From the IMG/VR virus record IMGVR_UViG_3300045988_135019: a DNA stretch of 64,000 nucleotides. One strand, written 5' to 3'. This document shows, piece by piece, positions 1 to 64,000 of this stretch (positions are counted from its first letter, which is position 1; each line of letters begins with the position of its first letter). The notes beneath the pieces were generated by a model. It was not told the origin of the DNA. It saw nothing but the letters and a program-made list of their open reading frames with translations, and made no database searches. The position numbers and the translations under genes were made by a program. Source of the DNA: a virus.

Positions 1-1813
1 CATCTATTTCTTCAAATACTGGTACATGATATGAATTTGTAATATAATCTCTATCTGTAATTCCTTCAATTTCTCCAAATCTATTTTTTAAACATTTTGC
101 AAATTTGTAAGTTGTACTTTCAATAGGAGTACCATAAACACTATAATCAATATTTTCTGCTTCTTTCCATTCTTTACATTTATCATTTAGTTTTTGCATT
201 ACTTTTAATCCAAATTCTTTTCCTTTTCCGTTATCAGTATGACTATGTCCTGTCATATATTTTACACATTCATATAATCCTGCATATCCTAATGATATTG
301 TTGAATATCCATCATGTAATAATTTTTCAAGACTTTCTCCTTTTTCTAATCTTGCCAAAGCACCATGTTGCCATAATATTGGTGCAACATCACTAGTTGC
401 TTTGCTTAATCTTTCATGTCTACATTGTAATGCCTTATGACATAATTCTAGTCTTTCTTCAAATATTTTCCAGAATAATTCTTCATCTCCATTAGAAGAT
501 AAAGCTACATCTGGTAAATTAATTGTTACGACACCTTGATTAAATCTGCCATAATATTTTCCTTTTCCTTCTTGATAATTTAATGCTTTTGAAGGATTTC
601 CTTTAGTTCTCCAAGGTGTTAAGAATGAACGACATCCCATACAAGGATAGCACTCTCCTTCTCCCCATTGGTTTTTCTTTAATTGCAACATTATTTTTTC
701 TGAAATATAATCTGGAACCATTCTTTTAGCTGTACATTTAGCTGCCAATTCTGTCAAATACCAATATTTACTGTCTTTGTGTATGTTATCTTCTTCTAAT
801 ACATAAAGAAGTTTTGGAAATGCTGGTGTAATATATACACCTTTTTCATTTTTAAATCCAAGCATTCTTTGTTTCAAAAATTCTTCGATAATCATAGCCA
901 ATTCTTCTTTATATTCTTTAGTTTCTCCTAAATACATACAAACTGATAAGAATGGTGCTTGACCATTGGTATTTGTCATGCTGTTGACTTGGTAATTAAA
1001 GGTTTGAACGCCAGCTTCTATTTCTTTTTTTGTATCTTTTTTTGCAAAATTCCAAGCCTGTTCTTTATTTAATCCTCTATCTAAATATTCTTGATAATAT
1101 TTCTTAAAGCTATCTCTTACAAACGGTGCTAAATGAGATAGCGTAATAGTGCAACCACCATAACTAGAACTTGTAACTGCCAATATAATTTGAGTTGCTA
1201 TTGTAGCAGCTGTTAAAAATTTATGTGGTTTTTCTATCATTACTCCATTAATTAAAGTACCATTTTGAAGCATATCTTCTAAATTTACTAATTCACAATT
1301 ATGCAATGCATTTTGTCCAAAGTAATCCATATCATGAAAATGTATTATTCCTTCATCGTGAGCTTTCACAACATCTTTAGGCAATAATAATCTTCTACTA
1401 ATGTCTGTGCTAGTAATTCCAGCTAAATAATCTCTTTGAGTGGTAACAACTTTTGCATTTTTATTAGAGTTCTCGTTATTCCAATAATCGCTATTTCCAC
1501 CTATTAATTCTTTAATTTCATCATCTGTAGTATTGATAGCTCTAACAAGATTTTTCTTTTCTCTATATATGATATATTGTTTAGCTAATTCAAATTTTCC
1601 TAACTCCATTAATTTTTTTTCTACAATATCTTGTATTTCTTCTACAGATATAATATCTTTATCTATATCTTGAACAAATTTTGCAATCTCTTTTTTATTT
1701 GCTATACTAGCTTTTTCTCTGCCTTTTACATCTTGATTGGCTCCAGAAATTGCTTCAATTATTTTACTTATATCAAAGTCAACAATATTTCCATCTCTCT
1801 TCTTTACTTGCAT
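1..1813 (-). CDS. nrdD: anaerobic ribonucleoside-triphosphate reductase (class III RNR), N-terminal ~604 aa; C-terminus lies beyond the window edge
   Basis: Not in the ORF track because it is open at the window edge. My translation from ATG 1813..1811 (GGAGTGG upstream) gives an ATP-cone MQVKKRDGNIVDFDISKIIEAI, then EGIIHFHDMDY, SSSYGGCTI, CYPCMGCRSFL and ITNSYHVP. No stop down to position 1. Confidence 0.9.
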   Translation of the reverse strand, partial: MQVKKRDGNIVDFDISKIIEAISGANQDVKGREKASIANKKEIAKFVQDIDKDIISVEEIQDIVEKKLMELGKFELAKQYIIYREKKNLVRAINTTDDEIKELIGGNSDYWNNENSNKNAKVVTTQRDYLAGITSTDISRRLLLPKDVVKAHDEGIIHFHDMDYFGQNALHNCELVNLEDMLQNGTLINGVMIEKPHKFLTAATIATQIILAVTSSSYGGCTITLSHLAPFVRDSFKKYYQEYLDRGLNKEQAWNFAKKDTKKEIEAGVQTFNYQVNSMTNTNGQAPFLSVCMYLGETKEYKEELAMIIEEFLKQRMLGFKNEKGVYITPAFPKLLYVLEEDNIHKDSKYWYLTELAAKCTAKRMVPDYISEKIMLQLKKNQWGEGECYPCMGCRSFLTPWRTKGNPSKALNYQEGKGKYYGRFNQGVVTINLPDVALSSNGDEELFWKIFEERLELCHKALQCRHERLSKATSDVAPILWQHGALARLEKGESLEKLLHDGYSTISLGYAGLYECVKYMTGHSHTDNGKGKEFGLKVMQKLNDKCKEWKEAENIDYSVYGTPIESTTYKFAKCLKNRFGEIEGITDRDYITNSYHVPVFEEID

Positions 1814-1868
1814 GTTTTCCACTCCTTATTAAAATTTCTGTCTATAAGAGATAATTCTCATTATATAT

Positions 1869-1897
1869 ATTATATCACAAATCCTTATAAATGTCAA
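1869..1897 (-). promoter_or_regulatory. sigma-70-type promoter for nrdD (TTGACA-17-TATAAT)
   Basis: Minus strand: TTGACA at 1897..1892, exact 17-nt spacer, TATAAT at 1874..1869. Confidence 0.7.
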
Positions 1898-1921
1898 TAG
1901 TTTTTTTAAAAAAATATAAAA

Positions 1922-2488
1922 TTATTGAGACAATTCTACATCAAAATTAAACTCTAAACATTTTCTTGAAGCTAAATAGTCACATTGATGAACAAATTTT
2001 TGCATTCCAGTAGAAGGTTTTTGTAATACTTCTCTATTGCTTTTATAGTCCGTCGTCCATCTTCCCATATGAGTTTCTATATTTTTTGCTATAATTTCTC
2101 TCCATTCAGGATTAATAACTCCTTGCGATTTTCTTATAGCTTCAGCTGCTAAAATAGGGTGCTCTACAACTGTAAATCTTGAGCCATTATTTCCGTGTTT
2201 TCTACTATCATGTAAAATTAAACTAGCTAATATTAAATCTTGTTGGTCTTGGTTATATGGATACATTTCTGTTCTAAATAATTCATAAGCTATTCTAGTA
2301 GCTGCTTGGGTATGTCTTACCAATCCACCTTCTCCTAAAGCATAGCCAGGATGATATTTGCCTGTTGAACTTGCTGCTACTGTGAAAAAATATTCAGGTG
2401 TTTCATTTAAGCATACTTCAACAAACTTTCTTATTTCTATGTTTTTAATTAAACTTAATTCTTTTGAAAATATTTCTAATCTATTCAT
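1922..2488 (-). CDS. HD-domain phosphohydrolase
   Basis: Motifs GKYHPGYALGEGGLVRHT and LILHDSRKHG. Start moved from the track start to ATG 2488 (MNRLEIF), which has GGGAGA 6 nt upstream. Confidence 0.8.
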   Translation of the reverse strand: MNRLEIFSKELSLIKNIEIRKFVEVCLNETPEYFFTVAASSTGKYHPGYALGEGGLVRHTQAATRIAYELFRTEMYPYNQDQQDLILASLILHDSRKHGNNGSRFTVVEHPILAAEAIRKSQGVINPEWREIIAKNIETHMGRWTTDYKSNREVLQKPSTGMQKFVHQCDYLASRKCLEFNFDVELSQ

Positions 2489-2960
2489 TTGAAATCTCCC
2501 ATTTTTTAATATTATATTGACCATATAATCCATAAAAATTTGCGGCTTCTGATATACTATTCCATTCTCTAATAAATTCACCATTTAAGTCATATTGATA
2601 TATGGCTACTTTGTATCTATTATTTTTCAACCCCATTTTTTCTGCATGTTGTACATTTTCACTAGGAGTACACCACTCCAAATTATCAACTCTGTTATTA
2701 GATTTATCTCCATCAATATGATTGACTTCAGGCTTATTATCTGGATTTACTATAAAATTTTCTGCAACTAATCTATGAATGAGTTTCGGAGTTTTTGTAG
2801 CTCTTTTTGATAATGACACATATTTATATCCTCCACTATCTGTTAAAGTTTTTAATACTTGAGACCTCTTTTCTCTATTATAATTTAAACTCATTACATT
2901 ACCAAAATTACTTATTTGATATAATCCTTCATATCCTTTTATGTCTTTCCAAATTTCCAT
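2481..2960 (-). CDS. free-standing HNH homing endonuclease (NUMOD4 / HNH_3-like)
   Basis: MEIWKDIKGYEGLYQISNFGNV, then PEVNHIDGDKSNNRVDNLEWCTPSEN. Paralog of ORFs 9948..10523 and 49818..50393. Confidence 0.85.
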   Translation of the reverse strand: MEIWKDIKGYEGLYQISNFGNVMSLNYNREKRSQVLKTLTDSGGYKYVSLSKRATKTPKLIHRLVAENFIVNPDNKPEVNHIDGDKSNNRVDNLEWCTPSENVQHAEKMGLKNNRYKVAIYQYDLNGEFIREWNSISEAANFYGLYGQYNIKKWEISNE

Positions 2961-2962
2961 TA

Positions 2963-3562
2963 TTACTTTTCTACCTCGTCTACATGTACCGCTATTAAAT
3001 CAGCAAAATGCAACATCATAGCAAATGGATATTTATCATAAGCCGAACCTAAGGTATTCCAATCTTGTTGACCACTATAAGCACCCATATGCTATCTAAT
3101 CGCCATTCTTTCATAAGGATAAAGCTTAATATATTCAGAAATCATTAAAACTGATTTTTCTCCATGTCCATAAGGTATTTTATCATCTACCGTGTAATAA
3201 GGAACTTGCTCCCATTGACCTGTCTCTTTGTTTTTAACATTTCTAGTATCCTCAGCATAAAAATAAGTTTTGCAAATATCGTGTAACAAAGGACATATAA
3301 TATAACTTGTTTCGTCTTTAACATTCTCTAAAGGAAAAACTCTACTTTCTTTTAATTTAATAAATTCATTATAAACATTTAGGCTATGAACCAAAAGTCC
3401 TCCTTTATAAGCTCCGTGAAATCTTGTACTTGAAGGTGCTGTAAAAAAGTCTGACTTTTCTAAAAAATTAATTAACTCTTCTATTCCTTCTCTTTTAGTA
3501 CTTCTTAGCAACTCAATAAATTGATTTTTTAGATTTTGAATATCTAAATCTGTTAATTCCAT
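2963..3562 (-). pseudogene. HD-domain phosphohydrolase with an in-frame TAG at 3092..3094 (N-part 3095..3562, C-part 2963..3091)
   Basis: N-part has FHGAYKGGLLVHSL and LLHDICK and starts at ATG 3562 with AGGAGA upstream. Reading through the TAG in the same frame gives HMGAYSGQQDW...LHFADLIAVHVDEVEK up to TAA 2963..2965. Confidence 0.7.
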
Positions 3563-3572
3563 AATATTTCTC

Positions 3573-3776
3573 CTATCTTCTAAAATCATCATAAAATAGT
3601 CCCATATATTCAACCACTTCAACATTGTAATGCTCAAAAATTTCGTTCAAATCTCTTTCTTGTACAAATATAGCACCATTTTCTAATTCTAAATATTTTC
3701 CTTCTTCTATTTTGTCTTGTGCAGTATCTTTTAAAGCATTTGTAGTTTTCAAAGTTACTTTAAAAATCTTTTTCAT
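3573..3776 (-). CDS. hypothetical protein
   Basis: Track ORF in a co-directional packed array. Confidence 0.5.
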   Translation of the reverse strand: MKKIFKVTLKTTNALKDTAQDKIEEGKYLELENGAIFVQERDLNEIFEHYNVEVVEYMGLFYDDFRR

Positions 3777-4245
3777 AATTACTCCTTTCCCATTTATTAT
3801 ATATTAATTTATCTTTGCTCCACTCTTCTCCATAATAATTTTTAAGATATTGTTCTGCAAAATCTTCATATCTTAAACATTCTAATCCGTGGTCTTCTTC
3901 ATAATGGCAATTGTCACAAGCTGTAAATATATTCATTGGTATGCCTAAGCCACCTTGACTTCTTTTTATAAAATGAGCATTTGCATTATCCATTGGTACA
4001 TTCTTATGACAAAATATACATTGGTGATTGTCTCTTTCCCAAACTATTTGTTTTACTCCTTGTTGAATATCAGTAGCCTTAGTTCTATCTTTTTTCTTTC
4101 CTTTAATAGGTTTGATTTCTTTATATCCTTTCAATTTACATTTGTCACAATCATCTTTATCTATCTCAGATTTAATATCAGGATGATTACAGTAAAAATA
4201 CTTTTGGTATTTTTTAGACCTTATTCTTTGATATTTACAACTCAT
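3760..4245 (-). CDS. HNH endonuclease with Cys-rich N-terminus
   Basis: CIFCHKNVPMDNANAHFIKRSQGG...CDNCH. Start set at ATG 4245 (MSCKYQ) with GGGGAG upstream. Confidence 0.7.
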   Translation of the reverse strand: MSCKYQRIRSKKYQKYFYCNHPDIKSEIDKDDCDKCKLKGYKEIKPIKGKKKDRTKATDIQQGVKQIVWERDNHQCIFCHKNVPMDNANAHFIKRSQGGLGIPMNIFTACDNCHYEEDHGLECLRYEDFAEQYLKNYYGEEWSKDKLIYNKWERSNYEKDF

Positions 4246-5335
4246 TTTTAACTCCCCATTCATTTTTCATAGTATCAATCTCTTCATCGGAAAGCGTGTC
4301 AATTCCCATTTCTTTACATTCAGAAACAATTCCATCTATGAATACAGCCATTTCTTCTGTAGTATAGGTAGAAGAACCAAAATAGCATTGAAGTTGTATT
4401 CCAGATTTTCCATTAATTGTAACTTCTCCTAAATTTCTAACTAATCTCCATTCTTCTTCTATTCTACTAACAACATTTGGCTTTACAATAATATGAGTAA
4501 ATACTCCATATCTTCCTAACATATCAATATATACCTCATCTTTACTTTTATTAAGATATTTACCCATCTGTTGCATTAAGTGCCAAGCATATGAATTAGC
4601 ATCTTTGCTTCTTTTTTCAGATTTCTTTTTAATTTCTACAGCTAAGTCTCTATTTGATTTTATATAGTTATTTAAAGTATCTACAATATTCATATTTGTT
4701 GTTTCTAAAGTAATATTTAATTGATTTGAGAATTGGGAACTAATATTCTTAATTCGTGCAATAAAGTCCATACTTTCTTCTCCTTCATCTTTTTCTATAT
4801 AATTTTGATTTTTCATAAATACTAATATTCTTTCTGAATTATCGTTAAAACCACCCTTTGAATTAGTTCTCTTAATATTTGAAAGAATATGTTCTTTAAC
4901 AAGATTAAAACCTATTTCTTTAGCTATTTCTATACTATCTTCTACAAGTTTATATTCTAAAAAATTATTTATATTCAATATAAAATATCCATTGTCTACT
5001 AAGTATTCTTTTATATTTAAAAATGTAGGTTTTAAATAATTGTTTTTCCATTCTTCATATGTTGTACCTTCTGTATATGATTGATTTCCTATTTTATAGT
5101 CTTCTAAATAAAAGTATGGTGGTGAACTAAAAGCCACTCCTATCTTATTCTTCCATTCAGGAACTAATATCTCGCTACCTTGAGTTCTTATGTCTACATT
5201 TGTAGTATTGTTTGTTGTGTTTTTATAATCTATAGCTAATTGATTTAGTCTTTCTGTAAGTAGATAATTAGGGTCAGTGCCAAAATAGTTGACATGATTT
5301 TTAAGAGCACCACATATTCTCCCCCCCATCCACAA
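4235..5335 (-). CDS. C-terminal portion of a split DNA methyltransferase (SSPPYF motif IV), continuous with a NinB/Orf-like recombination domain (about 4235..4771)
   Basis: Frame after the G7 tract reads GGRICGALKNHVNYFGTDPN...AFSSPPYFYLEDY. The C-terminal 178 aa (from MDFIARIK, ATG 4771, GGAGAAG upstream) resemble lambda NinB as I remember it (RSKDANSYAWHLM; YFGSSTYTTEEMAVFIDGIVSEC). Confidence 0.6.
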   Translation of the reverse strand: MWMGGRICGALKNHVNYFGTDPNYLLTERLNQLAIDYKNTTNNTTNVDIRTQGSEILVPEWKNKIGVAFSSPPYFYLEDYKIGNQSYTEGTTYEEWKNNYLKPTFLNIKEYLVDNGYFILNINNFLEYKLVEDSIEIAKEIGFNLVKEHILSNIKRTNSKGGFNDNSERILVFMKNQNYIEKDEGEESMDFIARIKNISSQFSNQLNITLETTNMNIVDTLNNYIKSNRDLAVEIKKKSEKRSKDANSYAWHLMQQMGKYLNKSKDEVYIDMLGRYGVFTHIIVKPNVVSRIEEEWRLVRNLGEVTINGKSGIQLQCYFGSSTYTTEEMAVFIDGIVSECKEMGIDTLSDEEIDTMKNEWGVKNEL

Positions 5336-5802
5336 CTAAAATCATAATAATTATTATTAACATTATATTCTTTAAGTATTTCATCTACTGTTTTAATAGG
5401 GAAGTTCGCAGGTTTACTACAAACACCTTTCCCACCTAATCTAAAACAAGTTTCTATTTTTTTTATTGTACTATCTGTGTCGGGATAAATTTTTTTATTT
5501 TCTAATGTTTTACTAATAAAAAATTCTACTAGTTCTTTGCATTCTAAAACTTCTTCAATGCTCCATTTATTATAATAAATTCTAGTCTTAGCCATCAAAT
5601 CTTTGACATAATAATTAGTGATAGCTGAGTTTTTTACTCCACCATTTTCTAAGTTTATAAATTCCTTTTTTACTTCTTCAAAATTAGGTTTTGTGTAATA
5701 TGCTTTTCTAATTTCTTCAAATTCTTTTTCACTTATATTATATATATGTTTAGTAGATAAGGTTTTCCCTTTGTAATTGATTATTCTTTCATTATTTTCC
5801 AA
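5245..5802 (-). CDS. N-terminal portion of the split DNA methyltransferase (through motif I DFSCGWGG)
   Basis: Ends ...NNYYDFSCGWGG, then runs out of frame. Starts at TTG 5802, 10 nt after AGGAG. Confidence 0.6.
   Translation of the reverse strand: MENNERIINYKGKTLSTKHIYNISEKEFEEIRKAYYTKPNFEEVKKEFINLENGGVKNSAITNYYVKDLMAKTRIYYNKWSIEEVLECKELVEFFISKTLENKKIYPDTDSTIKKIETCFRLGGKGVCSKPANFPIKTVDEILKEYNVNNNYYDFSCGWGGEYVVLLKIMSTILALTLIIYLQKD
5321..5327 (-). repeat. G7 (C7 on the plus strand) homopolymer at the frameshift point of the methyltransferase
   Basis: Plus strand reads ...attct ccccccc atcc... The two overlapping track ORFs 5245..5802 and 4235..5335 change frame here. Confidence 0.9.
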
Positions 5803-5828
5803 TTTTCATAATCTCCTTTCTTTATCTA

Positions 5829-5857
5829 ATTATACCATATTTATAATTAAATGTCAA
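5829..5857 (-). promoter_or_regulatory. sigma-70-type promoter (TTGACA-17-TATAAT)
   Basis: Minus strand: TTGACA 5857..5852, TATAAT 5834..5829. Confidence 0.7.
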
Positions 5858-6033
5858 GTATTTTTTGAAATATTTTTATAAATTGTACTACTTCTAATAT
5901 CTTTCCATAAAATTTTATAGTTATCTAATTCAAGATAATGTCCAGTTGATTTAATGTATTTTCCTATTATAATTGCACCATTTTTTAAGATACAATAAAC
6001 TTTTTGACCTTTTCTAAAATTATGATGAACCAT
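5854..6033 (-). CDS. small hypothetical protein (59 aa)
   Basis: Below the track size cut-off. ATG 6033 with GGGAGAAG upstream; MVHHNFRKGQKVYCILKNGAIIIGKY...; TGA 5854..5856. Confidence 0.35.
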   Translation of the reverse strand: MVHHNFRKGQKVYCILKNGAIIIGKYIKSTGHYLELDNYKILWKDIRSSTIYKNISKNT

Positions 6034-9000
6034 AATCTTCTCCCATTACGATATAATTAACTATAAAATCATCAAATTGGGTAGTAGACCTTTCCCATTT
6101 TTCTGTTTCTCTATCTAATGTCCATTTTCCTTCTCTTTCAAATGAAGGAATATTTAATATTCTACCTATTTCAAAAGGTTTGTTATCAAATATAGAGTTT
6201 TTAATTTTTACTTTTTTATTTTCTCCATTGTTTATTCTATATAAGTCTATCCATTTGCTTTTGCCTTTATCATTTATATCTACAACATACCACATTAGAT
6301 TATTTTCTTTGCTATCTTTAATATCTATATATCCAAAATATTGTAATTGATATTGTATTTTATCTTTTAATGAAATATCTTCATTTGGTAATTTATTAAT
6401 TAAATCGCTCAAGCATTTATAACTATCAAATCCAGAATATTGTTTATCTGTTTCTTTACTACAATATTCTTTTAAGTATAATTTTTTTACAGAATATTCT
6501 TTATCTTTCTTTAATGTTTTTTTGCCATATAGTTCATTATAAATATCCATAAAATGTAACAATTTACCTATATTCCCAAACTCTGCAAAATAATCCAATT
6601 TAATCAATGTTGTTATATCAGCTATTCCAATACTATTTTCTTTACAATCAATTAGTAAGTCTAAAAAGGTAGGATACTGTTTATCTTTAAGAAGATATAA
6701 TTTATCTCCAACTGTCTTTGATAAGCCTTTTATACTAGATATACTTTTATAAATAGTGTTGGTTCTTTTATCACAAGTATATTTTCCAAATGAATATCTA
6801 AATTTTGGAGAAGATAATTTAATTTTAAAATAATTTAATTCTTGAGTTAAGTTATTTGTTCTAGCAAAATCTCCTTCATATGAATTTAAAGTAACCGTAT
6901 AATATTCTAAAGGATAATGAGATTTTAAATAAGCTCCATATAGACTATCATAGGCATAAGCTAAAGAGTGGGAGCAGTTAGAAACAACCAATCCACTTTC
7001 ACTTATAAAATTATGAGCAGGATTTTCCATTTCAATATCATACACCCTATCCTCTCTCAGATATTCTATTGATACAATTTTTTCAATTTTCGTTGGAATT
7101 CCTTTTTCCATAACTTTTTTTCTACCATTTTTATAATGTATTTTCTTATGGCAATTATTACATAACCACATTAAATTGGTTTCATCATTATTTGTCCTGT
7201 CATGGTCTTTATGGTGCAATTCAAATTTTGACCCATCAAAAGTTTTATTGCATATAACACATGAATTTTTATTTTGGATATTTTTCATATATATAACTTT
7301 AAATTTATGATATTCTCCATTTTCTTTAACTTGAAAACCTTTTTCTCCTTTCTTTGGGATATTCTTTTCAAAGTTACCATCTGTAAACCTATAAGTATCT
7401 GGATGTTTTTCGTATAATCCTTTAATATATAATTCATCTCCTATAGCTAATTCTTGTAATTTTTTCTTGCCTAAGGGAGTAGGAAAACTATGGTTTAAAG
7501 TACAATCGACATAACATCCTGAAGAAGTTTTTACTCTATAGATTTTTTGTTTGCCAGTAAAATATATATTCACTATTTTATTTTTATGAATTCTATTATC
7601 GTCAAACATAGATAATGCATTCCCGTATCCTTGAGAATTATATTTTTTATATAAAGAAAGATGATTTGTTCTTTTTGCATATTCATAGTCATTTTTTATT
7701 AGATACATTTCTTCCAAAGTTGGATAAAAAACATTCCTTTTTTGCCCCAATCTTTGAATTTTAGTATCTCCAGCTAAACAATTGAAAGAATATCTTGCAG
7801 CATCTTCTACTATTTGCCAACTTTCTTCAAAATGATTTTCTGTTCCAACTTGCTTTTTCCAACCTTCTAATAAATTGTTTTTTAATTCTACTAGTTCCTT
7901 TTCTTTAAATTTTTTCTTAGCAATTTTTTTAATAATGCCATAAGAATTATCTTCTGGAACTCCAAGCCATATCAAATATTTCATAATTAATTCTTGATAT
8001 ATCATTCTGTGCGAGCCATCTATCAACAGTTCATCTAACTTCTCTATTCCTGTAGTATAAGGTTTTCTATCAATAAAATCTTGCAATAGACTAGCACATC
8101 CTGGTCTTAAAATCGCCACAAAAGCTGACATTTCTGCTACAGACCTTGGTTTATATCTTTTAACAAGTCCAGTTGCATAATCACTATCCACCTGATTTAT
8201 TGTAGCTGTTAATCCATTTGCATAAATATCCCAAGTTTTATCATCTAGCTTTTCTGTTAATTCTGCTATACTTGGAGTTTTTATTCCTGCTAATTTACAT
8301 GTATCATTGATTAATGCCCATACTGAAACAGTTAATAAATCATTTTTTAAATATTTATAATTATCACTCTCATAACTTGTGATATTTGCACAAATTACAT
8401 CTCCAGCTTTAACTAATCCTACTTCTTCACTAATTTTTTTATCCATCAAAAGTGTGCTGCAGGGATGCTGTGCAATACTTTCTATAACTCCGACAAAATG
8501 TTGACTATCGTCTATCAAATTTTTCCATTTTTCATTTTCATAATATTTGCTTTCAGTATAAGATTTTTTTACTTTAGAGAGTTCAGCTAAATCAATTGCT
8601 ATGTCATTATATTCGTTTATATTTAATCCATTTGCTTTACACCATAGTCTAAATCCGCTAGATATTTGCAAAGGCTTATATGCTAACATCCACCAACATC
8701 CATCTTCTCCTAATAATTCTTTAGAAGCATCATAGAATGGCTGAGTATTAGCACAATTGAAATCTATATCTGGAAGAGAATGGCTTTCAAGTATCCTTGT
8801 TTTACTCATAAATCTACTTGGAAATAAAGTAATAGGAGCTGAAATTCTGTCTATGTTTGTAAAGCCTAATAATTTATTGATGTAAAAACTTGGAGCAGAA
8901 CCTCTGCCTGTTTTAGTTATAACTCCATTATATTTTTCTACAGAATTTTTAATTATATAATAGTTTAATAAAAAATATTCTGCCATATTAGTATCTTCGA

Positions 9001-9958
9001 CTATTTGTGTTTCTTCTCTAATTTCTTTTAAATATTTTTTCCATTCAGATTGAGGAATATTTTTTCTTTCTTCTAACCATGCATTATTTAGTATTAATTT
9101 TAATTCTTTTAAAGGACTATCTGAAATTATAGGCATTTTTATTTCTTTGTTTATGTTTAAATTTTCTGCCTTATCGAATATCAAAGTATTATTTAATGCT
9201 TCTTGTATTTGATTATCATTTAAAATTCCTTGTTCTTTATATCTTTTTATTATAGTATCACTATCAGGATAATCTAATATAAAATTATCTTCTTCTGGAT
9301 AATTAATTCCTTTTGCTTTTAGAAACATATTTCTATATTTACTATCTTCTGGAAAAATATAATGACTATCATTTGCGTGTATAATAGGGATATTATATTT
9401 TTGACTATATTTTAATATCATTTTGTTATAATCTGCCTGAACCTTACAAGGATGAGCCTGAACCTCTAAATAGAAATTATCTTTAAAATAATTTTTCATT
9501 TTAATAATCCATTCATCTCTATTTTGTTCTTCCCTTAATCTTCCAGCCACACAAGCAGTTGTTACAACTATATTTTTAGGATTTACAGAAAATAAAAGTT
9601 CATCGTCTATTCTTGGTTTATAATAAAATCCAGAAATATTGCTTTCAGATAATAACCTATTTAAATCTTTATATCCATCTGTATTTAAAGCAATTAAAAC
9701 AATATGATAATTTGATTTATCTTTTTCTTTTCTATTTGGAACATAATATGCTTCCATTCCAGAGACAACTTTTAAACCATATTTTTCAGCTAATGTTAAA
9801 GCTTCATAGATATTCCCATTATAACCATGTTCTGTTGTAAAATATATTTTATGTCCTAACTCCTGAGCTCTTTTCATATAGTCTTCTGGTTTTACTACAA
9901 CATCTAAAGTAGTTATATTAGAATAATGAGAATGTTTATGATAATTTTCATATCTCAC
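6020..9958 (-). CDS. dnaE: DNA polymerase III alpha-type replicative polymerase (PHP domain), interrupted by an intein
   Basis: N-terminal PHP motif YHKHSHYS...TEHG. Conserved FN(K)SH..AY motif reads ARYSFN / intein / CSHSLAYAY. GTG start 9958 with GGAGAAATAAAG upstream. Confidence 0.9.
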   Translation of the reverse strand: MRYENYHKHSHYSNITTLDVVVKPEDYMKRAQELGHKIYFTTEHGYNGNIYEALTLAEKYGLKVVSGMEAYYVPNRKEKDKSNYHIVLIALNTDGYKDLNRLLSESNISGFYYKPRIDDELLFSVNPKNIVVTTACVAGRLREEQNRDEWIIKMKNYFKDNFYLEVQAHPCKVQADYNKMILKYSQKYNIPIIHANDSHYIFPEDSKYRNMFLKAKGINYPEEDNFILDYPDSDTIIKRYKEQGILNDNQIQEALNNTLIFDKAENLNINKEIKMPIISDSPLKELKLILNNAWLEERKNIPQSEWKKYLKEIREETQIVEDTNMAEYFLLNYYIIKNSVEKYNGVITKTGRGSAPSFYINKLLGFTNIDRISAPITLFPSRFMSKTRILESHSLPDIDFNCANTQPFYDASKELLGEDGCWWMLAYKPLQISSGFRLWCKANGLNINEYNDIAIDLAELSKVKKSYTESKYYENEKWKNLIDDSQHFVGVIESIAQHPCSTLLMDKKISEEVGLVKAGDVICANITSYESDNYKYLKNDLLTVSVWALINDTCKLAGIKTPSIAELTEKLDDKTWDIYANGLTATINQVDSDYATGLVKRYKPRSVAEMSAFVAILRPGCASLLQDFIDRKPYTTGIEKLDELLIDGSHRMIYQELIMKYLIWLGVPEDNSYGIIKKIAKKKFKEKELVELKNNLLEGWKKQVGTENHFEESWQIVEDAARYSFNCLAGDTKIQRLGQKRNVFYPTLEEMYLIKNDYEYAKRTNHLSLYKKYNSQGYGNALSMFDDNRIHKNKIVNIYFTGKQKIYRVKTSSGCYVDCTLNHSFPTPLGKKKLQELAIGDELYIKGLYEKHPDTYRFTDGNFEKNIPKKGEKGFQVKENGEYHKFKVIYMKNIQNKNSCVICNKTFDGSKFELHHKDHDRTNNDETNLMWLCNNCHKKIHYKNGRKKVMEKGIPTKIEKIVSIEYLREDRVYDIEMENPAHNFISESGLVVSNCSHSLAYAYDSLYGAYLKSHYPLEYYTVTLNSYEGDFARTNNLTQELNYFKIKLSSPKFRYSFGKYTCDKRTNTIYKSISSIKGLSKTVGDKLYLLKDKQYPTFLDLLIDCKENSIGIADITTLIKLDYFAEFGNIGKLLHFMDIYNELYGKKTLKKDKEYSVKKLYLKEYCSKETDKQYSGFDSYKCLSDLINKLPNEDISLKDKIQYQLQYFGYIDIKDSKENNLMWYVVDINDKGKSKWIDLYRINNGENKKVKIKNSIFDNKPFEIGRILNIPSFEREGKWTLDRETEKWERSTTQFDDFIVNYIVMGEDYGSS
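6977..7780 (-). mobile_element. intein (268 aa) with embedded HNH endonuclease in Pol III alpha
   Basis: Starts CLAGDTKI (Cys codon 7780..7778) and ends GLVVSN (Asn codon 6979..6977), followed by +1 Cys. Internal CVICNKTF..HHKDHDRTNN..NLMWLCNNCHKKIH. Confidence 0.85.
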
Positions 9959-10523
9959 CTTTATTTCTCCTTTCTATTTTATAATTTTTGCTATATCCAT
10001 ATTTTTGTAGAGACAATGCTGAACACTTCAAGTCATTGCTTTTTATATAGTTTTTAATGCCACTTTGTCCAATTAAATCTTTACTTTTACTTCCATCTGG
10101 ATATATGATATTGTAGACTTTATAATTCCTAAACTGGTTCATTCCACTTGTTTCATAAGACTTTATCACATTTTCTCTTTGAGTAATCCATTGTAAATTT
10201 TTAAAATAATTATTAAATCCATTTGTATCTTTATGGTCAACTACTAATCCTTTTTTATATCCTTCACAAAAATGTGTAGCAACCAAATGATGTATAGAAA
10301 ACTCATATTGTATATTATTTTTACTCAAAAAAATGTATTCATATCTTTCATGCTTATTTCTGTTTTTCATAATATACCAACCATTATTTTCTTTTCTATT
10401 ATTTTTATGGCTAAAAACTCTCCCATAATTACTAATCCAATAATCTGGAAACTCTTTTATTTGTTTAATTTCTTCATCATCTTTTAATAAAAATGGAAAA
10501 CCATTTGGAATTTGACCTCTCAT
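9948..10523 (-). CDS. HNH homing endonuclease (HNH_3-like)
   Basis: FPDYWISNYGRVFS...VVDHKDTNGFNNYFKNLQWITQRENV. Confidence 0.8.
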   Translation of the reverse strand: MRGQIPNGFPFLLKDDEEIKQIKEFPDYWISNYGRVFSHKNNRKENNGWYIMKNRNKHERYEYIFLSKNNIQYEFSIHHLVATHFCEGYKKGLVVDHKDTNGFNNYFKNLQWITQRENVIKSYETSGMNQFRNYKVYNIIYPDGSKSKDLIGQSGIKNYIKSNDLKCSALSLQKYGYSKNYKIERRNKGEI

Positions 10524-11020
10524 TATTTCTCCTTTTTATTTAATTTTTCTACGCTTTTAATTGCATCTTCCATTGTAAGTCCAGTTTTATAATTTGTTAA
10601 AATTAAATGTTCCATTTGTTCTTCTTTCATATCATTATCATCATCTATTATTATATAATTCTCTAAAGGACATTTTATTTCTTTTAAGTTATTTAAGAAT
10701 TGTTCTATTTCAAATCCTCTTGCTTTTTCAAATCCAAAATATGGAATATATCCTATTATTCTGTCTGCATAACTTCCTAAAATCAAATTTAATCTTTCTC
10801 TTTTGTCTTTAGATAATCTCCAAGTACTAGAAACACAGATAAGAGCATTTGTTTTATCTATAATATATTTTAGAAACTTCAAACACTTTGGGTCAAATGG
10901 AATTCCTCCTTGTTGTAAATAAGTATTAACATAAATTTCATGCCCTAATCTATCATGTTCTTTAACTATATATTCTTCGCTATTTAAAACTCCGTCCACA
11001 TCCAAAAATATCAATTTCAT
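10523..11020 (-). CDS. HAD-superfamily phosphatase
   Basis: N-terminal MKLIFLDVDGVLN (DxDG motif I), SSTWR, IIDDD. Confidence 0.65.
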   Translation of the reverse strand: MKLIFLDVDGVLNSEEYIVKEHDRLGHEIYVNTYLQQGGIPFDPKCLKFLKYIIDKTNALICVSSTWRLSKDKRERLNLILGSYADRIIGYIPYFGFEKARGFEIEQFLNNLKEIKCPLENYIIIDDDNDMKEEQMEHLILTNYKTGLTMEDAIKSVEKLNKKEK

Positions 11021-11022
11021 AT

Positions 11023-11289
11023 TTATTTTTCTCCTTCAAACAAATCTGCATCTCCCCAGCCAGCCGACACTATTCTAATATCTTCTACCTTATTATGAAC
11101 TAAATTTTCTCCAAAGGTTCTTTTATAATATCCCAACTTAGTTTTTATACTCCTATATCTGTTGATAACAAATTCAGTATCTTTTTGTTTAGGAATAGTA
11201 AGTTCTACAGCAACAGTTTGTGCATGTTCTCTTAAAGCTTCATTAAAAATCTCTTCTAATTCAGACATATTATTAATTTTTCTCAACAT
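11023..11289 (-). CDS. hypothetical protein
   Basis: Track ORF. Start set at ATG 11289 with GGAGG 9 nt upstream. Confidence 0.5.
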   Translation of the reverse strand: MLRKINNMSELEEIFNEALREHAQTVAVELTIPKQKDTEFVINRYRSIKTKLGYYKRTFGENLVHNKVEDIRIVSAGWGDADLFEGEK

Positions 11290-11815
11290 TTTTAAAATCC
11301 TCCAAATCAATTAAAATAATTGTATTAGTATCACAATAATAAATATCTCTTCCGTTTTTCTCATTCCATTTATTAATAAAATCTCTTAATTCTTTATCTG
11401 GTTCAATACCACAACCATCTTCCATATCTATATTAATGTCTTCTATTACATTTTCTATGTCGATTTCTAATCTTTCTTTAGTACTTCCAAAACAATATAT
11501 TGGATAAGGTGGCTCTGTTTCATTGACAATATGTTCTATATAATCCTCTAATTCCCAATAACATTCTCCTGGGTCTTCTATACCCCAAACAGGATAATCT
11601 GGATATTTTTTAATATATTCTTCATATGTCATTTTTGTAGCTCTATTATAAATATATTTTTCTTGACATTCATCACAACGCATTATATATTTAGGGGTAG
11701 GTTTTCCACACTCTTCACAATAATATTGTTTACAACATATTTCAGCTACATATTTATCTGTATATATTTTGCCACATTTATCACACATATAACCTTTTAA
11801 ATCAACAACTTTCAT
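11273..11815 (-). CDS. hypothetical zinc-ribbon protein
   Basis: CDKCGK...CCKQYYCEECGK...CDEC. RBS GGAGG. Confidence 0.6.
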   Translation of the reverse strand: MKVVDLKGYMCDKCGKIYTDKYVAEICCKQYYCEECGKPTPKYIMRCDECQEKYIYNRATKMTYEEYIKKYPDYPVWGIEDPGECYWELEDYIEHIVNETEPPYPIYCFGSTKERLEIDIENVIEDINIDMEDGCGIEPDKELRDFINKWNEKNGRDIYYCDTNTIILIDLEDFKNVEKN

Positions 11816-11830
11816 TTTATTTCCTCCATA

Positions 11831-12160
11831 TTAATCCCTACATTCTTCTAAGCTTTCTCTCAAATCTTCCTTAGAACAAGTATAGATTTCTATAAGTCCA
11901 AAATCTTCATTAAAAGAAAAATCAGTGACAATGCTTTCTAATATTTCTTCTTTTAAATAACTTCCTAATATTTTCCATACAGTCCCTTTATTAAAAAAAT
12001 CATACCAACTTATATCTATATAATCATCTTTTTTATATTCTTTCCCATAATGAATTCTAATAGCACGACCATCTTCAATTTCTTTTCCAGAAATAATAGA
12101 TTTGTAACTCTCTCTTATATTAATAGTATAAACAAATTGTTTAAATGTTATAAATTCCAT
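11831..12160 (-). CDS. hypothetical protein
   Basis: Track ORF with AAAGGAGA RBS, first gene after promoter 12185..12213. Confidence 0.6.
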   Translation of the reverse strand: MEFITFKQFVYTINIRESYKSIISGKEIEDGRAIRIHYGKEYKKDDYIDISWYDFFNKGTVWKILGSYLKEEILESIVTDFSFNEDFGLIEIYTCSKEDLRESLEECRD

Positions 12161-12184
12161 AATATATCTCCTTTCTATAAATAT

Positions 12185-12213
12185 ATTATAACATATATAA
12201 ATTAAAATGTCAA
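12185..12213 (-). promoter_or_regulatory. sigma-70-type promoter (TTGACA-17-TATAAT)
   Basis: Minus strand: TTGACA 12213..12208, TATAAT 12190..12185. Confidence 0.7.
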
Positions 12214-12220
12214 GTATTTT

Positions 12221-13288
12221 TTAAATAAAATTTGATAAATCATCTTCTATTTTTTTATCTTCTTGTTCTTCTTCAAACATTTTTTGCATTTCTAGGTAAT
12301 CTTGATAATATTGGCAAACATCACGAAAACCACATAAATTAGCACAATAAAATGAAGTATAAGGAGTTATCTCTTTAGGTTCCCACCAAGATTTATCTTT
12401 TTCAAATTGTTCTATCTCATTAATTTTAGCTTCTATAAATAATTGTGTTTCAATTTTTCTTTCTGGAGAAAAATCATAATAACAAATATAAGGAACTATT
12501 GTATATTTTTCTTTAATAGAAGAAGGCAAGTTGTCAAAAGAATTGTTTTCTGCAGCTTCATCTACCATCATTTCTATATCTAATTCGCTGTATTGCTTTA
12601 ATGCTTTAAGTTCTTTTGTTATATCAGCTTTTAATTTTTCTAAAATAAAACCTCTCTCTGCTATAGTAGTTCGTACATTTCCATTTTTTAACTTATAACT
12701 TATTTCTACATATTTAAGCATTTCCCAAGCTAAATCTTTTACTTCATATCCCATTTGTTCCATAGCCAAACCATATAAAATTAATTGTCTACCCTTTTCT
12801 TGTAATTCTAAATTACTATATTTGCTGCTTGTTTTATAATCTCTAATTGAAATTGTTCCATCTTCATTATATATAACTAAATCTATAATTCCCTGTAAAT
12901 AGCTTTCTCCTAATTGAAATAAAAACAATTTTTCTGTTTCCACTTTATTATAATTTGGTTTTTTATAAGTAGAAGCAAACTGAATTATATCTTTCTTCCA
13001 TTTATTTTCTATATTTTCATTTGGAAATATAATGTCTAACATTTTAGCTTCTTCTAACATATTATCTATTTCTTGAGAAAAGTTAATTTGTTTTCCATTT
13101 TGAATTTCTTCTAAGCATTTATGAATTCTTGTACCAGTGAAGCTATATATATTGTCTTTTTGAGCTAAGTGTTCCATATATGTTTGCCAATATTCCCAAC
13201 CACAGTTATCTACAGTATTTAACCTACTTATAGAATAAATAGGAATACCATTATCTCTTAATTCTTTAATTTTTTCTTTGACTTCCAT
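12221..13288 (-). CDS. PD-(D/E)XK exonuclease, Cas4/RecB-like with C-terminal Cys cluster
   Basis: IIDLVIYNEDGTISIRDYKTS (D...DxK) and C-terminal YCANLCGFRDVCQY, plus an N-terminal Cys. Confidence 0.7.
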   Translation of the reverse strand: MEVKEKIKELRDNGIPIYSISRLNTVDNCGWEYWQTYMEHLAQKDNIYSFTGTRIHKCLEEIQNGKQINFSQEIDNMLEEAKMLDIIFPNENIENKWKKDIIQFASTYKKPNYNKVETEKLFLFQLGESYLQGIIDLVIYNEDGTISIRDYKTSSKYSNLELQEKGRQLILYGLAMEQMGYEVKDLAWEMLKYVEISYKLKNGNVRTTIAERGFILEKLKADITKELKALKQYSELDIEMMVDEAAENNSFDNLPSSIKEKYTIVPYICYYDFSPERKIETQLFIEAKINEIEQFEKDKSWWEPKEITPYTSFYCANLCGFRDVCQYYQDYLEMQKMFEEEQEDKKIEDDLSNFI

Positions 13289-14263
13289 TTAGTTCTCCTT
13301 TAATAAATTTAAAAATATTTTCTCTAAAACCTTGACAACTATACTGTTTCCTGCTTGATTATATAAATGAATATCATTGTTCACTTTAGAAGCTTTTTCA
13401 AAATCGCTATCTGAAAATCCCATTAGTCTCCAACACATTCTAGGGCTTGGCTTATATAATTTATTATTATACCAATATTTTTTATTATAATTCTGAACAT
13501 TTCTACATGTTAAAGTACCAGTTGTATTTGTTGAAGTAGTTATGGTATCCATTTCTGAAAAATCATAAAGTTTCATTCTCTTTGTTCCAATACCTTGTCT
13601 TTCAGGCAAAGAATTGATATAATCAATAAATTCTTCTAATGTTGCATTTTTATTTTTTATTAACTTATATCTATTGTAAAAATTATAAGTTATATCATCT
13701 TGCTCTCTAAAGTCTAAGAAATCTTGTAAATTATTGGATTTTATTTTCTCTATAGGAAATTCAAAATTATTTTGACCTAACATAGAAACACAAATCACTC
13801 TTTGCCTTTCTTGTGGTATTCCATAATAACTTGCATTTGTTAATTGGATTTTGCTATTATATCCAAGTTCTTGTAATTGGTTAATATAATCGTTCACAAC
13901 ATCTATATGAGGTTTTGACAAAATATTCTTTACATTTTCCCAAACGACATATTTTGGTTTTATTTTTTTTATTATTCTAATTGTTTCATATATTAAACTT
14001 GAACGTGTTCCACTACCTTTAATTGCACCTGCTTGTTTGCCAGCACTTGATACATCTTGACAAGGACTTCCATGCATTATCAAATCAACTTTTATGTCCT
14101 TGTTCCATTTTGTTATATCTTGAGGTTCAAAATTTGTGTCATTTATTGCATTGTAACTCTTGACAGCATATTTGTCAATTTCAACATAGTCAACTACATC
14201 AACATTCATTCCTATATTTTTGAGAGCTTTAGTGCATGCTCCAATTCCTCCAAACAATTCCAA
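13289..14263 (-). CDS. C5-cytosine DNA methyltransferase. Track start is a TTG; the likely native start is ATG 14318, currently out of frame because of the (AG)11 repeat.
   Basis: Motif I ELFGGIGA, motif IV GSPCQDVSSAG, motif VI WENVKN, motif VIII QERQRV, motif X NQAGNSIVV. Confidence 0.85.
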   Translation of the reverse strand: MELFGGIGACTKALKNIGMNVDVVDYVEIDKYAVKSYNAINDTNFEPQDITKWNKDIKVDLIMHGSPCQDVSSAGKQAGAIKGSGTRSSLIYETIRIIKKIKPKYVVWENVKNILSKPHIDVVNDYINQLQELGYNSKIQLTNASYYGIPQERQRVICVSMLGQNNFEFPIEKIKSNNLQDFLDFREQDDITYNFYNRYKLIKNKNATLEEFIDYINSLPERQGIGTKRMKLYDFSEMDTITTSTNTTGTLTCRNVQNYNKKYWYNNKLYKPSPRMCWRLMGFSDSDFEKASKVNNDIHLYNQAGNSIVVKVLEKIFLNLLKEN

Positions 14264-14273
14264 TATAGATATG

Positions 14274-14295
14274 CTCTCTCTCTCTCTCTCTCTCT
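14274..14295 (-). repeat. perfect dinucleotide microsatellite (CT)11 on the plus strand, (AG)11 in the coding sense
   Basis: Counted directly: 22 nt from c14274 to t14295, between RBS-ATG 14318 and methylase motif I. Confidence 0.95.
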
Positions 14296-14331
14296 ACAGC
14301 CACAAAGGTTTTAGCCATTTTTCTATTCCTC

Positions 14332-14691
14332 CTACATTATTGTTTCTTTATATAATCTATCTAATTTAAGTTGTTCTATCAACTCTACTTGTTCTGGTGT
14401 CATTTCTTCAACCGTATTAAACCAATCCCACATTTCTTCTACCCAGTCTTCAAATTCATCTTCATTTGCAAATAAATCAAAATATTCATCAAATGCATCG
14501 CAGCCCCATACGCAAGTTCCTTCATAGTCAGTAAAAGGATAATGCTCATCGTTTATAATATCCATAAGAGCTTTAAATATTCTGTCTGGGTCACTCATAT
14601 CTCCTACATATTTTCCATTTATCCACACTCTTTCAGCATGATTATCATCATTCCATCTTATAACACTTAATTTATTTTTCATTTTCTTCAA
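14332..14691 (-). CDS. hypothetical acidic protein
   Basis: Track ORF in the packed array. Confidence 0.6.
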   Translation of the reverse strand: MKKMKNKLSVIRWNDDNHAERVWINGKYVGDMSDPDRIFKALMDIINDEHYPFTDYEGTCVWGCDAFDEYFDLFANEDEFEDWVEEMWDWFNTVEEMTPEQVELIEQLKLDRLYKETIM

Positions 14692-14896
14692 TCCTTTCTA
14701 TAAATCCTTTTTCTGTCATTTCATATATAATATCAAATCGTCTATTTCCACTTCCATTTAAAGGTATTATGTGCCCATTTTTAGATATTTTAAAATGTCC
14801 ATATTTTCTCCATTGTCCATTCATTTGATAAAATCCTTTTTCTAATAAGAAACTTTCTAATTCTATCTTATTAACATTATCTCTTATCTTAACCAT
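14672..14896 (-). CDS. hypothetical protein
   Basis: Track ORF; GGAGAG RBS. Confidence 0.55.
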   Translation of the reverse strand: MVKIRDNVNKIELESFLLEKGFYQMNGQWRKYGHFKISKNGHIIPLNGSGNRRFDIIYEMTEKGFIERIEENEK

Positions 14897-15533
14897 TCTT
14901 CTCTCCTTCTTCTAGCAGTTCTTGTAAAACTTCTATTTTATCATTCAACTTTTCTATTTTACATTGAGAATAATAATATTTTTTTTCTTCCTCTAATTCT
15001 TCTATCTTATCTTTTACTTCTTGAACTGGAATACAATTCCCTTGATATGTGTCTGCTAATTCTTTGTAGTATTTATATAATTCATATAAATTACCCTGTA
15101 ACAATTCTTCTAATGTTTTATTTTTTCTTTTTAATTCTTCATTCTCTTGATATACTTCTTTTAAATCTACAAATTTTCCATTCTCTATTTCTATTATATA
15201 TTTATTTGTATTTATTTCTATCAATCTCTCTTTTGGTATCAAATATGTGGTTTCCATTCCATATTTAGTTTCATGTCTTATTACTCTTAATTTATCATTT
15301 TCAATTCTTAATTTTTCTAACTGTTTTTTTAGATTTTGTTCTGTTTGATAACTTCCTTGTTCTAAATTATTCCATTCTTCCCAAGCTTCTGCATTTCCTT
15401 CTTTTAAAGCTCTGTTTTCACATTGTAATTTTTCTATTGAATTAATTAAAAAATCTACATCCAGGTCATCTAGCCAACTTTGTTTATATTTATTTTTTAT
15501 TTGTAAAAATTGTTCATTTTCTTCCTTGGTCAT
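14889..15533 (-). CDS. hypothetical coiled-coil protein
   Basis: E/K/L-rich heptad-like sequence; AAGGAGA RBS. Confidence 0.6.
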   Translation of the reverse strand: MTKEENEQFLQIKNKYKQSWLDDLDVDFLINSIEKLQCENRALKEGNAEAWEEWNNLEQGSYQTEQNLKKQLEKLRIENDKLRVIRHETKYGMETTYLIPKERLIEINTNKYIIEIENGKFVDLKEVYQENEELKRKNKTLEELLQGNLYELYKYYKELADTYQGNCIPVQEVKDKIEELEEEKKYYYSQCKIEKLNDKIEVLQELLEEGEKNG

Positions 15534-15639
15534 AAGCTAATTCTCCTTTGCTTTAATTTTAAATCATATCCATCTTTTATATATTTTCATTTTATCATAT
15601 GGATATTTTTCATTATATTGTTTTTCTAAACATTTATTG

Positions 15640-16281
15640 TTATTTTTTTAATTGTTTATTTTCTTTTTGTAGTTTTTCCATCAAATTTTGTAATCTATCA
15701 ATTAGGTTTATAAAAATTCTTAAATCTTCTTGAGCTACATCTATATATTTACAGCCTTCATTTCCATACAATCTTGTTTTCAAATATTCAATGGCTTCCT
15801 TTTCTTCCTCACTCATATTTTTGTCTTTTACTTCATGTTTAGATATATAATTTGATTTTATATCTTTATTCCACTTATTAATTTGTCTTTGTACTTGTTT
15901 TTTTAATTGTTCATTCTCTTTTCTTAATTCTTTAAGCTCTTCTCTAACGTCTTTGTATGTTTCTTGATATTCTTTTCGTTTTGTTTCCAATTCATATTTT
16001 AATTTAAAATTATTTTTCAGTAAATCGTTGTATTCACTTTGTATTCTGTCTGTTATTTCTCTTAACTCATTATTTTCCAGACATATTGTTTCATAGTCAC
16101 TATTGCGATATTTTTCATTCTCTTTTAATAGTTTTTCTATTAGATTTAATAATGTTCTCAAATCTTTAGCCATTTCTTTTTGAACCGAAGGAGTAGCTTC
16201 AAAATCTTTCTTATCGTCTATCTTAAATAAAATTTTTAGTGCTTTTATATTTTCAATTGCTTCTTTTTCTTCTTCACTCAT
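15640..16281 (-). CDS. hypothetical coiled-coil protein with an internal duplication
   Basis: MSEEEKEAIE occurs at residue 1 and again near residue 154, each followed by a similar LI(E/D)(K/R)L..L.EK segment. Confidence 0.6.
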   Translation of the reverse strand: MSEEEKEAIENIKALKILFKIDDKKDFEATPSVQKEMAKDLRTLLNLIEKLLKENEKYRNSDYETICLENNELREITDRIQSEYNDLLKNNFKLKYELETKRKEYQETYKDVREELKELRKENEQLKKQVQRQINKWNKDIKSNYISKHEVKDKNMSEEEKEAIEYLKTRLYGNEGCKYIDVAQEDLRIFINLIDRLQNLMEKLQKENKQLKK

Positions 16282-16284
16282 AAT

Positions 16285-17043
16285 TTATTCCTCACTTTCC
16301 AGCAATTCTTGTAATCTCTTTTTTATATCTAAAGATTTTGTGTTCATTGCTTTTAATCTTGTTATTTGATAATCATTTTTTCGATAACTTGCATAAATAT
16401 TTGTATTTTTTGATATTATTTCTTTAGTCTTTTTTATATCATAATCAATTCTGTCTATTATATCTTTTACTTTTTGCTTTGGAATATAATCATCTAATAA
16501 ATGCTTGTAACTTCCGTCTAAAAAACTATCCTTTGATATTACAATATACTTTTCTTCTTCAAGCGAATTTATTTGCAATGTTTGTATTGCAGATTTTATT
16601 ATTTTTAATTCTTCATTCTCTTTTAATACTCTTTTATATTCTGATAAAATATGCTGTTCACATCTGTTTCTTTCTAACATACATTCTTCTTTTTCGTATC
16701 TGCCACATATATTACATTGATTAGTAGAACATAATTTTAATCTTTCTATATCTTCTTTTATAGAACTTCGTTCATTCTTAATACTATTTTCTTCCATTAT
16801 TTCATCTTGTAGTTCTTTAATTTCTTCTTCAACTTCTGCTATTTCTTCTCTTATATCTAAATCATCTGCTCCTGCATCTAATCTAGCCTGCTGTGTTCGA
16901 TATAGTTCTTCTAATCTTTGTTCTAATTCTTCTATACTATTTTCTTTATCTATTTCCATTCTGTTTATTATGTCTTGTGCGTCTATGTTTTCTACTATTT
17001 CTTCAACTTTTTTTATATTTTTCTTAATTCTATTTATATTCAC
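16285..17043 (-). CDS. hypothetical coiled-coil protein with a central Cys cluster
   Basis: GTG start 17043 after AGGAGGTG. CSTNQCNICGRYEKEECMLERNRCEQH. Confidence 0.6.
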   Translation of the reverse strand: MNINRIKKNIKKVEEIVENIDAQDIINRMEIDKENSIEELEQRLEELYRTQQARLDAGADDLDIREEIAEVEEEIKELQDEIMEENSIKNERSSIKEDIERLKLCSTNQCNICGRYEKEECMLERNRCEQHILSEYKRVLKENEELKIIKSAIQTLQINSLEEEKYIVISKDSFLDGSYKHLLDDYIPKQKVKDIIDRIDYDIKKTKEIISKNTNIYASYRKNDYQITRLKAMNTKSLDIKKRLQELLESEE

Positions 17044-17821
17044 TTAAAACACCTCCTAATTTTTCTTCTTGCTCCTTCTCTAACTTTTTCAACCATTTAT
17101 TTCTAATTCTATTTTCAAATTCTTCTTGCCCCATTTTCATAAATTTATATTTCTTACCTTTTTTTTCTAACATTATTTCAGTTTCCTTTATTTTTTTCAT
17201 AAAGTAATCAAATTTGTCTGGATATTGCTGCAATAAAAATGCCCATTCTTTCATTCTTGCCATAGGACATGCCATACAACCTTGTCTATCAAAATATAAA
17301 TAATAATCTTTTAATAATTCTTGATGTTTAGCCCATTCTAAGACATCTTTTTCTTCAATGTTTTCTTCTGCTAATGGATAACAACAATCTTGTTTCTCCC
17401 AATTTCCTATTTCATACTTAAATCTATGTGTTTCATCAACGCAAAATCCTATATATGCAACTGGTCTACAATTTTGAGATTTTATCCATTCTTCAAGTTG
17501 TTTCTTACAATCTAATTTGTAAAGATTATTGCACCATCTAGCTCTTCCATTAGGAAATCCATATTTGTTAAACAATTCTTCCCAACTCTTTCTAGGTCTT
17601 ATTTTAATAAATGGAATGTTTATTTGTTTGCACATTCTCTCCATTTCATCTACAACTTTTCTTGACCATTCCCAATCAGTTTCAAGTTCAAAATGTATAA
17701 CCATATCTAGTGGATATTTCTCAGGATTTTTTAATATTATAAAAAGCATATATAGACTATCCTTTCCCCCCGATACACTAGCATAATGTATTGGTCTTAA
17801 TGCTATATTATTCTCTTTCAT
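17030..17821 (-). CDS. PP-loop ATP-pyrophosphatase, PAPS-reductase-like family
   Basis: ASVSGGKDS PP-loop and C-terminal RQGCMACPMA. Confidence 0.75.
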   Translation of the reverse strand: MKENNIALRPIHYASVSGGKDSLYMLFIILKNPEKYPLDMVIHFELETDWEWSRKVVDEMERMCKQINIPFIKIRPRKSWEELFNKYGFPNGRARWCNNLYKLDCKKQLEEWIKSQNCRPVAYIGFCVDETHRFKYEIGNWEKQDCCYPLAEENIEEKDVLEWAKHQELLKDYYLYFDRQGCMACPMARMKEWAFLLQQYPDKFDYFMKKIKETEIMLEKKGKKYKFMKMGQEEFENRIRNKWLKKLEKEQEEKLGGVLSEYK

Positions 17822-17975
17822 TTAACTCTCCCCTTTCCTTTAATGCTTCTATAAAATCTATCATATATTCACATTCTTCACACTTTTCATTACAAATAGT
17901 ATATGTTTCTGGAGCTAGTGGACATATTATATATCCTTGTTCTTCTGCTAATGCGTCTCTCAACCATTGTTCCAT
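17808..17975 (-). CDS. small Cys-rich hypothetical protein (55 aa)
   Basis: Below the track cut-off. ATG 17975; MEQWLRDALAEEQGYIICPLAPETYTICNEKCEECEYMIDF...; the stop overlaps the start of 17030..17821. Confidence 0.45.
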   Translation of the reverse strand: MEQWLRDALAEEQGYIICPLAPETYTICNEKCEECEYMIDFIEALKERGELNERE

Positions 17976-17982
17976 ATCTTAT

Positions 17983-18240
17983 TTACTTCTCCCTTAAATC
18001 GTATTGTTCTATATTTTCTAAAGCTTCCTCAAAATTATATCCTAAACAAGGGTCAAAATAATCTTCATCTTCATCACCACTACAAAAATTCCAACCACCT
18101 TCGTACCCACTCATTTCACCACCAGACCTTATAGTCTCATACCACACTTCTACATTTTTATGTCCTAATTTTTCTAGCTCTTTTTTTAATTTTTTAGCTT
18201 TAGGTGTATTATTCACTTTTTTATCTGTATATCTTCCCAT
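17983..18240 (-). CDS. hypothetical protein
   Basis: Track ORF; AAGGAG RBS. Confidence 0.6.
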   Translation of the reverse strand: MGRYTDKKVNNTPKAKKLKKELEKLGHKNVEVWYETIRSGGEMSGYEGGWNFCSGDEDEDYFDPCLGYNFEEALENIEQYDLREK

Positions 18241-18243
18241 ATC

Positions 18244-18489
18244 TTATTTACTCCTTTCCAATATTTCATTTTGCAAGTCATTTATTCTAGCTCTTAAAAC
18301 TTGATGATATGTTCTCATAGCTTGAAATTGAACTTCCAATAAATTTGCTTGTTGTTTTGAAATTTTTGTTATTCTAATTGAATTTATAAAATCCTCTAAC
18401 TTCATTATTTTTTCAAAAAGTTCATTATCTTCATCCCATAATTTATCTTGTATTCTCTCTATTTCGTTAATTTTTTCTTCATTACTCAT
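18244..18489 (-). CDS. hypothetical protein
   Basis: Track ORF; AAGGAGA RBS. Confidence 0.6.
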   Translation of the reverse strand: MSNEEKINEIERIQDKLWDEDNELFEKIMKLEDFINSIRITKISKQQANLLEVQFQAMRTYHQVLRARINDLQNEILERSK

Positions 18490-18531
18490 ATCTTATTATC
18501 TCCTTAATAATACTTTATAAATTTATAATTT

Positions 18532-18924
18532 TTATTTTAAGAAATAAATAGTTGACTTCTCTGGTAAAGAATTTAATGCATAATCTATTTCTTCATTTTT
18601 TATATCATTTCCATAATCAGATTTGTATATAGCAAAAATAAAAGTATTATCAATATCATAATCATTAAAAGAATGCTGTGCACTTGCTGGTCTAAACCAT
18701 TCAGGCATATCTCCACATGTTCTTTGTGGTCTAGTAATTTCTATATTGTCTACTATAATTAACATTCTTATAAAACCTTTATCTTCTATATATTCTTGTA
18801 AGTCTTTCCTACCTTGTTCACTTAGTTTTTTATATTCTGTATTTATCCATGCAAAAGGCACTGTATTATCGCTATTCCAAACTCTAGTGAAAAATCGTTT
18901 AATTTCAGTTGTTTCTTTTTTCAT
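18532..18924 (-). CDS. hypothetical protein
   Basis: Track ORF; AAAGGAAA RBS. Confidence 0.6.
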   Translation of the reverse strand: MKKETTEIKRFFTRVWNSDNTVPFAWINTEYKKLSEQGRKDLQEYIEDKGFIRMLIIVDNIEITRPQRTCGDMPEWFRPASAQHSFNDYDIDNTFIFAIYKSDYGNDIKNEEIDYALNSLPEKSTIYFLK

Positions 18925-19941
18925 TTATTTTTCCTTTCTAAAACAATATTTATCTAATAATAATTCAAAATTTTCTTTACCATAATCACTAGGAGAACCT
19001 TTACTTCCCTTTGGAATTACTTTGTTTTCATTGTCAAATAGGCAATATATTTCCTTACTATTATTAAATATTCCACCCTTTAATTTATCGCATTGTGTTA
19101 ATAAATGTTCTATATTTATTCCTTCATCTAATGCAAGTATAACTTTATTTACAGGCAATGATTTTATTATTCTAGCTTGAGTATCAGTAATATTACAGTT
19201 TCCAAGAGCTAAAGCATTATGATAACCATAACTATCAAGCTGCATCACAAATTTTTCACTTTCTCCAATTATAACACAATCACTCTCTTCAATTCCTTTT
19301 TTATTTTCATATATTCCATAAAGGAAATTTCCTTTAGAAAAATTTTCTATAGCTTTCCATTTTGGATTGTTCCCTAAATCATTAAAATTATATCTACCAG
19401 TAATTCCTACTAAATTACCTTTTTTGTCAAACCAAGGAACAATTATTCGATTAGTCATAGGGTCATATTTAATATTAAATTTGAATTGAGTTTCTAAAGA
19501 AATATTATCTTTCAAAAATCTTGTATTAGGATAGTCAATGTATTTGTCTAATGTTTCTTTAGGATATATATAATTTTCATTTTTCTTTTTGCTTCTACAT
19601 TTTTTATATAATCCATTAAAAATAATTGGTAAAGAAAGATTTTTTAAATCTTTAATATTCAAAATACTCATAATAGTATTTATGGTTTGACATAAACTCC
19701 AATTATTATGAATGGCTATTAAATTAATTAGTGTTCCCCCAATACCTTTACTGAATACATATGCTTGTAAAGTATCACAATTTATCCATACAGAAGTTGG
19801 ATTTCCACCTTCATAATATGCACATCTGATTTCATTCTTTCCATTAGAAAAAGAGATAGAGTGAAAATCAGTTAATTCTAATATTTTAATTATATCTTCT
19901 GGTCTGTTTCTAAGATATTCATTTAATATTTCAACTGACAT
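18925..19941 (-). CDS. DNA primase (TOPRIM domain)
   Basis: CVIIGESEKFVMQLDSYGYHNALALG...VILALDEG. Sits immediately upstream of the helicase. Confidence 0.65.
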   Translation of the reverse strand: MSVEILNEYLRNRPEDIIKILELTDFHSISFSNGKNEIRCAYYEGGNPTSVWINCDTLQAYVFSKGIGGTLINLIAIHNNWSLCQTINTIMSILNIKDLKNLSLPIIFNGLYKKCRSKKKNENYIYPKETLDKYIDYPNTRFLKDNISLETQFKFNIKYDPMTNRIIVPWFDKKGNLVGITGRYNFNDLGNNPKWKAIENFSKGNFLYGIYENKKGIEESDCVIIGESEKFVMQLDSYGYHNALALGNCNITDTQARIIKSLPVNKVILALDEGINIEHLLTQCDKLKGGIFNNSKEIYCLFDNENKVIPKGSKGSPSDYGKENFELLLDKYCFRKEK

Positions 19942-19955
19942 TCCCCTATCTCCTT

Positions 19956-21422
19956 CTATATTTTATTTTCTTCTCCTACTTTACAATTTCCAATCTCTTT
20001 CCATTTATTTACATTTGGAATAAATTCATATAATATAGTTTGCCCATTTTCTCCATTTCTACTTTTGACATGAAAGAAAATTTTATAAAATTTCCCTTCT
20101 TGCCATACTATTGGGAAAGGAACTTTTTCTGAGCTTCTACCTTGACCATCTACTGTATTTGAAGTAGCTTCCAAATCTTTTTCACATGAAGTATATTCAT
20201 CACTCCAAATATCTCTAAACATAAAAATTTCTTCATATATCTCTGAGATTTGTTTACTGTTAGAAAGTACACTTTCATTTAGCCATCTAACTTTGCCTTT
20301 AGTAGATAATGATAATTGTACAGGAGTAATAACTGCTACATTTTCTTTTGAAGCTATTTGAAATAGTTCTTTACTATCATTTAAAAATGATTGCCATACT
20401 GTATCCGTGGTAGCATCAACTTTAAATGTATCATATACAAATAAATCAAAATCTTGTTTTGCAAGTTTTTTTATTGTTCTTTTAATATTTTTCATTCCAT
20501 AGTCATAAACTCTTTGAAAGAGAATATTTTCAAGATAATCTTCTTTAACAATTTTATCTGCTTTTTTAAAAGCTTCTTCATCTTGTTTAGTAAAATTTAA
20601 ATTCTTTAATTTTCTTCTATCTATATTCCAATAATCTAACCTACTGGTTAATACATGTATATAAAGTAAATCTTTGAATATGATAGCATCTTGTTCATTG
20701 CTTATGATACAAATTTTTGTGCCTTGTTCTGCAAGTGGTATAACTATATTTTCAAATACAAAACTGGTTTTACCACCATTTGTATAACTAGCAAACATTG
20801 TCAATCCTTTTCTAGGTATTCCATTTGAAGAATAATTAAGTAAAGGACTATACTTACCAAATTGCAAACCTATACCTTGACCAGTCTTTTTAAATTCAAT
20901 ATCTTTGTCTGTCATATTTAAAGATTGCAATTGCTTATCATGTGTAAGATTTAATGCTAATGTATTAAGTTGAAAATCGAAAAAATCAATAACTTCATCT
21001 GGTGTATTTAAATCATTTAATTTTTTAATATTACTATCTACATCAAATCCTTTATCTTTTAGTTTAATTAGTAAGTTGTTTTTTAATAGAGCATTATAAT
21101 AAGCTTCTGTATTTTCTGGTTCTAATAGACTTATTGCTTCTTCTATTGATTTCCATCCACCACGATTTTCATATTCTGCTTTTAAGTTTGGAAAATCTTC
21201 TAAAAAGGTACTAATTGATATTTCATCAAAGTTCTTAAAACCTTTTTTTGCCATATTATAACCTAGATTGTAATAAAATTTTCCATCTGAAGAAAATAAA
21301 TCCTTATCTGGGTCTATAGGGAAGTCATCAAAAAGCTCTAATGGATTAGTATATAATGATAAAACAAAATTACCTTCAAGTGGAATACGGTTTTTCAATA
21401 AGTTAGTTTCATTTCTTCCCAT
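19956..21422 (-). CDS. dnaB: replicative DNA helicase, DnaB-like
   Basis: Walker A SYTNGGKTSF, Walker B-like FDLFVYDTF, and a DnaB-type N-terminal domain. Confidence 0.75.
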   Translation of the reverse strand: MGRNETNLLKNRIPLEGNFVLSLYTNPLELFDDFPIDPDKDLFSSDGKFYYNLGYNMAKKGFKNFDEISISTFLEDFPNLKAEYENRGGWKSIEEAISLLEPENTEAYYNALLKNNLLIKLKDKGFDVDSNIKKLNDLNTPDEVIDFFDFQLNTLALNLTHDKQLQSLNMTDKDIEFKKTGQGIGLQFGKYSPLLNYSSNGIPRKGLTMFASYTNGGKTSFVFENIVIPLAEQGTKICIISNEQDAIIFKDLLYIHVLTSRLDYWNIDRRKLKNLNFTKQDEEAFKKADKIVKEDYLENILFQRVYDYGMKNIKRTIKKLAKQDFDLFVYDTFKVDATTDTVWQSFLNDSKELFQIASKENVAVITPVQLSLSTKGKVRWLNESVLSNSKQISEIYEEIFMFRDIWSDEYTSCEKDLEATSNTVDGQGRSSEKVPFPIVWQEGKFYKIFFHVKSRNGENGQTILYEFIPNVNKWKEIGNCKVGEENKI

Positions 21423-21437
21423 TTCATTATCACCTTT

Positions 21438-22058
21438 CTAATATTCATCGTCATCTAAATATATACTAAAATCTCTTCTTTTAGTTTTAGTAGTAACTAT
21501 TACTTTGTTTGCTTCTTCATAGTTTATTTCTCTTTTTTCTAGTCCTTTATTTCTTTGTTCTCTTTTTTCTCTTTCTTTAAGAGTATTGTTTAAATTATTT
21601 TTTATTATAGCACATAAATAAGATATTTTTTGTACTTCATTATTAAATTCTTTATTAGAGTTTGCATAATCCATATTATTTAAACATTTCTTTGCTGTAG
21701 CTAATATTATACTATAACTATATGCATAACTCATAGCTTCAATTTTTTTACATAGAAATGTATTAAATTTTTGACCTGGACTATAATTTAAATATCTCTT
21801 ACTTAATAAATCTATAACTTCAAAACGAGCTTTATTTTCAGGAGAAGAGAAGTTTATTTCTTCTATGTTTTTAGTAACCTTTTTTTGTGAATTGGTAACT
21901 TTTTCCATTTGCTTTAAATCTAATTCATTGTTAGCTATTAATTCTTTCTTTATTTTGTCAAACATATATAATGTAATATTCAATTTCTTAGCAATATCTT
22001 TTCTTTTCTTTCCATTTTCTAACATTTCTTTTACATTATTTTTTAATTCTTCTTCCAT
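21438..22058 (-). CDS. hypothetical HTH protein (possible helicase loader or replication organiser)
   Basis: N-terminal GKKRKDIAKKLNITLYMFDKIKKEL. Position between the annealase and the helicase. Confidence 0.45.
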   Translation of the reverse strand: MEEELKNNVKEMLENGKKRKDIAKKLNITLYMFDKIKKELIANNELDLKQMEKVTNSQKKVTKNIEEINFSSPENKARFEVIDLLSKRYLNYSPGQKFNTFLCKKIEAMSYAYSYSIILATAKKCLNNMDYANSNKEFNNEVQKISYLCAIIKNNLNNTLKEREKREQRNKGLEKREINYEEANKVIVTTKTKRRDFSIYLDDDEY

Positions 22059-22069
22059 TTTGAAGTCTC

Positions 22070-22099
22070 CTTAATAAAAAATAGGGAGAAATTCCCTAT
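22070..22099 (-). terminator. intrinsic terminator/attenuator hairpin after the ERF gene
   Basis: Minus strand: ATAGGGA-ATTTC-TCCCTAT followed by TTTTTTATT. The stop codon lies inside the stem. Confidence 0.6.
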
Positions 22100-22782
22100 T
22101 TTTGTGTGTTATTTTCTTCTTGTAATTCAGCAGGAATTTCTACTTTTAATAATTCAGCTAAAGATAATATATCTTGTTTGTTTTGTGCTTTTGTAATATC
22201 AGCAAATGTTGCATATCCTAGAGATTTCATAAGTGTTCCTGTTTCTTTCTTTATGTCATCATCTGACTTTTTAAAAGCTTCTTTGCAATCATTTATGATT
22301 TTTTCTAAGACTGTTTTTTCAGTTTTAGCTTTCTTTTTCTTTTCAAATTCTGCACTATCAAACATGTCAGCTTCAACTATATCAAAGGCATTCATATATA
22401 AATATCTTCTTAGATAAGTTTCAGCACCGCCTAAAGCTTGAATTGCATTAGCTCCTTTTAATTCTAATTCTTTTAATGGGCTTTCATATTGAACAATATG
22501 GTATTCATTTGGATTTCCTTCTTGAATTACTTCTGCATTGCAATCTACAATATTTAATATTCCTTTATCCTCTGTAAAAGTAATTTGTGTAAATAGTCCA
22601 TATTTTGCACATAATTCAATAATAGAAGGTAAAAAATCTCCTAATTCATAATATTTAAATCCTGAGAATTTGTTTTCCCCAGATTTTTTTAATTCTCTTT
22701 CAGACAATTCTTTTTTTACTGCTTGTATTTTTTGATAAATATTCATATTTCTAAGCATTGTAATTTCATCTATTTTATCCAT
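22096..22782 (-). CDS. erf: ERF-family single-strand annealing protein
   Basis: GANAIQALGGAETYLRRYLYMNAF (the GxxxTYxRRY signature as I recall it) and an acidic/lysine-rich tail. Confidence 0.7.
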   Translation of the reverse strand: MDKIDEITMLRNMNIYQKIQAVKKELSERELKKSGENKFSGFKYYELGDFLPSIIELCAKYGLFTQITFTEDKGILNIVDCNAEVIQEGNPNEYHIVQYESPLKELELKGANAIQALGGAETYLRRYLYMNAFDIVEADMFDSAEFEKKKKAKTEKTVLEKIINDCKEAFKKSDDDIKKETGTLMKSLGYATFADITKAQNKQDILSLAELLKVEIPAELQEENNTQK

Positions 22783-22797
22783 AATAACAGTCTCCTT

Positions 22798-23835
22798 TTA
22801 ATTAAATGGGTTTTGTTTGGCATCATCATTTGCCAATTTGTCAATTGTTTCTTCTCCTATAATATCTGTTTGATAAATATTACTTTTAAATTCATTTTCT
22901 GTACAATTTAATTTTGTATATACAGAGCCATCTTTAGACAATGTATTGTCAGGTCTTGTAAGGCAAATAATTTCTTTTGCTTCTGATACAATATTTTGCA
23001 TATATTCTTTTATATCTCTTCCTGCATTTTTTATTTCAAATTGTATATCTTTTGGTAATGTTTCTAAAGGTGGTAATATCAATTGTGCACCTCTAACATA
23101 TTGAGCATCCCATTTTGCCTTTACAAAACCCAACTCTTTTGGTGGCAACATATTTTCTTTTCTGTGTCTTATTATTTCTACATCTGTTGGATTTTTAAAG
23201 TCAAATCTATTAGTATTAAACTCTACTTGAATAGGAATATATTTATTAGATTTAAGACTATAAATATATTGCTCTATATAAGCATTAAGTATAAATCTAT
23301 TTCTTTTGTCGCTTTCATCCAATCCTTCATGATTATAGAATAAATCTAAATGCATTTTAAATTCAGGAATTGTTTCATTTGTAGTTTTAATGCTTCTTAT
23401 GTTGAAATTATTATAGAATTTGCCATTATATTCTGTAATAGTAAAATCTCCTTCTACTTTAAATAAAGTATTTTTATCATACATATCTAAAGCTGTATCG
23501 ATATATTCCATAAAATCTTGATTATATATAAATTCCTTATTTTCTCCATTAAGAGTATTTAAGTTTGTAACTACTTTTGAAACATATGAAACACTTGACA
23601 ATATATTTGGATTAAATCTTTCTTCATATGGAACATATTGTCTGCCACCTTTGTTATGCAACATAACTGGGATACTTCCACTATATATATTATTTCCAGT
23701 TAATTGAACATATGCTGAGTTTGTTTCATTTTGTCTTACAATTAGTTTCATTATTTTATTTCCAGTAGGTAGTTTCTTAATAAATTGACCTTCTTTAGGT
23801 TTTATAATATTTCCAATAAATTCAAATGTATTCAT
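22798..23835 (-). CDS. hypothetical protein (possible OB-fold/ssDNA-binding partner of ERF)
   Basis: Track ORF, 345 aa. Function guessed from position only. Confidence 0.55.
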   Translation of the reverse strand: MNTFEFIGNIIKPKEGQFIKKLPTGNKIMKLIVRQNETNSAYVQLTGNNIYSGSIPVMLHNKGGRQYVPYEERFNPNILSSVSYVSKVVTNLNTLNGENKEFIYNQDFMEYIDTALDMYDKNTLFKVEGDFTITEYNGKFYNNFNIRSIKTTNETIPEFKMHLDLFYNHEGLDESDKRNRFILNAYIEQYIYSLKSNKYIPIQVEFNTNRFDFKNPTDVEIIRHRKENMLPPKELGFVKAKWDAQYVRGAQLILPPLETLPKDIQFEIKNAGRDIKEYMQNIVSEAKEIICLTRPDNTLSKDGSVYTKLNCTENEFKSNIYQTDIIGEETIDKLANDDAKQNPFN

Positions 23836-23867
23836 ATAAATTCCCTTTCTATAATTTTATTTCCATA

Positions 23868-24134
23868 TTATTTGTTTTTTTCAGCCATTTCTTCCATTGC
23901 TTCTTCTGCTGCTTTTCTATTTTCTTCTTCTCTTTTTGCAGTTTCTTGTTTTGCTTTTATTAACCCTTCTAATTGAGCAATAAATCCTAACATATTAGTT
24001 GCACAACCATTTAAATTAACATATTTTTGTGTTTGTTTTGCTGGGTCTAATTTATCAATAGCCTCATACATTCTCTTTTTTTGTTTTTTAAAAAATTCTA
24101 AATCATCAATTTCTTTTATTTCAAATTCTCCCAT
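23868..24134 (-). CDS. hypothetical protein
   Basis: Track ORF, first gene after promoter 24167..24195. Confidence 0.6.
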   Translation of the reverse strand: MGEFEIKEIDDLEFFKKQKKRMYEAIDKLDPAKQTQKYVNLNGCATNMLGFIAQLEGLIKAKQETAKREEENRKAAEEAMEEMAEKNK

Positions 24135-24166
24135 TTTAATATCTCCTTTTTATATTTTATATTATA

Positions 24167-24195
24167 ATTATATCATATTTCCTTTTGAATGTCAA
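24167..24195 (-). promoter_or_regulatory. sigma-70-type promoter (TTGACA-17-TATAAT)
   Basis: Minus strand: TTGACA 24195..24190, TATAAT 24172..24167. Confidence 0.7.
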
Positions 24196-24201
24196 GAGTT
24201 C

Positions 24202-24546
24202 TTATTCACTTTTTTCTTTTTTAGGTGTATAAAAATCCACATAATCTTTGCAACATACAGTAATAGTACGACCACATTTAGGGCAAGAATTGATTAAAGC
24301 TCTTTTAATAACTCTGTCATTTCCATATTTTTCTTTGCTTTCTTCTGCATAGTGCTTACACTCTTTTAATAATTCTTTGTCTTTTGGAATTTCAACAAAA
24401 GCATATGGCAATTCATATTCCATTCCATTGTCTAATGTCATTTTTTCTTTTTCTTTGCAATGTAAACATTTCGTCATAAATAACTTTTTTGTCTTTTTTG
24501 TTTTTTCTGTAGAATTGTCTACTTCTGTAAATTTAACATCTGGCAT
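24202..24546 (-). CDS. hypothetical zinc-ribbon protein
   Basis: CLHCKEK ... CPKCGRTITVCC. Stop/start junction abuts the cysteine desulfurase gene. Confidence 0.6.
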   Translation of the reverse strand: MPDVKFTEVDNSTEKTKKTKKLFMTKCLHCKEKEKMTLDNGMEYELPYAFVEIPKDKELLKECKHYAEESKEKYGNDRVIKRALINSCPKCGRTITVCCKDYVDFYTPKKEKSE

Positions 24547-24547
24547 T

Positions 24548-25708
24548 TTAATTTCCTCCTTTTAATTTATATAAATAAGAAACATTGGCAATTAAACAAT
24601 TTAATAACTTTTGAACACTTGCCCAGTCGGTGTTATATCCTAAAGTTATTCTCAATGTTCCATTAATAAAATCTTCTGGTACATTCATAGCTTGTAGAAC
24701 ATAAGAAGGTTCTGATTGAGAAGCATGACAAGCTGAACCAATCGAAACATCTATTCCATTATCTATTAAAAACAATTGTATAGTTTGAGCATCTAAGTAT
24801 TTAAAAGATACATTTATATTATTACATACTTTTTTCTTAATATCTCCATTAAATCTTACTAAATCTCCAAACTCTTTTTTCAAGCTGTCCGTTATTTTAT
24901 CTCTTAGAACTTTAATATTATTGCCTTTTTCTTCCCATTCTTCAACAAAATCATTTAAACATAAAGCCAACATAAGATTTCCAAATACATTTTCTGTGCC
25001 TGACCTATAAGAATTCTCCTGTCCTCCGCCATAAATCAATGGAGAAATAGGAATATTTTTCTTTTTATATAGAATTCCTGTTCCTTTAAAAGCACCAAAT
25101 TTATGTCCTGATAAGGATAACAAATCATATTTCTTAACATTTATAGGATTAACTCCAACTGATTGAACACCATCAGTATGAAATACAACATTATTTGTCT
25201 TAGCTAACTTACTAATTTCATTTATTGGTTGAATTATACCTGTTTCATTATTTACAGACATAATAGATATTAATCTTGTTTGGGGAGTAATAGCATTTTT
25301 TAATTGTTCTAATTTAACAACTCCATCTTCATCTACATCAATATATTTAACTATAAATCCTCTTTCTTGAAGTTCTTTTGCTGCATTTAATATAGCAGGG
25401 TGTTCTATTTTACTCACAATAAGCTCATTTTTGCCTTCATATTTCTTATCCCTAGAGTACATAATTCCAAACAATGCCATATTATCACTCTCTGAACCAC
25501 CACTTGTAAATATTATTTCTTCTGGTGCACATTTTAATACATTTGAAACCATTTCTCTGGCTGAATTTAATATTTTTTTAGCTCTAATTCCAAAATTATG
25601 AACAGAAGAAGGATTTCCAAATATATCATAAAAATCATTTGTCTCATAAATTTCTTTGAATATTTTCATGTTTAATGGAGAAGTCCCAGCATAATCAAAA
25701 TATTCCAT
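24548..25708 (-). CDS. cysteine desulfurase (NifS/IscS-like class V aminotransferase)
   Basis: PLP-lysine motif LSLSGHKFGAFKGTGILY and catalytic loop SIGSACHAS. Confidence 0.85.
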   Translation of the reverse strand: MEYFDYAGTSPLNMKIFKEIYETNDFYDIFGNPSSVHNFGIRAKKILNSAREMVSNVLKCAPEEIIFTSGGSESDNMALFGIMYSRDKKYEGKNELIVSKIEHPAILNAAKELQERGFIVKYIDVDEDGVVKLEQLKNAITPQTRLISIMSVNNETGIIQPINEISKLAKTNNVVFHTDGVQSVGVNPINVKKYDLLSLSGHKFGAFKGTGILYKKKNIPISPLIYGGGQENSYRSGTENVFGNLMLALCLNDFVEEWEEKGNNIKVLRDKITDSLKKEFGDLVRFNGDIKKKVCNNINVSFKYLDAQTIQLFLIDNGIDVSIGSACHASQSEPSYVLQAMNVPEDFINGTLRITLGYNTDWASVQKLLNCLIANVSYLYKLKGGN

Positions 25709-25712
25709 AATA

Positions 25713-25862
25713 TTATCTCCTTTTCTTATTCTTTTGAGTTAAAGGGCAAGATACTATTGTTGCTCTATAACTTTGTTTACAATTATTAGAACATTCTATG
25801 CATTTATCATTATAGCAAATCTCTCCCTTTTTGTTTTTATAAAAAATATTCATATCATTCAT
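25713..25862 (-). CDS. small Cys-rich hypothetical protein (49 aa)
   Basis: Below the track cut-off; translated codon by codon. MNDMNIFYKNKKGEICYNDKCIECSNNCKQSYRATIVSCPLTQKNKKRR. GGAG 8 nt upstream. Confidence 0.45.
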   Translation of the reverse strand: MNDMNIFYKNKKGEICYNDKCIECSNNCKQSYRATIVSCPLTQKNKKRR

Positions 25863-25873
25863 ATAAATTCTCC

Positions 25874-26449
25874 TTATTCTAAAATCTTCAGATATACAGT
25901 TCTTCTACCAAATTTAAGTGCTTCTTGATGTGTATTAAAGAAAATATCTATTCTATTTTCTGTAATTGCTCCACCTCTATCTTGAACTATATAAGTTCCC
26001 ATTCCTTTAATTTCTATTTTTGTTCCAAATTTATACCTACTAGACATTGCAACAGTAGTTCCTGCTTTAGCTTTAGCTCCACTTGCTGTAATTCCATTTG
26101 TTTTTCCACAACATTGTTTACAAGGACAATAAGCAGTTGCAACAAATTTGATATATCCCTTTGTAGAAGTATTTTTATTTGAAGTGGTTTTATTTTTAGG
26201 AGTAGATTTTTTTACAGTATCTTTGCTTCTTGTTGTAATCTCTTCTTTTTTTATTTCTTCTTTATTAGGCTGTGTAGGTAGAGAATTTTCAATGATATTT
26301 TCTTCTTTTATGTCATTTACAACTTCAATATTATTTTGTATTTTTAATATATCTTTTTGAGTTTCCATAAATCTTAAAAATCTAGGCATAATACAAATTA
26401 CAAAAATCAATATCAAGATTTGTAGTATTCTTATTATTTTATTTTTCAT
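25874..26449 (-). CDS. 3D-domain (MltA/RlpA-like) cell-wall-binding/lytic protein with an N-terminal membrane anchor
   Basis: ATAYCPCKQCCGKTNGITASG...IVQDRGGAI..NRIDIFF. Confidence 0.75.
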   Translation of the reverse strand: MKNKIIRILQILILIFVICIMPRFLRFMETQKDILKIQNNIEVVNDIKEENIIENSLPTQPNKEEIKKEEITTRSKDTVKKSTPKNKTTSNKNTSTKGYIKFVATAYCPCKQCCGKTNGITASGAKAKAGTTVAMSSRYKFGTKIEIKGMGTYIVQDRGGAITENRIDIFFNTHQEALKFGRRTVYLKILE

Positions 26450-26459
26450 AAATTTCTCC

Positions 26460-27350
26460 TTAATTTAATTTAGAAACAGAATAACTGTCTAATATTTTGT
26501 TTGCTCTTTCTTCTTCATCTCTAATATATATTTGAGTAGTAGAAATACTAGCATGACCTAATACATCTTTTATTCCATTTATATCTACACCTTGATTATA
26601 TAATGCTGTAGCTATACTTCTTCTAAGACTATGGGCAGAAATATTTTTATTTATTCCAGCTCTTTTAGTAATTTTTTTTACTGTTCTATGAATACTTTCA
26701 GGCATCATTGGTGTACCTTTGTCTGATATAAATATATTATTATAAATAGATTGTTTTCTAGCATTATCTATATAATCTTTTATAGCTTCAAAAGTTTCTT
26801 TATTTAATACCATCTTTTGTATTTTATTACCTTTTCTTCTAACATTTATAAAATATGCTTCCTTATTTGTTTCAGGAATTACTACTTTATAACAATCTGA
26901 CAATTGTAAACTTATAACTTCGCTAATTCTAAGACCTGTATTAAGAAATAAAGTAAACATTGCTATTTCTCTTTTTGATTTACAATTATCCAAGAATATT
27001 CTTTGTTCTTCTGGTGTTAAAAATGTTCTCTTTGATGGATTTTTTTGTGGTTTTAATTTTTTTAATACATACATAGCTGGATTATTATTAATATTATATT
27101 TTCTATCTTCCATTAAATAAATATAAAAACTATTTAATGCTTGACATTTTGGTTTAATTGAGTTATCAAGATTATTTTTTTCATTTCTTAAATAATTTAC
27201 CCAATCAATAATATCACTAATTCCTAATTCTCCTAATTTATTTACATTTTCTATATGTGAATAAGTTAAAAAATCTTCTATCCAAGTTCTATAATTTTTC
27301 TTTGTTTTCTCTGAACTTAAAGAGTTAATAAATAAATCTAATTCTTTCAT
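26460..27350 (-). CDS. tyrosine recombinase/integrase (XerC/D-like)
   Basis: HSLRRSIATALYNQG...LGHASISTTQIYI. Start at ATG 27350 (MKELDLF) with GGAGAGG upstream. Confidence 0.85.
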   Translation of the reverse strand: MKELDLFINSLSSEKTKKNYRTWIEDFLTYSHIENVNKLGELGISDIIDWVNYLRNEKNNLDNSIKPKCQALNSFYIYLMEDRKYNINNNPAMYVLKKLKPQKNPSKRTFLTPEEQRIFLDNCKSKREIAMFTLFLNTGLRISEVISLQLSDCYKVVIPETNKEAYFINVRRKGNKIQKMVLNKETFEAIKDYIDNARKQSIYNNIFISDKGTPMMPESIHRTVKKITKRAGINKNISAHSLRRSIATALYNQGVDINGIKDVLGHASISTTQIYIRDEEERANKILDSYSVSKLN

Positions 27351-27380
27351 AATAACCTCTCCTTTTTCTATTATGTACTT

Positions 27381-27409
27381 ATTATAGCACACTTCTTATA
27401 AAAAGTCAA
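27381..27409 (-). promoter_or_regulatory. sigma-70-type promoter (TTGACT-17-TATAAT)
   Basis: Minus strand: TTGACT 27409..27404, TATAAT 27386..27381. Confidence 0.65.
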
Positions 27410-27427
27410 GTGTTTTTATTAAAAAAA

Positions 27428-27835
27428 TTAAAAAATTTTATCTTTGTTATCTTCTATACTTATAAATAACATATTATCTTTTAAAGAATTTAATTGATTT
27501 CTATTATAATCTTCATCTGACATATCTACAAAACAGCTTTTACTTTCGCCATTTTCATAGATTAAATTAATATAAGATATGCTAGTATCATCTGGTTCGT
27601 ATTCTTCTATTTTATCCATTCCAATGCTTTTGATATTATGATAATCATCAATAACAAGTAATAGACTTTCTAATAAAGGTGTTAATTTTTGTGAATTATT
27701 TTCTCCAAATAAACTAAAATCTACAAAATCTTGCTTTATTGCCATATCAAATTCAACTATATTCTCTTTATTTATTCTATAACAAGTTCCATCTACAGTC
27801 ATAAATTCAAAATATTTTAATTCCATATTGCTCAC
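27428..27835 (-). CDS. hypothetical protein
   Basis: Track ORF; AGGTGAG RBS. Confidence 0.6.
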   Translation of the reverse strand: MSNMELKYFEFMTVDGTCYRINKENIVEFDMAIKQDFVDFSLFGENNSQKLTPLLESLLLVIDDYHNIKSIGMDKIEEYEPDDTSISYINLIYENGESKSCFVDMSDEDYNRNQLNSLKDNMLFISIEDNKDKIF

Positions 27836-28161
27836 CTACTTTTACCAGTTTTATTTTTAGGCTCAAAATTATATATTACACTTAATATTATTGGGGTAAA
27901 TATGCCTATTAAATATGGAGCTACAAAACCTGTATATATAGTTGATACAAATATAGCAGCAAATACACTTACCAATGTTATTAGCATTACTAAAACCATT
28001 TTTAATTTCATTCTATAATCTCTCCTTTCAATAATCTTTTCCTTTGTTTTTAGTTCTTCAAATGCTCTATCTAATTCTTTTAATGCTTGGTCTAATTCTT
28101 CTTTTTTTATTCCCTTCATTTCTTTTAAAGTTTTTTGTATATCTTTTGGATTATTAACCAT
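27832..28161 (-). CDS. hypothetical membrane protein
   Basis: C-terminal hydrophobic stretch LVMLITLVSVFAAIFVSTIYTGFVAPYLIGIF. Start moved to ATG 28161 because the track N-terminus overlaps a structured non-coding island. Confidence 0.5.
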   Translation of the reverse strand: MVNNPKDIQKTLKEMKGIKKEELDQALKELDRAFEELKTKEKIIERRDYRMKLKMVLVMLITLVSVFAAIFVSTIYTGFVAPYLIGIFTPIILSVIYNFEPKNKTGKSR

Positions 28162-28182
28162 ACTATTCCTACTTTCTATAAA

Positions 28183-28342
28183 TTGTAGGTTGGGATTTGC
28201 ACCCAACATGCACGTATCTTTGCTCGACTACATACTTCCTGCAGAAAGTTGATGTATTATTAAATCTAGCGTCTACTATTATTTTTCCCTTTAGCTCGGT
28301 ACTTAATTTTACCAATTAGCATTGTCTATTCCGCCACTACAA
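28183..28342 (-). other. GC-elevated non-coding island with tRNA-like end pairing and a T-arm-like hairpin (candidate ncRNA or recombination site)
   Basis: Minus strand: 5' TTGTAG pairs with 3' CTACAA. The 3' end carries GTTGGG-TGCAAAT-CCCAAC. An internal direct repeat reads AATAG..GAC..GCTA ... CGAGC(T/A)AAG. Confidence 0.25.
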
Positions 28343-28359
28343 TATTATTTAATTATATC

Positions 28360-28689
28360 TTAAAATGGTAAATCATCTGAGGTAATTTCAAATTCACTAC
28401 CTTTTGTTGTTGAACCAGAAGCTCCAGCTGTTGTAAATTCTGTAACTATAATTTTCCATGAAGTTGTTTCTTTTGTAGCACCCTTTGGTGTATATTTATC
28501 AAAAGATAAAAATCCTTTTGTAATATTGATTGTAGTTTTATTATCTACTTCAACACCTTTCTTGAATTGAACTGGAATATAAGTACTTTGATATGTTCCA
28601 TCTACCATTTTCTTTGACATACTTGTGCTATAAAATCCTTTGTCATTTTTAAAAATCATTGTTTCTCCTGTAATATTTGTATTTATCAT
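28360..28689 (-). CDS. ssb: single-stranded DNA-binding protein
   Basis: Small beta-rich protein ending in the SSB-type acidic tip SDDLPF. Confidence 0.65.
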   Translation of the reverse strand: MINTNITGETMIFKNDKGFYSTSMSKKMVDGTYQSTYIPVQFKKGVEVDNKTTINITKGFLSFDKYTPKGATKETTSWKIIVTEFTTAGASGSTTKGSEFEITSDDLPF

Positions 28690-28691
28690 AA

Positions 28692-29249
28692 TTATCTTCC
28701 TTTCTTGCTTTCAAAAAAGCTATCTAAATATTTTTCTTTAATTTCTTTTAAACTGATTGGAGTGTAATTAATTCTTTCTACACTCACACATAAATGATTA
28801 TTAGGGTTCATATCTGGAAATTCACTATTAAGTGGAGTATCGTGTATATGTCCATGAATATTAAAATCTTCATTGTTAATATATAATGGTTCGTGAGATA
28901 AGTATATTTTTCTTAGTTCATTATCTTTGTCGGCATAAATAAATTCAATTCTACCATCTAATACTTCATCAAAACCAATATTTTTCCAAGAGACTTCTCC
29001 CCTATCCCTATCATGATTTCCTCTTATAATAATCTTATACCCATTTAATCTTGAAGTTATATCTTTTAATTTTGGAGCTGAAGAAAATCCAAAATCTCCT
29101 AAGAAATAAACCGTATCTTCATTTGTAACAACTTTATTCCAATTTTCTATTAGTTTTTCATTCATATCATCAACAGATAAAAATGGTCTTTGACAATATG
29201 GAATAATAGCAGTATGATAAAAATGAGTGTCTGATATAAAATAAACCAT
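28692..29249 (-). CDS. calcineurin-like metallophosphoesterase
   Basis: ISDTHFYH, FLGDFG, IIRGNHD, LSHEP, IHGHIH. Confidence 0.8.
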   Translation of the reverse strand: MVYFISDTHFYHTAIIPYCQRPFLSVDDMNEKLIENWNKVVTNEDTVYFLGDFGFSSAPKLKDITSRLNGYKIIIRGNHDRDRGEVSWKNIGFDEVLDGRIEFIYADKDNELRKIYLSHEPLYINNEDFNIHGHIHDTPLNSEFPDMNPNNHLCVSVERINYTPISLKEIKEKYLDSFFESKKGR

Positions 29250-29254
29250 TATTC

Positions 29255-29578
29255 TTAATCTTCTCCTTTATCTTTTTTTAATTTGTCTATTTTTAGGTTA
29301 TCTTTTGCTATTATTACTAATCTTTCGTATAATTCAGGATTTACATATTTAAATAATTCTGTAATTTCCTTCAATATTTTCTCAGCATCGTTATAATTTC
29401 TTTCAACTATTGAATTGTCATAAGTATCAAGTTTAATTCTTTTACTTATTATATTAAGTATAGAAGAATATATTTCGTCTGGTTTATTAGTTGAATGAGA
29501 GAATATCCACTTTAATTCTAATAATTCCTCATATTCTTTTAAAGATATGGAAATCATTTGGTTTTCTTTATCTATCAT
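29255..29578 (-). CDS. hypothetical protein
   Basis: Track ORF, first gene after promoter 29610..29638. Confidence 0.6.
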   Translation of the reverse strand: MIDKENQMISISLKEYEELLELKWIFSHSTNKPDEIYSSILNIISKRIKLDTYDNSIVERNYNDAEKILKEITELFKYVNPELYERLVIIAKDNLKIDKLKKDKGED

Positions 29579-29609
29579 TTTCTCACCACCTTATCATTTT
29601 ATACATTAT

Positions 29610-29638
29610 ATTATAACATATTTCCAATTAAATGTCAA
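29610..29638 (-). promoter_or_regulatory. sigma-70-type promoter (TTGACA-17-TATAAT)
   Basis: Minus strand: TTGACA 29638..29633, TATAAT 29615..29610. Confidence 0.7.
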
Positions 29639-29646
29639 GTAATTTT

Positions 29647-30045
29647 CTAAATTTTTTTAAAAAAATATATTCCATTTTTAATTTCGCTCTTATACTTGTA
29701 TTGATTTTGATTTAAAAAATCTAATATTTCTCTTGCTTGTTGATTATTAAAAACATAGCCCGTAATATCATTTTTTATATTATCTATACATTTTTCTATA
29801 ATATCTTTTTCATAACTTTCTATACTTAAATCATAAGTATCAACATAAGGTTGAACTTCATTATCTTCTATTAATTCACTATATTTAAAACTTTCATTAT
29901 AAATTCCATTATTTATTACAATGAAATCATTTGTTATTTGTTTTACTTTTCCTTTAATAATTTTAGAAAATCTATTTCCATCTTCATCATACCAAAATAT
30001 TTTAATTTCAGTTTCTTTCCCAACTTCAAAATTTTCTTTATTCAT
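29647..30045 (-). CDS. hypothetical protein
   Basis: Track ORF; GGAGGA RBS. Confidence 0.6.
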   Translation of the reverse strand: MNKENFEVGKETEIKIFWYDEDGNRFSKIIKGKVKQITNDFIVINNGIYNESFKYSELIEDNEVQPYVDTYDLSIESYEKDIIEKCIDNIKNDITGYVFNNQQAREILDFLNQNQYKYKSEIKNGIYFFKKI

Positions 30046-30050
30046 AATAT

Positions 30051-30278
30051 TTATTCCTCCACTTCATAATTTGAATAACTATTTAAAAAATATTCTAAGA
30101 ATTTACTATCTTCAGATGCTTCTAAAACTCTTATTATAAAATTTAATTCTTCTAATTCTCCTTCATAGTAATCTCTACTATTAAAAAGAGTTAATCCTTG
30201 TTCTTCTAAAATACTTCTTACATTTTCTCTTTTTCTTTTAAAAGCTTTAATTATTTTTTCTAATTTTTCTTTTTCCAT
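30051..30278 (-). CDS. hypothetical protein
   Basis: Track ORF; AAAGGAGA RBS. Confidence 0.6.
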   Translation of the reverse strand: MEKEKLEKIIKAFKRKRENVRSILEEQGLTLFNSRDYYEGELEELNFIIRVLEASEDSKFLEYFLNSYSNYEVEE

Positions 30279-30289
30279 AAAGTTCTCCT

Positions 30290-30568
30290 TTAATCATATT
30301 CTATATCTGTCTCAATGTGCAAAATTCTATTGCACAACCATTCTTGTTCAAAACCATTTTTACAATCTTCCATTATCCATAATTCATTATTAATTATATC
30401 TTCAATGTCTTCTATATTAAGCGTAGCAGTAGCATTTATATTAAAGTTTACAGTTCTAAGTTCTTTGTTACAATTTATTAACTCAGCTTTTACTTTTAAA
30501 TTTTCAAATCTTTCTGGTCTACTATCAAAACCTTTTAATTTTATCAAATCTTTTTTATCTTTAAACAT
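30290..30568 (-). CDS. hypothetical protein
   Basis: Track ORF in the packed array. Confidence 0.55.
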   Translation of the reverse strand: MFKDKKDLIKLKGFDSRPERFENLKVKAELINCNKELRTVNFNINATATLNIEDIEDIINNELWIMEDCKNGFEQEWLCNRILHIETDIEYD

Positions 30569-30586
30569 ATCCGTTTTCCTTTCATA

Positions 30587-30997
30587 TTACTCCTCTTTGT
30601 ATAGGAAACTAAAATCCAATTCTTTTTTATGTTGTAAGTAATAATCCCCTGCTTTATCTGGACTATTAAATAATAAATATGGATTTGTATTTATTATTTT
30701 CCCATTTACATAAATAGCTGCAAGTATCATTATTATATTGTTTACACTTTGAAAATTATTATATTCAACTAGATATACCTTTTGTGGATTTTTATAATCT
30801 GTAGGAAGATAATAATATTTACCAATTTCTTTTGGAATTACTAATTGGGTATCTACTTCACACGGTTCTTTTGTTCCTATACTTACTTTCATTTTGTAAG
30901 TGTTTTTATTTTCTTTTTTTAATCTTCTGATTTCATCTTCTAATTGTTCTATATGTTTTAAATAAAATTCTTTGTCTGTAATATCTTTATTAACCAT
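30587..30997 (-). CDS. hypothetical protein
   Basis: Track ORF after promoter 31023..31051. Confidence 0.6.
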   Translation of the reverse strand: MVNKDITDKEFYLKHIEQLEDEIRRLKKENKNTYKMKVSIGTKEPCEVDTQLVIPKEIGKYYYLPTDYKNPQKVYLVEYNNFQSVNNIIMILAAIYVNGKIINTNPYLLFNSPDKAGDYYLQHKKELDFSFLYKEE

Positions 30998-31022
30998 TTT
31001 CTAATTTCCTTTCTTTTTTTAT

Positions 31023-31051
31023 ATTATAATATAAATCTTATCATTTGTCAA
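31023..31051 (-). promoter_or_regulatory. sigma-70-type promoter (TTGACA-17-TATAAT)
   Basis: Minus strand: TTGACA 31051..31046, TATAAT 31028..31023. Confidence 0.7.
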
Positions 31052-31616
31052 TACTTTTTAATAAAGTTTTTTTATAATATTCATAATCCCCATCATGTTT
31101 GGTAGTAATACAATATGAGCTCAAATGTATTTTATCTGTATTTAAAAACTTTCTCAAGTATTTGACTTTTTTCATAATATTATCTGGGACTGTTTTATAT
31201 GCTTCTGCAAAATACTTATTACAATCTTTGCCCCTACATTCAACTTTTATTATTTTATTAAACCACACTCTGTTTAGAACATATTCTACAAATTTTAATC
31301 CTTGATACATAGCTCTACTCTCTTTCTTTCTTGCACTAGTATCAAAAACTTTAACATTATATCCTAGAGCTAAATCTAATAAAAAATTATAATCTAAATC
31401 ACTAATTAATTTATCCCATAAATGTCTCTCACATGTGCAACTTTGTATTCTTACAAATTTAACTTGACTAATATTTAAATCTAATCTTTCTAAAAATTCA
31501 ATTCCATTAGTAAGATTTAAATATATCTTTTCATTATTTGGATAATCTGTATAATATTGACAACCTTTTTTGCTTCCTTCTTCTGAGCCCTTATTATAAC
31601 AAACAAACATACCCAT
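31041..31616 (-). CDS. hypothetical protein
   Basis: Track ORF; AAAGGAGAAAG RBS; no motif recognised. Confidence 0.6.
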   Translation of the reverse strand: MGMFVCYNKGSEEGSKKGCQYYTDYPNNEKIYLNLTNGIEFLERLDLNISQVKFVRIQSCTCERHLWDKLISDLDYNFLLDLALGYNVKVFDTSARKKESRAMYQGLKFVEYVLNRVWFNKIIKVECRGKDCNKYFAEAYKTVPDNIMKKVKYLRKFLNTDKIHLSSYCITTKHDGDYEYYKKTLLKSIDK

Positions 31617-31646
31617 AATCTTTCTCCTTTCTCTTAACTTAATAAT

Positions 31647-31675
31647 ATTATATCACAAATTTAAAATTTTGTCAA
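31647..31675 (-). promoter_or_regulatory. sigma-70-type promoter (TTGACA-17-TATAAT)
   Basis: Minus strand: TTGACA 31675..31670, TATAAT 31652..31647. Confidence 0.7.
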
Positions 31676-31681
31676 TACTTT

Positions 31682-32395
31682 TTATAAAAATCTTTCTATA
31701 TATTCTCTTTCTTGTGTAAATATTGGTATTTCTTTATCTATAATCCATTTCCCATTTTCTTTTATTACACATATCCCTCTTTTAAATGTAGCAGGAAAAT
31801 CATTAAAATTAATTTCTTTTTCCTGAAATAACATTTCTTGTATTTGATTACAAGTTTTTCCTTGTAATTGATTGTGTGAAAAATTTGATTGTCCTACTAA
31901 TTGAATAGCATTTCTAGTAGCATCTTGTTGTCTCCAAATAAAATAATTGCATACTTCTTCTTTGGGTAAATTGAAAGCTCTACTATCAAATAATGCTTTC
32001 ATAGTTTTTTCTTCCCAAATGGTATCTTCCCCACATAATGCTAACAATAAAAGATTTTTATTAAATTCTAATGTGGCAATACTAGCTGTGACCGATATTA
32101 TTTTAGATAAATTGTTTTGAAACCAAGCTTGTGTATCTATATTTTCCCAATCTGTAATCAATAAAGATATTTCATCTGACTGAGTATATCCCATTTTGCA
32201 GCCATCAACTTCTTTGCATAATTTTAAAGTTGTATCTTGCATTAGCCTCATTAGTTGCTTATCATAAGGTTTTTCAAGTCCTTTTGTAAAAGTATGGAAA
32301 GCTTTTCCGTCTATTCTAACTATAACTGGAGTTTTACAAGTTAGATAATTTCTTGTAACAAACTCATATCTTTTCATTCTTTCTCCTAAATTCAT
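31682..32395 (-). CDS. thg1: Thg1-like protein (tRNA-His guanylyltransferase family, 3'-5' nucleotidyl transferase)
   Basis: MKRYE...VIVRIDGKAFHTFTKGLEKPYD...GYTQSDEISLL matches the Thg1 family N-terminal catalytic core as I remember it. Confidence 0.8.
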   Translation of the reverse strand: MNLGERMKRYEFVTRNYLTCKTPVIVRIDGKAFHTFTKGLEKPYDKQLMRLMQDTTLKLCKEVDGCKMGYTQSDEISLLITDWENIDTQAWFQNNLSKIISVTASIATLEFNKNLLLLALCGEDTIWEEKTMKALFDSRAFNLPKEEVCNYFIWRQQDATRNAIQLVGQSNFSHNQLQGKTCNQIQEMLFQEKEINFNDFPATFKRGICVIKENGKWIIDKEIPIFTQEREYIERFL

Positions 32396-32397
32396 TT

Positions 32398-32610
32398 CTA
32401 TCTTTCCTTTCTAAATAAACAATTTTTACATAGATAATGAGTACATTCATCTTCATCTACTCTATTATCAAATGACCAATACTTTCCATATTTCTCCAAA
32501 TCTTCTTTGTTTTTTAATTCACAAGAATAGTAATCAAAACCATCAGCTTCTTCTACACAATCGCCATTGTATTCAACACAATATTCGCATTTTTCTATTC
32601 TCTTATCCAT
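32398..32610 (-). CDS. small Cys-rich hypothetical protein
   Basis: CEYCVEYNGDC...C...CTHYLCKNC. Confidence 0.55.
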   Translation of the reverse strand: MDKRIEKCEYCVEYNGDCVEEADGFDYYSCELKNKEDLEKYGKYWSFDNRVDEDECTHYLCKNCLFRKER

Positions 32611-32863
32611 TTTCTTTTTCCTTTCTGTTTCTTATATTTACTATTAAATAAATTATGTTTAATATTATATTCTTTATACATAGTAAAGGAAGACTAATAA
32701 CCCAACTTAATCCTAAAATCAATCCTTCGCATATATCATTTAAAAACATATCAAGTGTAAATCCTTCTAAATCATATTCTTCTATCAATCTAAAATCTGT
32801 ATATATATTTATTATTGTTGTACAAATACTAGATATTGTAGCAATTATAAAATATTCTTTCAT
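32603..32863 (-). CDS. hypothetical membrane protein
   Basis: Start at ATG 32863 with AAAGGAGAAA upstream; two hydrophobic segments. Confidence 0.5.
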   Translation of the reverse strand: MKEYFIIATISSICTTIINIYTDFRLIEEYDLEGFTLDMFLNDICEGLILGLSWVISLPLLCIKNIILNIIYLIVNIRNRKEKENG

Positions 32864-32879
32864 TTCTATTTTTCTCCTT

Positions 32880-33116
32880 TTATATATTTTCAAATTGAAC
32901 ACTATTAAATTCTATTGTTGGAAACTCTTCAAGAATAATATCAGTTCTCCAACCACCTATATATACGTTCTTTATTGTATAAGTTTCATTTATTTTTAAA
33001 TATTTTCTTGCTGTTTCTTTATCATAGGTCGTTCCATTTTCTGGAAATGAAAATCTTACTTTTGAGCCTATTTTAGTATTTATATCCATTGTATTATCTT
33101 CTGGAAAATCAAGCAT
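32880..33116 (-). CDS. hypothetical protein
   Basis: Start at ATG 33116 with GGAGGAGAAG upstream. Confidence 0.55.
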   Translation of the reverse strand: MLDFPEDNTMDINTKIGSKVRFSFPENGTTYDKETARKYLKINETYTIKNVYIGGWRTDIILEEFPTIEFNSVQFENI

Positions 33117-33552
33117 TCTCTTCTCCTCCTTTATAGATAGGCAAGTTTGCAATATTTTTTAATTGTCTTTCAGTATAACATCTCATTTTATATTTTCTAT
33201 TATCTAATTGTTTCTTTCTATCTTTTAAAATTTTATCTGTATCCATACTTTTGCTATTAAATTTTAATTGTAGGGCTATATTATTTAATAAGTTGACAGT
33301 ATCTTCCGCTGTTCTCCTTTTAAGTCTAACTTCTTTTAACTCTTTCATTAATCTATATGCTGCAACACTATTTAAATTATTAAATTCCAAATAATGTAAA
33401 ATATCTTGCTGTTTTTTATCTTGTTCGCTAAAATCTTCAGAGTATTTATTTAATATCTTTTTATATTCTCCTTCTATATTCTTTAAATTTGAAACTAGAA
33501 CTGAGACATCTTCTTCTAAATTCATATTCTCTACTAGTTTACTATCCATCAT
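33109..33552 (-). CDS. hypothetical protein
   Basis: Start at ATGATG 33552/33549 after GGAGGAGG. The track N-terminus covers an upstream hairpin. Confidence 0.55.
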   Translation of the reverse strand: MMDSKLVENMNLEEDVSVLVSNLKNIEGEYKKILNKYSEDFSEQDKKQQDILHYLEFNNLNSVAAYRLMKELKEVRLKRRTAEDTVNLLNNIALQLKFNSKSMDTDKILKDRKKQLDNRKYKMRCYTERQLKNIANLPIYKGGEENA

Positions 33553-33654
33553 ATAACCTCCTCCATTTTTCAATTTAATGGGGGTATTTTTCGACCCCAT
33601 TTTGTAATTCCAAAAACTACTTTTACTTTTGTTAAAATTACTTTTATTTTCATT

Positions 33655-34146
33655 TTATTGTTTTTCTTTATAATTCTGTTCTATCCAATTGTAATAATCT
33701 ACATTTATCTGGTCATTCTTCTTGATTATCATTTCAATTGTTTCATTGTTCATTTTATTTAAATATTCTTTTTGACAATATTCACATAATATTGTGTCCA
33801 CAAAACAATAAATTTGTTGTCTGAAACTTAAATTTTTATTATTTTCTTTCCTATATAAAGCTCCATTATAATTACCTTTTATAAATTTATGTTTAAAAAT
33901 TTTTTTATTATTATCCTTTATCCATATAACAATTGGAAAACATAATATTCTTAAATTAGACAAATAATTTTTAGATTTAATTGATTTGTCAGAAGCTTTT
34001 TCAAGCCCAGCTTTGTAAAAAACTTCTTTGATTTCTACATTAAAAACCTCTTTATAGTATGTTTTTATTCTCATTTCTTGAGTAATAAATTTCCTTTTGT
34101 CTAAATTATTCTCCATTTCTTCTAATTTATCTTTAATAAATTTCAT
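33655..34146 (-). CDS. hypothetical protein
   Basis: Track ORF after promoter 34178..34206. Confidence 0.6.
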   Translation of the reverse strand: MKFIKDKLEEMENNLDKRKFITQEMRIKTYYKEVFNVEIKEVFYKAGLEKASDKSIKSKNYLSNLRILCFPIVIWIKDNNKKIFKHKFIKGNYNGALYRKENNKNLSFRQQIYCFVDTILCEYCQKEYLNKMNNETIEMIIKKNDQINVDYYNWIEQNYKEKQ

Positions 34147-34177
34147 TTTTCTTTTCTCCTTTCTTTATTGTAACTAT

Positions 34178-34206
34178 ATTATAGCACCTTTTGTTTTTAT
34201 TGTCAA
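34178..34206 (-). promoter_or_regulatory. sigma-70-type promoter (TTGACA-17-TATAAT)
   Basis: Minus strand: TTGACA 34206..34201, TATAAT 34183..34178. Confidence 0.7.
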
Positions 34207-34227
34207 TACTTTTTCAAAATTTTTTTA

Positions 34228-34386
34228 TTATTTTTCATAATAATAATTGAAATTATAACCAAAACTTTTAATATTAACAAGTATTCCATTTTCTGTTTCT
34301 TCAATTCCATTTATTTCCAATGTGTAAATATTTATGAAAGCTGTTATTATAAAACCTAAAATTAAACCTAAGATAAACTTTTTCAT
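34228..34386 (-). CDS. small membrane/secreted hypothetical protein (52 aa)
   Basis: Below the track cut-off. MKKFILGLILGFIITAFINIYTLEINGIEE... Confidence 0.4.
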   Translation of the reverse strand: MKKFILGLILGFIITAFINIYTLEINGIEETENGILVNIKSFGYNFNYYYEK

Positions 34387-34401
34387 TTTTAAAATTCCTT
34401 T

Positions 34402-34680
34402 CTATCTTGTAAAAATATCTAATACTTTATTATATTTACTATCTCTTCTTATTTTGTATGTGATATGAATGTCATAATCTCCTGCTTTATTTGTTTCAGT
34501 AATTGTTGGGGTTGTTGTAACCCAATATCTCGAACCATTTAAAATTATTTCAATATCATTTTCATTATCTACTTTTATATTTCCATTTTCTACCAATTGA
34601 ATATGTATATCTGCACTGGTAAACCCTAAAGTTTTAAAACCTTTTAAAATTTCTTCTTTGCTAATATTTATATTTTTCAT
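34402..34680 (-). CDS. hypothetical protein
   Basis: Track ORF; ATGA overlap with the upstream gene. Confidence 0.6.
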   Translation of the reverse strand: MKNINISKEEILKGFKTLGFTSADIHIQLVENGNIKVDNENDIEIILNGSRYWVTTTPTITETNKAGDYDIHITYKIRRDSKYNKVLDIFTR

Positions 34681-35045
34681 TCTTCTTGTTCCTCCTGCAT
34701 TTTCTGGTCAATGTTGTCAAGTATATCTTCTTTTAACGTTTCTAAGTCCTCTTTTGAGATATTTTCTAAGTTTCCATAAACATTTATTCTAAATAAAATG
34801 TTATTTGAAATTTTGGTATCTCCTAAAAAATAATATAATCTCTCTAAACCATTTTCAAGTTCGTATTTTGCTCTTTCCTCTGCTGTTTCATAATCTACAA
34901 ATTCCTCAAATAAATAATCTAAATCAAAGTTTTGTGTTTCGTTCATATAATCAATACAAGCATTATATAACTCCCTATAACATTTGTCATAATTGTATGT
35001 AATTTCAATTTTTTCGATTTTATCTTTTAATTCTTTTAAATCCAT
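34677..35045 (-). CDS. hypothetical acidic protein
   Basis: Track ORF; AAAGGAGA RBS. Confidence 0.6.
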   Translation of the reverse strand: MDLKELKDKIEKIEITYNYDKCYRELYNACIDYMNETQNFDLDYLFEEFVDYETAEERAKYELENGLERLYYFLGDTKISNNILFRINVYGNLENISKEDLETLKEDILDNIDQKMQEEQEE

Positions 35046-35061
35046 TTTTTAAATCTCCTTT

Positions 35062-35268
35062 CTATAAATTAGATTTTTCTATTTTGTTTAGTTGTTTTTC
35101 TTTTAAAATTTTTAAGTTACTTATAAAATCTAAAAAGTTAAGATATGTTTCTTCTTCTTTGTCTGTAAAATCGTGATATAAGCCACCGTCATCTATATTT
35201 AATAATATATAGTCTATTTCTTCAATATATTCAAGTTGTCTTCTTAATTTTTTCAATTCGTTTCCCAT
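35062..35268 (-). CDS. hypothetical protein
   Basis: Track ORF. Confidence 0.55.
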   Translation of the reverse strand: MGNELKKLRRQLEYIEEIDYILLNIDDGGLYHDFTDKEEETYLNFLDFISNLKILKEKQLNKIEKSNL

Positions 35269-35289
35269 AATTTTACTTTCCTTTCAATT

Positions 35290-35631
35290 TTAAATAATAT
35301 TATTATAATTTTTTATTGTTTCATTACAATAGTTATAAAATTCTTTCAAACCTTTCTCATCATTGTAATTTTTTATATCGTCTATATATGAACAACCTAT
35401 ACTATCTATTAAATTATTAACATATGCTTTTATTTCTGTATTTGTTATAAAATCTTTTTCGTAGTATTCTTGCATATCGAATATATCAAACCATTCTACA
35501 AATTTGAATTTTCTATATCTCGTTTTATTTTCATTATATATTTTTCCATATATTAAATAATAATAATTATGACATTTTTCATTGTTTACCTCATAAAGTT
35601 TTTGCTTTTTAGTTATTTCAAAATTTACCAT
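35290..35631 (-). CDS. hypothetical protein
   Basis: Track ORF; GGAGG RBS. Confidence 0.6.
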   Translation of the reverse strand: MVNFEITKKQKLYEVNNEKCHNYYYLIYGKIYNENKTRYRKFKFVEWFDIFDMQEYYEKDFITNTEIKAYVNNLIDSIGCSYIDDIKNYNDEKGLKEFYNYCNETIKNYNNII

Positions 35632-35877
35632 TTATATTACCTCCATTTCTGTAATCTTAAAACTTGTTGTAAAATCTCCGCCCTCTTTTATAAGGTCAAA
35701 ACTTAAATCGTCATCTATAAGCTCATATTCTGTATCTCCTATTTGTTCTAATTCATATTGTTTAATTATTTCTAATTGTTGTTTTGCTTTTTCTAAACTA
35801 TCAAAAACATAGCTTATTCCAAATTGTGAATGTGTGTCTAAATACTCATCCATAAAACTAATTACAAATACTTTCAT
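35632..35877 (-). CDS. hypothetical protein
   Basis: Track ORF; GAGGAGG RBS. Confidence 0.6.
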   Translation of the reverse strand: MKVFVISFMDEYLDTHSQFGISYVFDSLEKAKQQLEIIKQYELEQIGDTEYELIDDDLSFDLIKEGGDFTTSFKITEMEVI

Positions 35878-35878
35878 A

Positions 35879-36034
35879 TTATTTTACCTCCTCAATAAAT
35901 TTTAATTCGTTTGTTATTATATCGTTTTTATTCATATTAAGTATTAAGCAATATATTTTATTATCTATTTCAAAATATGTTTTTATTTTTTTTGTTTCTC
36001 CTTCTATCCTATTTATAATTTCTTTAATCTCCAT
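35879..36034 (-). CDS. small hypothetical protein (51 aa)
   Basis: Below the track cut-off. ATG 36034 after GAGGAGGA. MEIKEIINRIEGETKKIKTYFEIDNKIYCL... Confidence 0.45.
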   Translation of the reverse strand: MEIKEIINRIEGETKKIKTYFEIDNKIYCLILNMNKNDIITNELKFIEEVK

Positions 36035-36036
36035 TT

Positions 36037-36420
36037 TTATTCCTCCTCATACTCTTTAATTATATTTTCTATTTTATAATTTTCTTCTGCTGCATACTCG
36101 CCCCACTCTAAATCATTATCAAATCTTAATTTTGAAATCTCGTTTGCCATTTCTAAAATCATTTTTTCATATTTGTTTTGTATAGTATGTTCTGTTTTAT
36201 ATACTATAAATTCTTTAAATTGATATATTATGTCATAATCTAATTTTAAATGATAATAATCTTCTTGCAAGATAATTTCTACTTTTTCGTTTTCTATAAA
36301 TGAAATCTCTTTTACTAATTCTTTAAAATGATTTATTATTCTTTTTTTATATAAATAATCTTCATTATCTATAATTCCTAAATATTCTTCAATTTCTTTT
36401 AAATTCATATCTTTTTGCAT
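36037..36420 (-). CDS. hypothetical protein
   Basis: Track ORF; GGGAGGAAAG RBS. Confidence 0.6.
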   Translation of the reverse strand: MQKDMNLKEIEEYLGIIDNEDYLYKKRIINHFKELVKEISFIENEKVEIILQEDYYHLKLDYDIIYQFKEFIVYKTEHTIQNKYEKMILEMANEISKLRFDNDLEWGEYAAEENYKIENIIKEYEEE

Positions 36421-36628
36421 TTTCTTCTTTCCTCCCTATTTTTTCAACTATATATTATTATTTCTAAATTCAAATTTGCTTTTTGAAAAGTTACTTTTGG
36501 GGGTGGGTTTTCTACTAAATATAAAATTCCCAAATTCCAATTTTGCTTTTCAAAAAACTACTATTATTTTCATTTTAATTTATTATTAAAACTAAATTTA
36601 TTTTAAAATTATGTAAAATCTGCACTGC

Positions 36629-36793
36629 CTATATGTTTTTATAATCTTCTATAATTTTGTTTATTCTCTCTGTGCTTAATTCTGCATTTGATAAGTCATT
36701 TAAGTATAAGTTAGCTTGATTTTCATTAAATTTTTTGTCGTTTCCGTCAAAGTAAAAAATTAAATCTAAAACATAATCATTATCACTTTTCAT
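36629..36793 (-). CDS. small hypothetical protein (54 aa)
   Basis: Below the track cut-off. ATG 36793 after GGAGGAG. MKSDNDYVLDLIFYFDGNDKKFNENQ... Confidence 0.45.
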   Translation of the reverse strand: MKSDNDYVLDLIFYFDGNDKKFNENQANLYLNDLSNAELSTERINKIIEDYKNI

Positions 36794-36827
36794 TTTTTTT
36801 TAACTCCTCCTTTCTAATTCTACTATT

Positions 36828-36856
36828 AGTATATACCAAAGCTGCAATTTTGTCAA
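36828..36856 (-). promoter_or_regulatory. sigma-70-type promoter (TTGACA-17-TATACT)
   Basis: Minus strand: TTGACA 36856..36851, TATACT 36833..36828. Confidence 0.6.
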
Positions 36857-36874
36857 GCTATTTTTAGAACTTTT

Positions 36875-37063
36875 TTATAAAATTATTCCGTTTTCTATAA
36901 AGTATTTTAAATCTCCATAAGAACCAAAAACATTTACAAATTCTTGTTTGCTATTGTATAATTCATAAGTGTTAAATTCTATTGCACAAGTTCCATATTT
37001 TTCAGCTTTAATAATTTTATAATACCAAATTCCAAATTGCTTTTTACATTTTAATTTTTTCAT
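36875..37063 (-). CDS. small hypothetical protein
   Basis: Track ORF 36875..37069. ATG 37063 is preferred over the TTG at 37069. Confidence 0.5.
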   Translation of the reverse strand: MKKLKCKKQFGIWYYKIIKAEKYGTCAIEFNTYELYNSKQEFVNVFGSYGDLKYFIENGIIL

Positions 37064-37094
37064 TTTCAAAATTCCTTTCTTAAAAGCTATTATT

Positions 37095-37123
37095 AGTATA
37101 TATTATTCTTTTGCTTTTGTCAA
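37095..37123 (-). promoter_or_regulatory. sigma-70-type promoter (TTGACA-17-TATACT)
   Basis: Minus strand: TTGACA 37123..37118, TATACT 37100..37095. Confidence 0.6.
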
Positions 37124-37207
37124 TAACTTTTTTAAAAAAATATTAAAGTTTTTTATTTTAAATTTATTTTTTATATTTTATAAACTTTAATTTATTTGAT
37201 TTCAGCC

Positions 37208-37301
37208 CGTGATTTTTTAGTTTTCTTGTTACGTTTTCGCTCTTCTTCTCCCAAATCGTGGGCAATTTTTGACTTTCCTTGTTACGTGTTGGCTCTTTCC
37301 C
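37208..37301. repeat. two tandem ~45-nt imperfect direct repeats (period 49)
   Basis: 37208..37252 and 37257..37301 share CGTG..TTTTT.G.TTTC(C)TTGTTACGT.TT.GCTCTT..C.CCC. Confidence 0.7.
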
Positions 37302-37317
37302 TGCTAACATTGTTACC

Positions 37318-37405
37318 AAACTAATGTTTGTATTGTATATTTCTATCAAAACAATTGTTTTACAAACTAGTGTTTTTTATATATATTAGTTGCAAACTTA
37401 TGTTT
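37318..37405. promoter_or_regulatory. array of four 12-bp palindromes AAAC-N4-GTTT (candidate operators)
   Basis: Copies at 37318..37329 (TAAT core), 37349..37360 (AATT), 37364..37375 (TAGT) and 37394..37405 (TTAT). Confidence 0.6.
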
Positions 37406-37700
37406 TGTTTTGTTTATATATCTTTTTTTTTGGGTATTTTTTCAATTGCCTTTAGTTATCAATATTTTAGTTTGTGCCGTGTTTTTTATTTTCAAAGTAT
37501 AATATCATTGTTTTATTTTTTTTGTTGCTTATAAGCTAAAATATAAAGCCGTATTTTCGCCACTAAGCAATTTTTTTTGACAAGTAGTGTTATTATATGT
37601 TTAAATATAAAGAAGCGGCACAAGTCTTTTATTCAATTTTCAAGGTACTTTATTTTTTTTATTTTCTTATATAAAATACAAGTTTTTTTTGTACCTTATA

Positions 37701-37748
37701 TAAAACAATAAAAAACACCACAAAAATTTTATTTTTTTTGTAGTGTTT
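37701..37748 (-). terminator. intrinsic terminator downstream of ORF 37793..38086
   Basis: 14-bp stem 37713..37726 / 37735..37748 with one mismatch, followed on the minus strand by a U-rich tract. Confidence 0.55.
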
Positions 37749-37792
37749 AAAATATCATTATTTTTTTATAAAGTATTTTAACATCAACTTTT

Positions 37793-38086
37793 TTATAGTT
37801 TTATTTCAAAAATATTTTTATTTTCTTCTACCGTTTTTTTGAATTCTTTAAATGTTTTGTAATTGTAATTAGTGTAGTTATTTATGAATCTTTTTAATTC
37901 TTTCAATGTTGTTTGTGAATAATTCCAAATAATTTTATTGTTTAAAATGTTGTTATTAAGATATAATTTTTTTGTGTTTATATCATATCTAGCAATAGTG
38001 CTGTTATAATTTTGTAATTGGTACAAGTTGTCAAAACATAAAATACAAGTATTTTTTTTATTTTCTAATATTTTTATTTTATTCAT
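37793..38086 (-). CDS. hypothetical protein
   Basis: Track ORF overlapping its upstream partner by 8 nt. Confidence 0.5.
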   Translation of the reverse strand: MNKIKILENKKNTCILCFDNLYQLQNYNSTIARYDINTKKLYLNNNILNNKIIWNYSQTTLKELKRFINNYTNYNYKTFKEFKKTVEENKNIFEIKL

Positions 38087-38417
38087 TGTTTAACACCTCA
38101 TTTATAAAATTTTCTAAAAGTTCATTAAGCGTTTGTTTTTGTTCGTTATAACTTATATTTTTATTTATGATTTTTTTTGCTTCTTCTTCGTATTTGTCTA
38201 CTATTTTATAATTTTCAATATTGCCATAAGGTCTATAACCAGTGCAAATAGCTGTTTTATGGTCTATTTGGTAGATGTCAGCGTTCCAACCATACACGCC
38301 CGCCGTGAAAAATGTGGGATTTTTAAAACGTAATAAATATTGCAAATCATCATAACCCACTTTTATTATATTTTTATAATTGTTTTGTATTTGTTTTTTT
38401 GTTGTTTTAATTTTCAT
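38079..38417 (-). CDS. hypothetical protein
   Basis: Track ORF. GYDDLQYLL...AGVYGWNADIY looks like a conserved family that I cannot name. Confidence 0.55.
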   Translation of the reverse strand: MKIKTTKKQIQNNYKNIIKVGYDDLQYLLRFKNPTFFTAGVYGWNADIYQIDHKTAICTGYRPYGNIENYKIVDKYEEEAKKIINKNISYNEQKQTLNELLENFINEVLNNE

Positions 38418-38480
38418 TTTTTTCTACCTCCATATTTTTTTAATATTTTAATATATTTCTATTTATATGTAAAATTTTTT

Positions 38481-38603
38481 CTAAAATACCAATAAAATTA
38501 AAATTATATCAATATAAACTAAAGATATACCTAACAACATTTTTATTAAAAATATTGTAATATTTTTAATTAGTATTCTTTTTTGTTTTTTTGTTAGTTC
38601 CAT
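38481..38603 (-). CDS. small hydrophobic peptide (40 aa)
   Basis: Below the track cut-off. ATG 38603 after AAAGGGAGGTG. MELTKKQKRILIKNITIFLIKMLLGISLVYIDIILILLVF. Confidence 0.45.
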   Translation of the reverse strand: MELTKKQKRILIKNITIFLIKMLLGISLVYIDIILILLVF

Positions 38604-38695
38604 ATTTTTGACACCTCCCTTTATTTATATTATATGTAAATTTTTGTAAAATATTCTTTTTTTGTTGGAATATTTTTTTGTTATTCTCTACGCTC

Positions 38696-38724
38696 ATTAT
38701 ATACATAATTTTTATAAAATGCAA
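38696..38724 (-). promoter_or_regulatory. sigma-70-type promoter (TTGCAT-17-TATAAT) with a ~85-nt leader
   Basis: Minus strand: TTGCAT 38724..38719, TATAAT 38701..38696. Confidence 0.55.
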
Positions 38725-38803
38725 GTGTTTTTTGAAAATGTAATAAAATTGTAACATTGTGCTGTATTTTTTATATCTACTTTTAATACTATTATTTTTG
38801 TTC

Positions 38804-39244
38804 TTATGTAAACTTGTGCGAACTGTATCTATTGTATTTTATAGTGAATATATTATGTAAACTTACATAACTTGCATATTATATTAAAATTTTATATTAT
38901 TTGTTTATTGTTTATATATTATGTTAACTTAATAGGTTGTTTAGCTGCTTACGTTATGTAAACAATGAGAAAAAAAATAAGATAGGGAACTAATGTTTTT
39001 TTGTTTTTTATTCCTTTAATTTTAAAAGTTAGTTACCCTTTAAAATTAATCAAAAAATTTTTTTGGATAAAATTTTAAAATATAAAATAGTAACATATTA
39101 TGTAAACTATTTTAAAATATTGTCAAAAAAGCAATATTTTCAAAAAAATGTCAATATAATAAACATTATATTGATAACATTCCCTAGGGTACTACAAAGT
39201 TATGTAAACTAAAGGGAGGTTATTTATCAACTTTTTATGTAAAT
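38804..39244 (+). repeat. seven dispersed direct copies of TTATGTAAAC (two are one-mismatch variants)
   Basis: Copies start at 38804, 38853, 38919 (TTATGTTAAC), 38954, 39098, 39200 and 39235 (TTATGTAAAT). The copy at 38853 is part of the palindrome ATGTAA-AC-TTACAT. Confidence 0.75.
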
Positions 39245-39835
39245 TATTTTAAAAAACACCCCTTAGCTCATCCACTCCCACGATAAAAAAACAAAAACTC
39301 GAATAACTCTACTCTCTCATAGCTTTCCAACAACAAAAATAACAATTTTTACCAATTCGTTAAAATAAAACATTAAATTAACTCTAACCCAGTATTATCA
39401 ACCACTTCAAGGATTGTACGACATATTAATTAGTTGAAAATAGGAAAACAAAGTCAATAAAAATAGTAAATAAAAAATCTGAGAATTTCTTGAAATATAG
39501 GCAAAATTTGATAAAATAGCTGCGAAATTCGCAGATATTCGTAAAAATATGTAAATATTTCCAAGAAGGATAAAATTGATAAAGGGTGGGCTAATTAAAA
39601 AAAAGGGAGAAGAATTATTTCCAGTAAAGGTAAAATAAGAAGTACAACCAATGCCAACTAATTCTTCTTGAAAAGGTACGGGAAGGGGGGAGTAGGTAAA
39701 AAACTGAGAGTAGGATAAAAATGGGGGAAGGGTGTAACGCCTACCCCCATATAAGAAAATAATAAAAAACAATCATTGGAGAAAAAAGTTAGATAAAAAA
39801 AGGTTAAGAATAAAATTCAAATTTTTTTTCTCTTT

Positions 39836-39872
39836 ATATATTATTTATATATTATTTATATATTTATATATA
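39836..39872. repeat. pure A/T tract with tandem 11-mers ATATATTATTT (DNA-unwinding-element-like)
   Basis: 39836..39846 and 39847..39857 are identical, followed by a partial copy. Located immediately upstream of the iterons. Confidence 0.6.
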
Positions 39873-39933
39873 GGAAAAATTCGAGACTGGGAGACATACT
39901 CTCCCAATGGATACCAGTGTTGTCTTTTTGAAA

Positions 39934-40075
39934 CTATAGGCTTTTTTGTACATCGACTGTAGGCTTTTTTGTACACCCACTATAGGCTTTTTTGTACACC
40001 CACTATAGGCTTTTTTGTACACTTTTTAAAAAAATCTGACAAAAAAGTTTGAAAACCATAGGCTTTTTTGTACAC
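39934..40075 (+). repeat. five iterons C(T/C)(A/G)TAGGCTTTTTTGTACA; four in tandem at an exact 23-bp period plus one next to the promoter
   Basis: Copies at 39934..39952, 39957..39975, 39980..39998, 40003..40021 and 40057..40075. Confidence 0.85.
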
Positions 40076-40101
40076 TTTTTTAAGAAATTTTAAAAAAAGT
40101 A

Positions 40102-40130
40102 TTGACATTGGAAAGGAAATATGTTATACT
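40102..40130 (+). promoter_or_regulatory. sigma-70-type promoter (TTGACA-17-TATACT) with an upstream A-tract
   Basis: TTGACA 40102..40107, TATACT 40125..40130. Shares AAAAAAAGTATTGACAT with the promoter at 43093. Confidence 0.7.
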
Positions 40131-40165
40131 TAATATAATGAATAAAAGAAGTAGGTGATTGAAGT

Positions 40166-40750
40166 GTGAGCAGGGACAGAAAAATGGTAATGTTCCCAAG
40201 TAGTAAAGAATTCATAGAGAACAAGAAAATATCAGATAGAACATATGCATGGTGTTTGTTAAATGGTTCATATAATGAAAGTGGTATATATATAGATAAG
40301 AATTATAACAGTGGAGCAAGAGATTTGGGAATAGACAGAAGAACATTCAAGAAAAGACTACAAATTCTTATTGAAAATGGGTATATTGAAGAAAGAGAAA
40401 ACTGTTATGTAATACCTAGAAAAGAGCTTCAATATAAAAGATATATATATAGAGACATAGCTGAAGGATTATATAATTCTGGAATGGAGAACATTATAAA
40501 ATTATTTATTGTTTTAAGTACTTATCATGACAGATATAAAGGAAATCAAAATGAAGATTTTTCATATAGATTATTATTAAAAAGGATAGGGCTTCCATAT
40601 GAGAATAATGATAAGAAAGAAAACAATAAGATTAAGAATATGTTAGATAAATTAGTTGAGCTTGGTTTATTAGAATATGAAAGAAGTCCAAGATATAATT
40701 CAGACAACTTTGGAGCAAAACAATTTGTAGTAACAAGAATAGGAGATTAA
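40166..40750 (+). CDS. two-winged-helix DNA-binding protein (candidate iteron-binding Rep/regulator)
   Basis: GTG 40166 after AGGTGA. Two wHTH-like segments: LGIDRRTFKKRLQILIENGYIEE and IKNMLDKLVELGLLEYE. Confidence 0.5.
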   Translation: MSRDRKMVMFPSSKEFIENKKISDRTYAWCLLNGSYNESGIYIDKNYNSGARDLGIDRRTFKKRLQILIENGYIEERENCYVIPRKELQYKRYIYRDIAEGLYNSGMENIIKLFIVLSTYHDRYKGNQNEDFSYRLLLKRIGLPYENNDKKENNKIKNMLDKLVELGLLEYERSPRYNSDNFGAKQFVVTRIGD

Positions 40751-40751
40751 A

Positions 40752-40988
40752 ATGTGTTATTATTGTAGAGAAGGATATGACATATTAGACAAAGAAAAAG
40801 AGAAGCTGGTGTTTATGGGTAGAGAGCTACCAGTGAAAATATCTGATTTTTCAGGAAAAGAATATGAAAAATTAAAATGTATGTTATATAGAAAAGAAGA
40901 CAATAGAGTTGTATTATCAATGAGTGATTATAAAGGTTGTCAATATATAGAGATTAATTATTGTCCAATGTGTGGAAGGAAGGTTTAG
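40752..40988 (+). CDS. hypothetical zinc-ribbon protein
   Basis: MCYYCREG...CPMCGRK. Confidence 0.6.
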   Translation: MCYYCREGYDILDKEKEKLVFMGRELPVKISDFSGKEYEKLKCMLYRKEDNRVVLSMSDYKGCQYIEINYCPMCGRKV

Positions 40989-40989
40989 A

Positions 40990-41157
40990 ATGGAAAAATT
41001 GTTTAATAAGATAGAAGAATGGGAAAATTACAATGAAGAAATTTACAATGACAAAGAAAAATATATGATTATACCATTATCGGAATATAATGAATTAAAA
41101 GATAAAGAAATCAAATTTAAGGAACTAATAAAATATATAAAGGAGAATGTTATATGA
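40990..41157 (+). CDS. hypothetical protein
   Basis: ATG 40990 after GGAAGGAAGG. Confidence 0.5.
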   Translation: MEKLFNKIEEWENYNEEIYNDKEKYMIIPLSEYNELKDKEIKFKELIKYIKENVI

Positions 41158-41450
41158 GAATTTTAGGAGATACAAATAAATCTACTTATCTTGATTATCT
41201 AATTGAAAGTTATGAAGATAAGATTAAAGAAGTAGATAAACTTAAAAAAGAATTATTAAAAGATATTAACAGGATTAACATAGCAGAGTTTGAAAATATG
41301 AAAGAGAACAAAATATTAAAAGAATGGGTAGATAAAATGGCTGAATTTTTATTTAACGAATATTATCAAATGACATATGTTAGTGAGGAACAATTTAATG
41401 AAAGGAAAAAGGATATAGTAAAATGGATATGTGAAGGGAGAGAAGATTAA
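41154..41450 (+). CDS. hypothetical protein
   Basis: Track ORF; AAGGAGA RBS. Confidence 0.6.
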   Translation: MRILGDTNKSTYLDYLIESYEDKIKEVDKLKKELLKDINRINIAEFENMKENKILKEWVDKMAEFLFNEYYQMTYVSEEQFNERKKDIVKWICEGRED

Positions 41451-41451
41451 C

Positions 41452-41988
41452 ATGTTTTTTAGAAAAATTAAAAATGAAATAGGAGAAATTAGGGATAGTT
41501 TGTGGCTTCACCGTGAAGCTAGTATAACAAGAGACAAAAAACTTGAAGAAAGAATTATAGACTTAGAGAGCAAAGTTGATTTGCTTAAATTGAATAGTGT
41601 ATGTTTGTCAGATATGAAAGTAATATTTGAAGAGTTAGCTAGAAAAGAGTTATCAGATATAAATTCTAACCTTGATAGAGCTTCTATATTTTATGAAACT
41701 AAAAATGAAGAAGGAACAACTTATCATGACTTTTATTTAGCAGTTAATAATACAGATATAGAAATTTATTCAGATTTAAAGCTAATGAAAGAATATGAAT
41801 TTTCAGAAGTAAGTAGTCAAGCATTGAAAAGTGAAGTTATAAGAAAAGCATTTGTACTATATCTAGCAACAAAGATATTAAAAGATAGAGTAGGATTAAT
41901 AAAGGACTTAATTGGGATAAAATGCAATAGTGCTTATATGAGTGTTGAAGACAAAAAAATGGAGATATTAGAAAGGATTGGTAAATAA
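41452..41988 (+). CDS. hypothetical protein
   Basis: ATG 41452 after GGGAGAG. Confidence 0.55.
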   Translation: MFFRKIKNEIGEIRDSLWLHREASITRDKKLEERIIDLESKVDLLKLNSVCLSDMKVIFEELARKELSDINSNLDRASIFYETKNEEGTTYHDFYLAVNNTDIEIYSDLKLMKEYEFSEVSSQALKSEVIRKAFVLYLATKILKDRVGLIKDLIGIKCNSAYMSVEDKKMEILERIGK

Positions 41989-42239
41989 TGGAAGAATATG
42001 TACATTTATCTTTAGAAACTTACAATAAGCTAATGGAAGATAATAAAGTTTTAAAAGCTTTTTCTCAAGATACTGAATATTATGATAAAAATGGAAAGAA
42101 AATTGAAAGTTTTTTTATTAATGAGTATGAAAGAAAAGAAAAAGTTGTAGAAATAGATATTAGTGAGCTTAGTAAAATATTTGATATTGATAGAATAGTT
42201 CTTAAAAATATTAACAATAAGGTGGTAGAATGGATTTAG
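41988..42239 (+). CDS. hypothetical protein
   Basis: Track ORF; TAATG overlap. Confidence 0.6.
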   Translation: MEEYVHLSLETYNKLMEDNKVLKAFSQDTEYYDKNGKKIESFFINEYERKEKVVEIDISELSKIFDIDRIVLKNINNKVVEWI

Positions 42240-42487
42240 TTGAGATTAAAGACCTTTTAAAGACAGAAAAGATAAAAGGAGATATGTATAAATGTGATTA
42301 TATAGGAAAACCTTTATTTATTGAAGAAGGTGACTATATTAGAACAAAAGAACATGGTTGGCAACAAGTGAAGAAGGTGGTTAAAAAAGATAATGAAGTC
42401 CATTATTGTATCAAAGTGAACAAGATTGGGTTTATAGATATTTATCCATTAGAAATTATAGAATTTGAAAAGATAGTAGGTGATTGA
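42230..42487 (+). CDS. hypothetical protein
   Basis: Track ORF; AAGGTGG RBS. Confidence 0.6.
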   Translation: MDLVEIKDLLKTEKIKGDMYKCDYIGKPLFIEEGDYIRTKEHGWQQVKKVVKKDNEVHYCIKVNKIGFIDIYPLEIIEFEKIVGD

Positions 42488-42643
42488 ATGGTGTTATTAT
42501 TTGGAATATTAGATATTTTAGATATGCTAATATGCTGCTTTTGTATATGTACTGGAATAGCATATGTTCCTTATAGCTTTATAAGGTGCATTAGATATAT
42601 ATATTATAAGATAAAAAGGAGAATAGCAAATGAACATAATTAA
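42488..42643 (+). CDS. small hydrophobic Cys-rich peptide (51 aa)
   Basis: Below the track cut-off. MVLLFGILDILDMLICCFCICTGIAYVPYSF... Confidence 0.35.
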   Translation: MVLLFGILDILDMLICCFCICTGIAYVPYSFIRCIRYIYYKIKRRIANEHN

Positions 42644-42920
42644 AGAAGGAAAGATAAAGATAAAAGAAAGATATAAAAAATGTCATATATGTCAATGTGA
42701 GTTTATATATGACTGTATAAAAGATAGAGAATATGGAACAATAGATGGGTATGAGATACATGATTGTGTTAAATGTCCAACATGTGGAGTTCTTATGCCA
42801 ATGTCTATATTTGATAAAAGAGTAAAGGAGAAAAATACAAAATACAACATTAATAAAAATAAAGATTGTAATATTTCTATTAATGAGAATGGGGGAAAAG
42901 AAAATAATGGAATTAGATAG
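42630..42920 (+). CDS. hypothetical zinc-ribbon protein
   Basis: CHICQCEF...CVKCPTCG. Confidence 0.6.
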   Translation: MNIIKEGKIKIKERYKKCHICQCEFIYDCIKDREYGTIDGYEIHDCVKCPTCGVLMPMSIFDKRVKEKNTKYNINKNKDCNISINENGGKENNGIR

Positions 42921-43083
42921 TGGTAGAATTGAAGATTTATTATGGGGATATGAAATGAGTGTAAATACTAGAGAGTATGGAAATATTGAAGTTATTAGTG
43001 TAGAGGATTTAATGGATGATATTATACCTGGAATTATTGATATGATAAATGAAGGAATTGATAATAAAATTGAATTAATTTAA
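42907..43083 (+). CDS. hypothetical protein
   Basis: ATG 42907 after GGGGGAAAAG. Confidence 0.5.
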   Translation: MELDSGRIEDLLWGYEMSVNTREYGNIEVISVEDLMDDIIPGIIDMINEGIDNKIELI

Positions 43084-43092
43084 AAAAAAGTA

Positions 43093-43121
43093 TTGACATT
43101 TGAGAAGATTTGTGATATAAT
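43093..43121 (+). promoter_or_regulatory. sigma-70-type promoter (TTGACA-17-TATAAT, extended -10 TGA)
   Basis: TTGACA 43093..43098, TGATATAAT ending at 43121. Confidence 0.7.
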
Positions 43122-43158
43122 GTAAGTATAGAAAGAAAAAGGAGGTAGAAAAAATAAA

Positions 43159-43365
43159 ATGAAAGAAAATATTAAAATATTATGTGAAAGTGGAGAAGTA
43201 GTAAATAAGAACATTGATAGTGAACTTGGTTTTTCCATTAGGAAACTTTTAATGGAAAATTCAGTAGAAAGTGTAAGGGAGCTAATTAAAATATTCAATG
43301 ACTTTGGAGTAGAGTTAGACAATGTAAGGGGAGTAGAATTCTCTAAAGGAGAAGAAAATGGATAA
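43159..43365 (+). CDS. hypothetical protein
   Basis: Track ORF; AAGGAGG RBS. Confidence 0.6.
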   Translation: MKENIKILCESGEVVNKNIDSELGFSIRKLLMENSVESVRELIKIFNDFGVELDNVRGVEFSKGEENG

Positions 43366-43555
43366 TATATTTAATTTCTTTATGTCAATGTTTGGAAGTA
43401 TAATTAGCTTCATAGTTATAGTATTACTTATTGGTGGTGTTCTTTTATTACCTTTACTTTTCAATGGTGGTTGGATTATGTATATTCCATTGGGTTTATT
43501 TATTATAGGTTCAATAGTATGTATATTTGAAGACAAAGATAAAAAAGACAAGTAA
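43358..43555 (+). CDS. hypothetical membrane protein
   Basis: Two hydrophobic segments. Confidence 0.6.
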   Translation: MDNIFNFFMSMFGSIISFIVIVLLIGGVLLLPLLFNGGWIMYIPLGLFIIGSIVCIFEDKDKKDK

Positions 43556-43568
43556 CGGGGTGAAAAGA

Positions 43569-43733
43569 ATGTGTGAAGTTGGAATTAATAAGGGTTGTAA
43601 GAATTGTCCTTATCTATATAATGAAGAGTTTTGTCTAATGGAAGATACTTATATAGATAATAATAGGGAAGTTATAGAAATGGAGATTGAAAATGAAACA
43701 ATTAAAATTAATAGAGTTTATAAAAGACCATAA
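43569..43733 (+). CDS. small Cys-containing hypothetical protein
   Basis: ATG 43569 (MCEVGINKGCKNCPY). Confidence 0.45.
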   Translation: MCEVGINKGCKNCPYLYNEEFCLMEDTYIDNNREVIEMEIENETIKINRVYKRP

Positions 43734-52453: not shown

Positions 52454-52528
52454 GCTCCCTTAGTTCAGATGGTAAAACAACTGACTTGTAATCAGTAGTC
52501 GTTTGTTCAAATCAAACAGGGAGCTCCA
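52454..52528 (+). tRNA. trnT: tRNA-Thr (UGU)
   Basis: Acceptor GCTCCCT/AGGGAGC, anticodon stem ACTGA/TCAGT, loop CTTGTAA, T arm GTTTG-TTCAAAT-CAAAC, TCCA. Confidence 0.8.
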
Positions 52529-52552
52529 TATGATTATAGAAAGGAAATTTAT

Positions 52553-53755
52553 ATGAATAATAAATATTTAAGAAAAGAAAATGAAGATGATTTAGATTAT
52601 GCAATGAGACTAATAGATATAAAGAAAGAAGAAAGACCAGATGATTTAGAATGGTCTGATATATGTGATTTATTAGGATTGGATTTGAATAGGGATAGTT
52701 TAAGAAAGTCTCAAGATACTGAATTTGGTGGAATAGCTGTTTACAAGAAAATGAAAAACAGACTAATTGAAAAAGAACCTGTAGATTATCAAAAAGAAAT
52801 TCAAATTCAATTACAAGAATTAAAAAAAGAAAGAATAAAGGTTGCAGATGAGAGAGCTTCTTTAAACAGAAGACTAAGAGAACAGGCTAGAGAAGAGGAC
52901 ATTTTTGAATTAGCTACCAAATGTGCTTCTCAAATTGCATTAGAACATCCTTTAAAGCATTTTGATAAATCAAAATATGCTATTGGAGATACAAAAACTG
53001 CTATTTTAACACTAAGTGATTTTCATTATGGATTAAATATAGAAGAATTTAATAATGAATATAATCCAACAATATTTTTAGATAGAATAATGTACTTATA
53101 TGATAAAGTATATGATTATATAAAATTAAACAATGTAGATAAGATATATATATTAGGGCTAGGAGATTATTTAAGTGGTATTATCCACACTACAATTAGG
53201 ATAGAGAATAGAGAAAATATAGTAGAACAAGTTATGAATGTGTCTGAGACATTAGCTAGTTTTATGAATACATTGTCAGAAATTTGTGAAATATATTATT
53301 ATGATGTAAGTGATAATCATGGAAGAGTTTTTGAAAATAAAGACATAAGTTTAAATGGTGAAAATTTTTCAATATTTATTAAATGGTTTTTAAAAGCTAG
53401 ATTTGAGAATAGTGAGAATATTCATATAATGGAAAACGAAATAAATGAAGAAATTGGAACTATTCAAATTTATGGTAGAAACTATGGATTTACACATGGA
53501 CATAGAGACAAGATAAGTGATGTAGTTCAAAATTTAAGCTTAATGACTAAAAGATTTTATGATGCTATTTTCATAGCACATTCACATCATTTTGAAGCAA
53601 ATGAAATACAAGGGACATATGTATATATGAATGGTACTTTTTCAGGAACTGATACTTATGCTAACAACCTAAGAAAAACAAGCAATCCATCACAAAATTT
53701 ATTTATATTAAATAGAAAAGATGGAATAGAATGTCAATATTTAATTAAGTTGTAA
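52553..53755 (+). CDS. metallophosphoesterase (calcineurin-like) with an N-terminal helical domain
   Basis: LSDFHYG, GLGDYLSG, SDNHG, FTHGHRD, IAHSHH. Confidence 0.7.
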   Translation: MNNKYLRKENEDDLDYAMRLIDIKKEERPDDLEWSDICDLLGLDLNRDSLRKSQDTEFGGIAVYKKMKNRLIEKEPVDYQKEIQIQLQELKKERIKVADERASLNRRLREQAREEDIFELATKCASQIALEHPLKHFDKSKYAIGDTKTAILTLSDFHYGLNIEEFNNEYNPTIFLDRIMYLYDKVYDYIKLNNVDKIYILGLGDYLSGIIHTTIRIENRENIVEQVMNVSETLASFMNTLSEICEIYYYDVSDNHGRVFENKDISLNGENFSIFIKWFLKARFENSENIHIMENEINEEIGTIQIYGRNYGFTHGHRDKISDVVQNLSLMTKRFYDAIFIAHSHHFEANEIQGTYVYMNGTFSGTDTYANNLRKTSNPSQNLFILNRKDGIECQYLIKL

Positions 53756-53775
53756 GAATTTAAGGAGTGATTTTT

Positions 53776-54591
53776 GTGAACAACAAAATAATAGATAGAG
53801 CTAGAAAAATTTTAGCAATATCTATGTGTACTGTATTATTAGGATTTAACATTCTAATTTTTACAAATAATACTAAAAAAAGTGATAACAATAGTTTTAC
53901 TATAAGTGTATGTCAAAGTGAAGAAAGCGAGGATATACCCAGTAAGGAATTAAGTACAAGAGAAAATATAAAAGTAAGTACAAGAGGAAATTATAATAGA
54001 TATTCAGCTAGATATGTCGTATATAAAGTTATAGCTAATGAGAATGAAGTTTTAATTTTTAATAATGAAGAAAAAGCTGAGAAATTTAAAAATCAAGTTT
54101 TAGAAAAAACTGAAAAGTTAGATATTTATATTAAAACAGAAACTCAGTATAATAATTCTAATATTTCCACTGAAGATGAAGTAAAAGAAATAAAAAGTAA
54201 TTTAATAAAAAAATATAAAAAAATAGTAACTTTTTATCCTACTAAAAGTAGATATATAAGTTCATATTATGGAAATAGGTCTATGGGTTGGCACTTAGGA
54301 ATAGATTTGGCTGGAAGTTATAAAGACCCAATATATGCATATAAAAGTGGAAAGGTTATTGAAGCTAAATATGCTGGAAGTTATGGAAATATGATTTTAA
54401 TAGAACATGAAGATGGAATGAGAACTAGATATGGACATATGAGTTCTATTTTAGTTAAAAAAGGAGATTATGTAGAAGGTGGACAAAAGATTGGACTTAT
54501 GGGTTCAACTGGAAATTCTACTGGTAATCATTTACATTTTGAAGTAATAAAAAATGGTAAAACTGTAAATCCTTATGGATATATATTTTAA
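53776..54591 (+). CDS. M23 (LytM-type) metallopeptidase with an N-terminal membrane anchor
   Basis: GWHLGIDLAG...GHMSSI...GSTGNSTGNHLHFEV. GTG 53776 sits 8 nt after AAGGAG (track start 53767). Confidence 0.85.
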   Translation: MNNKIIDRARKILAISMCTVLLGFNILIFTNNTKKSDNNSFTISVCQSEESEDIPSKELSTRENIKVSTRGNYNRYSARYVVYKVIANENEVLIFNNEEKAEKFKNQVLEKTEKLDIYIKTETQYNNSNISTEDEVKEIKSNLIKKYKKIVTFYPTKSRYISSYYGNRSMGWHLGIDLAGSYKDPIYAYKSGKVIEAKYAGSYGNMILIEHEDGMRTRYGHMSSILVKKGDYVEGGQKIGLMGSTGNSTGNHLHFEVIKNGKTVNPYGYIF

Positions 54592-54707
54592 TTAATTTTT
54601 TAGGAGAGTAAGTGTTCCTGAAGGTCATTTACTCTAGGAAAACCATATGGTTTGCGGAGCTATGTTCTTTGAGCATGGCTCTATTTTCATTATTGAAAGG
54701 TGATTAT

Positions 54708-54920
54708 ATGAATATATTATATGGAATTATTATAGGTATTGTTGCAGAAAAATTTGTTTTTCCTCTTATAGATAGTTTAACTGAATTGGTCACATTATGG
54801 ATTGAAGAAAAAAGAAATAGAATTGTTTATCAAATAAATTCATTAAATGAACAAGATGAAGAATTGAATGTTAAGAGACCAATTGGATTTAGACAAAATG
54901 AAAAGGGAGATGAGAAATAA
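54708..54920 (+). CDS. small membrane protein (70 aa)
   Basis: ATG 54708 after AAAGGTGA. MNILYGIIIGIVAEKFVFPLI. Confidence 0.5.
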   Translation: MNILYGIIIGIVAEKFVFPLIDSLTELVTLWIEEKRNRIVYQINSLNEQDEELNVKRPIGFRQNEKGDEK

Positions 54921-55990
54921 TGGCAACAACTACTGGAAGTAGAAAAAGAAAAAGAAAAAATAAGAAAAATACTGATATTGTTCAATGTAGTGCTTGTGGA
55001 AAATTTAAAGCCAAGACAGAGTTTTTTATAAGTTATAATGAAATGCATGCTGCTAATGGAGTTTTGCCATATTGTAAAACTTGTATAAGAAGTATGTGTA
55101 CGGATGCAAATGGAGAAATTAGCAGACCTAAAACTTTACAAATGTTAAGAACTATAGATAGACCTTATATTGAAGAATTATGGATTAAAGCAATTAACAG
55201 AGAAAGTAAAAATAAAATAGGAAATTATTTAAGGTTAATCAATTTACAACAATATAGATGTCTTAAATGGAAAGATGGAGATTTAGATGTTTTAGAAAGA
55301 CCATTAGATATTAAACCTACTTTAACAGATTTAAATAAAGTAGAACCAATAAAGACAGAAATAGAAAAATTCAAGGATTTTAAAGTTAATGATGAAATTA
55401 TAAGATTATTTGGAAATGGATTTACAGATGAAGAATATTTTCATATGTGGAATAAATATAATTTCTTAAAAGCATATTATCCTGAACAGACAAGTATGCA
55501 TACAGAAGCCTTGATAACTTATGTTAGATATAAGGTTAAAGAAGAAATGGCTGTTGCTAATGATAGGTCTACTGATGCTAAGACATGGGGAGAGTTAGCT
55601 ATGAAACAAGCTGAAAGGGCTAAAATAAATCCCAACCAATTTAGCAAAGCAGATTTACAAGGTGGTCTTAGTACAATAGGAGAAATTGCTCAAGCTGTTG
55701 AACAAGAACAAGATATAATAAAGATATTACCAAAATTCAGATTTAGACCAAATGATGCGGTAGATTTCTGTATTTGGAACTATATAAATTATGCAAGAGA
55801 ACTTGAAGGGAAACCAACTGTAGAATACAGTGATGTTTATAAATTTTATGATAAAATGAAAGAAAGTTATATGGCTGAAACTGGTGATAGTTATGGAATA
55901 TTTAAAGATGACCCAACTGAAGAGAACAGACCAAAAATAGAAAAATTCATTGAACTTCCTGAAGAATATAATGAGGAGGGTCAAGAATAA
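54920..55990 (+). CDS. putative terminase small subunit / DNA-binding zinc-ribbon protein
   Basis: Basic N-terminus RKRKRKNKK, CSACGK...CKTC. Position immediately upstream of terL. Confidence 0.35.
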   Translation: MATTTGSRKRKRKNKKNTDIVQCSACGKFKAKTEFFISYNEMHAANGVLPYCKTCIRSMCTDANGEISRPKTLQMLRTIDRPYIEELWIKAINRESKNKIGNYLRLINLQQYRCLKWKDGDLDVLERPLDIKPTLTDLNKVEPIKTEIEKFKDFKVNDEIIRLFGNGFTDEEYFHMWNKYNFLKAYYPEQTSMHTEALITYVRYKVKEEMAVANDRSTDAKTWGELAMKQAERAKINPNQFSKADLQGGLSTIGEIAQAVEQEQDIIKILPKFRFRPNDAVDFCIWNYINYARELEGKPTVEYSDVYKFYDKMKESYMAETGDSYGIFKDDPTEENRPKIEKFIELPEEYNEEGQE

Positions 55991-58908
55991 TGGCATATAT
56001 TAAGAATTTTGAAAAGCCAGAAACAAAACACCAGAGAATGTCTCAAGTGCCAACTTCAAATTATGACCCTTGGGATAATCCAACTGTAAAACCTTCAAGT
56101 AAAAATCAAAATGATTTTTTTCATGAGCATATAAAACAATATTCTGATTTGATAGCATGGATGAGATGGTTCCCGGATTTGTTTTTAGACTTACTTAAAC
56201 CAGAGACAGGTGGAATAAATTTACATTTTGACCAAAGAGTGTTTTTAAGGTGTATATGTAGATTTTATAGTATATATGGAGTATTCCCTAGAGGTTGGGG
56301 AAAATGTGTGAGTGGAGACACCTATCTATTTACAAATAATGGAATGGTTAAAATAAAGGATTTTTTTAATTGTGAAGAAAATGGGATAGAAGATTACACT
56401 TCAAAATTAGATTTAAGAATAGTTAATAAAAATAATATTCATGAAGAAGTAGACCGTGGTGTATATAATGGTTATAAAGATACTAAAAAAATAAAAACTA
56501 ATTATGGATTTGAATTAGAATGTAGTAATAATCACCCTATTTTAGTTGAAAAATCTACAGGTGAAATAGATTATATTTTAGCCAGTGATTTAAAAATAGG
56601 AGATAATGTTTTAATTTCTACCAAAAATAATATTTGGGGAAATAAAACAAACTTAAATATAGATAAAAGTAAAATAAGAGGAAAAAAGGAAATAAACTTG
56701 CCTACAGAATTAACTGAGGAATTGGCTTTAATTATAGGTTATATAATAGGTGATGGCTGTGTTTCTCGTAAAGATAAATTAATTTTTTCTAACATAGATA
56801 AAGATATATTAGAAAATTATTCTAAATATATTAATAAATTGGGTTTAGTTTTAAAGAAAGAAAATAAGTGTGATTATGTTTGCTATGGATTAGGAATAAG
56901 AGATTTATTTTATCAATTAGGGTTTGATTATATTAAATCTGACAAGAAAAAGATACCTGATTGTATAATGAGAGCTCCTAAAAACATTGTAAGAAAGACA
57001 CTACAAGGAATTTTTGATACTGATGGTTATGTAGAAACAGGGGGAAATAAAATAGGAATAACAAGTAAGTCTAAAGATTTAATTGAACAAATACATTTGT
57101 TGCTATTAAACTTTGGAATTATAAGTAGTGTAAAGAGCATCGTAGATAAAAAATATAATCATACTTTTTATGTTTTGAGAATTTATGGTCAAAATATAGA
57201 CAAGTTTAATCAAGAAGTAGGATTTAGTTGCAACAGAAAACAGGAAATTTTAAATAAGATATGTGGTGGTTTGAGATTAGTCAATTCAAATAAATATAAA
57301 GAAAATTATTTTTTAGATAACATAGTAAATATAGAAAATGGCAAATCTCATGTTTATGATATTAGTGTACCAGATACTCATTCTTTTGTATCTAATGGTT
57401 TTATAAGTCATAATACTTGGGGTGAAGTAATTTCTATGTTTATAATTGCTATTTTATATCCAGGAATTACTATGTCTTTGACTGCACAAACAAAAGCCAA
57501 TGCTGCAGAATTATTGAAAGATAAATATGATGAAATAACGAGACAATTTCCATTACTAAAGAATGAAATGTATAAACCTAGGGTAGCAAAAGATGATTTT
57601 GAATTGAATTTTGTTAATGGTTCTAGGATAGATGTATTAGCAAATGCACAGACAAGTAAAGGACAAAGAAGAAATAGAATACAAATAGAAGAAAGTGCTT
57701 TAGTAGATGCTGAAACATTTGATGATGCATTAAAACCAATTGTTGAAATTGGAAGAACCACAAAAGGTAAGTTAGGAATTATTGACCCATTAGAATTAAA
57801 TCAACAAATAAACTTCTTTACTACGAGCGGATTTAGAGGTAGCGATGAGTGGCAAAGAAGCGTGCAAATGTATAGAGATATGTTGGACTGTAAAGGAGAA
57901 ATAGTCCTTGGTTCAGGATGGATGCTTGCTTGTTGGATGGGTAGAGGTTCACGTAAAGACCAGATAATAAAAAAGAAAAAACAGATGAGTTCTGTATCTT
58001 TTGCAAGAAACTATGAAGAAAAATGGGTAGGAGCTGTGGACAATCAATTAGTAGACATAAAGAGTTTGCTAAAAACTAGAAATTTAACAGAACCTATTTT
58101 AAACAATCCAGATGGCAAAAGAGAAATAGTATTGGGTGTCGATGTTGCAAGGTCTGCAAATCAAAATAATAACAAAACTATTATTAGTGTATTGGAAATT
58201 CACCATGCAAATAATGGTTTAATTAAGCAATTAGACCTTGGAAATATGTTTTTAGTAACAAATCAATTAAACTTCACTGCACAAGCTTGTTTTGTAAAAC
58301 AAGTTCAAGCTCAATATAAAGCTAAATGTGTAGTAGTTGATACTAATGGTTTAGGAAAAGGTTTATTAGATGAATTATTAAAACCAAATGTAGATGTCCA
58401 AACAGGAGAAACATATCCAGCTTGGGATACTGTCAATGGAGATATTAAATCAGAGTATAGAGAAGCTGAAGAATTAGTATTTGCATTAAATTCTCAAGAG
58501 AGAGATAGTAAAACAGGTGGAAGGATAAATAATAGTGTTATAGTAAATTTTATTGGTTGCGTTGAAGGTTTAAAGTTGAGATTGTTAGAAGAAAGAAAAG
58601 ATAATGAATTTGATGTAACTGATATAAATGAATATATGAAATTTGCTCCTTATGAACAGACTAATGCATTAGTTGAAGAAATTGCTAATTTAAAAATAAA
58701 ACATTTGACTAATGGAGAAGTTACTGTAGAAAGAGTTTTAAATAAAATAGATAAAGATAGGTATTCTAGTCTAGCTTATGCTATATGGTGGGCTATGACT
58801 TATGATAATACATTAGAAGTAGATAATAAGGATTTGGTAATGACTATTGCTAATATGAATAGAATAGCTTCTGGCAATATGGGAACATTATCAAGTATAT
58901 TTCAATAA
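55990..58908 (+). CDS. terL: terminase large subunit, interrupted by an intein
   Basis: Walker A FPRGWGK / intein / TWGEV. Downstream RIQIEESALVD and nuclease-type VLGVDVARS. Confidence 0.85.
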   Translation: MAYIKNFEKPETKHQRMSQVPTSNYDPWDNPTVKPSSKNQNDFFHEHIKQYSDLIAWMRWFPDLFLDLLKPETGGINLHFDQRVFLRCICRFYSIYGVFPRGWGKCVSGDTYLFTNNGMVKIKDFFNCEENGIEDYTSKLDLRIVNKNNIHEEVDRGVYNGYKDTKKIKTNYGFELECSNNHPILVEKSTGEIDYILASDLKIGDNVLISTKNNIWGNKTNLNIDKSKIRGKKEINLPTELTEELALIIGYIIGDGCVSRKDKLIFSNIDKDILENYSKYINKLGLVLKKENKCDYVCYGLGIRDLFYQLGFDYIKSDKKKIPDCIMRAPKNIVRKTLQGIFDTDGYVETGGNKIGITSKSKDLIEQIHLLLLNFGIISSVKSIVDKKYNHTFYVLRIYGQNIDKFNQEVGFSCNRKQEILNKICGGLRLVNSNKYKENYFLDNIVNIENGKSHVYDISVPDTHSFVSNGFISHNTWGEVISMFIIAILYPGITMSLTAQTKANAAELLKDKYDEITRQFPLLKNEMYKPRVAKDDFELNFVNGSRIDVLANAQTSKGQRRNRIQIEESALVDAETFDDALKPIVEIGRTTKGKLGIIDPLELNQQINFFTTSGFRGSDEWQRSVQMYRDMLDCKGEIVLGSGWMLACWMGRGSRKDQIIKKKKQMSSVSFARNYEEKWVGAVDNQLVDIKSLLKTRNLTEPILNNPDGKREIVLGVDVARSANQNNNKTIISVLEIHHANNGLIKQLDLGNMFLVTNQLNFTAQACFVKQVQAQYKAKCVVVDTNGLGKGLLDELLKPNVDVQTGETYPAWDTVNGDIKSEYREAEELVFALNSQERDSKTGGRINNSVIVNFIGCVEGLKLRLLEERKDNEFDVTDINEYMKFAPYEQTNALVEEIANLKIKHLTNGEVTVERVLNKIDKDRYSSLAYAIWWAMTYDNTLEVDNKDLVMTIANMNRIASGNMGTLSSIFQ
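56305..57414 (+). mobile_element. intein (370 aa) with a LAGLIDADG homing endonuclease in the TerL P-loop
   Basis: Starts CVSGDTYLF (TGT 56305) and ends NGFISHN (AAT 57412..57414), followed by +1 Thr. LALIIGYIIGDGCV and LQGIFDTDGYV. Confidence 0.85.
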
Positions 58909-58924
58909 TAAGGGGGTATAATAG

Positions 58925-60520
58925 GTGAGTTCAAAAAAGAAAAATAGTAGTAAACCAAAAATGGCTACCCCAGAGCAATTACAAACTATTGATGATTTTG
59001 TAAAGATATATTCTGCTGATTTAAGCAAGCAATTAAGACAATTGGATTTAATTACTCAAATATCAAGTAATAAAGGAATGTACAATCCTATATTATCTGA
59101 ACAATATATAAACAATATTAATTTTAATCCAAGTAAAGCAAGTTCAAATGAAATTGCAAAATGGTTAATGTCTCCCCAAGAATATGATATGAGCATTAGA
59201 CATTTAAGTCAATATCTTGAAAATGCTGTAGGACAATATGGAAGAGCCATATGGTTTTTAAATACTGAAAAATCTTTTAATTATTTGTTGAAACCAGCTG
59301 ATACTAATATTAAAGATATAATTAACACAAAGGAATATATTAATAGTTATAATACTTGTTTAAATACATTAAGGAAAATGAATATTAAATATCAATTCCA
59401 AAAAATGGATTTACAAGTAATGGAAGATGGAGTAGGATTTTATCTAATTCAAGAAACAGATGATACAATAACATTCTTACAATTGCCAACAGATTACTGT
59501 TATATAACGGCACCATGGACATATGGTTGGTTGTTTGCAATAGATTTAACATTTTTTGATAGAATGTTAGGATTACCAGATGTGTTACCTGAATTAACAG
59601 ATGCATATAGATTATTCTTAAAAAAAAGAGAAGAAGGATTTACAGGAAAAGAATTGGCACCTTTCCAATATTTTAATATGCCACCAGAAAAATCTTTCTG
59701 TCTAACGTTTAATCCAAATAGAGCTGATAAAATTCCACCACTTACAGGTGCAATGGGAGCTTCTTTGGATGTATTAAGCTATAGAGATTTATTAAAGAAA
59801 AAATCTGTATTAGATTTGTGGAAATTAATTGCAATGAAAATTCCAATTGATAAAAACACAAATAAAATGCAAATAGATTATAATGTTGCAGCTGAATTGA
59901 TTGCTATGATGAAACAACAAATGCCAGAAAATATAGTTGCATTTGCAACACCATTTGATGCTCAAGAAGTTGCTGCAAATCAAGTTAATACAATGGATAA
60001 ATTAGTTGACTTAGGAGATAACAATGTATTTAGTGCTTTAGGTATGGGTTCTGCTATGTTTGGAAAAGATAATAAAAATGCAGGACAATTAAAAATATCT
60101 ACTCAAATATCATTTGATTATGGTGCTACACATATGTATACTCAATTTGCTAATTTGGTAAATTGGATATTAGCTCAAAAAACAAGAACTTATAAATGGA
60201 AAGTATCATTCTTTGGAAATAAATTAGACAAAGATAAAGAAATAGACAATGCTATAAAATTAACTACTACTACTAATATGCCAGTAGAATATTTAATGGC
60301 AAATATTGGTTTTGAACCATTTGAAGTAGAAGGATTTATTAATTTAGCAGATAAATTAGATATTAAATCTAAAATGAGACCACTTCAATCTATGAATACA
60401 ATGTCTAATAAACCTGGAAGTTTAAATGAAGGTGGAAGACCTTTAAAAGATGTTGGAGATATGCAGGAGAGTGGAGAAAAAAGCAGAGAATACAAAGAGA
60501 ATAGGGTAGGTGAAAATTAA
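58925..60520 (+). CDS. putative portal protein
   Basis: 531 aa, directly after terL. GTG 58925 after AAGGGGG. Assigned by position and size only. Confidence 0.55.
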   Translation: MSSKKKNSSKPKMATPEQLQTIDDFVKIYSADLSKQLRQLDLITQISSNKGMYNPILSEQYINNINFNPSKASSNEIAKWLMSPQEYDMSIRHLSQYLENAVGQYGRAIWFLNTEKSFNYLLKPADTNIKDIINTKEYINSYNTCLNTLRKMNIKYQFQKMDLQVMEDGVGFYLIQETDDTITFLQLPTDYCYITAPWTYGWLFAIDLTFFDRMLGLPDVLPELTDAYRLFLKKREEGFTGKELAPFQYFNMPPEKSFCLTFNPNRADKIPPLTGAMGASLDVLSYRDLLKKKSVLDLWKLIAMKIPIDKNTNKMQIDYNVAAELIAMMKQQMPENIVAFATPFDAQEVAANQVNTMDKLVDLGDNNVFSALGMGSAMFGKDNKNAGQLKISTQISFDYGATHMYTQFANLVNWILAQKTRTYKWKVSFFGNKLDKDKEIDNAIKLTTTTNMPVEYLMANIGFEPFEVEGFINLADKLDIKSKMRPLQSMNTMSNKPGSLNEGGRPLKDVGDMQESGEKSREYKENRVGEN

Positions 60521-60522
60521 AA

Positions 60523-60747
60523 ATGTTTATAGATAATATTAATGAATTAGAAAATGTTCAAAAATATATATGTGGTTCACCAAATCTTTGCAAATTTATA
60601 GAGCAAAATGGAATACAACCTATTTACTCTTATCAATTAGGTAAAGAAAGAAATAACCGTACTATGTGGGTGTTTTTAATGACAGAAGATTTATCTAAAT
60701 TATTAACACAATGGACAAATAATAAACCAAAAAATAAAATCAAATAG
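60523..60747 (+). CDS. hypothetical protein
   Basis: Track ORF. Confidence 0.55.
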   Translation: MFIDNINELENVQKYICGSPNLCKFIEQNGIQPIYSYQLGKERNNRTMWVFLMTEDLSKLLTQWTNNKPKNKIK

Positions 60748-60758
60748 GAGGAAGGCAA

Positions 60759-61307
60759 ATGTTAATATCTGAAGAAACAATAGAGAAAATAAATCTATTA
60801 ATTCAAGCTATGTTTAATCACAATAGAACTTTAGATAGGTTCTTAGGGTATGCAGATGCTGAATGGAGCTTTGTTAATTTTAACAAGGTTTTTCATAAAG
60901 GATATGCTCATTTAATGCCATTATTAGCAGATGAGTTTTCTGATATACTTTTAAGATACAATATTGCTCCTAAATATTATGAAACAAAAAAAGATGTAAG
61001 AACATATACTACAATGTTAGACTTCTTTAATACAAATCTTAATGAACATATAGAAACATATGAATTAATTAAGTCTGCTATCAATGTAGCTACTCTTAAT
61101 GGAGACTTAAATGTTGAAAGTGATTTAAAAAGAATGTTAAGAATTTGGAATAAATTTATGAGCCAAGCTATCTTATTAAGAGATAAAGCTCAAGTTTATG
61201 GAGAAGATAATAAGGCAATGTTCGATGGATTTTGTGAGCAATTTTATATATTGCAAGATGAATATAATTTATTAAATGGGGTAAGCGAAGATAACGATAA
61301 TGATTAA
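60759..61307 (+). CDS. hypothetical protein
   Basis: Track ORF; GGAGGAAGG RBS. Confidence 0.6.
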   Translation: MLISEETIEKINLLIQAMFNHNRTLDRFLGYADAEWSFVNFNKVFHKGYAHLMPLLADEFSDILLRYNIAPKYYETKKDVRTYTTMLDFFNTNLNEHIETYELIKSAINVATLNGDLNVESDLKRMLRIWNKFMSQAILLRDKAQVYGEDNKAMFDGFCEQFYILQDEYNLLNGVSEDNDND

Positions 61308-61327
61308 GGGAAAGGAGTGTAAAGCGA

Positions 61328-64000: not shown

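Follow-up and report, generated by a model that had tools for sequence, protein, structure and literature searches.

An AG repeat as a candidate on/off switch for a C5-cytosine methylase in a human-gut phage

In a phage from the human gut, the reading frame of a C5-cytosine methylase is set by the length of an AG repeat. The window, that is, the whole 64-kb stretch of DNA analysed here, carries 11 units, which leaves the gene off, and loci with an identical methylase body exist in both in-frame and out-of-frame forms. We put at about 65 % the probability that this tract acts as a hypermutable on/off switch of an orphan phage methylase and serves bet-hedging.

The tract and the gene behind it

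The features discussed below are collected in Table 1. The sequence-only reading had described a GGAGG, a 9-nt spacing, an ATG, the codons MAKTFVAV and a perfect (AG)11, and every coordinate holds on the minus strand (the tract reads (CT)11 on the plus strand). The last leader codon is GTA, whose A at 14295 is also the first base of the tract. The GGAGG, identical in every related locus compared, shares bases with the TAG stop of an upstream 119-aa ORF, for which we found no family match. With 11 units, the frame opened by the ATG does end after 29 codons at a TAA, as had been stated, and the methylase frame is shut by a TAG at 14296..14294, so that TTG 14263 is its earliest usable start.

We computed the reading frames for 6 to 16 units. 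A count divisible by three keeps the frame open through (ER)n: 6, 9, 12 or 15 units yield a single ORF of 339 to 345 aa, MAKTFVAV(ER)nSISILELFGGIGA, and the remaining lengths run into a stop 27 to 38 codons in. The expectation that 12 units, or steps of three from 12, would join leader and methylase is borne out by this table. ATG 14318 is the true methylase start when the tract is in frame, and full-length relatives have the N-terminus MAKTFVAVE(R/K)ERESISILELF.

A perfect repeat of 22 nt had been judged improbable by chance, and a first-order Markov estimate agrees: the expected count per 64-kb window is ~5e-9 for (CT)11 and ~4e-10 for (AG)11, or ~1e-9 for such tracts at the window's GC content of 26 %. 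No other dinucleotide run within the 64 kb exceeds 5 units. A perfect, over-long repeat whose unit length is not divisible by three, lying between start codon and motif I, has the layout of a contingency locus.

By profile and by conserved motifs alike, the gene behind the tract is a C5-cytosine DNA methyltransferase. The PF00145 profile scores 209.3 bits (cut-off 22) over residues 18-339 of the in-frame protein (343 aa), and the TIGR00675 dcm profile scores 186.5 bits (cut-off 100.65). The alignment with M.HhaI is full length (E = 2e-27), and motifs I (ELFGGIGA), IV (GSPCQDVS, with the catalytic Cys), VI (WENVKN), VIII (PQERQRV) and X (AGNSIVV) of the translation align with their M.HhaI counterparts.

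Table 1. Coordinates of the two repeats, their genes and neighbouring features in the window
Feature	Position	Strand	Remarks
Shine-Dalgarno GGAGG	14328..14332	-	9 nt ahead of ATG 14318; direct sequence reading
Leader ATG and MAKTFVAV codons	14296..14318	-	ATG at 14318..14316
(AG)11 repeat, perfect; candidate switch	14274..14295	-	Tandem Repeats Finder: 11.0 copies, 100 % matches
Off-state product, 29-codon leader ORF MAKTFVAVEREREREHIYIGIVWRNWSMH	14229..14318	-	TAA stop at 14231..14229
C5-cytosine DNA methyltransferase body	13289..14263	-	324 aa counted from TTG 14263
PD-(D/E)XK exonuclease	12221..13288	-	PF12705, 69.5 bits; phrog_1218 and phrog_69, both annotated exonuclease
Poly-G tract, G7 (C7 on the plus strand)	5321..5327	-	G7 off; G8 and G11 in frame
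522-aa gene split by poly-G	4235..5802	-	Putative amino-methyltransferase with C-terminal NinB/Orf-like domain
Tyrosine recombinase, Xer-type	26460..27392

Tract lengths in related phages

A comparison of repeat number among related phages, which had been proposed as a check, reveals lengths from 8 to 15 units with both on and off alleles, and the occurrence of both on identical bodies supports the candidacy of this gene as a phase-variable phage methylase. On a 100 % identical methylase protein body, we found 8, 9, 10, 11, 12 and 15 units. The 9-, 12- and 15-unit alleles are called as full-length proteins of 341, 343 and 345 aa; these in-frame proteins with the window's own body exist verbatim in public assemblies, were confirmed at the DNA level, and come from 12 (NCBI, ENA and Logan), 11 and 1 contigs, respectively. 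Off loci verified by DNA have 8, 10 or 11 units ahead of the identical body. Since the body is intact and has the same protein sequence in on and off alleles, the gene is not decaying.

Loci separated by 0-1 substitutions over ~3.8 kb of flank carry 9 (L008, L012-14), 10 (L024), 11 (L002, L026) or 12 units (L017). Along 20,978 bp, 3 substitutions and 2 indels separate L024 from the window, and the AG tract itself accounts for one indel. That tract lengths differ between near-identical loci indicates that the tract changes fast relative to substitutions. Length polymorphism of this kind among near-identical genomes, both in and out of frame and with the gene intact, is a further mark of a contingency locus.

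The combination of leader and tract extends to diverged relatives, where the leaders MENKNAKTLETL, MKNKNLKTLDVL, MDKTFVAV and MNRNEQNLEAV stand before (RE)n or (ER)n. Diverged methylases under such a leader and AG tract have 6, 7, 9, 12 or 13 units, seen or inferred, and are 22-40 % identical to the window's enzyme over residues ~160-280. The module is common to methylases with different central (target-recognition) regions. Public metagenomes offer a natural allele series of nine tract lengths across the family. In one locus (L001), an in-frame tract is broken by a G-to-A change, an interruption that would stabilise the on state. A scan of JGI metagenomes gave one locus, L006, of the MENKNAKTLETL lineage, whose 12 units are off in that lineage. 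IMG/VR yielded one relative without a tract, L005, and a degenerate pattern scan of the same collection for (AG)6 or longer ahead of LELFGGIG had no match. A DNA search of INPHARED returned only 65-69 % matches to methylase cores of unrelated phages, with no close genome among them.

A second repeat lies in the same genome. The poly-G tract listed in Table 1 is the only run of seven or more G or C in the window, and it splits a 522-aa gene into an ORF of 185 aa (5245..5802), which ends in a DFSCGWGG motif, and one of 366 aa (4235..5335), which contains SSPPYF. In relatives the gene is on with G8 or G11 and off with G7 or G9, the full proteins of the G8 and G11 forms are present in public data, and each of the four possible on/off pairings of the two genes occurs. 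We found no significant match for the 522-aa protein in Pfam, NCBIfam, PDB sequence or PDB profile searches. However, many of its homologues have precomputed matches to PF01555 (N6/N4 amino-methyltransferases), its predicted structure (pLDDT 76.5) resembles PDB entries of class I SAM methyltransferases, and its C-terminus matches phrog_72. Taken with the motifs, the matches of the homologues and the predicted fold make this a putative methyltransferase-like gene.

Is an evolved switch required to account for these alleles? Neutral slippage of E/R codons in a dispensable accessory gene could also produce variation, with neither a switch nor bet-hedging having evolved. Among exact-body contigs, the in-frame share is about 30 % (roughly 24 against at least 56, assemblies giving only the majority allele per sample). 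This is close to the one third expected under free drift, and no net selection is visible for either state. The exact off-form protein (324 aa) turns up in the public assembly collection in 56 blocks, the off state is frequent in long, apparently complete contigs, and some close relatives lack the tract and start with MENKNISVLELF. However, no off allele examined has a second disabling mutation and the protein body is identical in the on and off forms. Long perfect tracts (6 to 15 units) moreover persist across diverged leader lineages and methylase alleles, and a second methyltransferase-like gene of the same 26 % GC genome has its own variable poly-G. We therefore regard neutral slippage as unlikely, although of all the rivals it survives best.

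A broader proposal can be made only tentatively, and our confidence in it stays short of one half. A family of gut phages might have a portable cassette of leader and (AG)n on C5-methylases with interchangeable target-recognition regions, together with the poly-G methyltransferase. Each phage population might then keep generating up to four DNA-modification phasotypes, evolved as a bet-hedge against hosts with methylation-sensitive or methylation-dependent restriction, a viral counterpart of phasevarions that would be common in the gut virome.

Proposed switching and its parallels

In the mechanism we favour, slipped-strand mispairing during phage DNA replication would add or remove units and so change the frame. 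When n is divisible by three, ribosomes loading at the GGAGG and ATG would translate the whole enzyme, MAKTFVAV(ER)nSISILELFGG...; with other values of n, such as the window's 11, translation would stop at 27 to 38 codons and the body could be reached only from a poorly served TTG. One phage lineage would in this way keep yielding both methylating and non-methylating descendants. The benefit would be bet-hedging over hosts: m5C may shield the DNA from cognate restriction enzymes, at the cost of exposure to methyl-directed Type IV nucleases and of the expense of methylation. An independent poly-G switch in the putative amino-methyltransferase would raise the number of modification states to four. 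The slippage mechanism and its rate are our inference, as are a lack of methylation in off phages, the reason for selection and the connection with restriction evasion.

By analogy, this mechanism matches known repeat-switched bacterial methylases as well as recently reported phage contingency loci. A close bacterial case is hpyAVIBM of Helicobacter pylori, a phase-variable C5-cytosine methyltransferase with an AG repeat in its ORF (PMC3411764). There too, a change in AG units of an m5C methylase causes frameshift and truncation, and strains differ in repeat number. However, hpyAVIBM lies on a bacterial chromosome and has 4-5 units against 6-15 in the phage family, and the role discussed for it is host gene regulation, whereas the phage tract precedes motif I, within a leader that is dispensable. 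Among Type III mod phasevarions (PMC5909438), M.MmyCI of Mycoplasma mycoides is off with (AG)12 and on with (AG)10, and an in-frame clone is active (PMC3498834). It resembles the phage gene in its AG repeat of 10-12 units and in off alleles that stop just past the repeat. Yet M.MmyCI, which is N6-adenine-specific, belongs to Type III and is encoded with a res partner on a bacterial chromosome, whereas the phage gene is an orphan, Type II-like m5C methylase with no evident partner.

On the phage side, Gomez, Barrick and Waters (2025) showed experimentally that the poly-A tract of T2 agt is a contingency locus, with each state matched to hosts bearing one of two opposed restriction systems, TgvAB versus McrA/BC (PMC12633550). 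Phage origin and frameshift alleles, two traits of such a locus in their sense, are present here as well; reversibility and a trade-off between opposing host defences would belong to the proposed switch. The logic proposed here is the same: a repeat in a phage genome shifts the frame of a gene for modification of that phage's DNA, reversibly so in T2. T2 agt differs in being a homopolymer-switched glucosyltransferase of a virulent coliphage, whereas we describe a dinucleotide-switched m5C methylase, together with a poly-G gene, from natural alleles. The hypermutable poly-G tracts of Campylobacter Fletchervirus (Sorensen et al. 2021, Cell Rep 35:109214), as summarised in PMC12823448 and PMC12633550, are likewise phage-borne repeats that give mixed progeny; according to those summaries, they are located in genes for receptor-binding proteins and influence adsorption, whereas the AG tract lies in a DNA-modification gene. 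PMC12633550 also cites Liu et al. (2004) for a poly-G tract in the methylase of a Bordetella phage.

Phage methylases are usually seen as fixed anti-restriction equipment, and here one is apparently toggled by a repeat. If this is confirmed, anyone assigning hosts to gut phages by methylation, or binning them by methylome, would need to reckon with subpopulations in the on and the off state, and the trade-off between classical and methyl-dependent restriction would become testable in an uncultured gut phage lineage. The recent case for phage contingency loci, made on laboratory coliphages, would also come to include abundant phages of the human gut as well as dinucleotide repeats.

Start codon, genome context and host

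The proposed switch presumes that the leader matters. Gene callers begin off alleles at the TTG and annotate a 324-aa protein, and this conceals both the real start and the switch. The enzyme could in principle be made whatever the tract length, either because ribosomes initiate at TTG 14263 or because the polymerase or the ribosome slips on the repeat: TTG is a legal start, a purine-rich tract ~10 nt upstream of it might serve as a poor ribosome-binding site, and a slippery repeat might permit some polymerase slippage. However, no GGAGG-like site lies upstream of this TTG. In the sequence alignment, SISILELF matches GLRFIDLF of M.HhaI, and the TTG-started product begins at the equivalent of M.HhaI Ile15, within strand beta-1; it would thus miss part of that strand. 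Five or more residues precede the LF of motif I in 108 of the 111 homologues with a recognisable motif I. Two of the three exceptions, P0002 and P0074, are repeat-off alleles by their DNA; the other, P0090 (MLELF), is known from its protein alone. The leader is probably needed for the methylase, and constitutive expression seems to us improbable. Efficient recoding on runs of AG dinucleotides has no precedent that we are aware of.

A Type II restriction-modification system would have its cognate endonuclease next to the methylase, and we found none there. The gene that begins immediately after the methylase stop, the PD-(D/E)XK gene, was considered as a restriction partner and rejected, as it belongs to phage exonuclease families and methylase-off genomes are abundant. 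Since off alleles are common in long contigs, an active cognate nuclease, which would not tolerate the off state, is improbable. Phasevarions are built on Type III or Type I systems, and the methylase here is stand-alone and Type II-like.

Portal, terminase and exonuclease genes attest the phage origin of the window, and its best cultured relative, by the portal protein, is Thomasclavelia ramosa phage TR-TP1/2 (39 %). Gene content is SPbeta-like (YorH domain). SPbeta, phi3T and SPR, large SPbeta-like temperate phages of Bacillus, low-GC Gram-positive hosts, have C5-cytosine methylases of their own for self-protection; to our knowledge, no repeat switching has been reported for them. Might the methylases act from a prophage or episome, chiefly reprogramming host gene expression and protecting the phage less? 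The Xer-type recombinase and the SPbeta-like content would fit such a role, and prophage methylases can alter host phenotype, PamA being an example cited in PMC13076061. Against this, 185,579 GTDB species-representative genomes contained no close or prophage copy, only distant methylases (<=65 %) in metagenome-assembled genomes, and related contigs of 104-121 kb hold phage genes only in the stretches examined. We give a host-directed phasevarion a low probability. It is compatible with a phage-borne on/off switch and does not exclude it.

That the tract or its length differences are sequencing or assembly errors is barely credible: although repeats are error-prone in PCR and assembly, the alleles recur between assemblers and between samples that are independent of each other (at least 11 samples for n = 9, 6 for n = 12 and 3 for n = 11), n = 10 was found on two different haplotype backgrounds, and short reads easily span tracts of 16 to 30 bp. 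Among the sample accessions listed, on and off alleles do not overlap. In one study, all five runs have n = 12, and the majority allele can therefore stay stable across samples.

The AG tract and its alleles in related phages

The ribosome-binding site, start codon, MAKTFVAV codons, AG tract and the two stop codons proposed by the sequence-only reading all proved correct when we re-read the minus strand (listed in the table). Tandem Repeats Finder describes the tract as 11.0 copies with 100 % matches; all other dinucleotide runs in the window, whose GC content is 26 %, have at most 5 units. A first-order Markov estimate gives about 1e-9 expected tracts of such length, in agreement with the view that a 22-nt perfect repeat is very unlikely by chance. 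When frames were recomputed for 6 to 16 units, repeat numbers divisible by 3 gave a single ORF of 339 to 345 aa and all others a stop after 27 to 38 codons, so the methylase is indeed out of frame at 11 units and in frame at 12.

Coordinates of features in the window
Feature	Position	Strand	Remarks
GGAGG ribosome-binding site	14332..14328	minus	read in sequence; 9 nt ahead of ATG
ATG of leader MAKTFVAV	14318..14316	minus	read in sequence
Perfect (AG)11	14295..14274	minus	directly after MAKTFVAV codons
TAG closing methylase frame	14296..14294	minus	only possible opening is TTG 14263
TAA ending leader frame	14231..14229	minus	after 29 codons
Methylase ORF, 324 aa from TTG	13289..14263	minus	ORF reading
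G7 (C7 on plus)	5327..5321	minus	only G or C run of at least 7
185-aa ORF	5245..5802	minus	ends ...NYYDFSCGWGG, then frameshifted tail
366-aa ORF	4235..5335	minus	contains SSPPYF
DNA polymerase III alpha, 1312 aa	6020..9958	minus	
Class V aminotransferase	24548..25708	minus	near Xer-type recombinase
Xer-type tyrosine recombinase	26460..27392	minus	PF00589, 123 bits
Direct-repeat cluster	39833..40105		23-bp unit x3.9, 53-bp unit x1.9, 11-bp AT-rich unit
tRNA cluster Met-CAT, Pro-TGG, Thr-TGT	52208..52528	plus	three tRNA genes

A protein search with the in-frame reconstruction of the window methylase led to a cluster of 97 proteins (90 % identity) whose N-termini vary, among them MAKTFVAVEKERESISILELF, MAKTFVDVERERESISILELF, MAKTVVAVERESISILELF and MENKNAKTLETLRERESISILELF, as well as MENKNISVLELF, which has no tract. 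Many members are 324-aa forms called from TTG and starting MELFGGIGA, and the 324-aa protein of the window matches one of these exactly. We also built the in-frame proteins with 3 to 24 units on the window's body (the coding part shared by on and off alleles) and looked up their exact sequences: those with 9, 12 and 15 units are present in the public collection, those with 3, 6, 18, 21 and 24 units absent from it.

Leaders and flanks are identical across the related loci of public assemblies whose DNA was read. The repeat number differs among these phages, in the comparison that the sequence-only reading had proposed: 8 units (L004), 9 (L007-L016), 10 (L003, L024), 11 (L002, L026 and the window), 12 (L017-L022) or 15 (L023). 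Since lengths of 9, 10, 11 or 12 units occur in loci with 0-1 substitutions relative to the window over about 3.8 kb of flank, the tract changes much faster than its surroundings. Three substitutions and two indels separate L024 from the window over 20,978 bp, and the AG tract is one of the two indels. The other, a T6/T5 homopolymer difference at ~3448 in ORF 3092..3637 (minus strand; 181 aa, no family match), may be another frameshifting run or a simple error. The methylase body is intact in on and off alleles alike. A fast-changing tract ahead of an intact body is what a contingency locus should show, whereas a decaying pseudogene should not, and natural variation thus supports the proposal of a phase-variable phage methylase. 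In L001, a G-to-A change breaks the in-frame tract (AGAGAAAGAG...), which would stabilise the on state.

The methylase and its leader-tract module

Profile matches place the in-frame protein in PF00145 (209 bits) and TIGR00675 dcm (186 bits). Its alignment with M.HhaI is full-length (E = 2e-27), and it contains motifs I, IV (PCQ), VI, VIII and X. Its surroundings are those of a phage, with portal, terminase-like and exonuclease genes, and co-linear relatives encode ERF, a DnaB-like helicase, an SPbeta YorH domain and a DNA polymerase III alpha subunit. Human gut metagenomes are the source of all close relatives, whose contigs measure 104 to 121 kb; the closest cultured phages by portal protein (39 % identity) infect Thomasclavelia ramosa, and no close copy was found among 185,579 species-representative genomes. 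The gene immediately downstream of the methylase is a PD-(D/E)XK exonuclease (PF12705, phrog_1218); with matches to these exonuclease families, it is not evidently a restriction enzyme.

The leaders MENKNAKTLETL, MKNKNLKTLDVL, MDKTFVAV and MNRNEQNLEAV differ, and all lead into (RE)n or (ER)n followed by (S/Q)IS(I/V)LELFGGIGA. The register varies by lineage, the on state requiring n mod 3 = 1 in the MENKNAKTLETL and MKNKNLKTLDVL lineages. In the catalytic core, several of these methylases are 75-97 % identical to the enzyme of the window, and at the C-terminus 78-95 %; over residues ~160-280, the variable region that separates motif VIII from motif IX, identity is only 22-40 %. This region sets target recognition in the C5-methylase family. 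Because it is so dissimilar behind the same module, one leader-tract module probably drives enzymes of different specificity. The locus L037 (ERZ27233003 k141_192062; 13 units) carries the one-codon variant MDKTFVAV at the genomic position seen in the window's phage, and its methylase has only the same 22-40 % identity to the product of 13289..14318 over these residues, which suggests that target-recognition regions have been exchanged behind a conserved switch.

A poly-G tract in a second gene

The phage has a further repeat switch, the poly-G tract. An eighth G would fuse the 185-aa and 366-aa ORFs into a single SPPY-motif ORF of 522 aa, within 4235..5802 on the minus strand; relatives carry G7, G8 or G9, and the in-frame lengths are G8 and G11. 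On the window's body, 26 public contigs encode the G8 protein and a single one the G11 protein; fragments of 185 and 167 aa from off-frame lengths are common. The product can only be called a putative amino-methyltransferase, because its own profile and sequence scans gave no match, whereas its homologues often have precomputed PF01555 (N6/N4 methylase) matches and its AlphaFold model (pLDDT 76.5) finds class I SAM methyltransferases as matches in the PDB, Trm11-type amino-methyltransferases among them. All four combinations of the two genes were observed: both on (L039), C5-methylase alone on (L001, L038, L040), second gene alone on (L025) and both off (window, L024). Inside ORF 17030..17821 the minus strand has a G6 run (C6 on plus, 17766..17771); in L025 an inserted base adjoins it, with a compensating deletion 10 nt on, and the run length is constant.

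Proposed switching mechanism and alternatives

The best explanation, to which we assign a probability of about 0.65, is slipped-strand switching of the methylase frame. Mispairing during phage replication would alter tract length and thereby toggle translation from the strong ribosome-binding site. By analogy with the T2 agt contingency locus, the phage would probably gain by hedging its bets: m5C would protect it in some hosts and harm it in others, for instance because of Type IV methyl-directed nucleases or because of its cost. Virion modification would follow the genotype expressed in the producing cell, so the effect of a fresh switch in a genome would become visible one infection later.

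The mechanism is already a known one, since both AG-repeat switching and phage-borne hypermutable repeats have been described. The m5C methylase hpyAVIBM, which resembles the window's enzyme in type and repeat but is bacterial (H. pylori), is switched by 4-5 AG units (PMC3411764), and a Mycoplasma mycoides Type III mod is off at 12 AG units, on and active at 10 (PMC3498834). Hypermutable repeats are credited to Campylobacter phage receptor-binding proteins (Sorensen 2021, as cited in PMC12823448 and PMC12633550) and, in a 2025 preprint, to T2, T4 and other phages; there, a repeat in T2 agt toggles DNA glucosylation, with TgvAB and McrA/BC as the two opposing threats, and an unstudied poly-G tract is mentioned in the Bordetella phage BPP-1 methylase gene (PMC12633550). 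Our full-text literature search found no description of a repeat-switched phage methylase with an allele series. The new particulars are the phage setting, the m5C enzyme, the dinucleotide tract, the conserved cassette and the double switch.

A rather unlikely alternative is that the tract slips neutrally in a gene the phage can dispense with, a reading supported by the in-frame share of ~30 %, near one third. Constitutive methylase expression, from TTG or through recoding, appears improbable. At least five residues precede the LF of motif I in 108 of the 111 homologues with a recognisable motif I (mode 8), and the three exceptions (P0002, P0074 and P0090) start MELF or MLELF. The two whose DNA was read, P0002 and P0074, are repeat-off alleles, in L035 and L036 (6 and 9 units) and L037 (13 units). 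In the alignment, SISILELF of the window pairs with GLRFIDLF of M.HhaI, which we take to include strand beta-1, and a protein begun at TTG 14263 would start at the equivalent of Ile15. As the sequence-only reading held, this TTG has no proper ribosome-binding site: nothing GGAGG-like lies ahead of it. Given the off alleles behind the short N-termini, the Ile15 start and the missing site, an off-length tract is probably a true off state; weak expression may occur at such lengths.

No more probable is a prophage-style regulator of host genes, in favour of which stands the Xer-type recombinase, a gene that may indicate lysogeny, maintenance as an episome or the resolution of dimers. Artefactual tract or length differences are in practice excluded, every allele having been seen again in independent samples.

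Close relatives are polymorphic for the presence of an intein in DNA polymerase III alpha: the protein has 1312 aa, with an annotated intein-splicing domain, in the window, L024, L027, L038 and L040, whereas L001, L025 and L039 have a form of 1044 aa. The direct-repeat cluster sits exactly at the flip of coding strand and GC skew, at ~40 kb, which makes it a candidate for an origin or for a divergent regulatory region.

What the first reader, a model, noticed from the sequence alone, without database searches (positions are those of the whole stretch)
39831..40750. Origin-like module: AT-rich 11-mers, four 23-bp-phased iterons plus one at the promoter, then a two-winged-helix protein gene
**Seen in the sequence.**
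- A pure A/T tract with tandem ATATATTATTT lies at 39836..39872.
- A 7-bp-stem hairpin lies at 39888..39906.
- Four copies of CTATAGGCTTTTTTGTACA start at 39934, 39957, 39980 and 40003, an exact 23-bp period.
- A fifth copy at 40057..40075 lies 26 bp upstream of the -35 of promoter 40102..40130.
- That promoter drives a 194-aa protein with two wHTH-like segments.

**Established knowledge.** This is the layout of iteron-controlled replicons (DUE, iterons, autoregulated Rep with WH1-WH2).

**Inference.** This is a replication origin or a plasmid-like maintenance origin of the phage. Alternatively it is a cooperative operator array for the rightward early operon.
Basis: partly seen in the sequence, partly recalled or inferred. 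Interest (0 to 1): 0.65.

Follow-up and report, generated by a model that had tools for sequence, protein, structure and literature searches.

The report
Phage iteron array with two-winged-helix protein
A large gut phage carries, where its two gene arms diverge, an AT-only tract, five copies of a 20-bp site and a gene for a small two-domain DNA-binding protein that has co-evolved with those sites; this is probably the phage's replication origin and initiator, but that has not been shown directly.

Summary
Four copies of ACT(A/G)TAGGCTTTTTTGTACA lie at an exact 23-bp period (39933-40022), with a fifth at 40055-40074. That is 5 hits against 0.02 expected, and none elsewhere in 64 kb. A 40-bp AT-only tract with an 11-bp unit lies upstream. 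A near-consensus sigma-70 promoter and a 194-aa gene lie downstream.

AlphaFold gives a confident tandem winged-helix fold. The only solved structures that match both domains are RepE54-iteron complexes, and that match is weak (TM 0.5).

The same layout recurs in every close relative and in two distant ones, with quite different repeat sequences. A near-identical sister phage differs at the same three positions in all five repeats and at 8 of 9 changed residues in the second domain's DNA-reading parts. So the protein almost certainly binds the repeats.

An origin-plus-initiator reading is the best fit (about 0.55): it explains the AT repeats, the phasing, the site at the strand switch and the lack of any other initiator. 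No evidence bears on replication directly. A transcription-control array is the main rival (about 0.25). The protein is not in Pfam Rep_3. I rate it a new variant of a known kind, of moderate interest.

The parts
39833..39872 (.). A/T-only tract made of an 11-bp unit (TTTATATATTA, 3.7 copies); candidate DNA-unwinding element
   Evidence: TRF. It is the longest A/T-only run in the window, but length alone is not significant. It is invariant in window, L009 and L001. Relatives have analogous short AT-rich tandems beside their repeat arrays: 9-mers in L011, L014-16 and L018, an ATATAACA x5 block in L025, and 16-18-mers in L030.
39873..39890 (.). Conserved block GGAAAAATTCGAGACTGG flanking the AT tract; role unknown
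   Evidence: It is invariant in window, L009 and L001, although the L001 protein is only 69% identical and the neighbouring spacer has diverged.
39888..39906 (.). 7-bp-stem hairpin (tGGGAGA-catac-TCTCCCa)
   Evidence: It is weak (z about -1.7). L001 has a different small hairpin (AAGCT-tag-AGCTT) at the same place. It is absent in L011, L015 and L018, so it is probably not essential.
39933..40022 (+). Four head-to-tail 20-bp repeats ACT(A/G)TAGGCTTTTTTGTACA with 3-bp spacers, exact 23-bp period (iterons)
   Evidence: All copies changed in concert in relatives.
40055..40074 (+). Fifth, separated repeat copy (ACCATAGGCTTTTTTGTACA), 53 bp from copy 4 and 27 bp upstream of the -35
   Evidence: L009 has a copy at the same position, and L001 has one 43 bp from copy 4. 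It carries the same lineage-specific substitutions as the tandem copies.
40102..40130 (+). Near-consensus sigma-70-type promoter TTGACA-17-TATACT with extended -10 TG
   Evidence: The sequence TTGACAtt..aATATGTTATAaT is conserved across all clades while the repeats vary.
40153..40158 (+). Ribosome-binding site AGGTGA, 7 nt before the GTG start
   Evidence: Read from the sequence. Equivalent GGTG motifs precede GTG/TTG starts in relatives.
40166..40750 (+). Gene for a 194-aa tandem winged-helix protein (WH1 about residues 7-95, WH2 about 96-192); candidate repeat-binding initiator
   Evidence: - The AF2 model has pLDDT 89.
- RepE54-iteron complexes are the only two-domain PDB matches, TMq 0.48-0.50.
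- Pfam gives only sub-threshold generic wHTH hits.
- The family has 177 representatives.
- 8 of 9 differences from P0001 lie in the WH2 recognition helix or wing.

Best explanation
This is an iteron-type replication origin with its cognate origin-binding protein. It belongs to a roughly 100-120 kb, 26% G+C gut phage that is distantly SPbeta-like and encodes a YonO-type RNA polymerase.

**Proposed mechanism**
1. Host RNA polymerase fires the strong promoter at 40102-40130 early. This step is inferred from the consensus match.
2. The first product is the 194-aa tandem winged-helix protein. It binds as monomers, one per 20-bp repeat. WH2 reads the variable left and middle part of the repeat (positions 4 and 9-10), and WH1 reads the constant TGTACA end. 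Binding is strongly inferred from co-variation; the domain assignment is a weaker inference.
3. Four protomers at a 23-bp phase, plus the fifth copy, form a nucleoprotein complex that destabilises the adjacent A/T-only 11-mer tract at 39833-39872. This step is inferred by analogy.
4. The phage's own DnaB-like helicase, primase and Pol III alpha (genes at 19956-21422, 18925-19941 and 6020-9958) are then loaded, and forks leave in both directions, co-oriented with the two divergent gene arms. This step is also inferred.

Occupancy of the promoter-proximal copy may additionally tune the protein's own promoter. That part is untested, and the geometry does not suggest it.
For: **The array**
- It is unique in the window and highly non-random.
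- Periods of 21-23 bp, about two helical turns, and 4-6 copies are the canonical iteron format. That the format is canonical is established knowledge (review PMC4980987).

**The protein**
- It is a confident tandem-WH fold.
- Among 350,542 PDB chains, only the RepE54-iteron complexes superpose on both domains, at TMq 0.48-0.50. Every other hit in the 50 rows shown has TMq of 0.29 or less.
- Viral structure hits include a protein named 'Replication initiator protein'.
- Family members give sub-threshold or weak hits to phage initiator profiles. These are phrog_186 (DnaD-like), and phrog_428, 678, 8102 and 270 (replication initiation / O-like).

**The protein reads the repeats**
- The window and L009 differ by 0-4 mismatches per 100 bp over most of 12 kb.
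- They differ at the same three positions in all five repeats, plus the spacers.
- They also differ by 12 nucleotides in 40600-40700, which gives 9 amino-acid changes. Seven fall at residues 146-161 (the loop and N-terminal half of the WH2 recognition helix) and one at residue 180 in the WH2 wing.

**Architecture is conserved while sequence is not**
- The order is short AT-rich tandem, then 4-9 phased repeats, then the same promoter, then the gene.
- It is found in L009, L001, L011, L014-16, L018 and L030. Arrays truncated by contig ends are seen in L003, L010, L012, L013 and L020.
- A 27%-identical relative (L025) has about 7 direct repeats, an AT-rich ATATAACA x5 block and two inverted repeat pairs next to the gene. 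This is the classical combination of iterons plus a dimer operator.
- A regulator-only model does not explain why a short AT-rich tandem is always retained beside the array.

**Position and context**
- The module sits in a 1.4-kb non-coding junction from which all genes diverge, at the cumulative GC-skew minimum.
- The phage encodes a DnaB-type helicase, a primase and Pol III alpha, which need an origin opener. No other initiator-like protein was found among the window proteins scanned.
Against: - There is no direct replication evidence of any kind.
- The GC-skew switch coincides with the switch in gene orientation, so it is not independent evidence.
- The RepE match is weak (E 0.08-0.16, TM 0.5). 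Pfam Rep_3 is not hit. The wider family also supplies DNA-binding domains to GIY-YIG and HNH nucleases, so the fold does not diagnose function.
- The protein is small, with no visible helicase-recruiting domain.
- No DnaA boxes are nearby.
- Repeat orientation relative to the AT tract and the gene appears inverted between the window clade and the second clade and L025. This comes from sequence inspection, and it is unusual if geometry matters for melting.
- In L005 the AT tandem is missing and nuclease-like genes lie upstream.
- The closest cultured relative, Thomasclavelia phage TR-TP1, has the same two-arm genome but no such array.
Confidence: 0.55

Rival explanations
1. The module is a transcription-control array only. 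The tandem-WH protein is an early regulator, Cro-like or activator-like. It binds cooperatively to the upstream repeats to tune the main rightward early promoter, and perhaps leftward transcription, with no role in replication.
For: - The gene is the first one behind the strongest rightward promoter.
- In the second clade the last repeat ends only 13-14 bp upstream of the -35.
- In L025 inverted repeat pairs sit just before the gene.
- All significant Pfam and NCBIfam similarities are to wHTH transcription factors.
- Co-variation of sites and recognition helix is equally typical of repressor-operator (immunity) pairs.
Against: - No copy overlaps the -35/-10 core.
- In the window the four-copy array lies about 80-170 bp upstream of the -35.
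- The sites are head-to-tail monomer-type repeats at iteron spacing, not palindromes.
- The conserved short AT-rich tandem beside the array is unexplained.
- The promoter sequence is constant while the repeats change, so there is no promoter-embedded operator.
Confidence: 0.25
2. The module is a centromere-like or DNA-organising site. The repeats are a partition or condensation site bound by a ParR/TubR/ScpB-like winged-helix adaptor, serving maintenance of a plasmid prophage.
For: - Tandem repeats upstream of the binding protein's own operon are typical of parC/tubC-type centromeres (established knowledge).
- 62 of 100 family members match phrog_3396, which is labelled 'ScpB'.
- A phage sharing the YonO-like polymerase, Clostridium phage c-st, was hit. 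That it is a plasmid prophage is from my own knowledge.
- Weak TubR sequence hits appear in the PDB search.
Against: - No ParA, ParM or TubZ-type NTPase is in the operon or among the window proteins scanned.
- Pfam's ScpB model is not among the 25 of 41 families listed for the 100 members scanned, and no ScpB structure appears among the fold-search hits shown.
- The window protein itself does not hit phrog_3396.
- No related sequence was found in 185,579 representative genomes, as plasmid or prophage.
Confidence: 0.07
3. The module is a packaging (pac) recognition site. The repeats mark where headful packaging starts, by analogy with SPbeta, whose genome opening point lies in the intergenic region upstream of the yonP-yonO operon.
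For: - The SPbeta opening point lies between yonR and yonP (preprint 10.1101/2021.11.22.469490).
- Here the YonO-like gene lies 7.6 kb downstream in the same arm.
- Many contigs end in or near the array.
Against: - Contig ends fall inside exact repeats in short-k assemblies, and other assemblies read straight through (L009, L011, L015, L016). The ends are therefore assembly breaks.
- The protein is the first early gene, 15 kb from the terminase (55990-58908). Small terminases are normally encoded next to the large subunit.
- A monomer-type tandem-WH fold is not a small-terminase fold.
Confidence: 0.04

Closest known systems
Iteron plasmids of the RepA/RepE/pi type (pPS10 oriV-repA, mini-F ori2-repE, R6K), with WH1-WH2 initiators (Pfam Rep_3)
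   Same: - Both have 4-5 direct repeats of about 20 bp at a period of about 22 bp, beside an AT-rich region with short repeats, and the initiator gene is adjacent.
- Both have a tandem winged-helix protein. RepE54 bound to its iteron is the only two-domain structural match.
- A distant relative (L025) also has inverted repeat pairs next to the gene, like the Rep dimer operators.
- The general features of this class are taken from review PMC4980987 and from my own knowledge.
   Different: - There is no sequence membership in Rep_3.
- The protein is shorter: 194 aa against roughly 230-330 aa.
- There are no DnaA boxes.
- No inverted half-iteron overlaps the promoter in the window.
- The host element is a phage of about 100 kb or more with its own helicase, primase and Pol III alpha, not a small plasmid that relies on the host replisome.
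Phage origins with iterons: lambda O/ori-lambda, P1 RepA/oriR, SPP1 G38P/oriL, staphylococcal phage and SaPI origins
   Same: - Each has an origin-binding protein whose specificity co-varies with repeated sites, with an AT-rich region next to the repeats.
- In P1, five 19-bp iterons lie just upstream of repA.
- These comparisons rest on my own knowledge. The lambdoid O-iteron literature appears in the listing.
   Different: - In lambda, SPP1 and the staphylococcal phages the repeats lie inside the initiator gene. Here they lie upstream, outside any gene.
- There is no significant sequence similarity to O, G38P or DnaD-like proteins, only sub-threshold PHROG hits.
SPbeta MrpR-SPBRE repressor system
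   Same: It belongs to the same broad kind of phage: a YonO-type RNA polymerase, Pol III alpha and a tyrosine-recombinase-like gene are all present in the window. It also uses repeated DNA elements in control regions (PMC10516654).
   Different: SPBRE is a single 15-bp motif dispersed over about 10 promoters and bound by a recombinase-fold repressor. Here five copies cluster at one locus only, and their partner is a tandem-WH protein.
PHROG 3396 ('segregation and condensation complex subunit ScpB' label)
   Same: Close homologue P0009 (42% identical) and 62 of 100 family members match this profile over both WH domains.
   Different: The window protein itself does not reach E 0.1. No match to Pfam's ScpB family or to ScpB structures was seen in the rows shown. 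The label is probably a fold-level annotation rather than a tested function.

Membership tests
Iteron-type replication origin (functional class) | Three or more direct repeats of 17-23 bp at a phase of about two helical turns | tested here: met
   There are four copies at exactly 23 bp plus a fifth. Relatives have 21-24 bp periods.
Iteron-type replication origin (functional class) | An adjacent AT-rich unwinding element containing short repeats | tested here: met
   This is met at the sequence level only. A 40-bp A/T-only tract with an 11-bp unit is present, and analogous tandems are conserved in relatives. Actual melting cannot be tested here.
Iteron-type replication origin (functional class) | A cognate initiator encoded nearby that binds the repeats | tested here: inconclusive
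   The gene is adjacent. Binding is inferred from concerted change of all repeats together with the WH2 recognition helix. There is no biochemical test.
Iteron-type replication origin (functional class) | The fragment supports initiation of replication | not testable with these tools
   This needs cloning or marker-frequency data. The GC-skew minimum at 38-40 kb is confounded by gene orientation.
Rep_3 / RepA-RepE-pi initiators (Pfam PF01051) | Sequence match to the family profile | tested here: not met
   There is no PF01051 hit for the window protein. It is not among the 25 of 41 families listed for the 100 family members, and no RepE, RepA or pi chain appears among the 60 of 103 PDB sequence matches shown.
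Rep_3 / RepA-RepE-pi initiators (Pfam PF01051) | A tandem WH1-WH2 fold with both recognition helices available for one repeat | tested here: met
   The AF2 model has pLDDT 89. RepE54-DNA chains 7sgc_C, 9yzc_C and 9yzm_C are the only two-domain matches, at TMq 0.48-0.50, but with weak E-values of 0.08-0.16.
Rep_3 / RepA-RepE-pi initiators (Pfam PF01051) | An inverted half-iteron operator overlapping the rep promoter (autorepression by dimers) | tested here: not met
   No repeat-like sequence lies within 40076-40165, and the promoter is constant while the repeats vary. Inverted pairs exist only in the distant relative L025.
ScpB (SMC complex subunit) | Match to the ScpB sequence family or structure, with an ScpA/SMC partner | tested here: not met
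   The only link is a PHROG label carried by relatives. No Pfam ScpB hit and no ScpB fold hit appear in the rows shown. No ScpA- or SMC-like gene was seen.
DnaD-like / phage replisome organiser / O-like initiators | Significant match to the family profiles | tested here: inconclusive
   The window protein hits phrog_186 at E 4e-3 and phrog_270 at 0.03. Between 7 and 14 of 100 members hit each initiator PHROG. DnaD_N and Phage_rep_org_N are hit by one member each.
Repressor-operator (Cro/CI-type) | Palindromic operators overlapping the core promoter | tested here: not met
   The repeats are direct, not palindromic, and all lie upstream of the -35.
Plasmid centromere with adaptor (ParR/TubR type) | A partner NTPase (ParA, ParM or TubZ) in the operon | tested here: not met
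   The operon genes and the larger window ORFs that were scanned show none. About 46 kb of the genome lies outside the window.

The most novel reading that the evidence does not exclude
A previously uncharacterised family of compact (about 190 aa) tandem winged-helix proteins acts as the replication initiator and defines the origin of a whole clade of roughly 100-140 kb gut Firmicutes phages. Origin specificity is switched by coordinated replacement of all iterons and of the WH2 recognition helix, even between genomes that are otherwise about 99.5% identical. That would be incompatibility-type replicon diversification operating in large phages.
Probability: 0.45. Interest if true: 0.6.

Novelty: new variant of a known kind. 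Interest (0 to 1): 0.45.

Why it matters
- I found no paper describing a replication origin for SPbeta-like or YonO-polymerase phages or their uncultured gut relatives. The SPbeta papers I read discuss packaging and repression, not an origin.
- This module gives a concrete, clonable candidate origin and initiator for a widespread gut phage clade.
- It offers a natural specificity-swap pair. The window and L009 differ by three base changes per repeat and eight residues in one helix and wing, which makes the DNA-recognition code directly testable.
- It attaches a likely function to part of a protein family of about 177 clusters that Pfam does not cover.
- If it turns out to be a regulator instead, it is still the key switch of the main early promoter.

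Tried and rejected
- **DNA similarity.** A search of 38700-41000 against 50,697 phage records found nothing. tblastn of the protein also found nothing, even at E = 1.
- **RNA families.** Rfam on 36-42 kb gave only a chance miRNA hit.
- **DnaA boxes.** 22 hits against 22.9 expected, none near the module.
- **Representative genomes.** The scan found no relative, so neither the host nor a plasmid or prophage state could be read off.
- **Profile searches that added nothing.** The protein search with the 100-member alignment returned only the close family.
- **Physical genome ends.** The idea that contig ends upstream of the gene mark real ends was rejected. The breaks fall inside exact repeats, and other assemblies read through.
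- **SPBRE analogy.** Rejected, because the repeat occurs at one locus only (compared).
- **The hairpin as a functional element.** Its stability is not significant, and it is absent in the second clade.
- **The AT tract as significant on length alone.** Rejected.
- **The closest cultured relative.** The divergent junction of TR-TP1 was checked and has no comparable array.
- **Fusion partners of long family members.** These are only homing-endonuclease domains, which say nothing about replication.
Full report
**1. What is in the sequence**

The window is 26% G+C phage DNA. All substantial ORFs from 1 to about 38.7 kb are on the minus strand, and all from 40166 onward are on the plus strand. The cumulative GC skew has its minimum at 38-40 kb. 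Between the two arms lies 1.4 kb without a convincing ORF.

The right end of that gap contains, in order:
- a 40-bp A/T-only tract at 39833-39872, built from an 11-bp unit (3.7 copies);
- an 18-bp block, GGAAAAATTCGAGACTGG;
- a small hairpin at 39888-39906;
- four 20-bp repeats ACT(A/G)TAGGCTTTTTTGTACA at an exact 23-bp period (39933-40022);
- a fifth copy at 40055-40074;
- a promoter, TTGACA-17-TATACT with a TG extension (40102-40130);
- an AGGTGA ribosome-binding site and a GTG-initiated 194-codon ORF (40166-40750).

The repeat pattern gives 5 hits against 0.02 expected and occurs nowhere else in 64 kb. The array is the top-scoring tandem repeat of the window.

- An A/T-only run of 40 bp is reached in 25 of 200 shuffles.
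- The hairpin is not significantly stable, with z = -1.7.

**2. What kind of genome it is**

The left arm encodes:
- a Pol III alpha-type polymerase interrupted by an intein/HNH insert, a primase and a DnaB-like helicase;
- an Erf-like annealing protein and exonucleases;
- a methyltransferase;
- a tyrosine-recombinase-like protein.

The right arm encodes an RNA ligase, a polynucleotide kinase/HD protein, a dNMP kinase, a YonO/RdRP-like RNA polymerase, an intein-containing large terminase and a portal.

The portal is 39% identical to that of Thomasclavelia phages TR-TP1 and TR-TP2, and more distantly related to SPbeta-like phages. The polymerase-like protein matches Bacillus phage BUCT082, Clostridium phage c-st and Enterocloster phages. 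Related IMG/VR contigs are 103-122 kb. So this is a large siphovirus-type phage of low-G+C gut Firmicutes, distantly SPbeta-like. The host assignment is an inference.

**3. The protein**

*Sequence.* Pfam, NCBIfam and PDB sequence searches give only sub-threshold generic winged-helix hits. PHROG gives weak hits to DnaD-like loader and replication-initiation profiles.

*Structure.* AlphaFold2 with nine homologues gives a confident model (pLDDT 89, pTM 0.87) of two winged-helix domains in tandem: WH1 at about residues 7-95 and WH2 at about 96-192.
- Against the PDB, the only chains that align over both domains are three RepE54-iteron DNA complexes (TMq 0.48-0.50, E 0.08-0.16). All other hits in the rows shown cover one domain, with TMq of 0.29 or less.
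- Against viral models, the best matches are uncharacterised virome proteins (TMq 0.76). One is named 'Replication initiator protein'.

*Family.* An exhaustive profile search finds 177 cluster representatives. Of 100 of them:
- 62 match phrog_3396, which is labelled 'ScpB';
- 7-14 match each of several phage initiator PHROGs;
- Pfam reports only generic HTH families among those it lists.

Some distant members are fused to GIY-YIG or HNH nuclease domains. The fold is therefore a sequence-specific DNA-binding module, not a diagnosis of function.

**4. Comparative evidence that the protein reads the repeats**

Every relative at 37% identity or more for which enough upstream DNA was available has the same layout with different repeat sequences.

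| Locus | Protein identity | Repeats | Other features |
|---|---|---|---|
| L009 | 95% | ACTGTAGGTATTTTTGTACA, 4 at 23 bp plus 1 | |
| L001 | 69% | ACTGTATGTATTTATGTACA, 4 at 23 bp plus 1 | |
| L006 | 59% | GAAAACTGTATAAATTTTTGCAA, 5 or more, irregular spacing | |
| L011 | 43% | CGGTAAAAATACAAAGTTCTG, 4 at 21 bp | preceded by TACATATAT tandems |
| L014-16 | 37-38% | GCGAAAAAAATGCAAAGTGAT, 4 at 21 bp | preceded by 9-mer tandems |
| L018 | 42% | six 21-bp repeats | preceded by about seven 9-mers |
| L030 (more distant) | not measured | about nine 23-24-bp repeats | preceded by TATATAGGTACTAA x4 |
| L025 | 27% | about 7 direct 22-bp repeats GTACAAAAACCTATAAG | an ATATAACA x5 block and two inverted repeat pairs just before the gene |

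The L025 repeat core is the reverse complement of the window's repeat.

The promoter sequence stays nearly constant throughout.

The sharpest evidence comes from the window and L009:
- They differ by 0-4 mismatches per 100 bp over most of 12 kb.
- They differ at the same three positions in each of the five repeats, plus the spacers.
- They also differ by 12 nucleotides in 40600-40700.
- The resulting nine amino-acid changes are at residue 39, then 146, 148, 150, 151, 152, 157 and 161 (the loop and N-terminal half of the helix that precedes the WH2 wing), and 180 (the WH2 wing).

Coordinated change of all sites and of one recognition helix in otherwise identical genomes is what a cognate protein-site pair predicts.

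A weaker inference assigns the domains. The WH1 helix motif DRRT(F/V)K is shared by the lineages whose repeats end in TGTACA (window, L009, L001, L025). Lineages with other repeat ends have N/S-Y-R-T instead. This suggests that WH1 reads the constant end and WH2 the variable part.

**5. Origin or operator?**

*For an origin:*
- The spacing and copy number fit the iteron format.
- Short AT-rich tandem repeats beside the array are retained in lineages whose sequences are unrelated. A regulator model does not need them.
- The two-domain, monomer-type fold resembles RepE.
- L025 combines direct repeats with inverted pairs.
- The module sits exactly where the two gene arms diverge.
- The phage encodes a DnaB-type replisome but no other recognisable initiator among the proteins scanned.

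*Against, or neutral:*
- The skew is confounded by transcription polarity.
- No DnaA boxes are present.
- The RepE similarity is weak, and Rep_3 membership fails.
- The protein has no visible helicase-interaction domain.
- Repeat orientation relative to the AT tract and gene seems inverted between clades.
- L005 has homing-endonuclease-like genes in place of the AT tandem.
- TR-TP1 has the same two-arm layout without any array.

*Autoregulation* is plausible but unsupported. In the window no copy touches the core promoter, and the nearest ends 27 bp upstream of the -35.

*Other rivals:*
- A partition reading lacks any NTPase partner.
- A pac reading rests only on the SPbeta analogy and on contig ends that are better explained as assembly breaks in exact repeats.

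**6. Verdict**

- That the protein binds the repeats: about 0.85-0.9.
- That the module is the phage replication origin with its initiator, possibly also modulating the early promoter: about 0.55.
- Regulator only: about 0.25.
- Centromere-like: about 0.07.
- pac: about 0.04.

It works like an iteron replicon, but it is not a sequence member of Rep_3 or of any curated family. I class it as a new variant of a known kind, of moderate interest. Its value lies in giving a testable origin and initiator candidate, and a natural specificity-swap pair, for a large and uncultured gut phage clade.

Noticed in passing
window 38804-39244: A second repeat cluster lies in the same non-coding junction. There are five exact and two one-mismatch copies of TTATGTAAAC, all on the + strand, at 38804, 38853, (38919), 38954, 39098, 39200 and (39235). 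Only one other exact copy occurs in 64 kb. Its reverse complement GTTTACATAA(T) overlaps the best leftward promoter-like site at 39126..39097. The copies may be operators or leftward promoter elements. Only the two rightmost are kept in L009.
   Followed up: partly
window 39553-39636; L001 918-1012; L011 5560-5640; L015 5470-5560: A third motif family lies 250-450 bp left of the repeat array: TTTCCAG/TTCTAGAA-like palindromic cores followed by GTAAAAT, repeated 2-4 times in each lineage. Its function is unknown. It is not enriched elsewhere in the window in the form searched.
   Followed up: partly
window 39713-39750 and 39520-39534: A G-rich hairpin at 39723-39748 is stable (RNA z = -3.4) and is followed on the minus strand by AUUUUUAU, so it looks like a leftward intrinsic terminator about 85 bp left of the AT tract. 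A second minus-strand terminator-like site lies at 39534..39520. Together they hint at a short leftward transcript crossing the repeats and AT tract, or at insulation of the junction. The hairpin is not conserved in L001.
   Followed up: partly
window 37300-38900 versus L009: Between the window and the otherwise about 99.5%-identical L009, a 1.6-kb segment at the start of the left arm is replaced: small genes 37793-38417 and the leftward promoter region show 33-100 mismatches per 100 bp. This is a mosaic exchange right next to the junction.
   Followed up: no
window 6020-9958 and 55990-58908: Two essential genes carry inteins. The Pol III alpha-type polymerase has intein splicing and HNH domains, and the large terminase has an intein with a LAGLIDADG domain.
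   Followed up: no
window 26460-27392 (minus strand): A 310-aa tyrosine-recombinase-family protein is encoded here (Phage_integrase, E 1.5e-35). In SPbeta a recombinase-fold protein (MrpR) is the master repressor and binds dispersed SPBRE sites (PMC10516654). Whether this gene encodes an integrase, a dimer resolvase or a repressor is open.
   Followed up: no
window 43687-45727, 31682-32395, 47775-49451: An RNA-repair-like set is present: a T4 Rnl1-type RNA ligase, a kinase/HD protein and a Thg1-like tRNA-His guanylyltransferase. There is also a short (558 aa) YonO/RdRP-like RNA polymerase.
   Followed up: no
L002-L004, L006, L010, L012, L013, L020, L021: Many assembly contigs stop 70-290 bp upstream of the gene. 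L003, L006, L010, L012, L013 and L020 were seen to begin inside the repeat array; L002, L004 and L021 were not checked or show only the promoter. In short-k assemblies the exact 21-23-bp tandem repeats break the graph, so this module will often be missing or split in public contigs.
   Followed up: yes
L025 6600-7000: A 27%-identical relative on a 137-kb contig has a perfect TTGACA-17-TATAAT promoter upstream of the whole repeat/AT-block/inverted-pair region. There the array would be transcribed as a roughly 370-nt leader of the gene.
   Followed up: no
proteins P0041, P0046, P0130: Distant members of the tandem-WH family are fused to GIY-YIG or HNH homing-endonuclease domains. The same DNA-binding module has therefore been recruited as a nuclease targeting domain.
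   Followed up: no
L005 146-457: In one lineage the DNA just upstream of the repeats carries an ORF with an AP2-like motif typical of HNH homing endonucleases, assigned by eye and not confirmed by profile search, plus one unknown gene on the same strand. I read this as a mobile-element insertion into the junction.
   Followed up: partly
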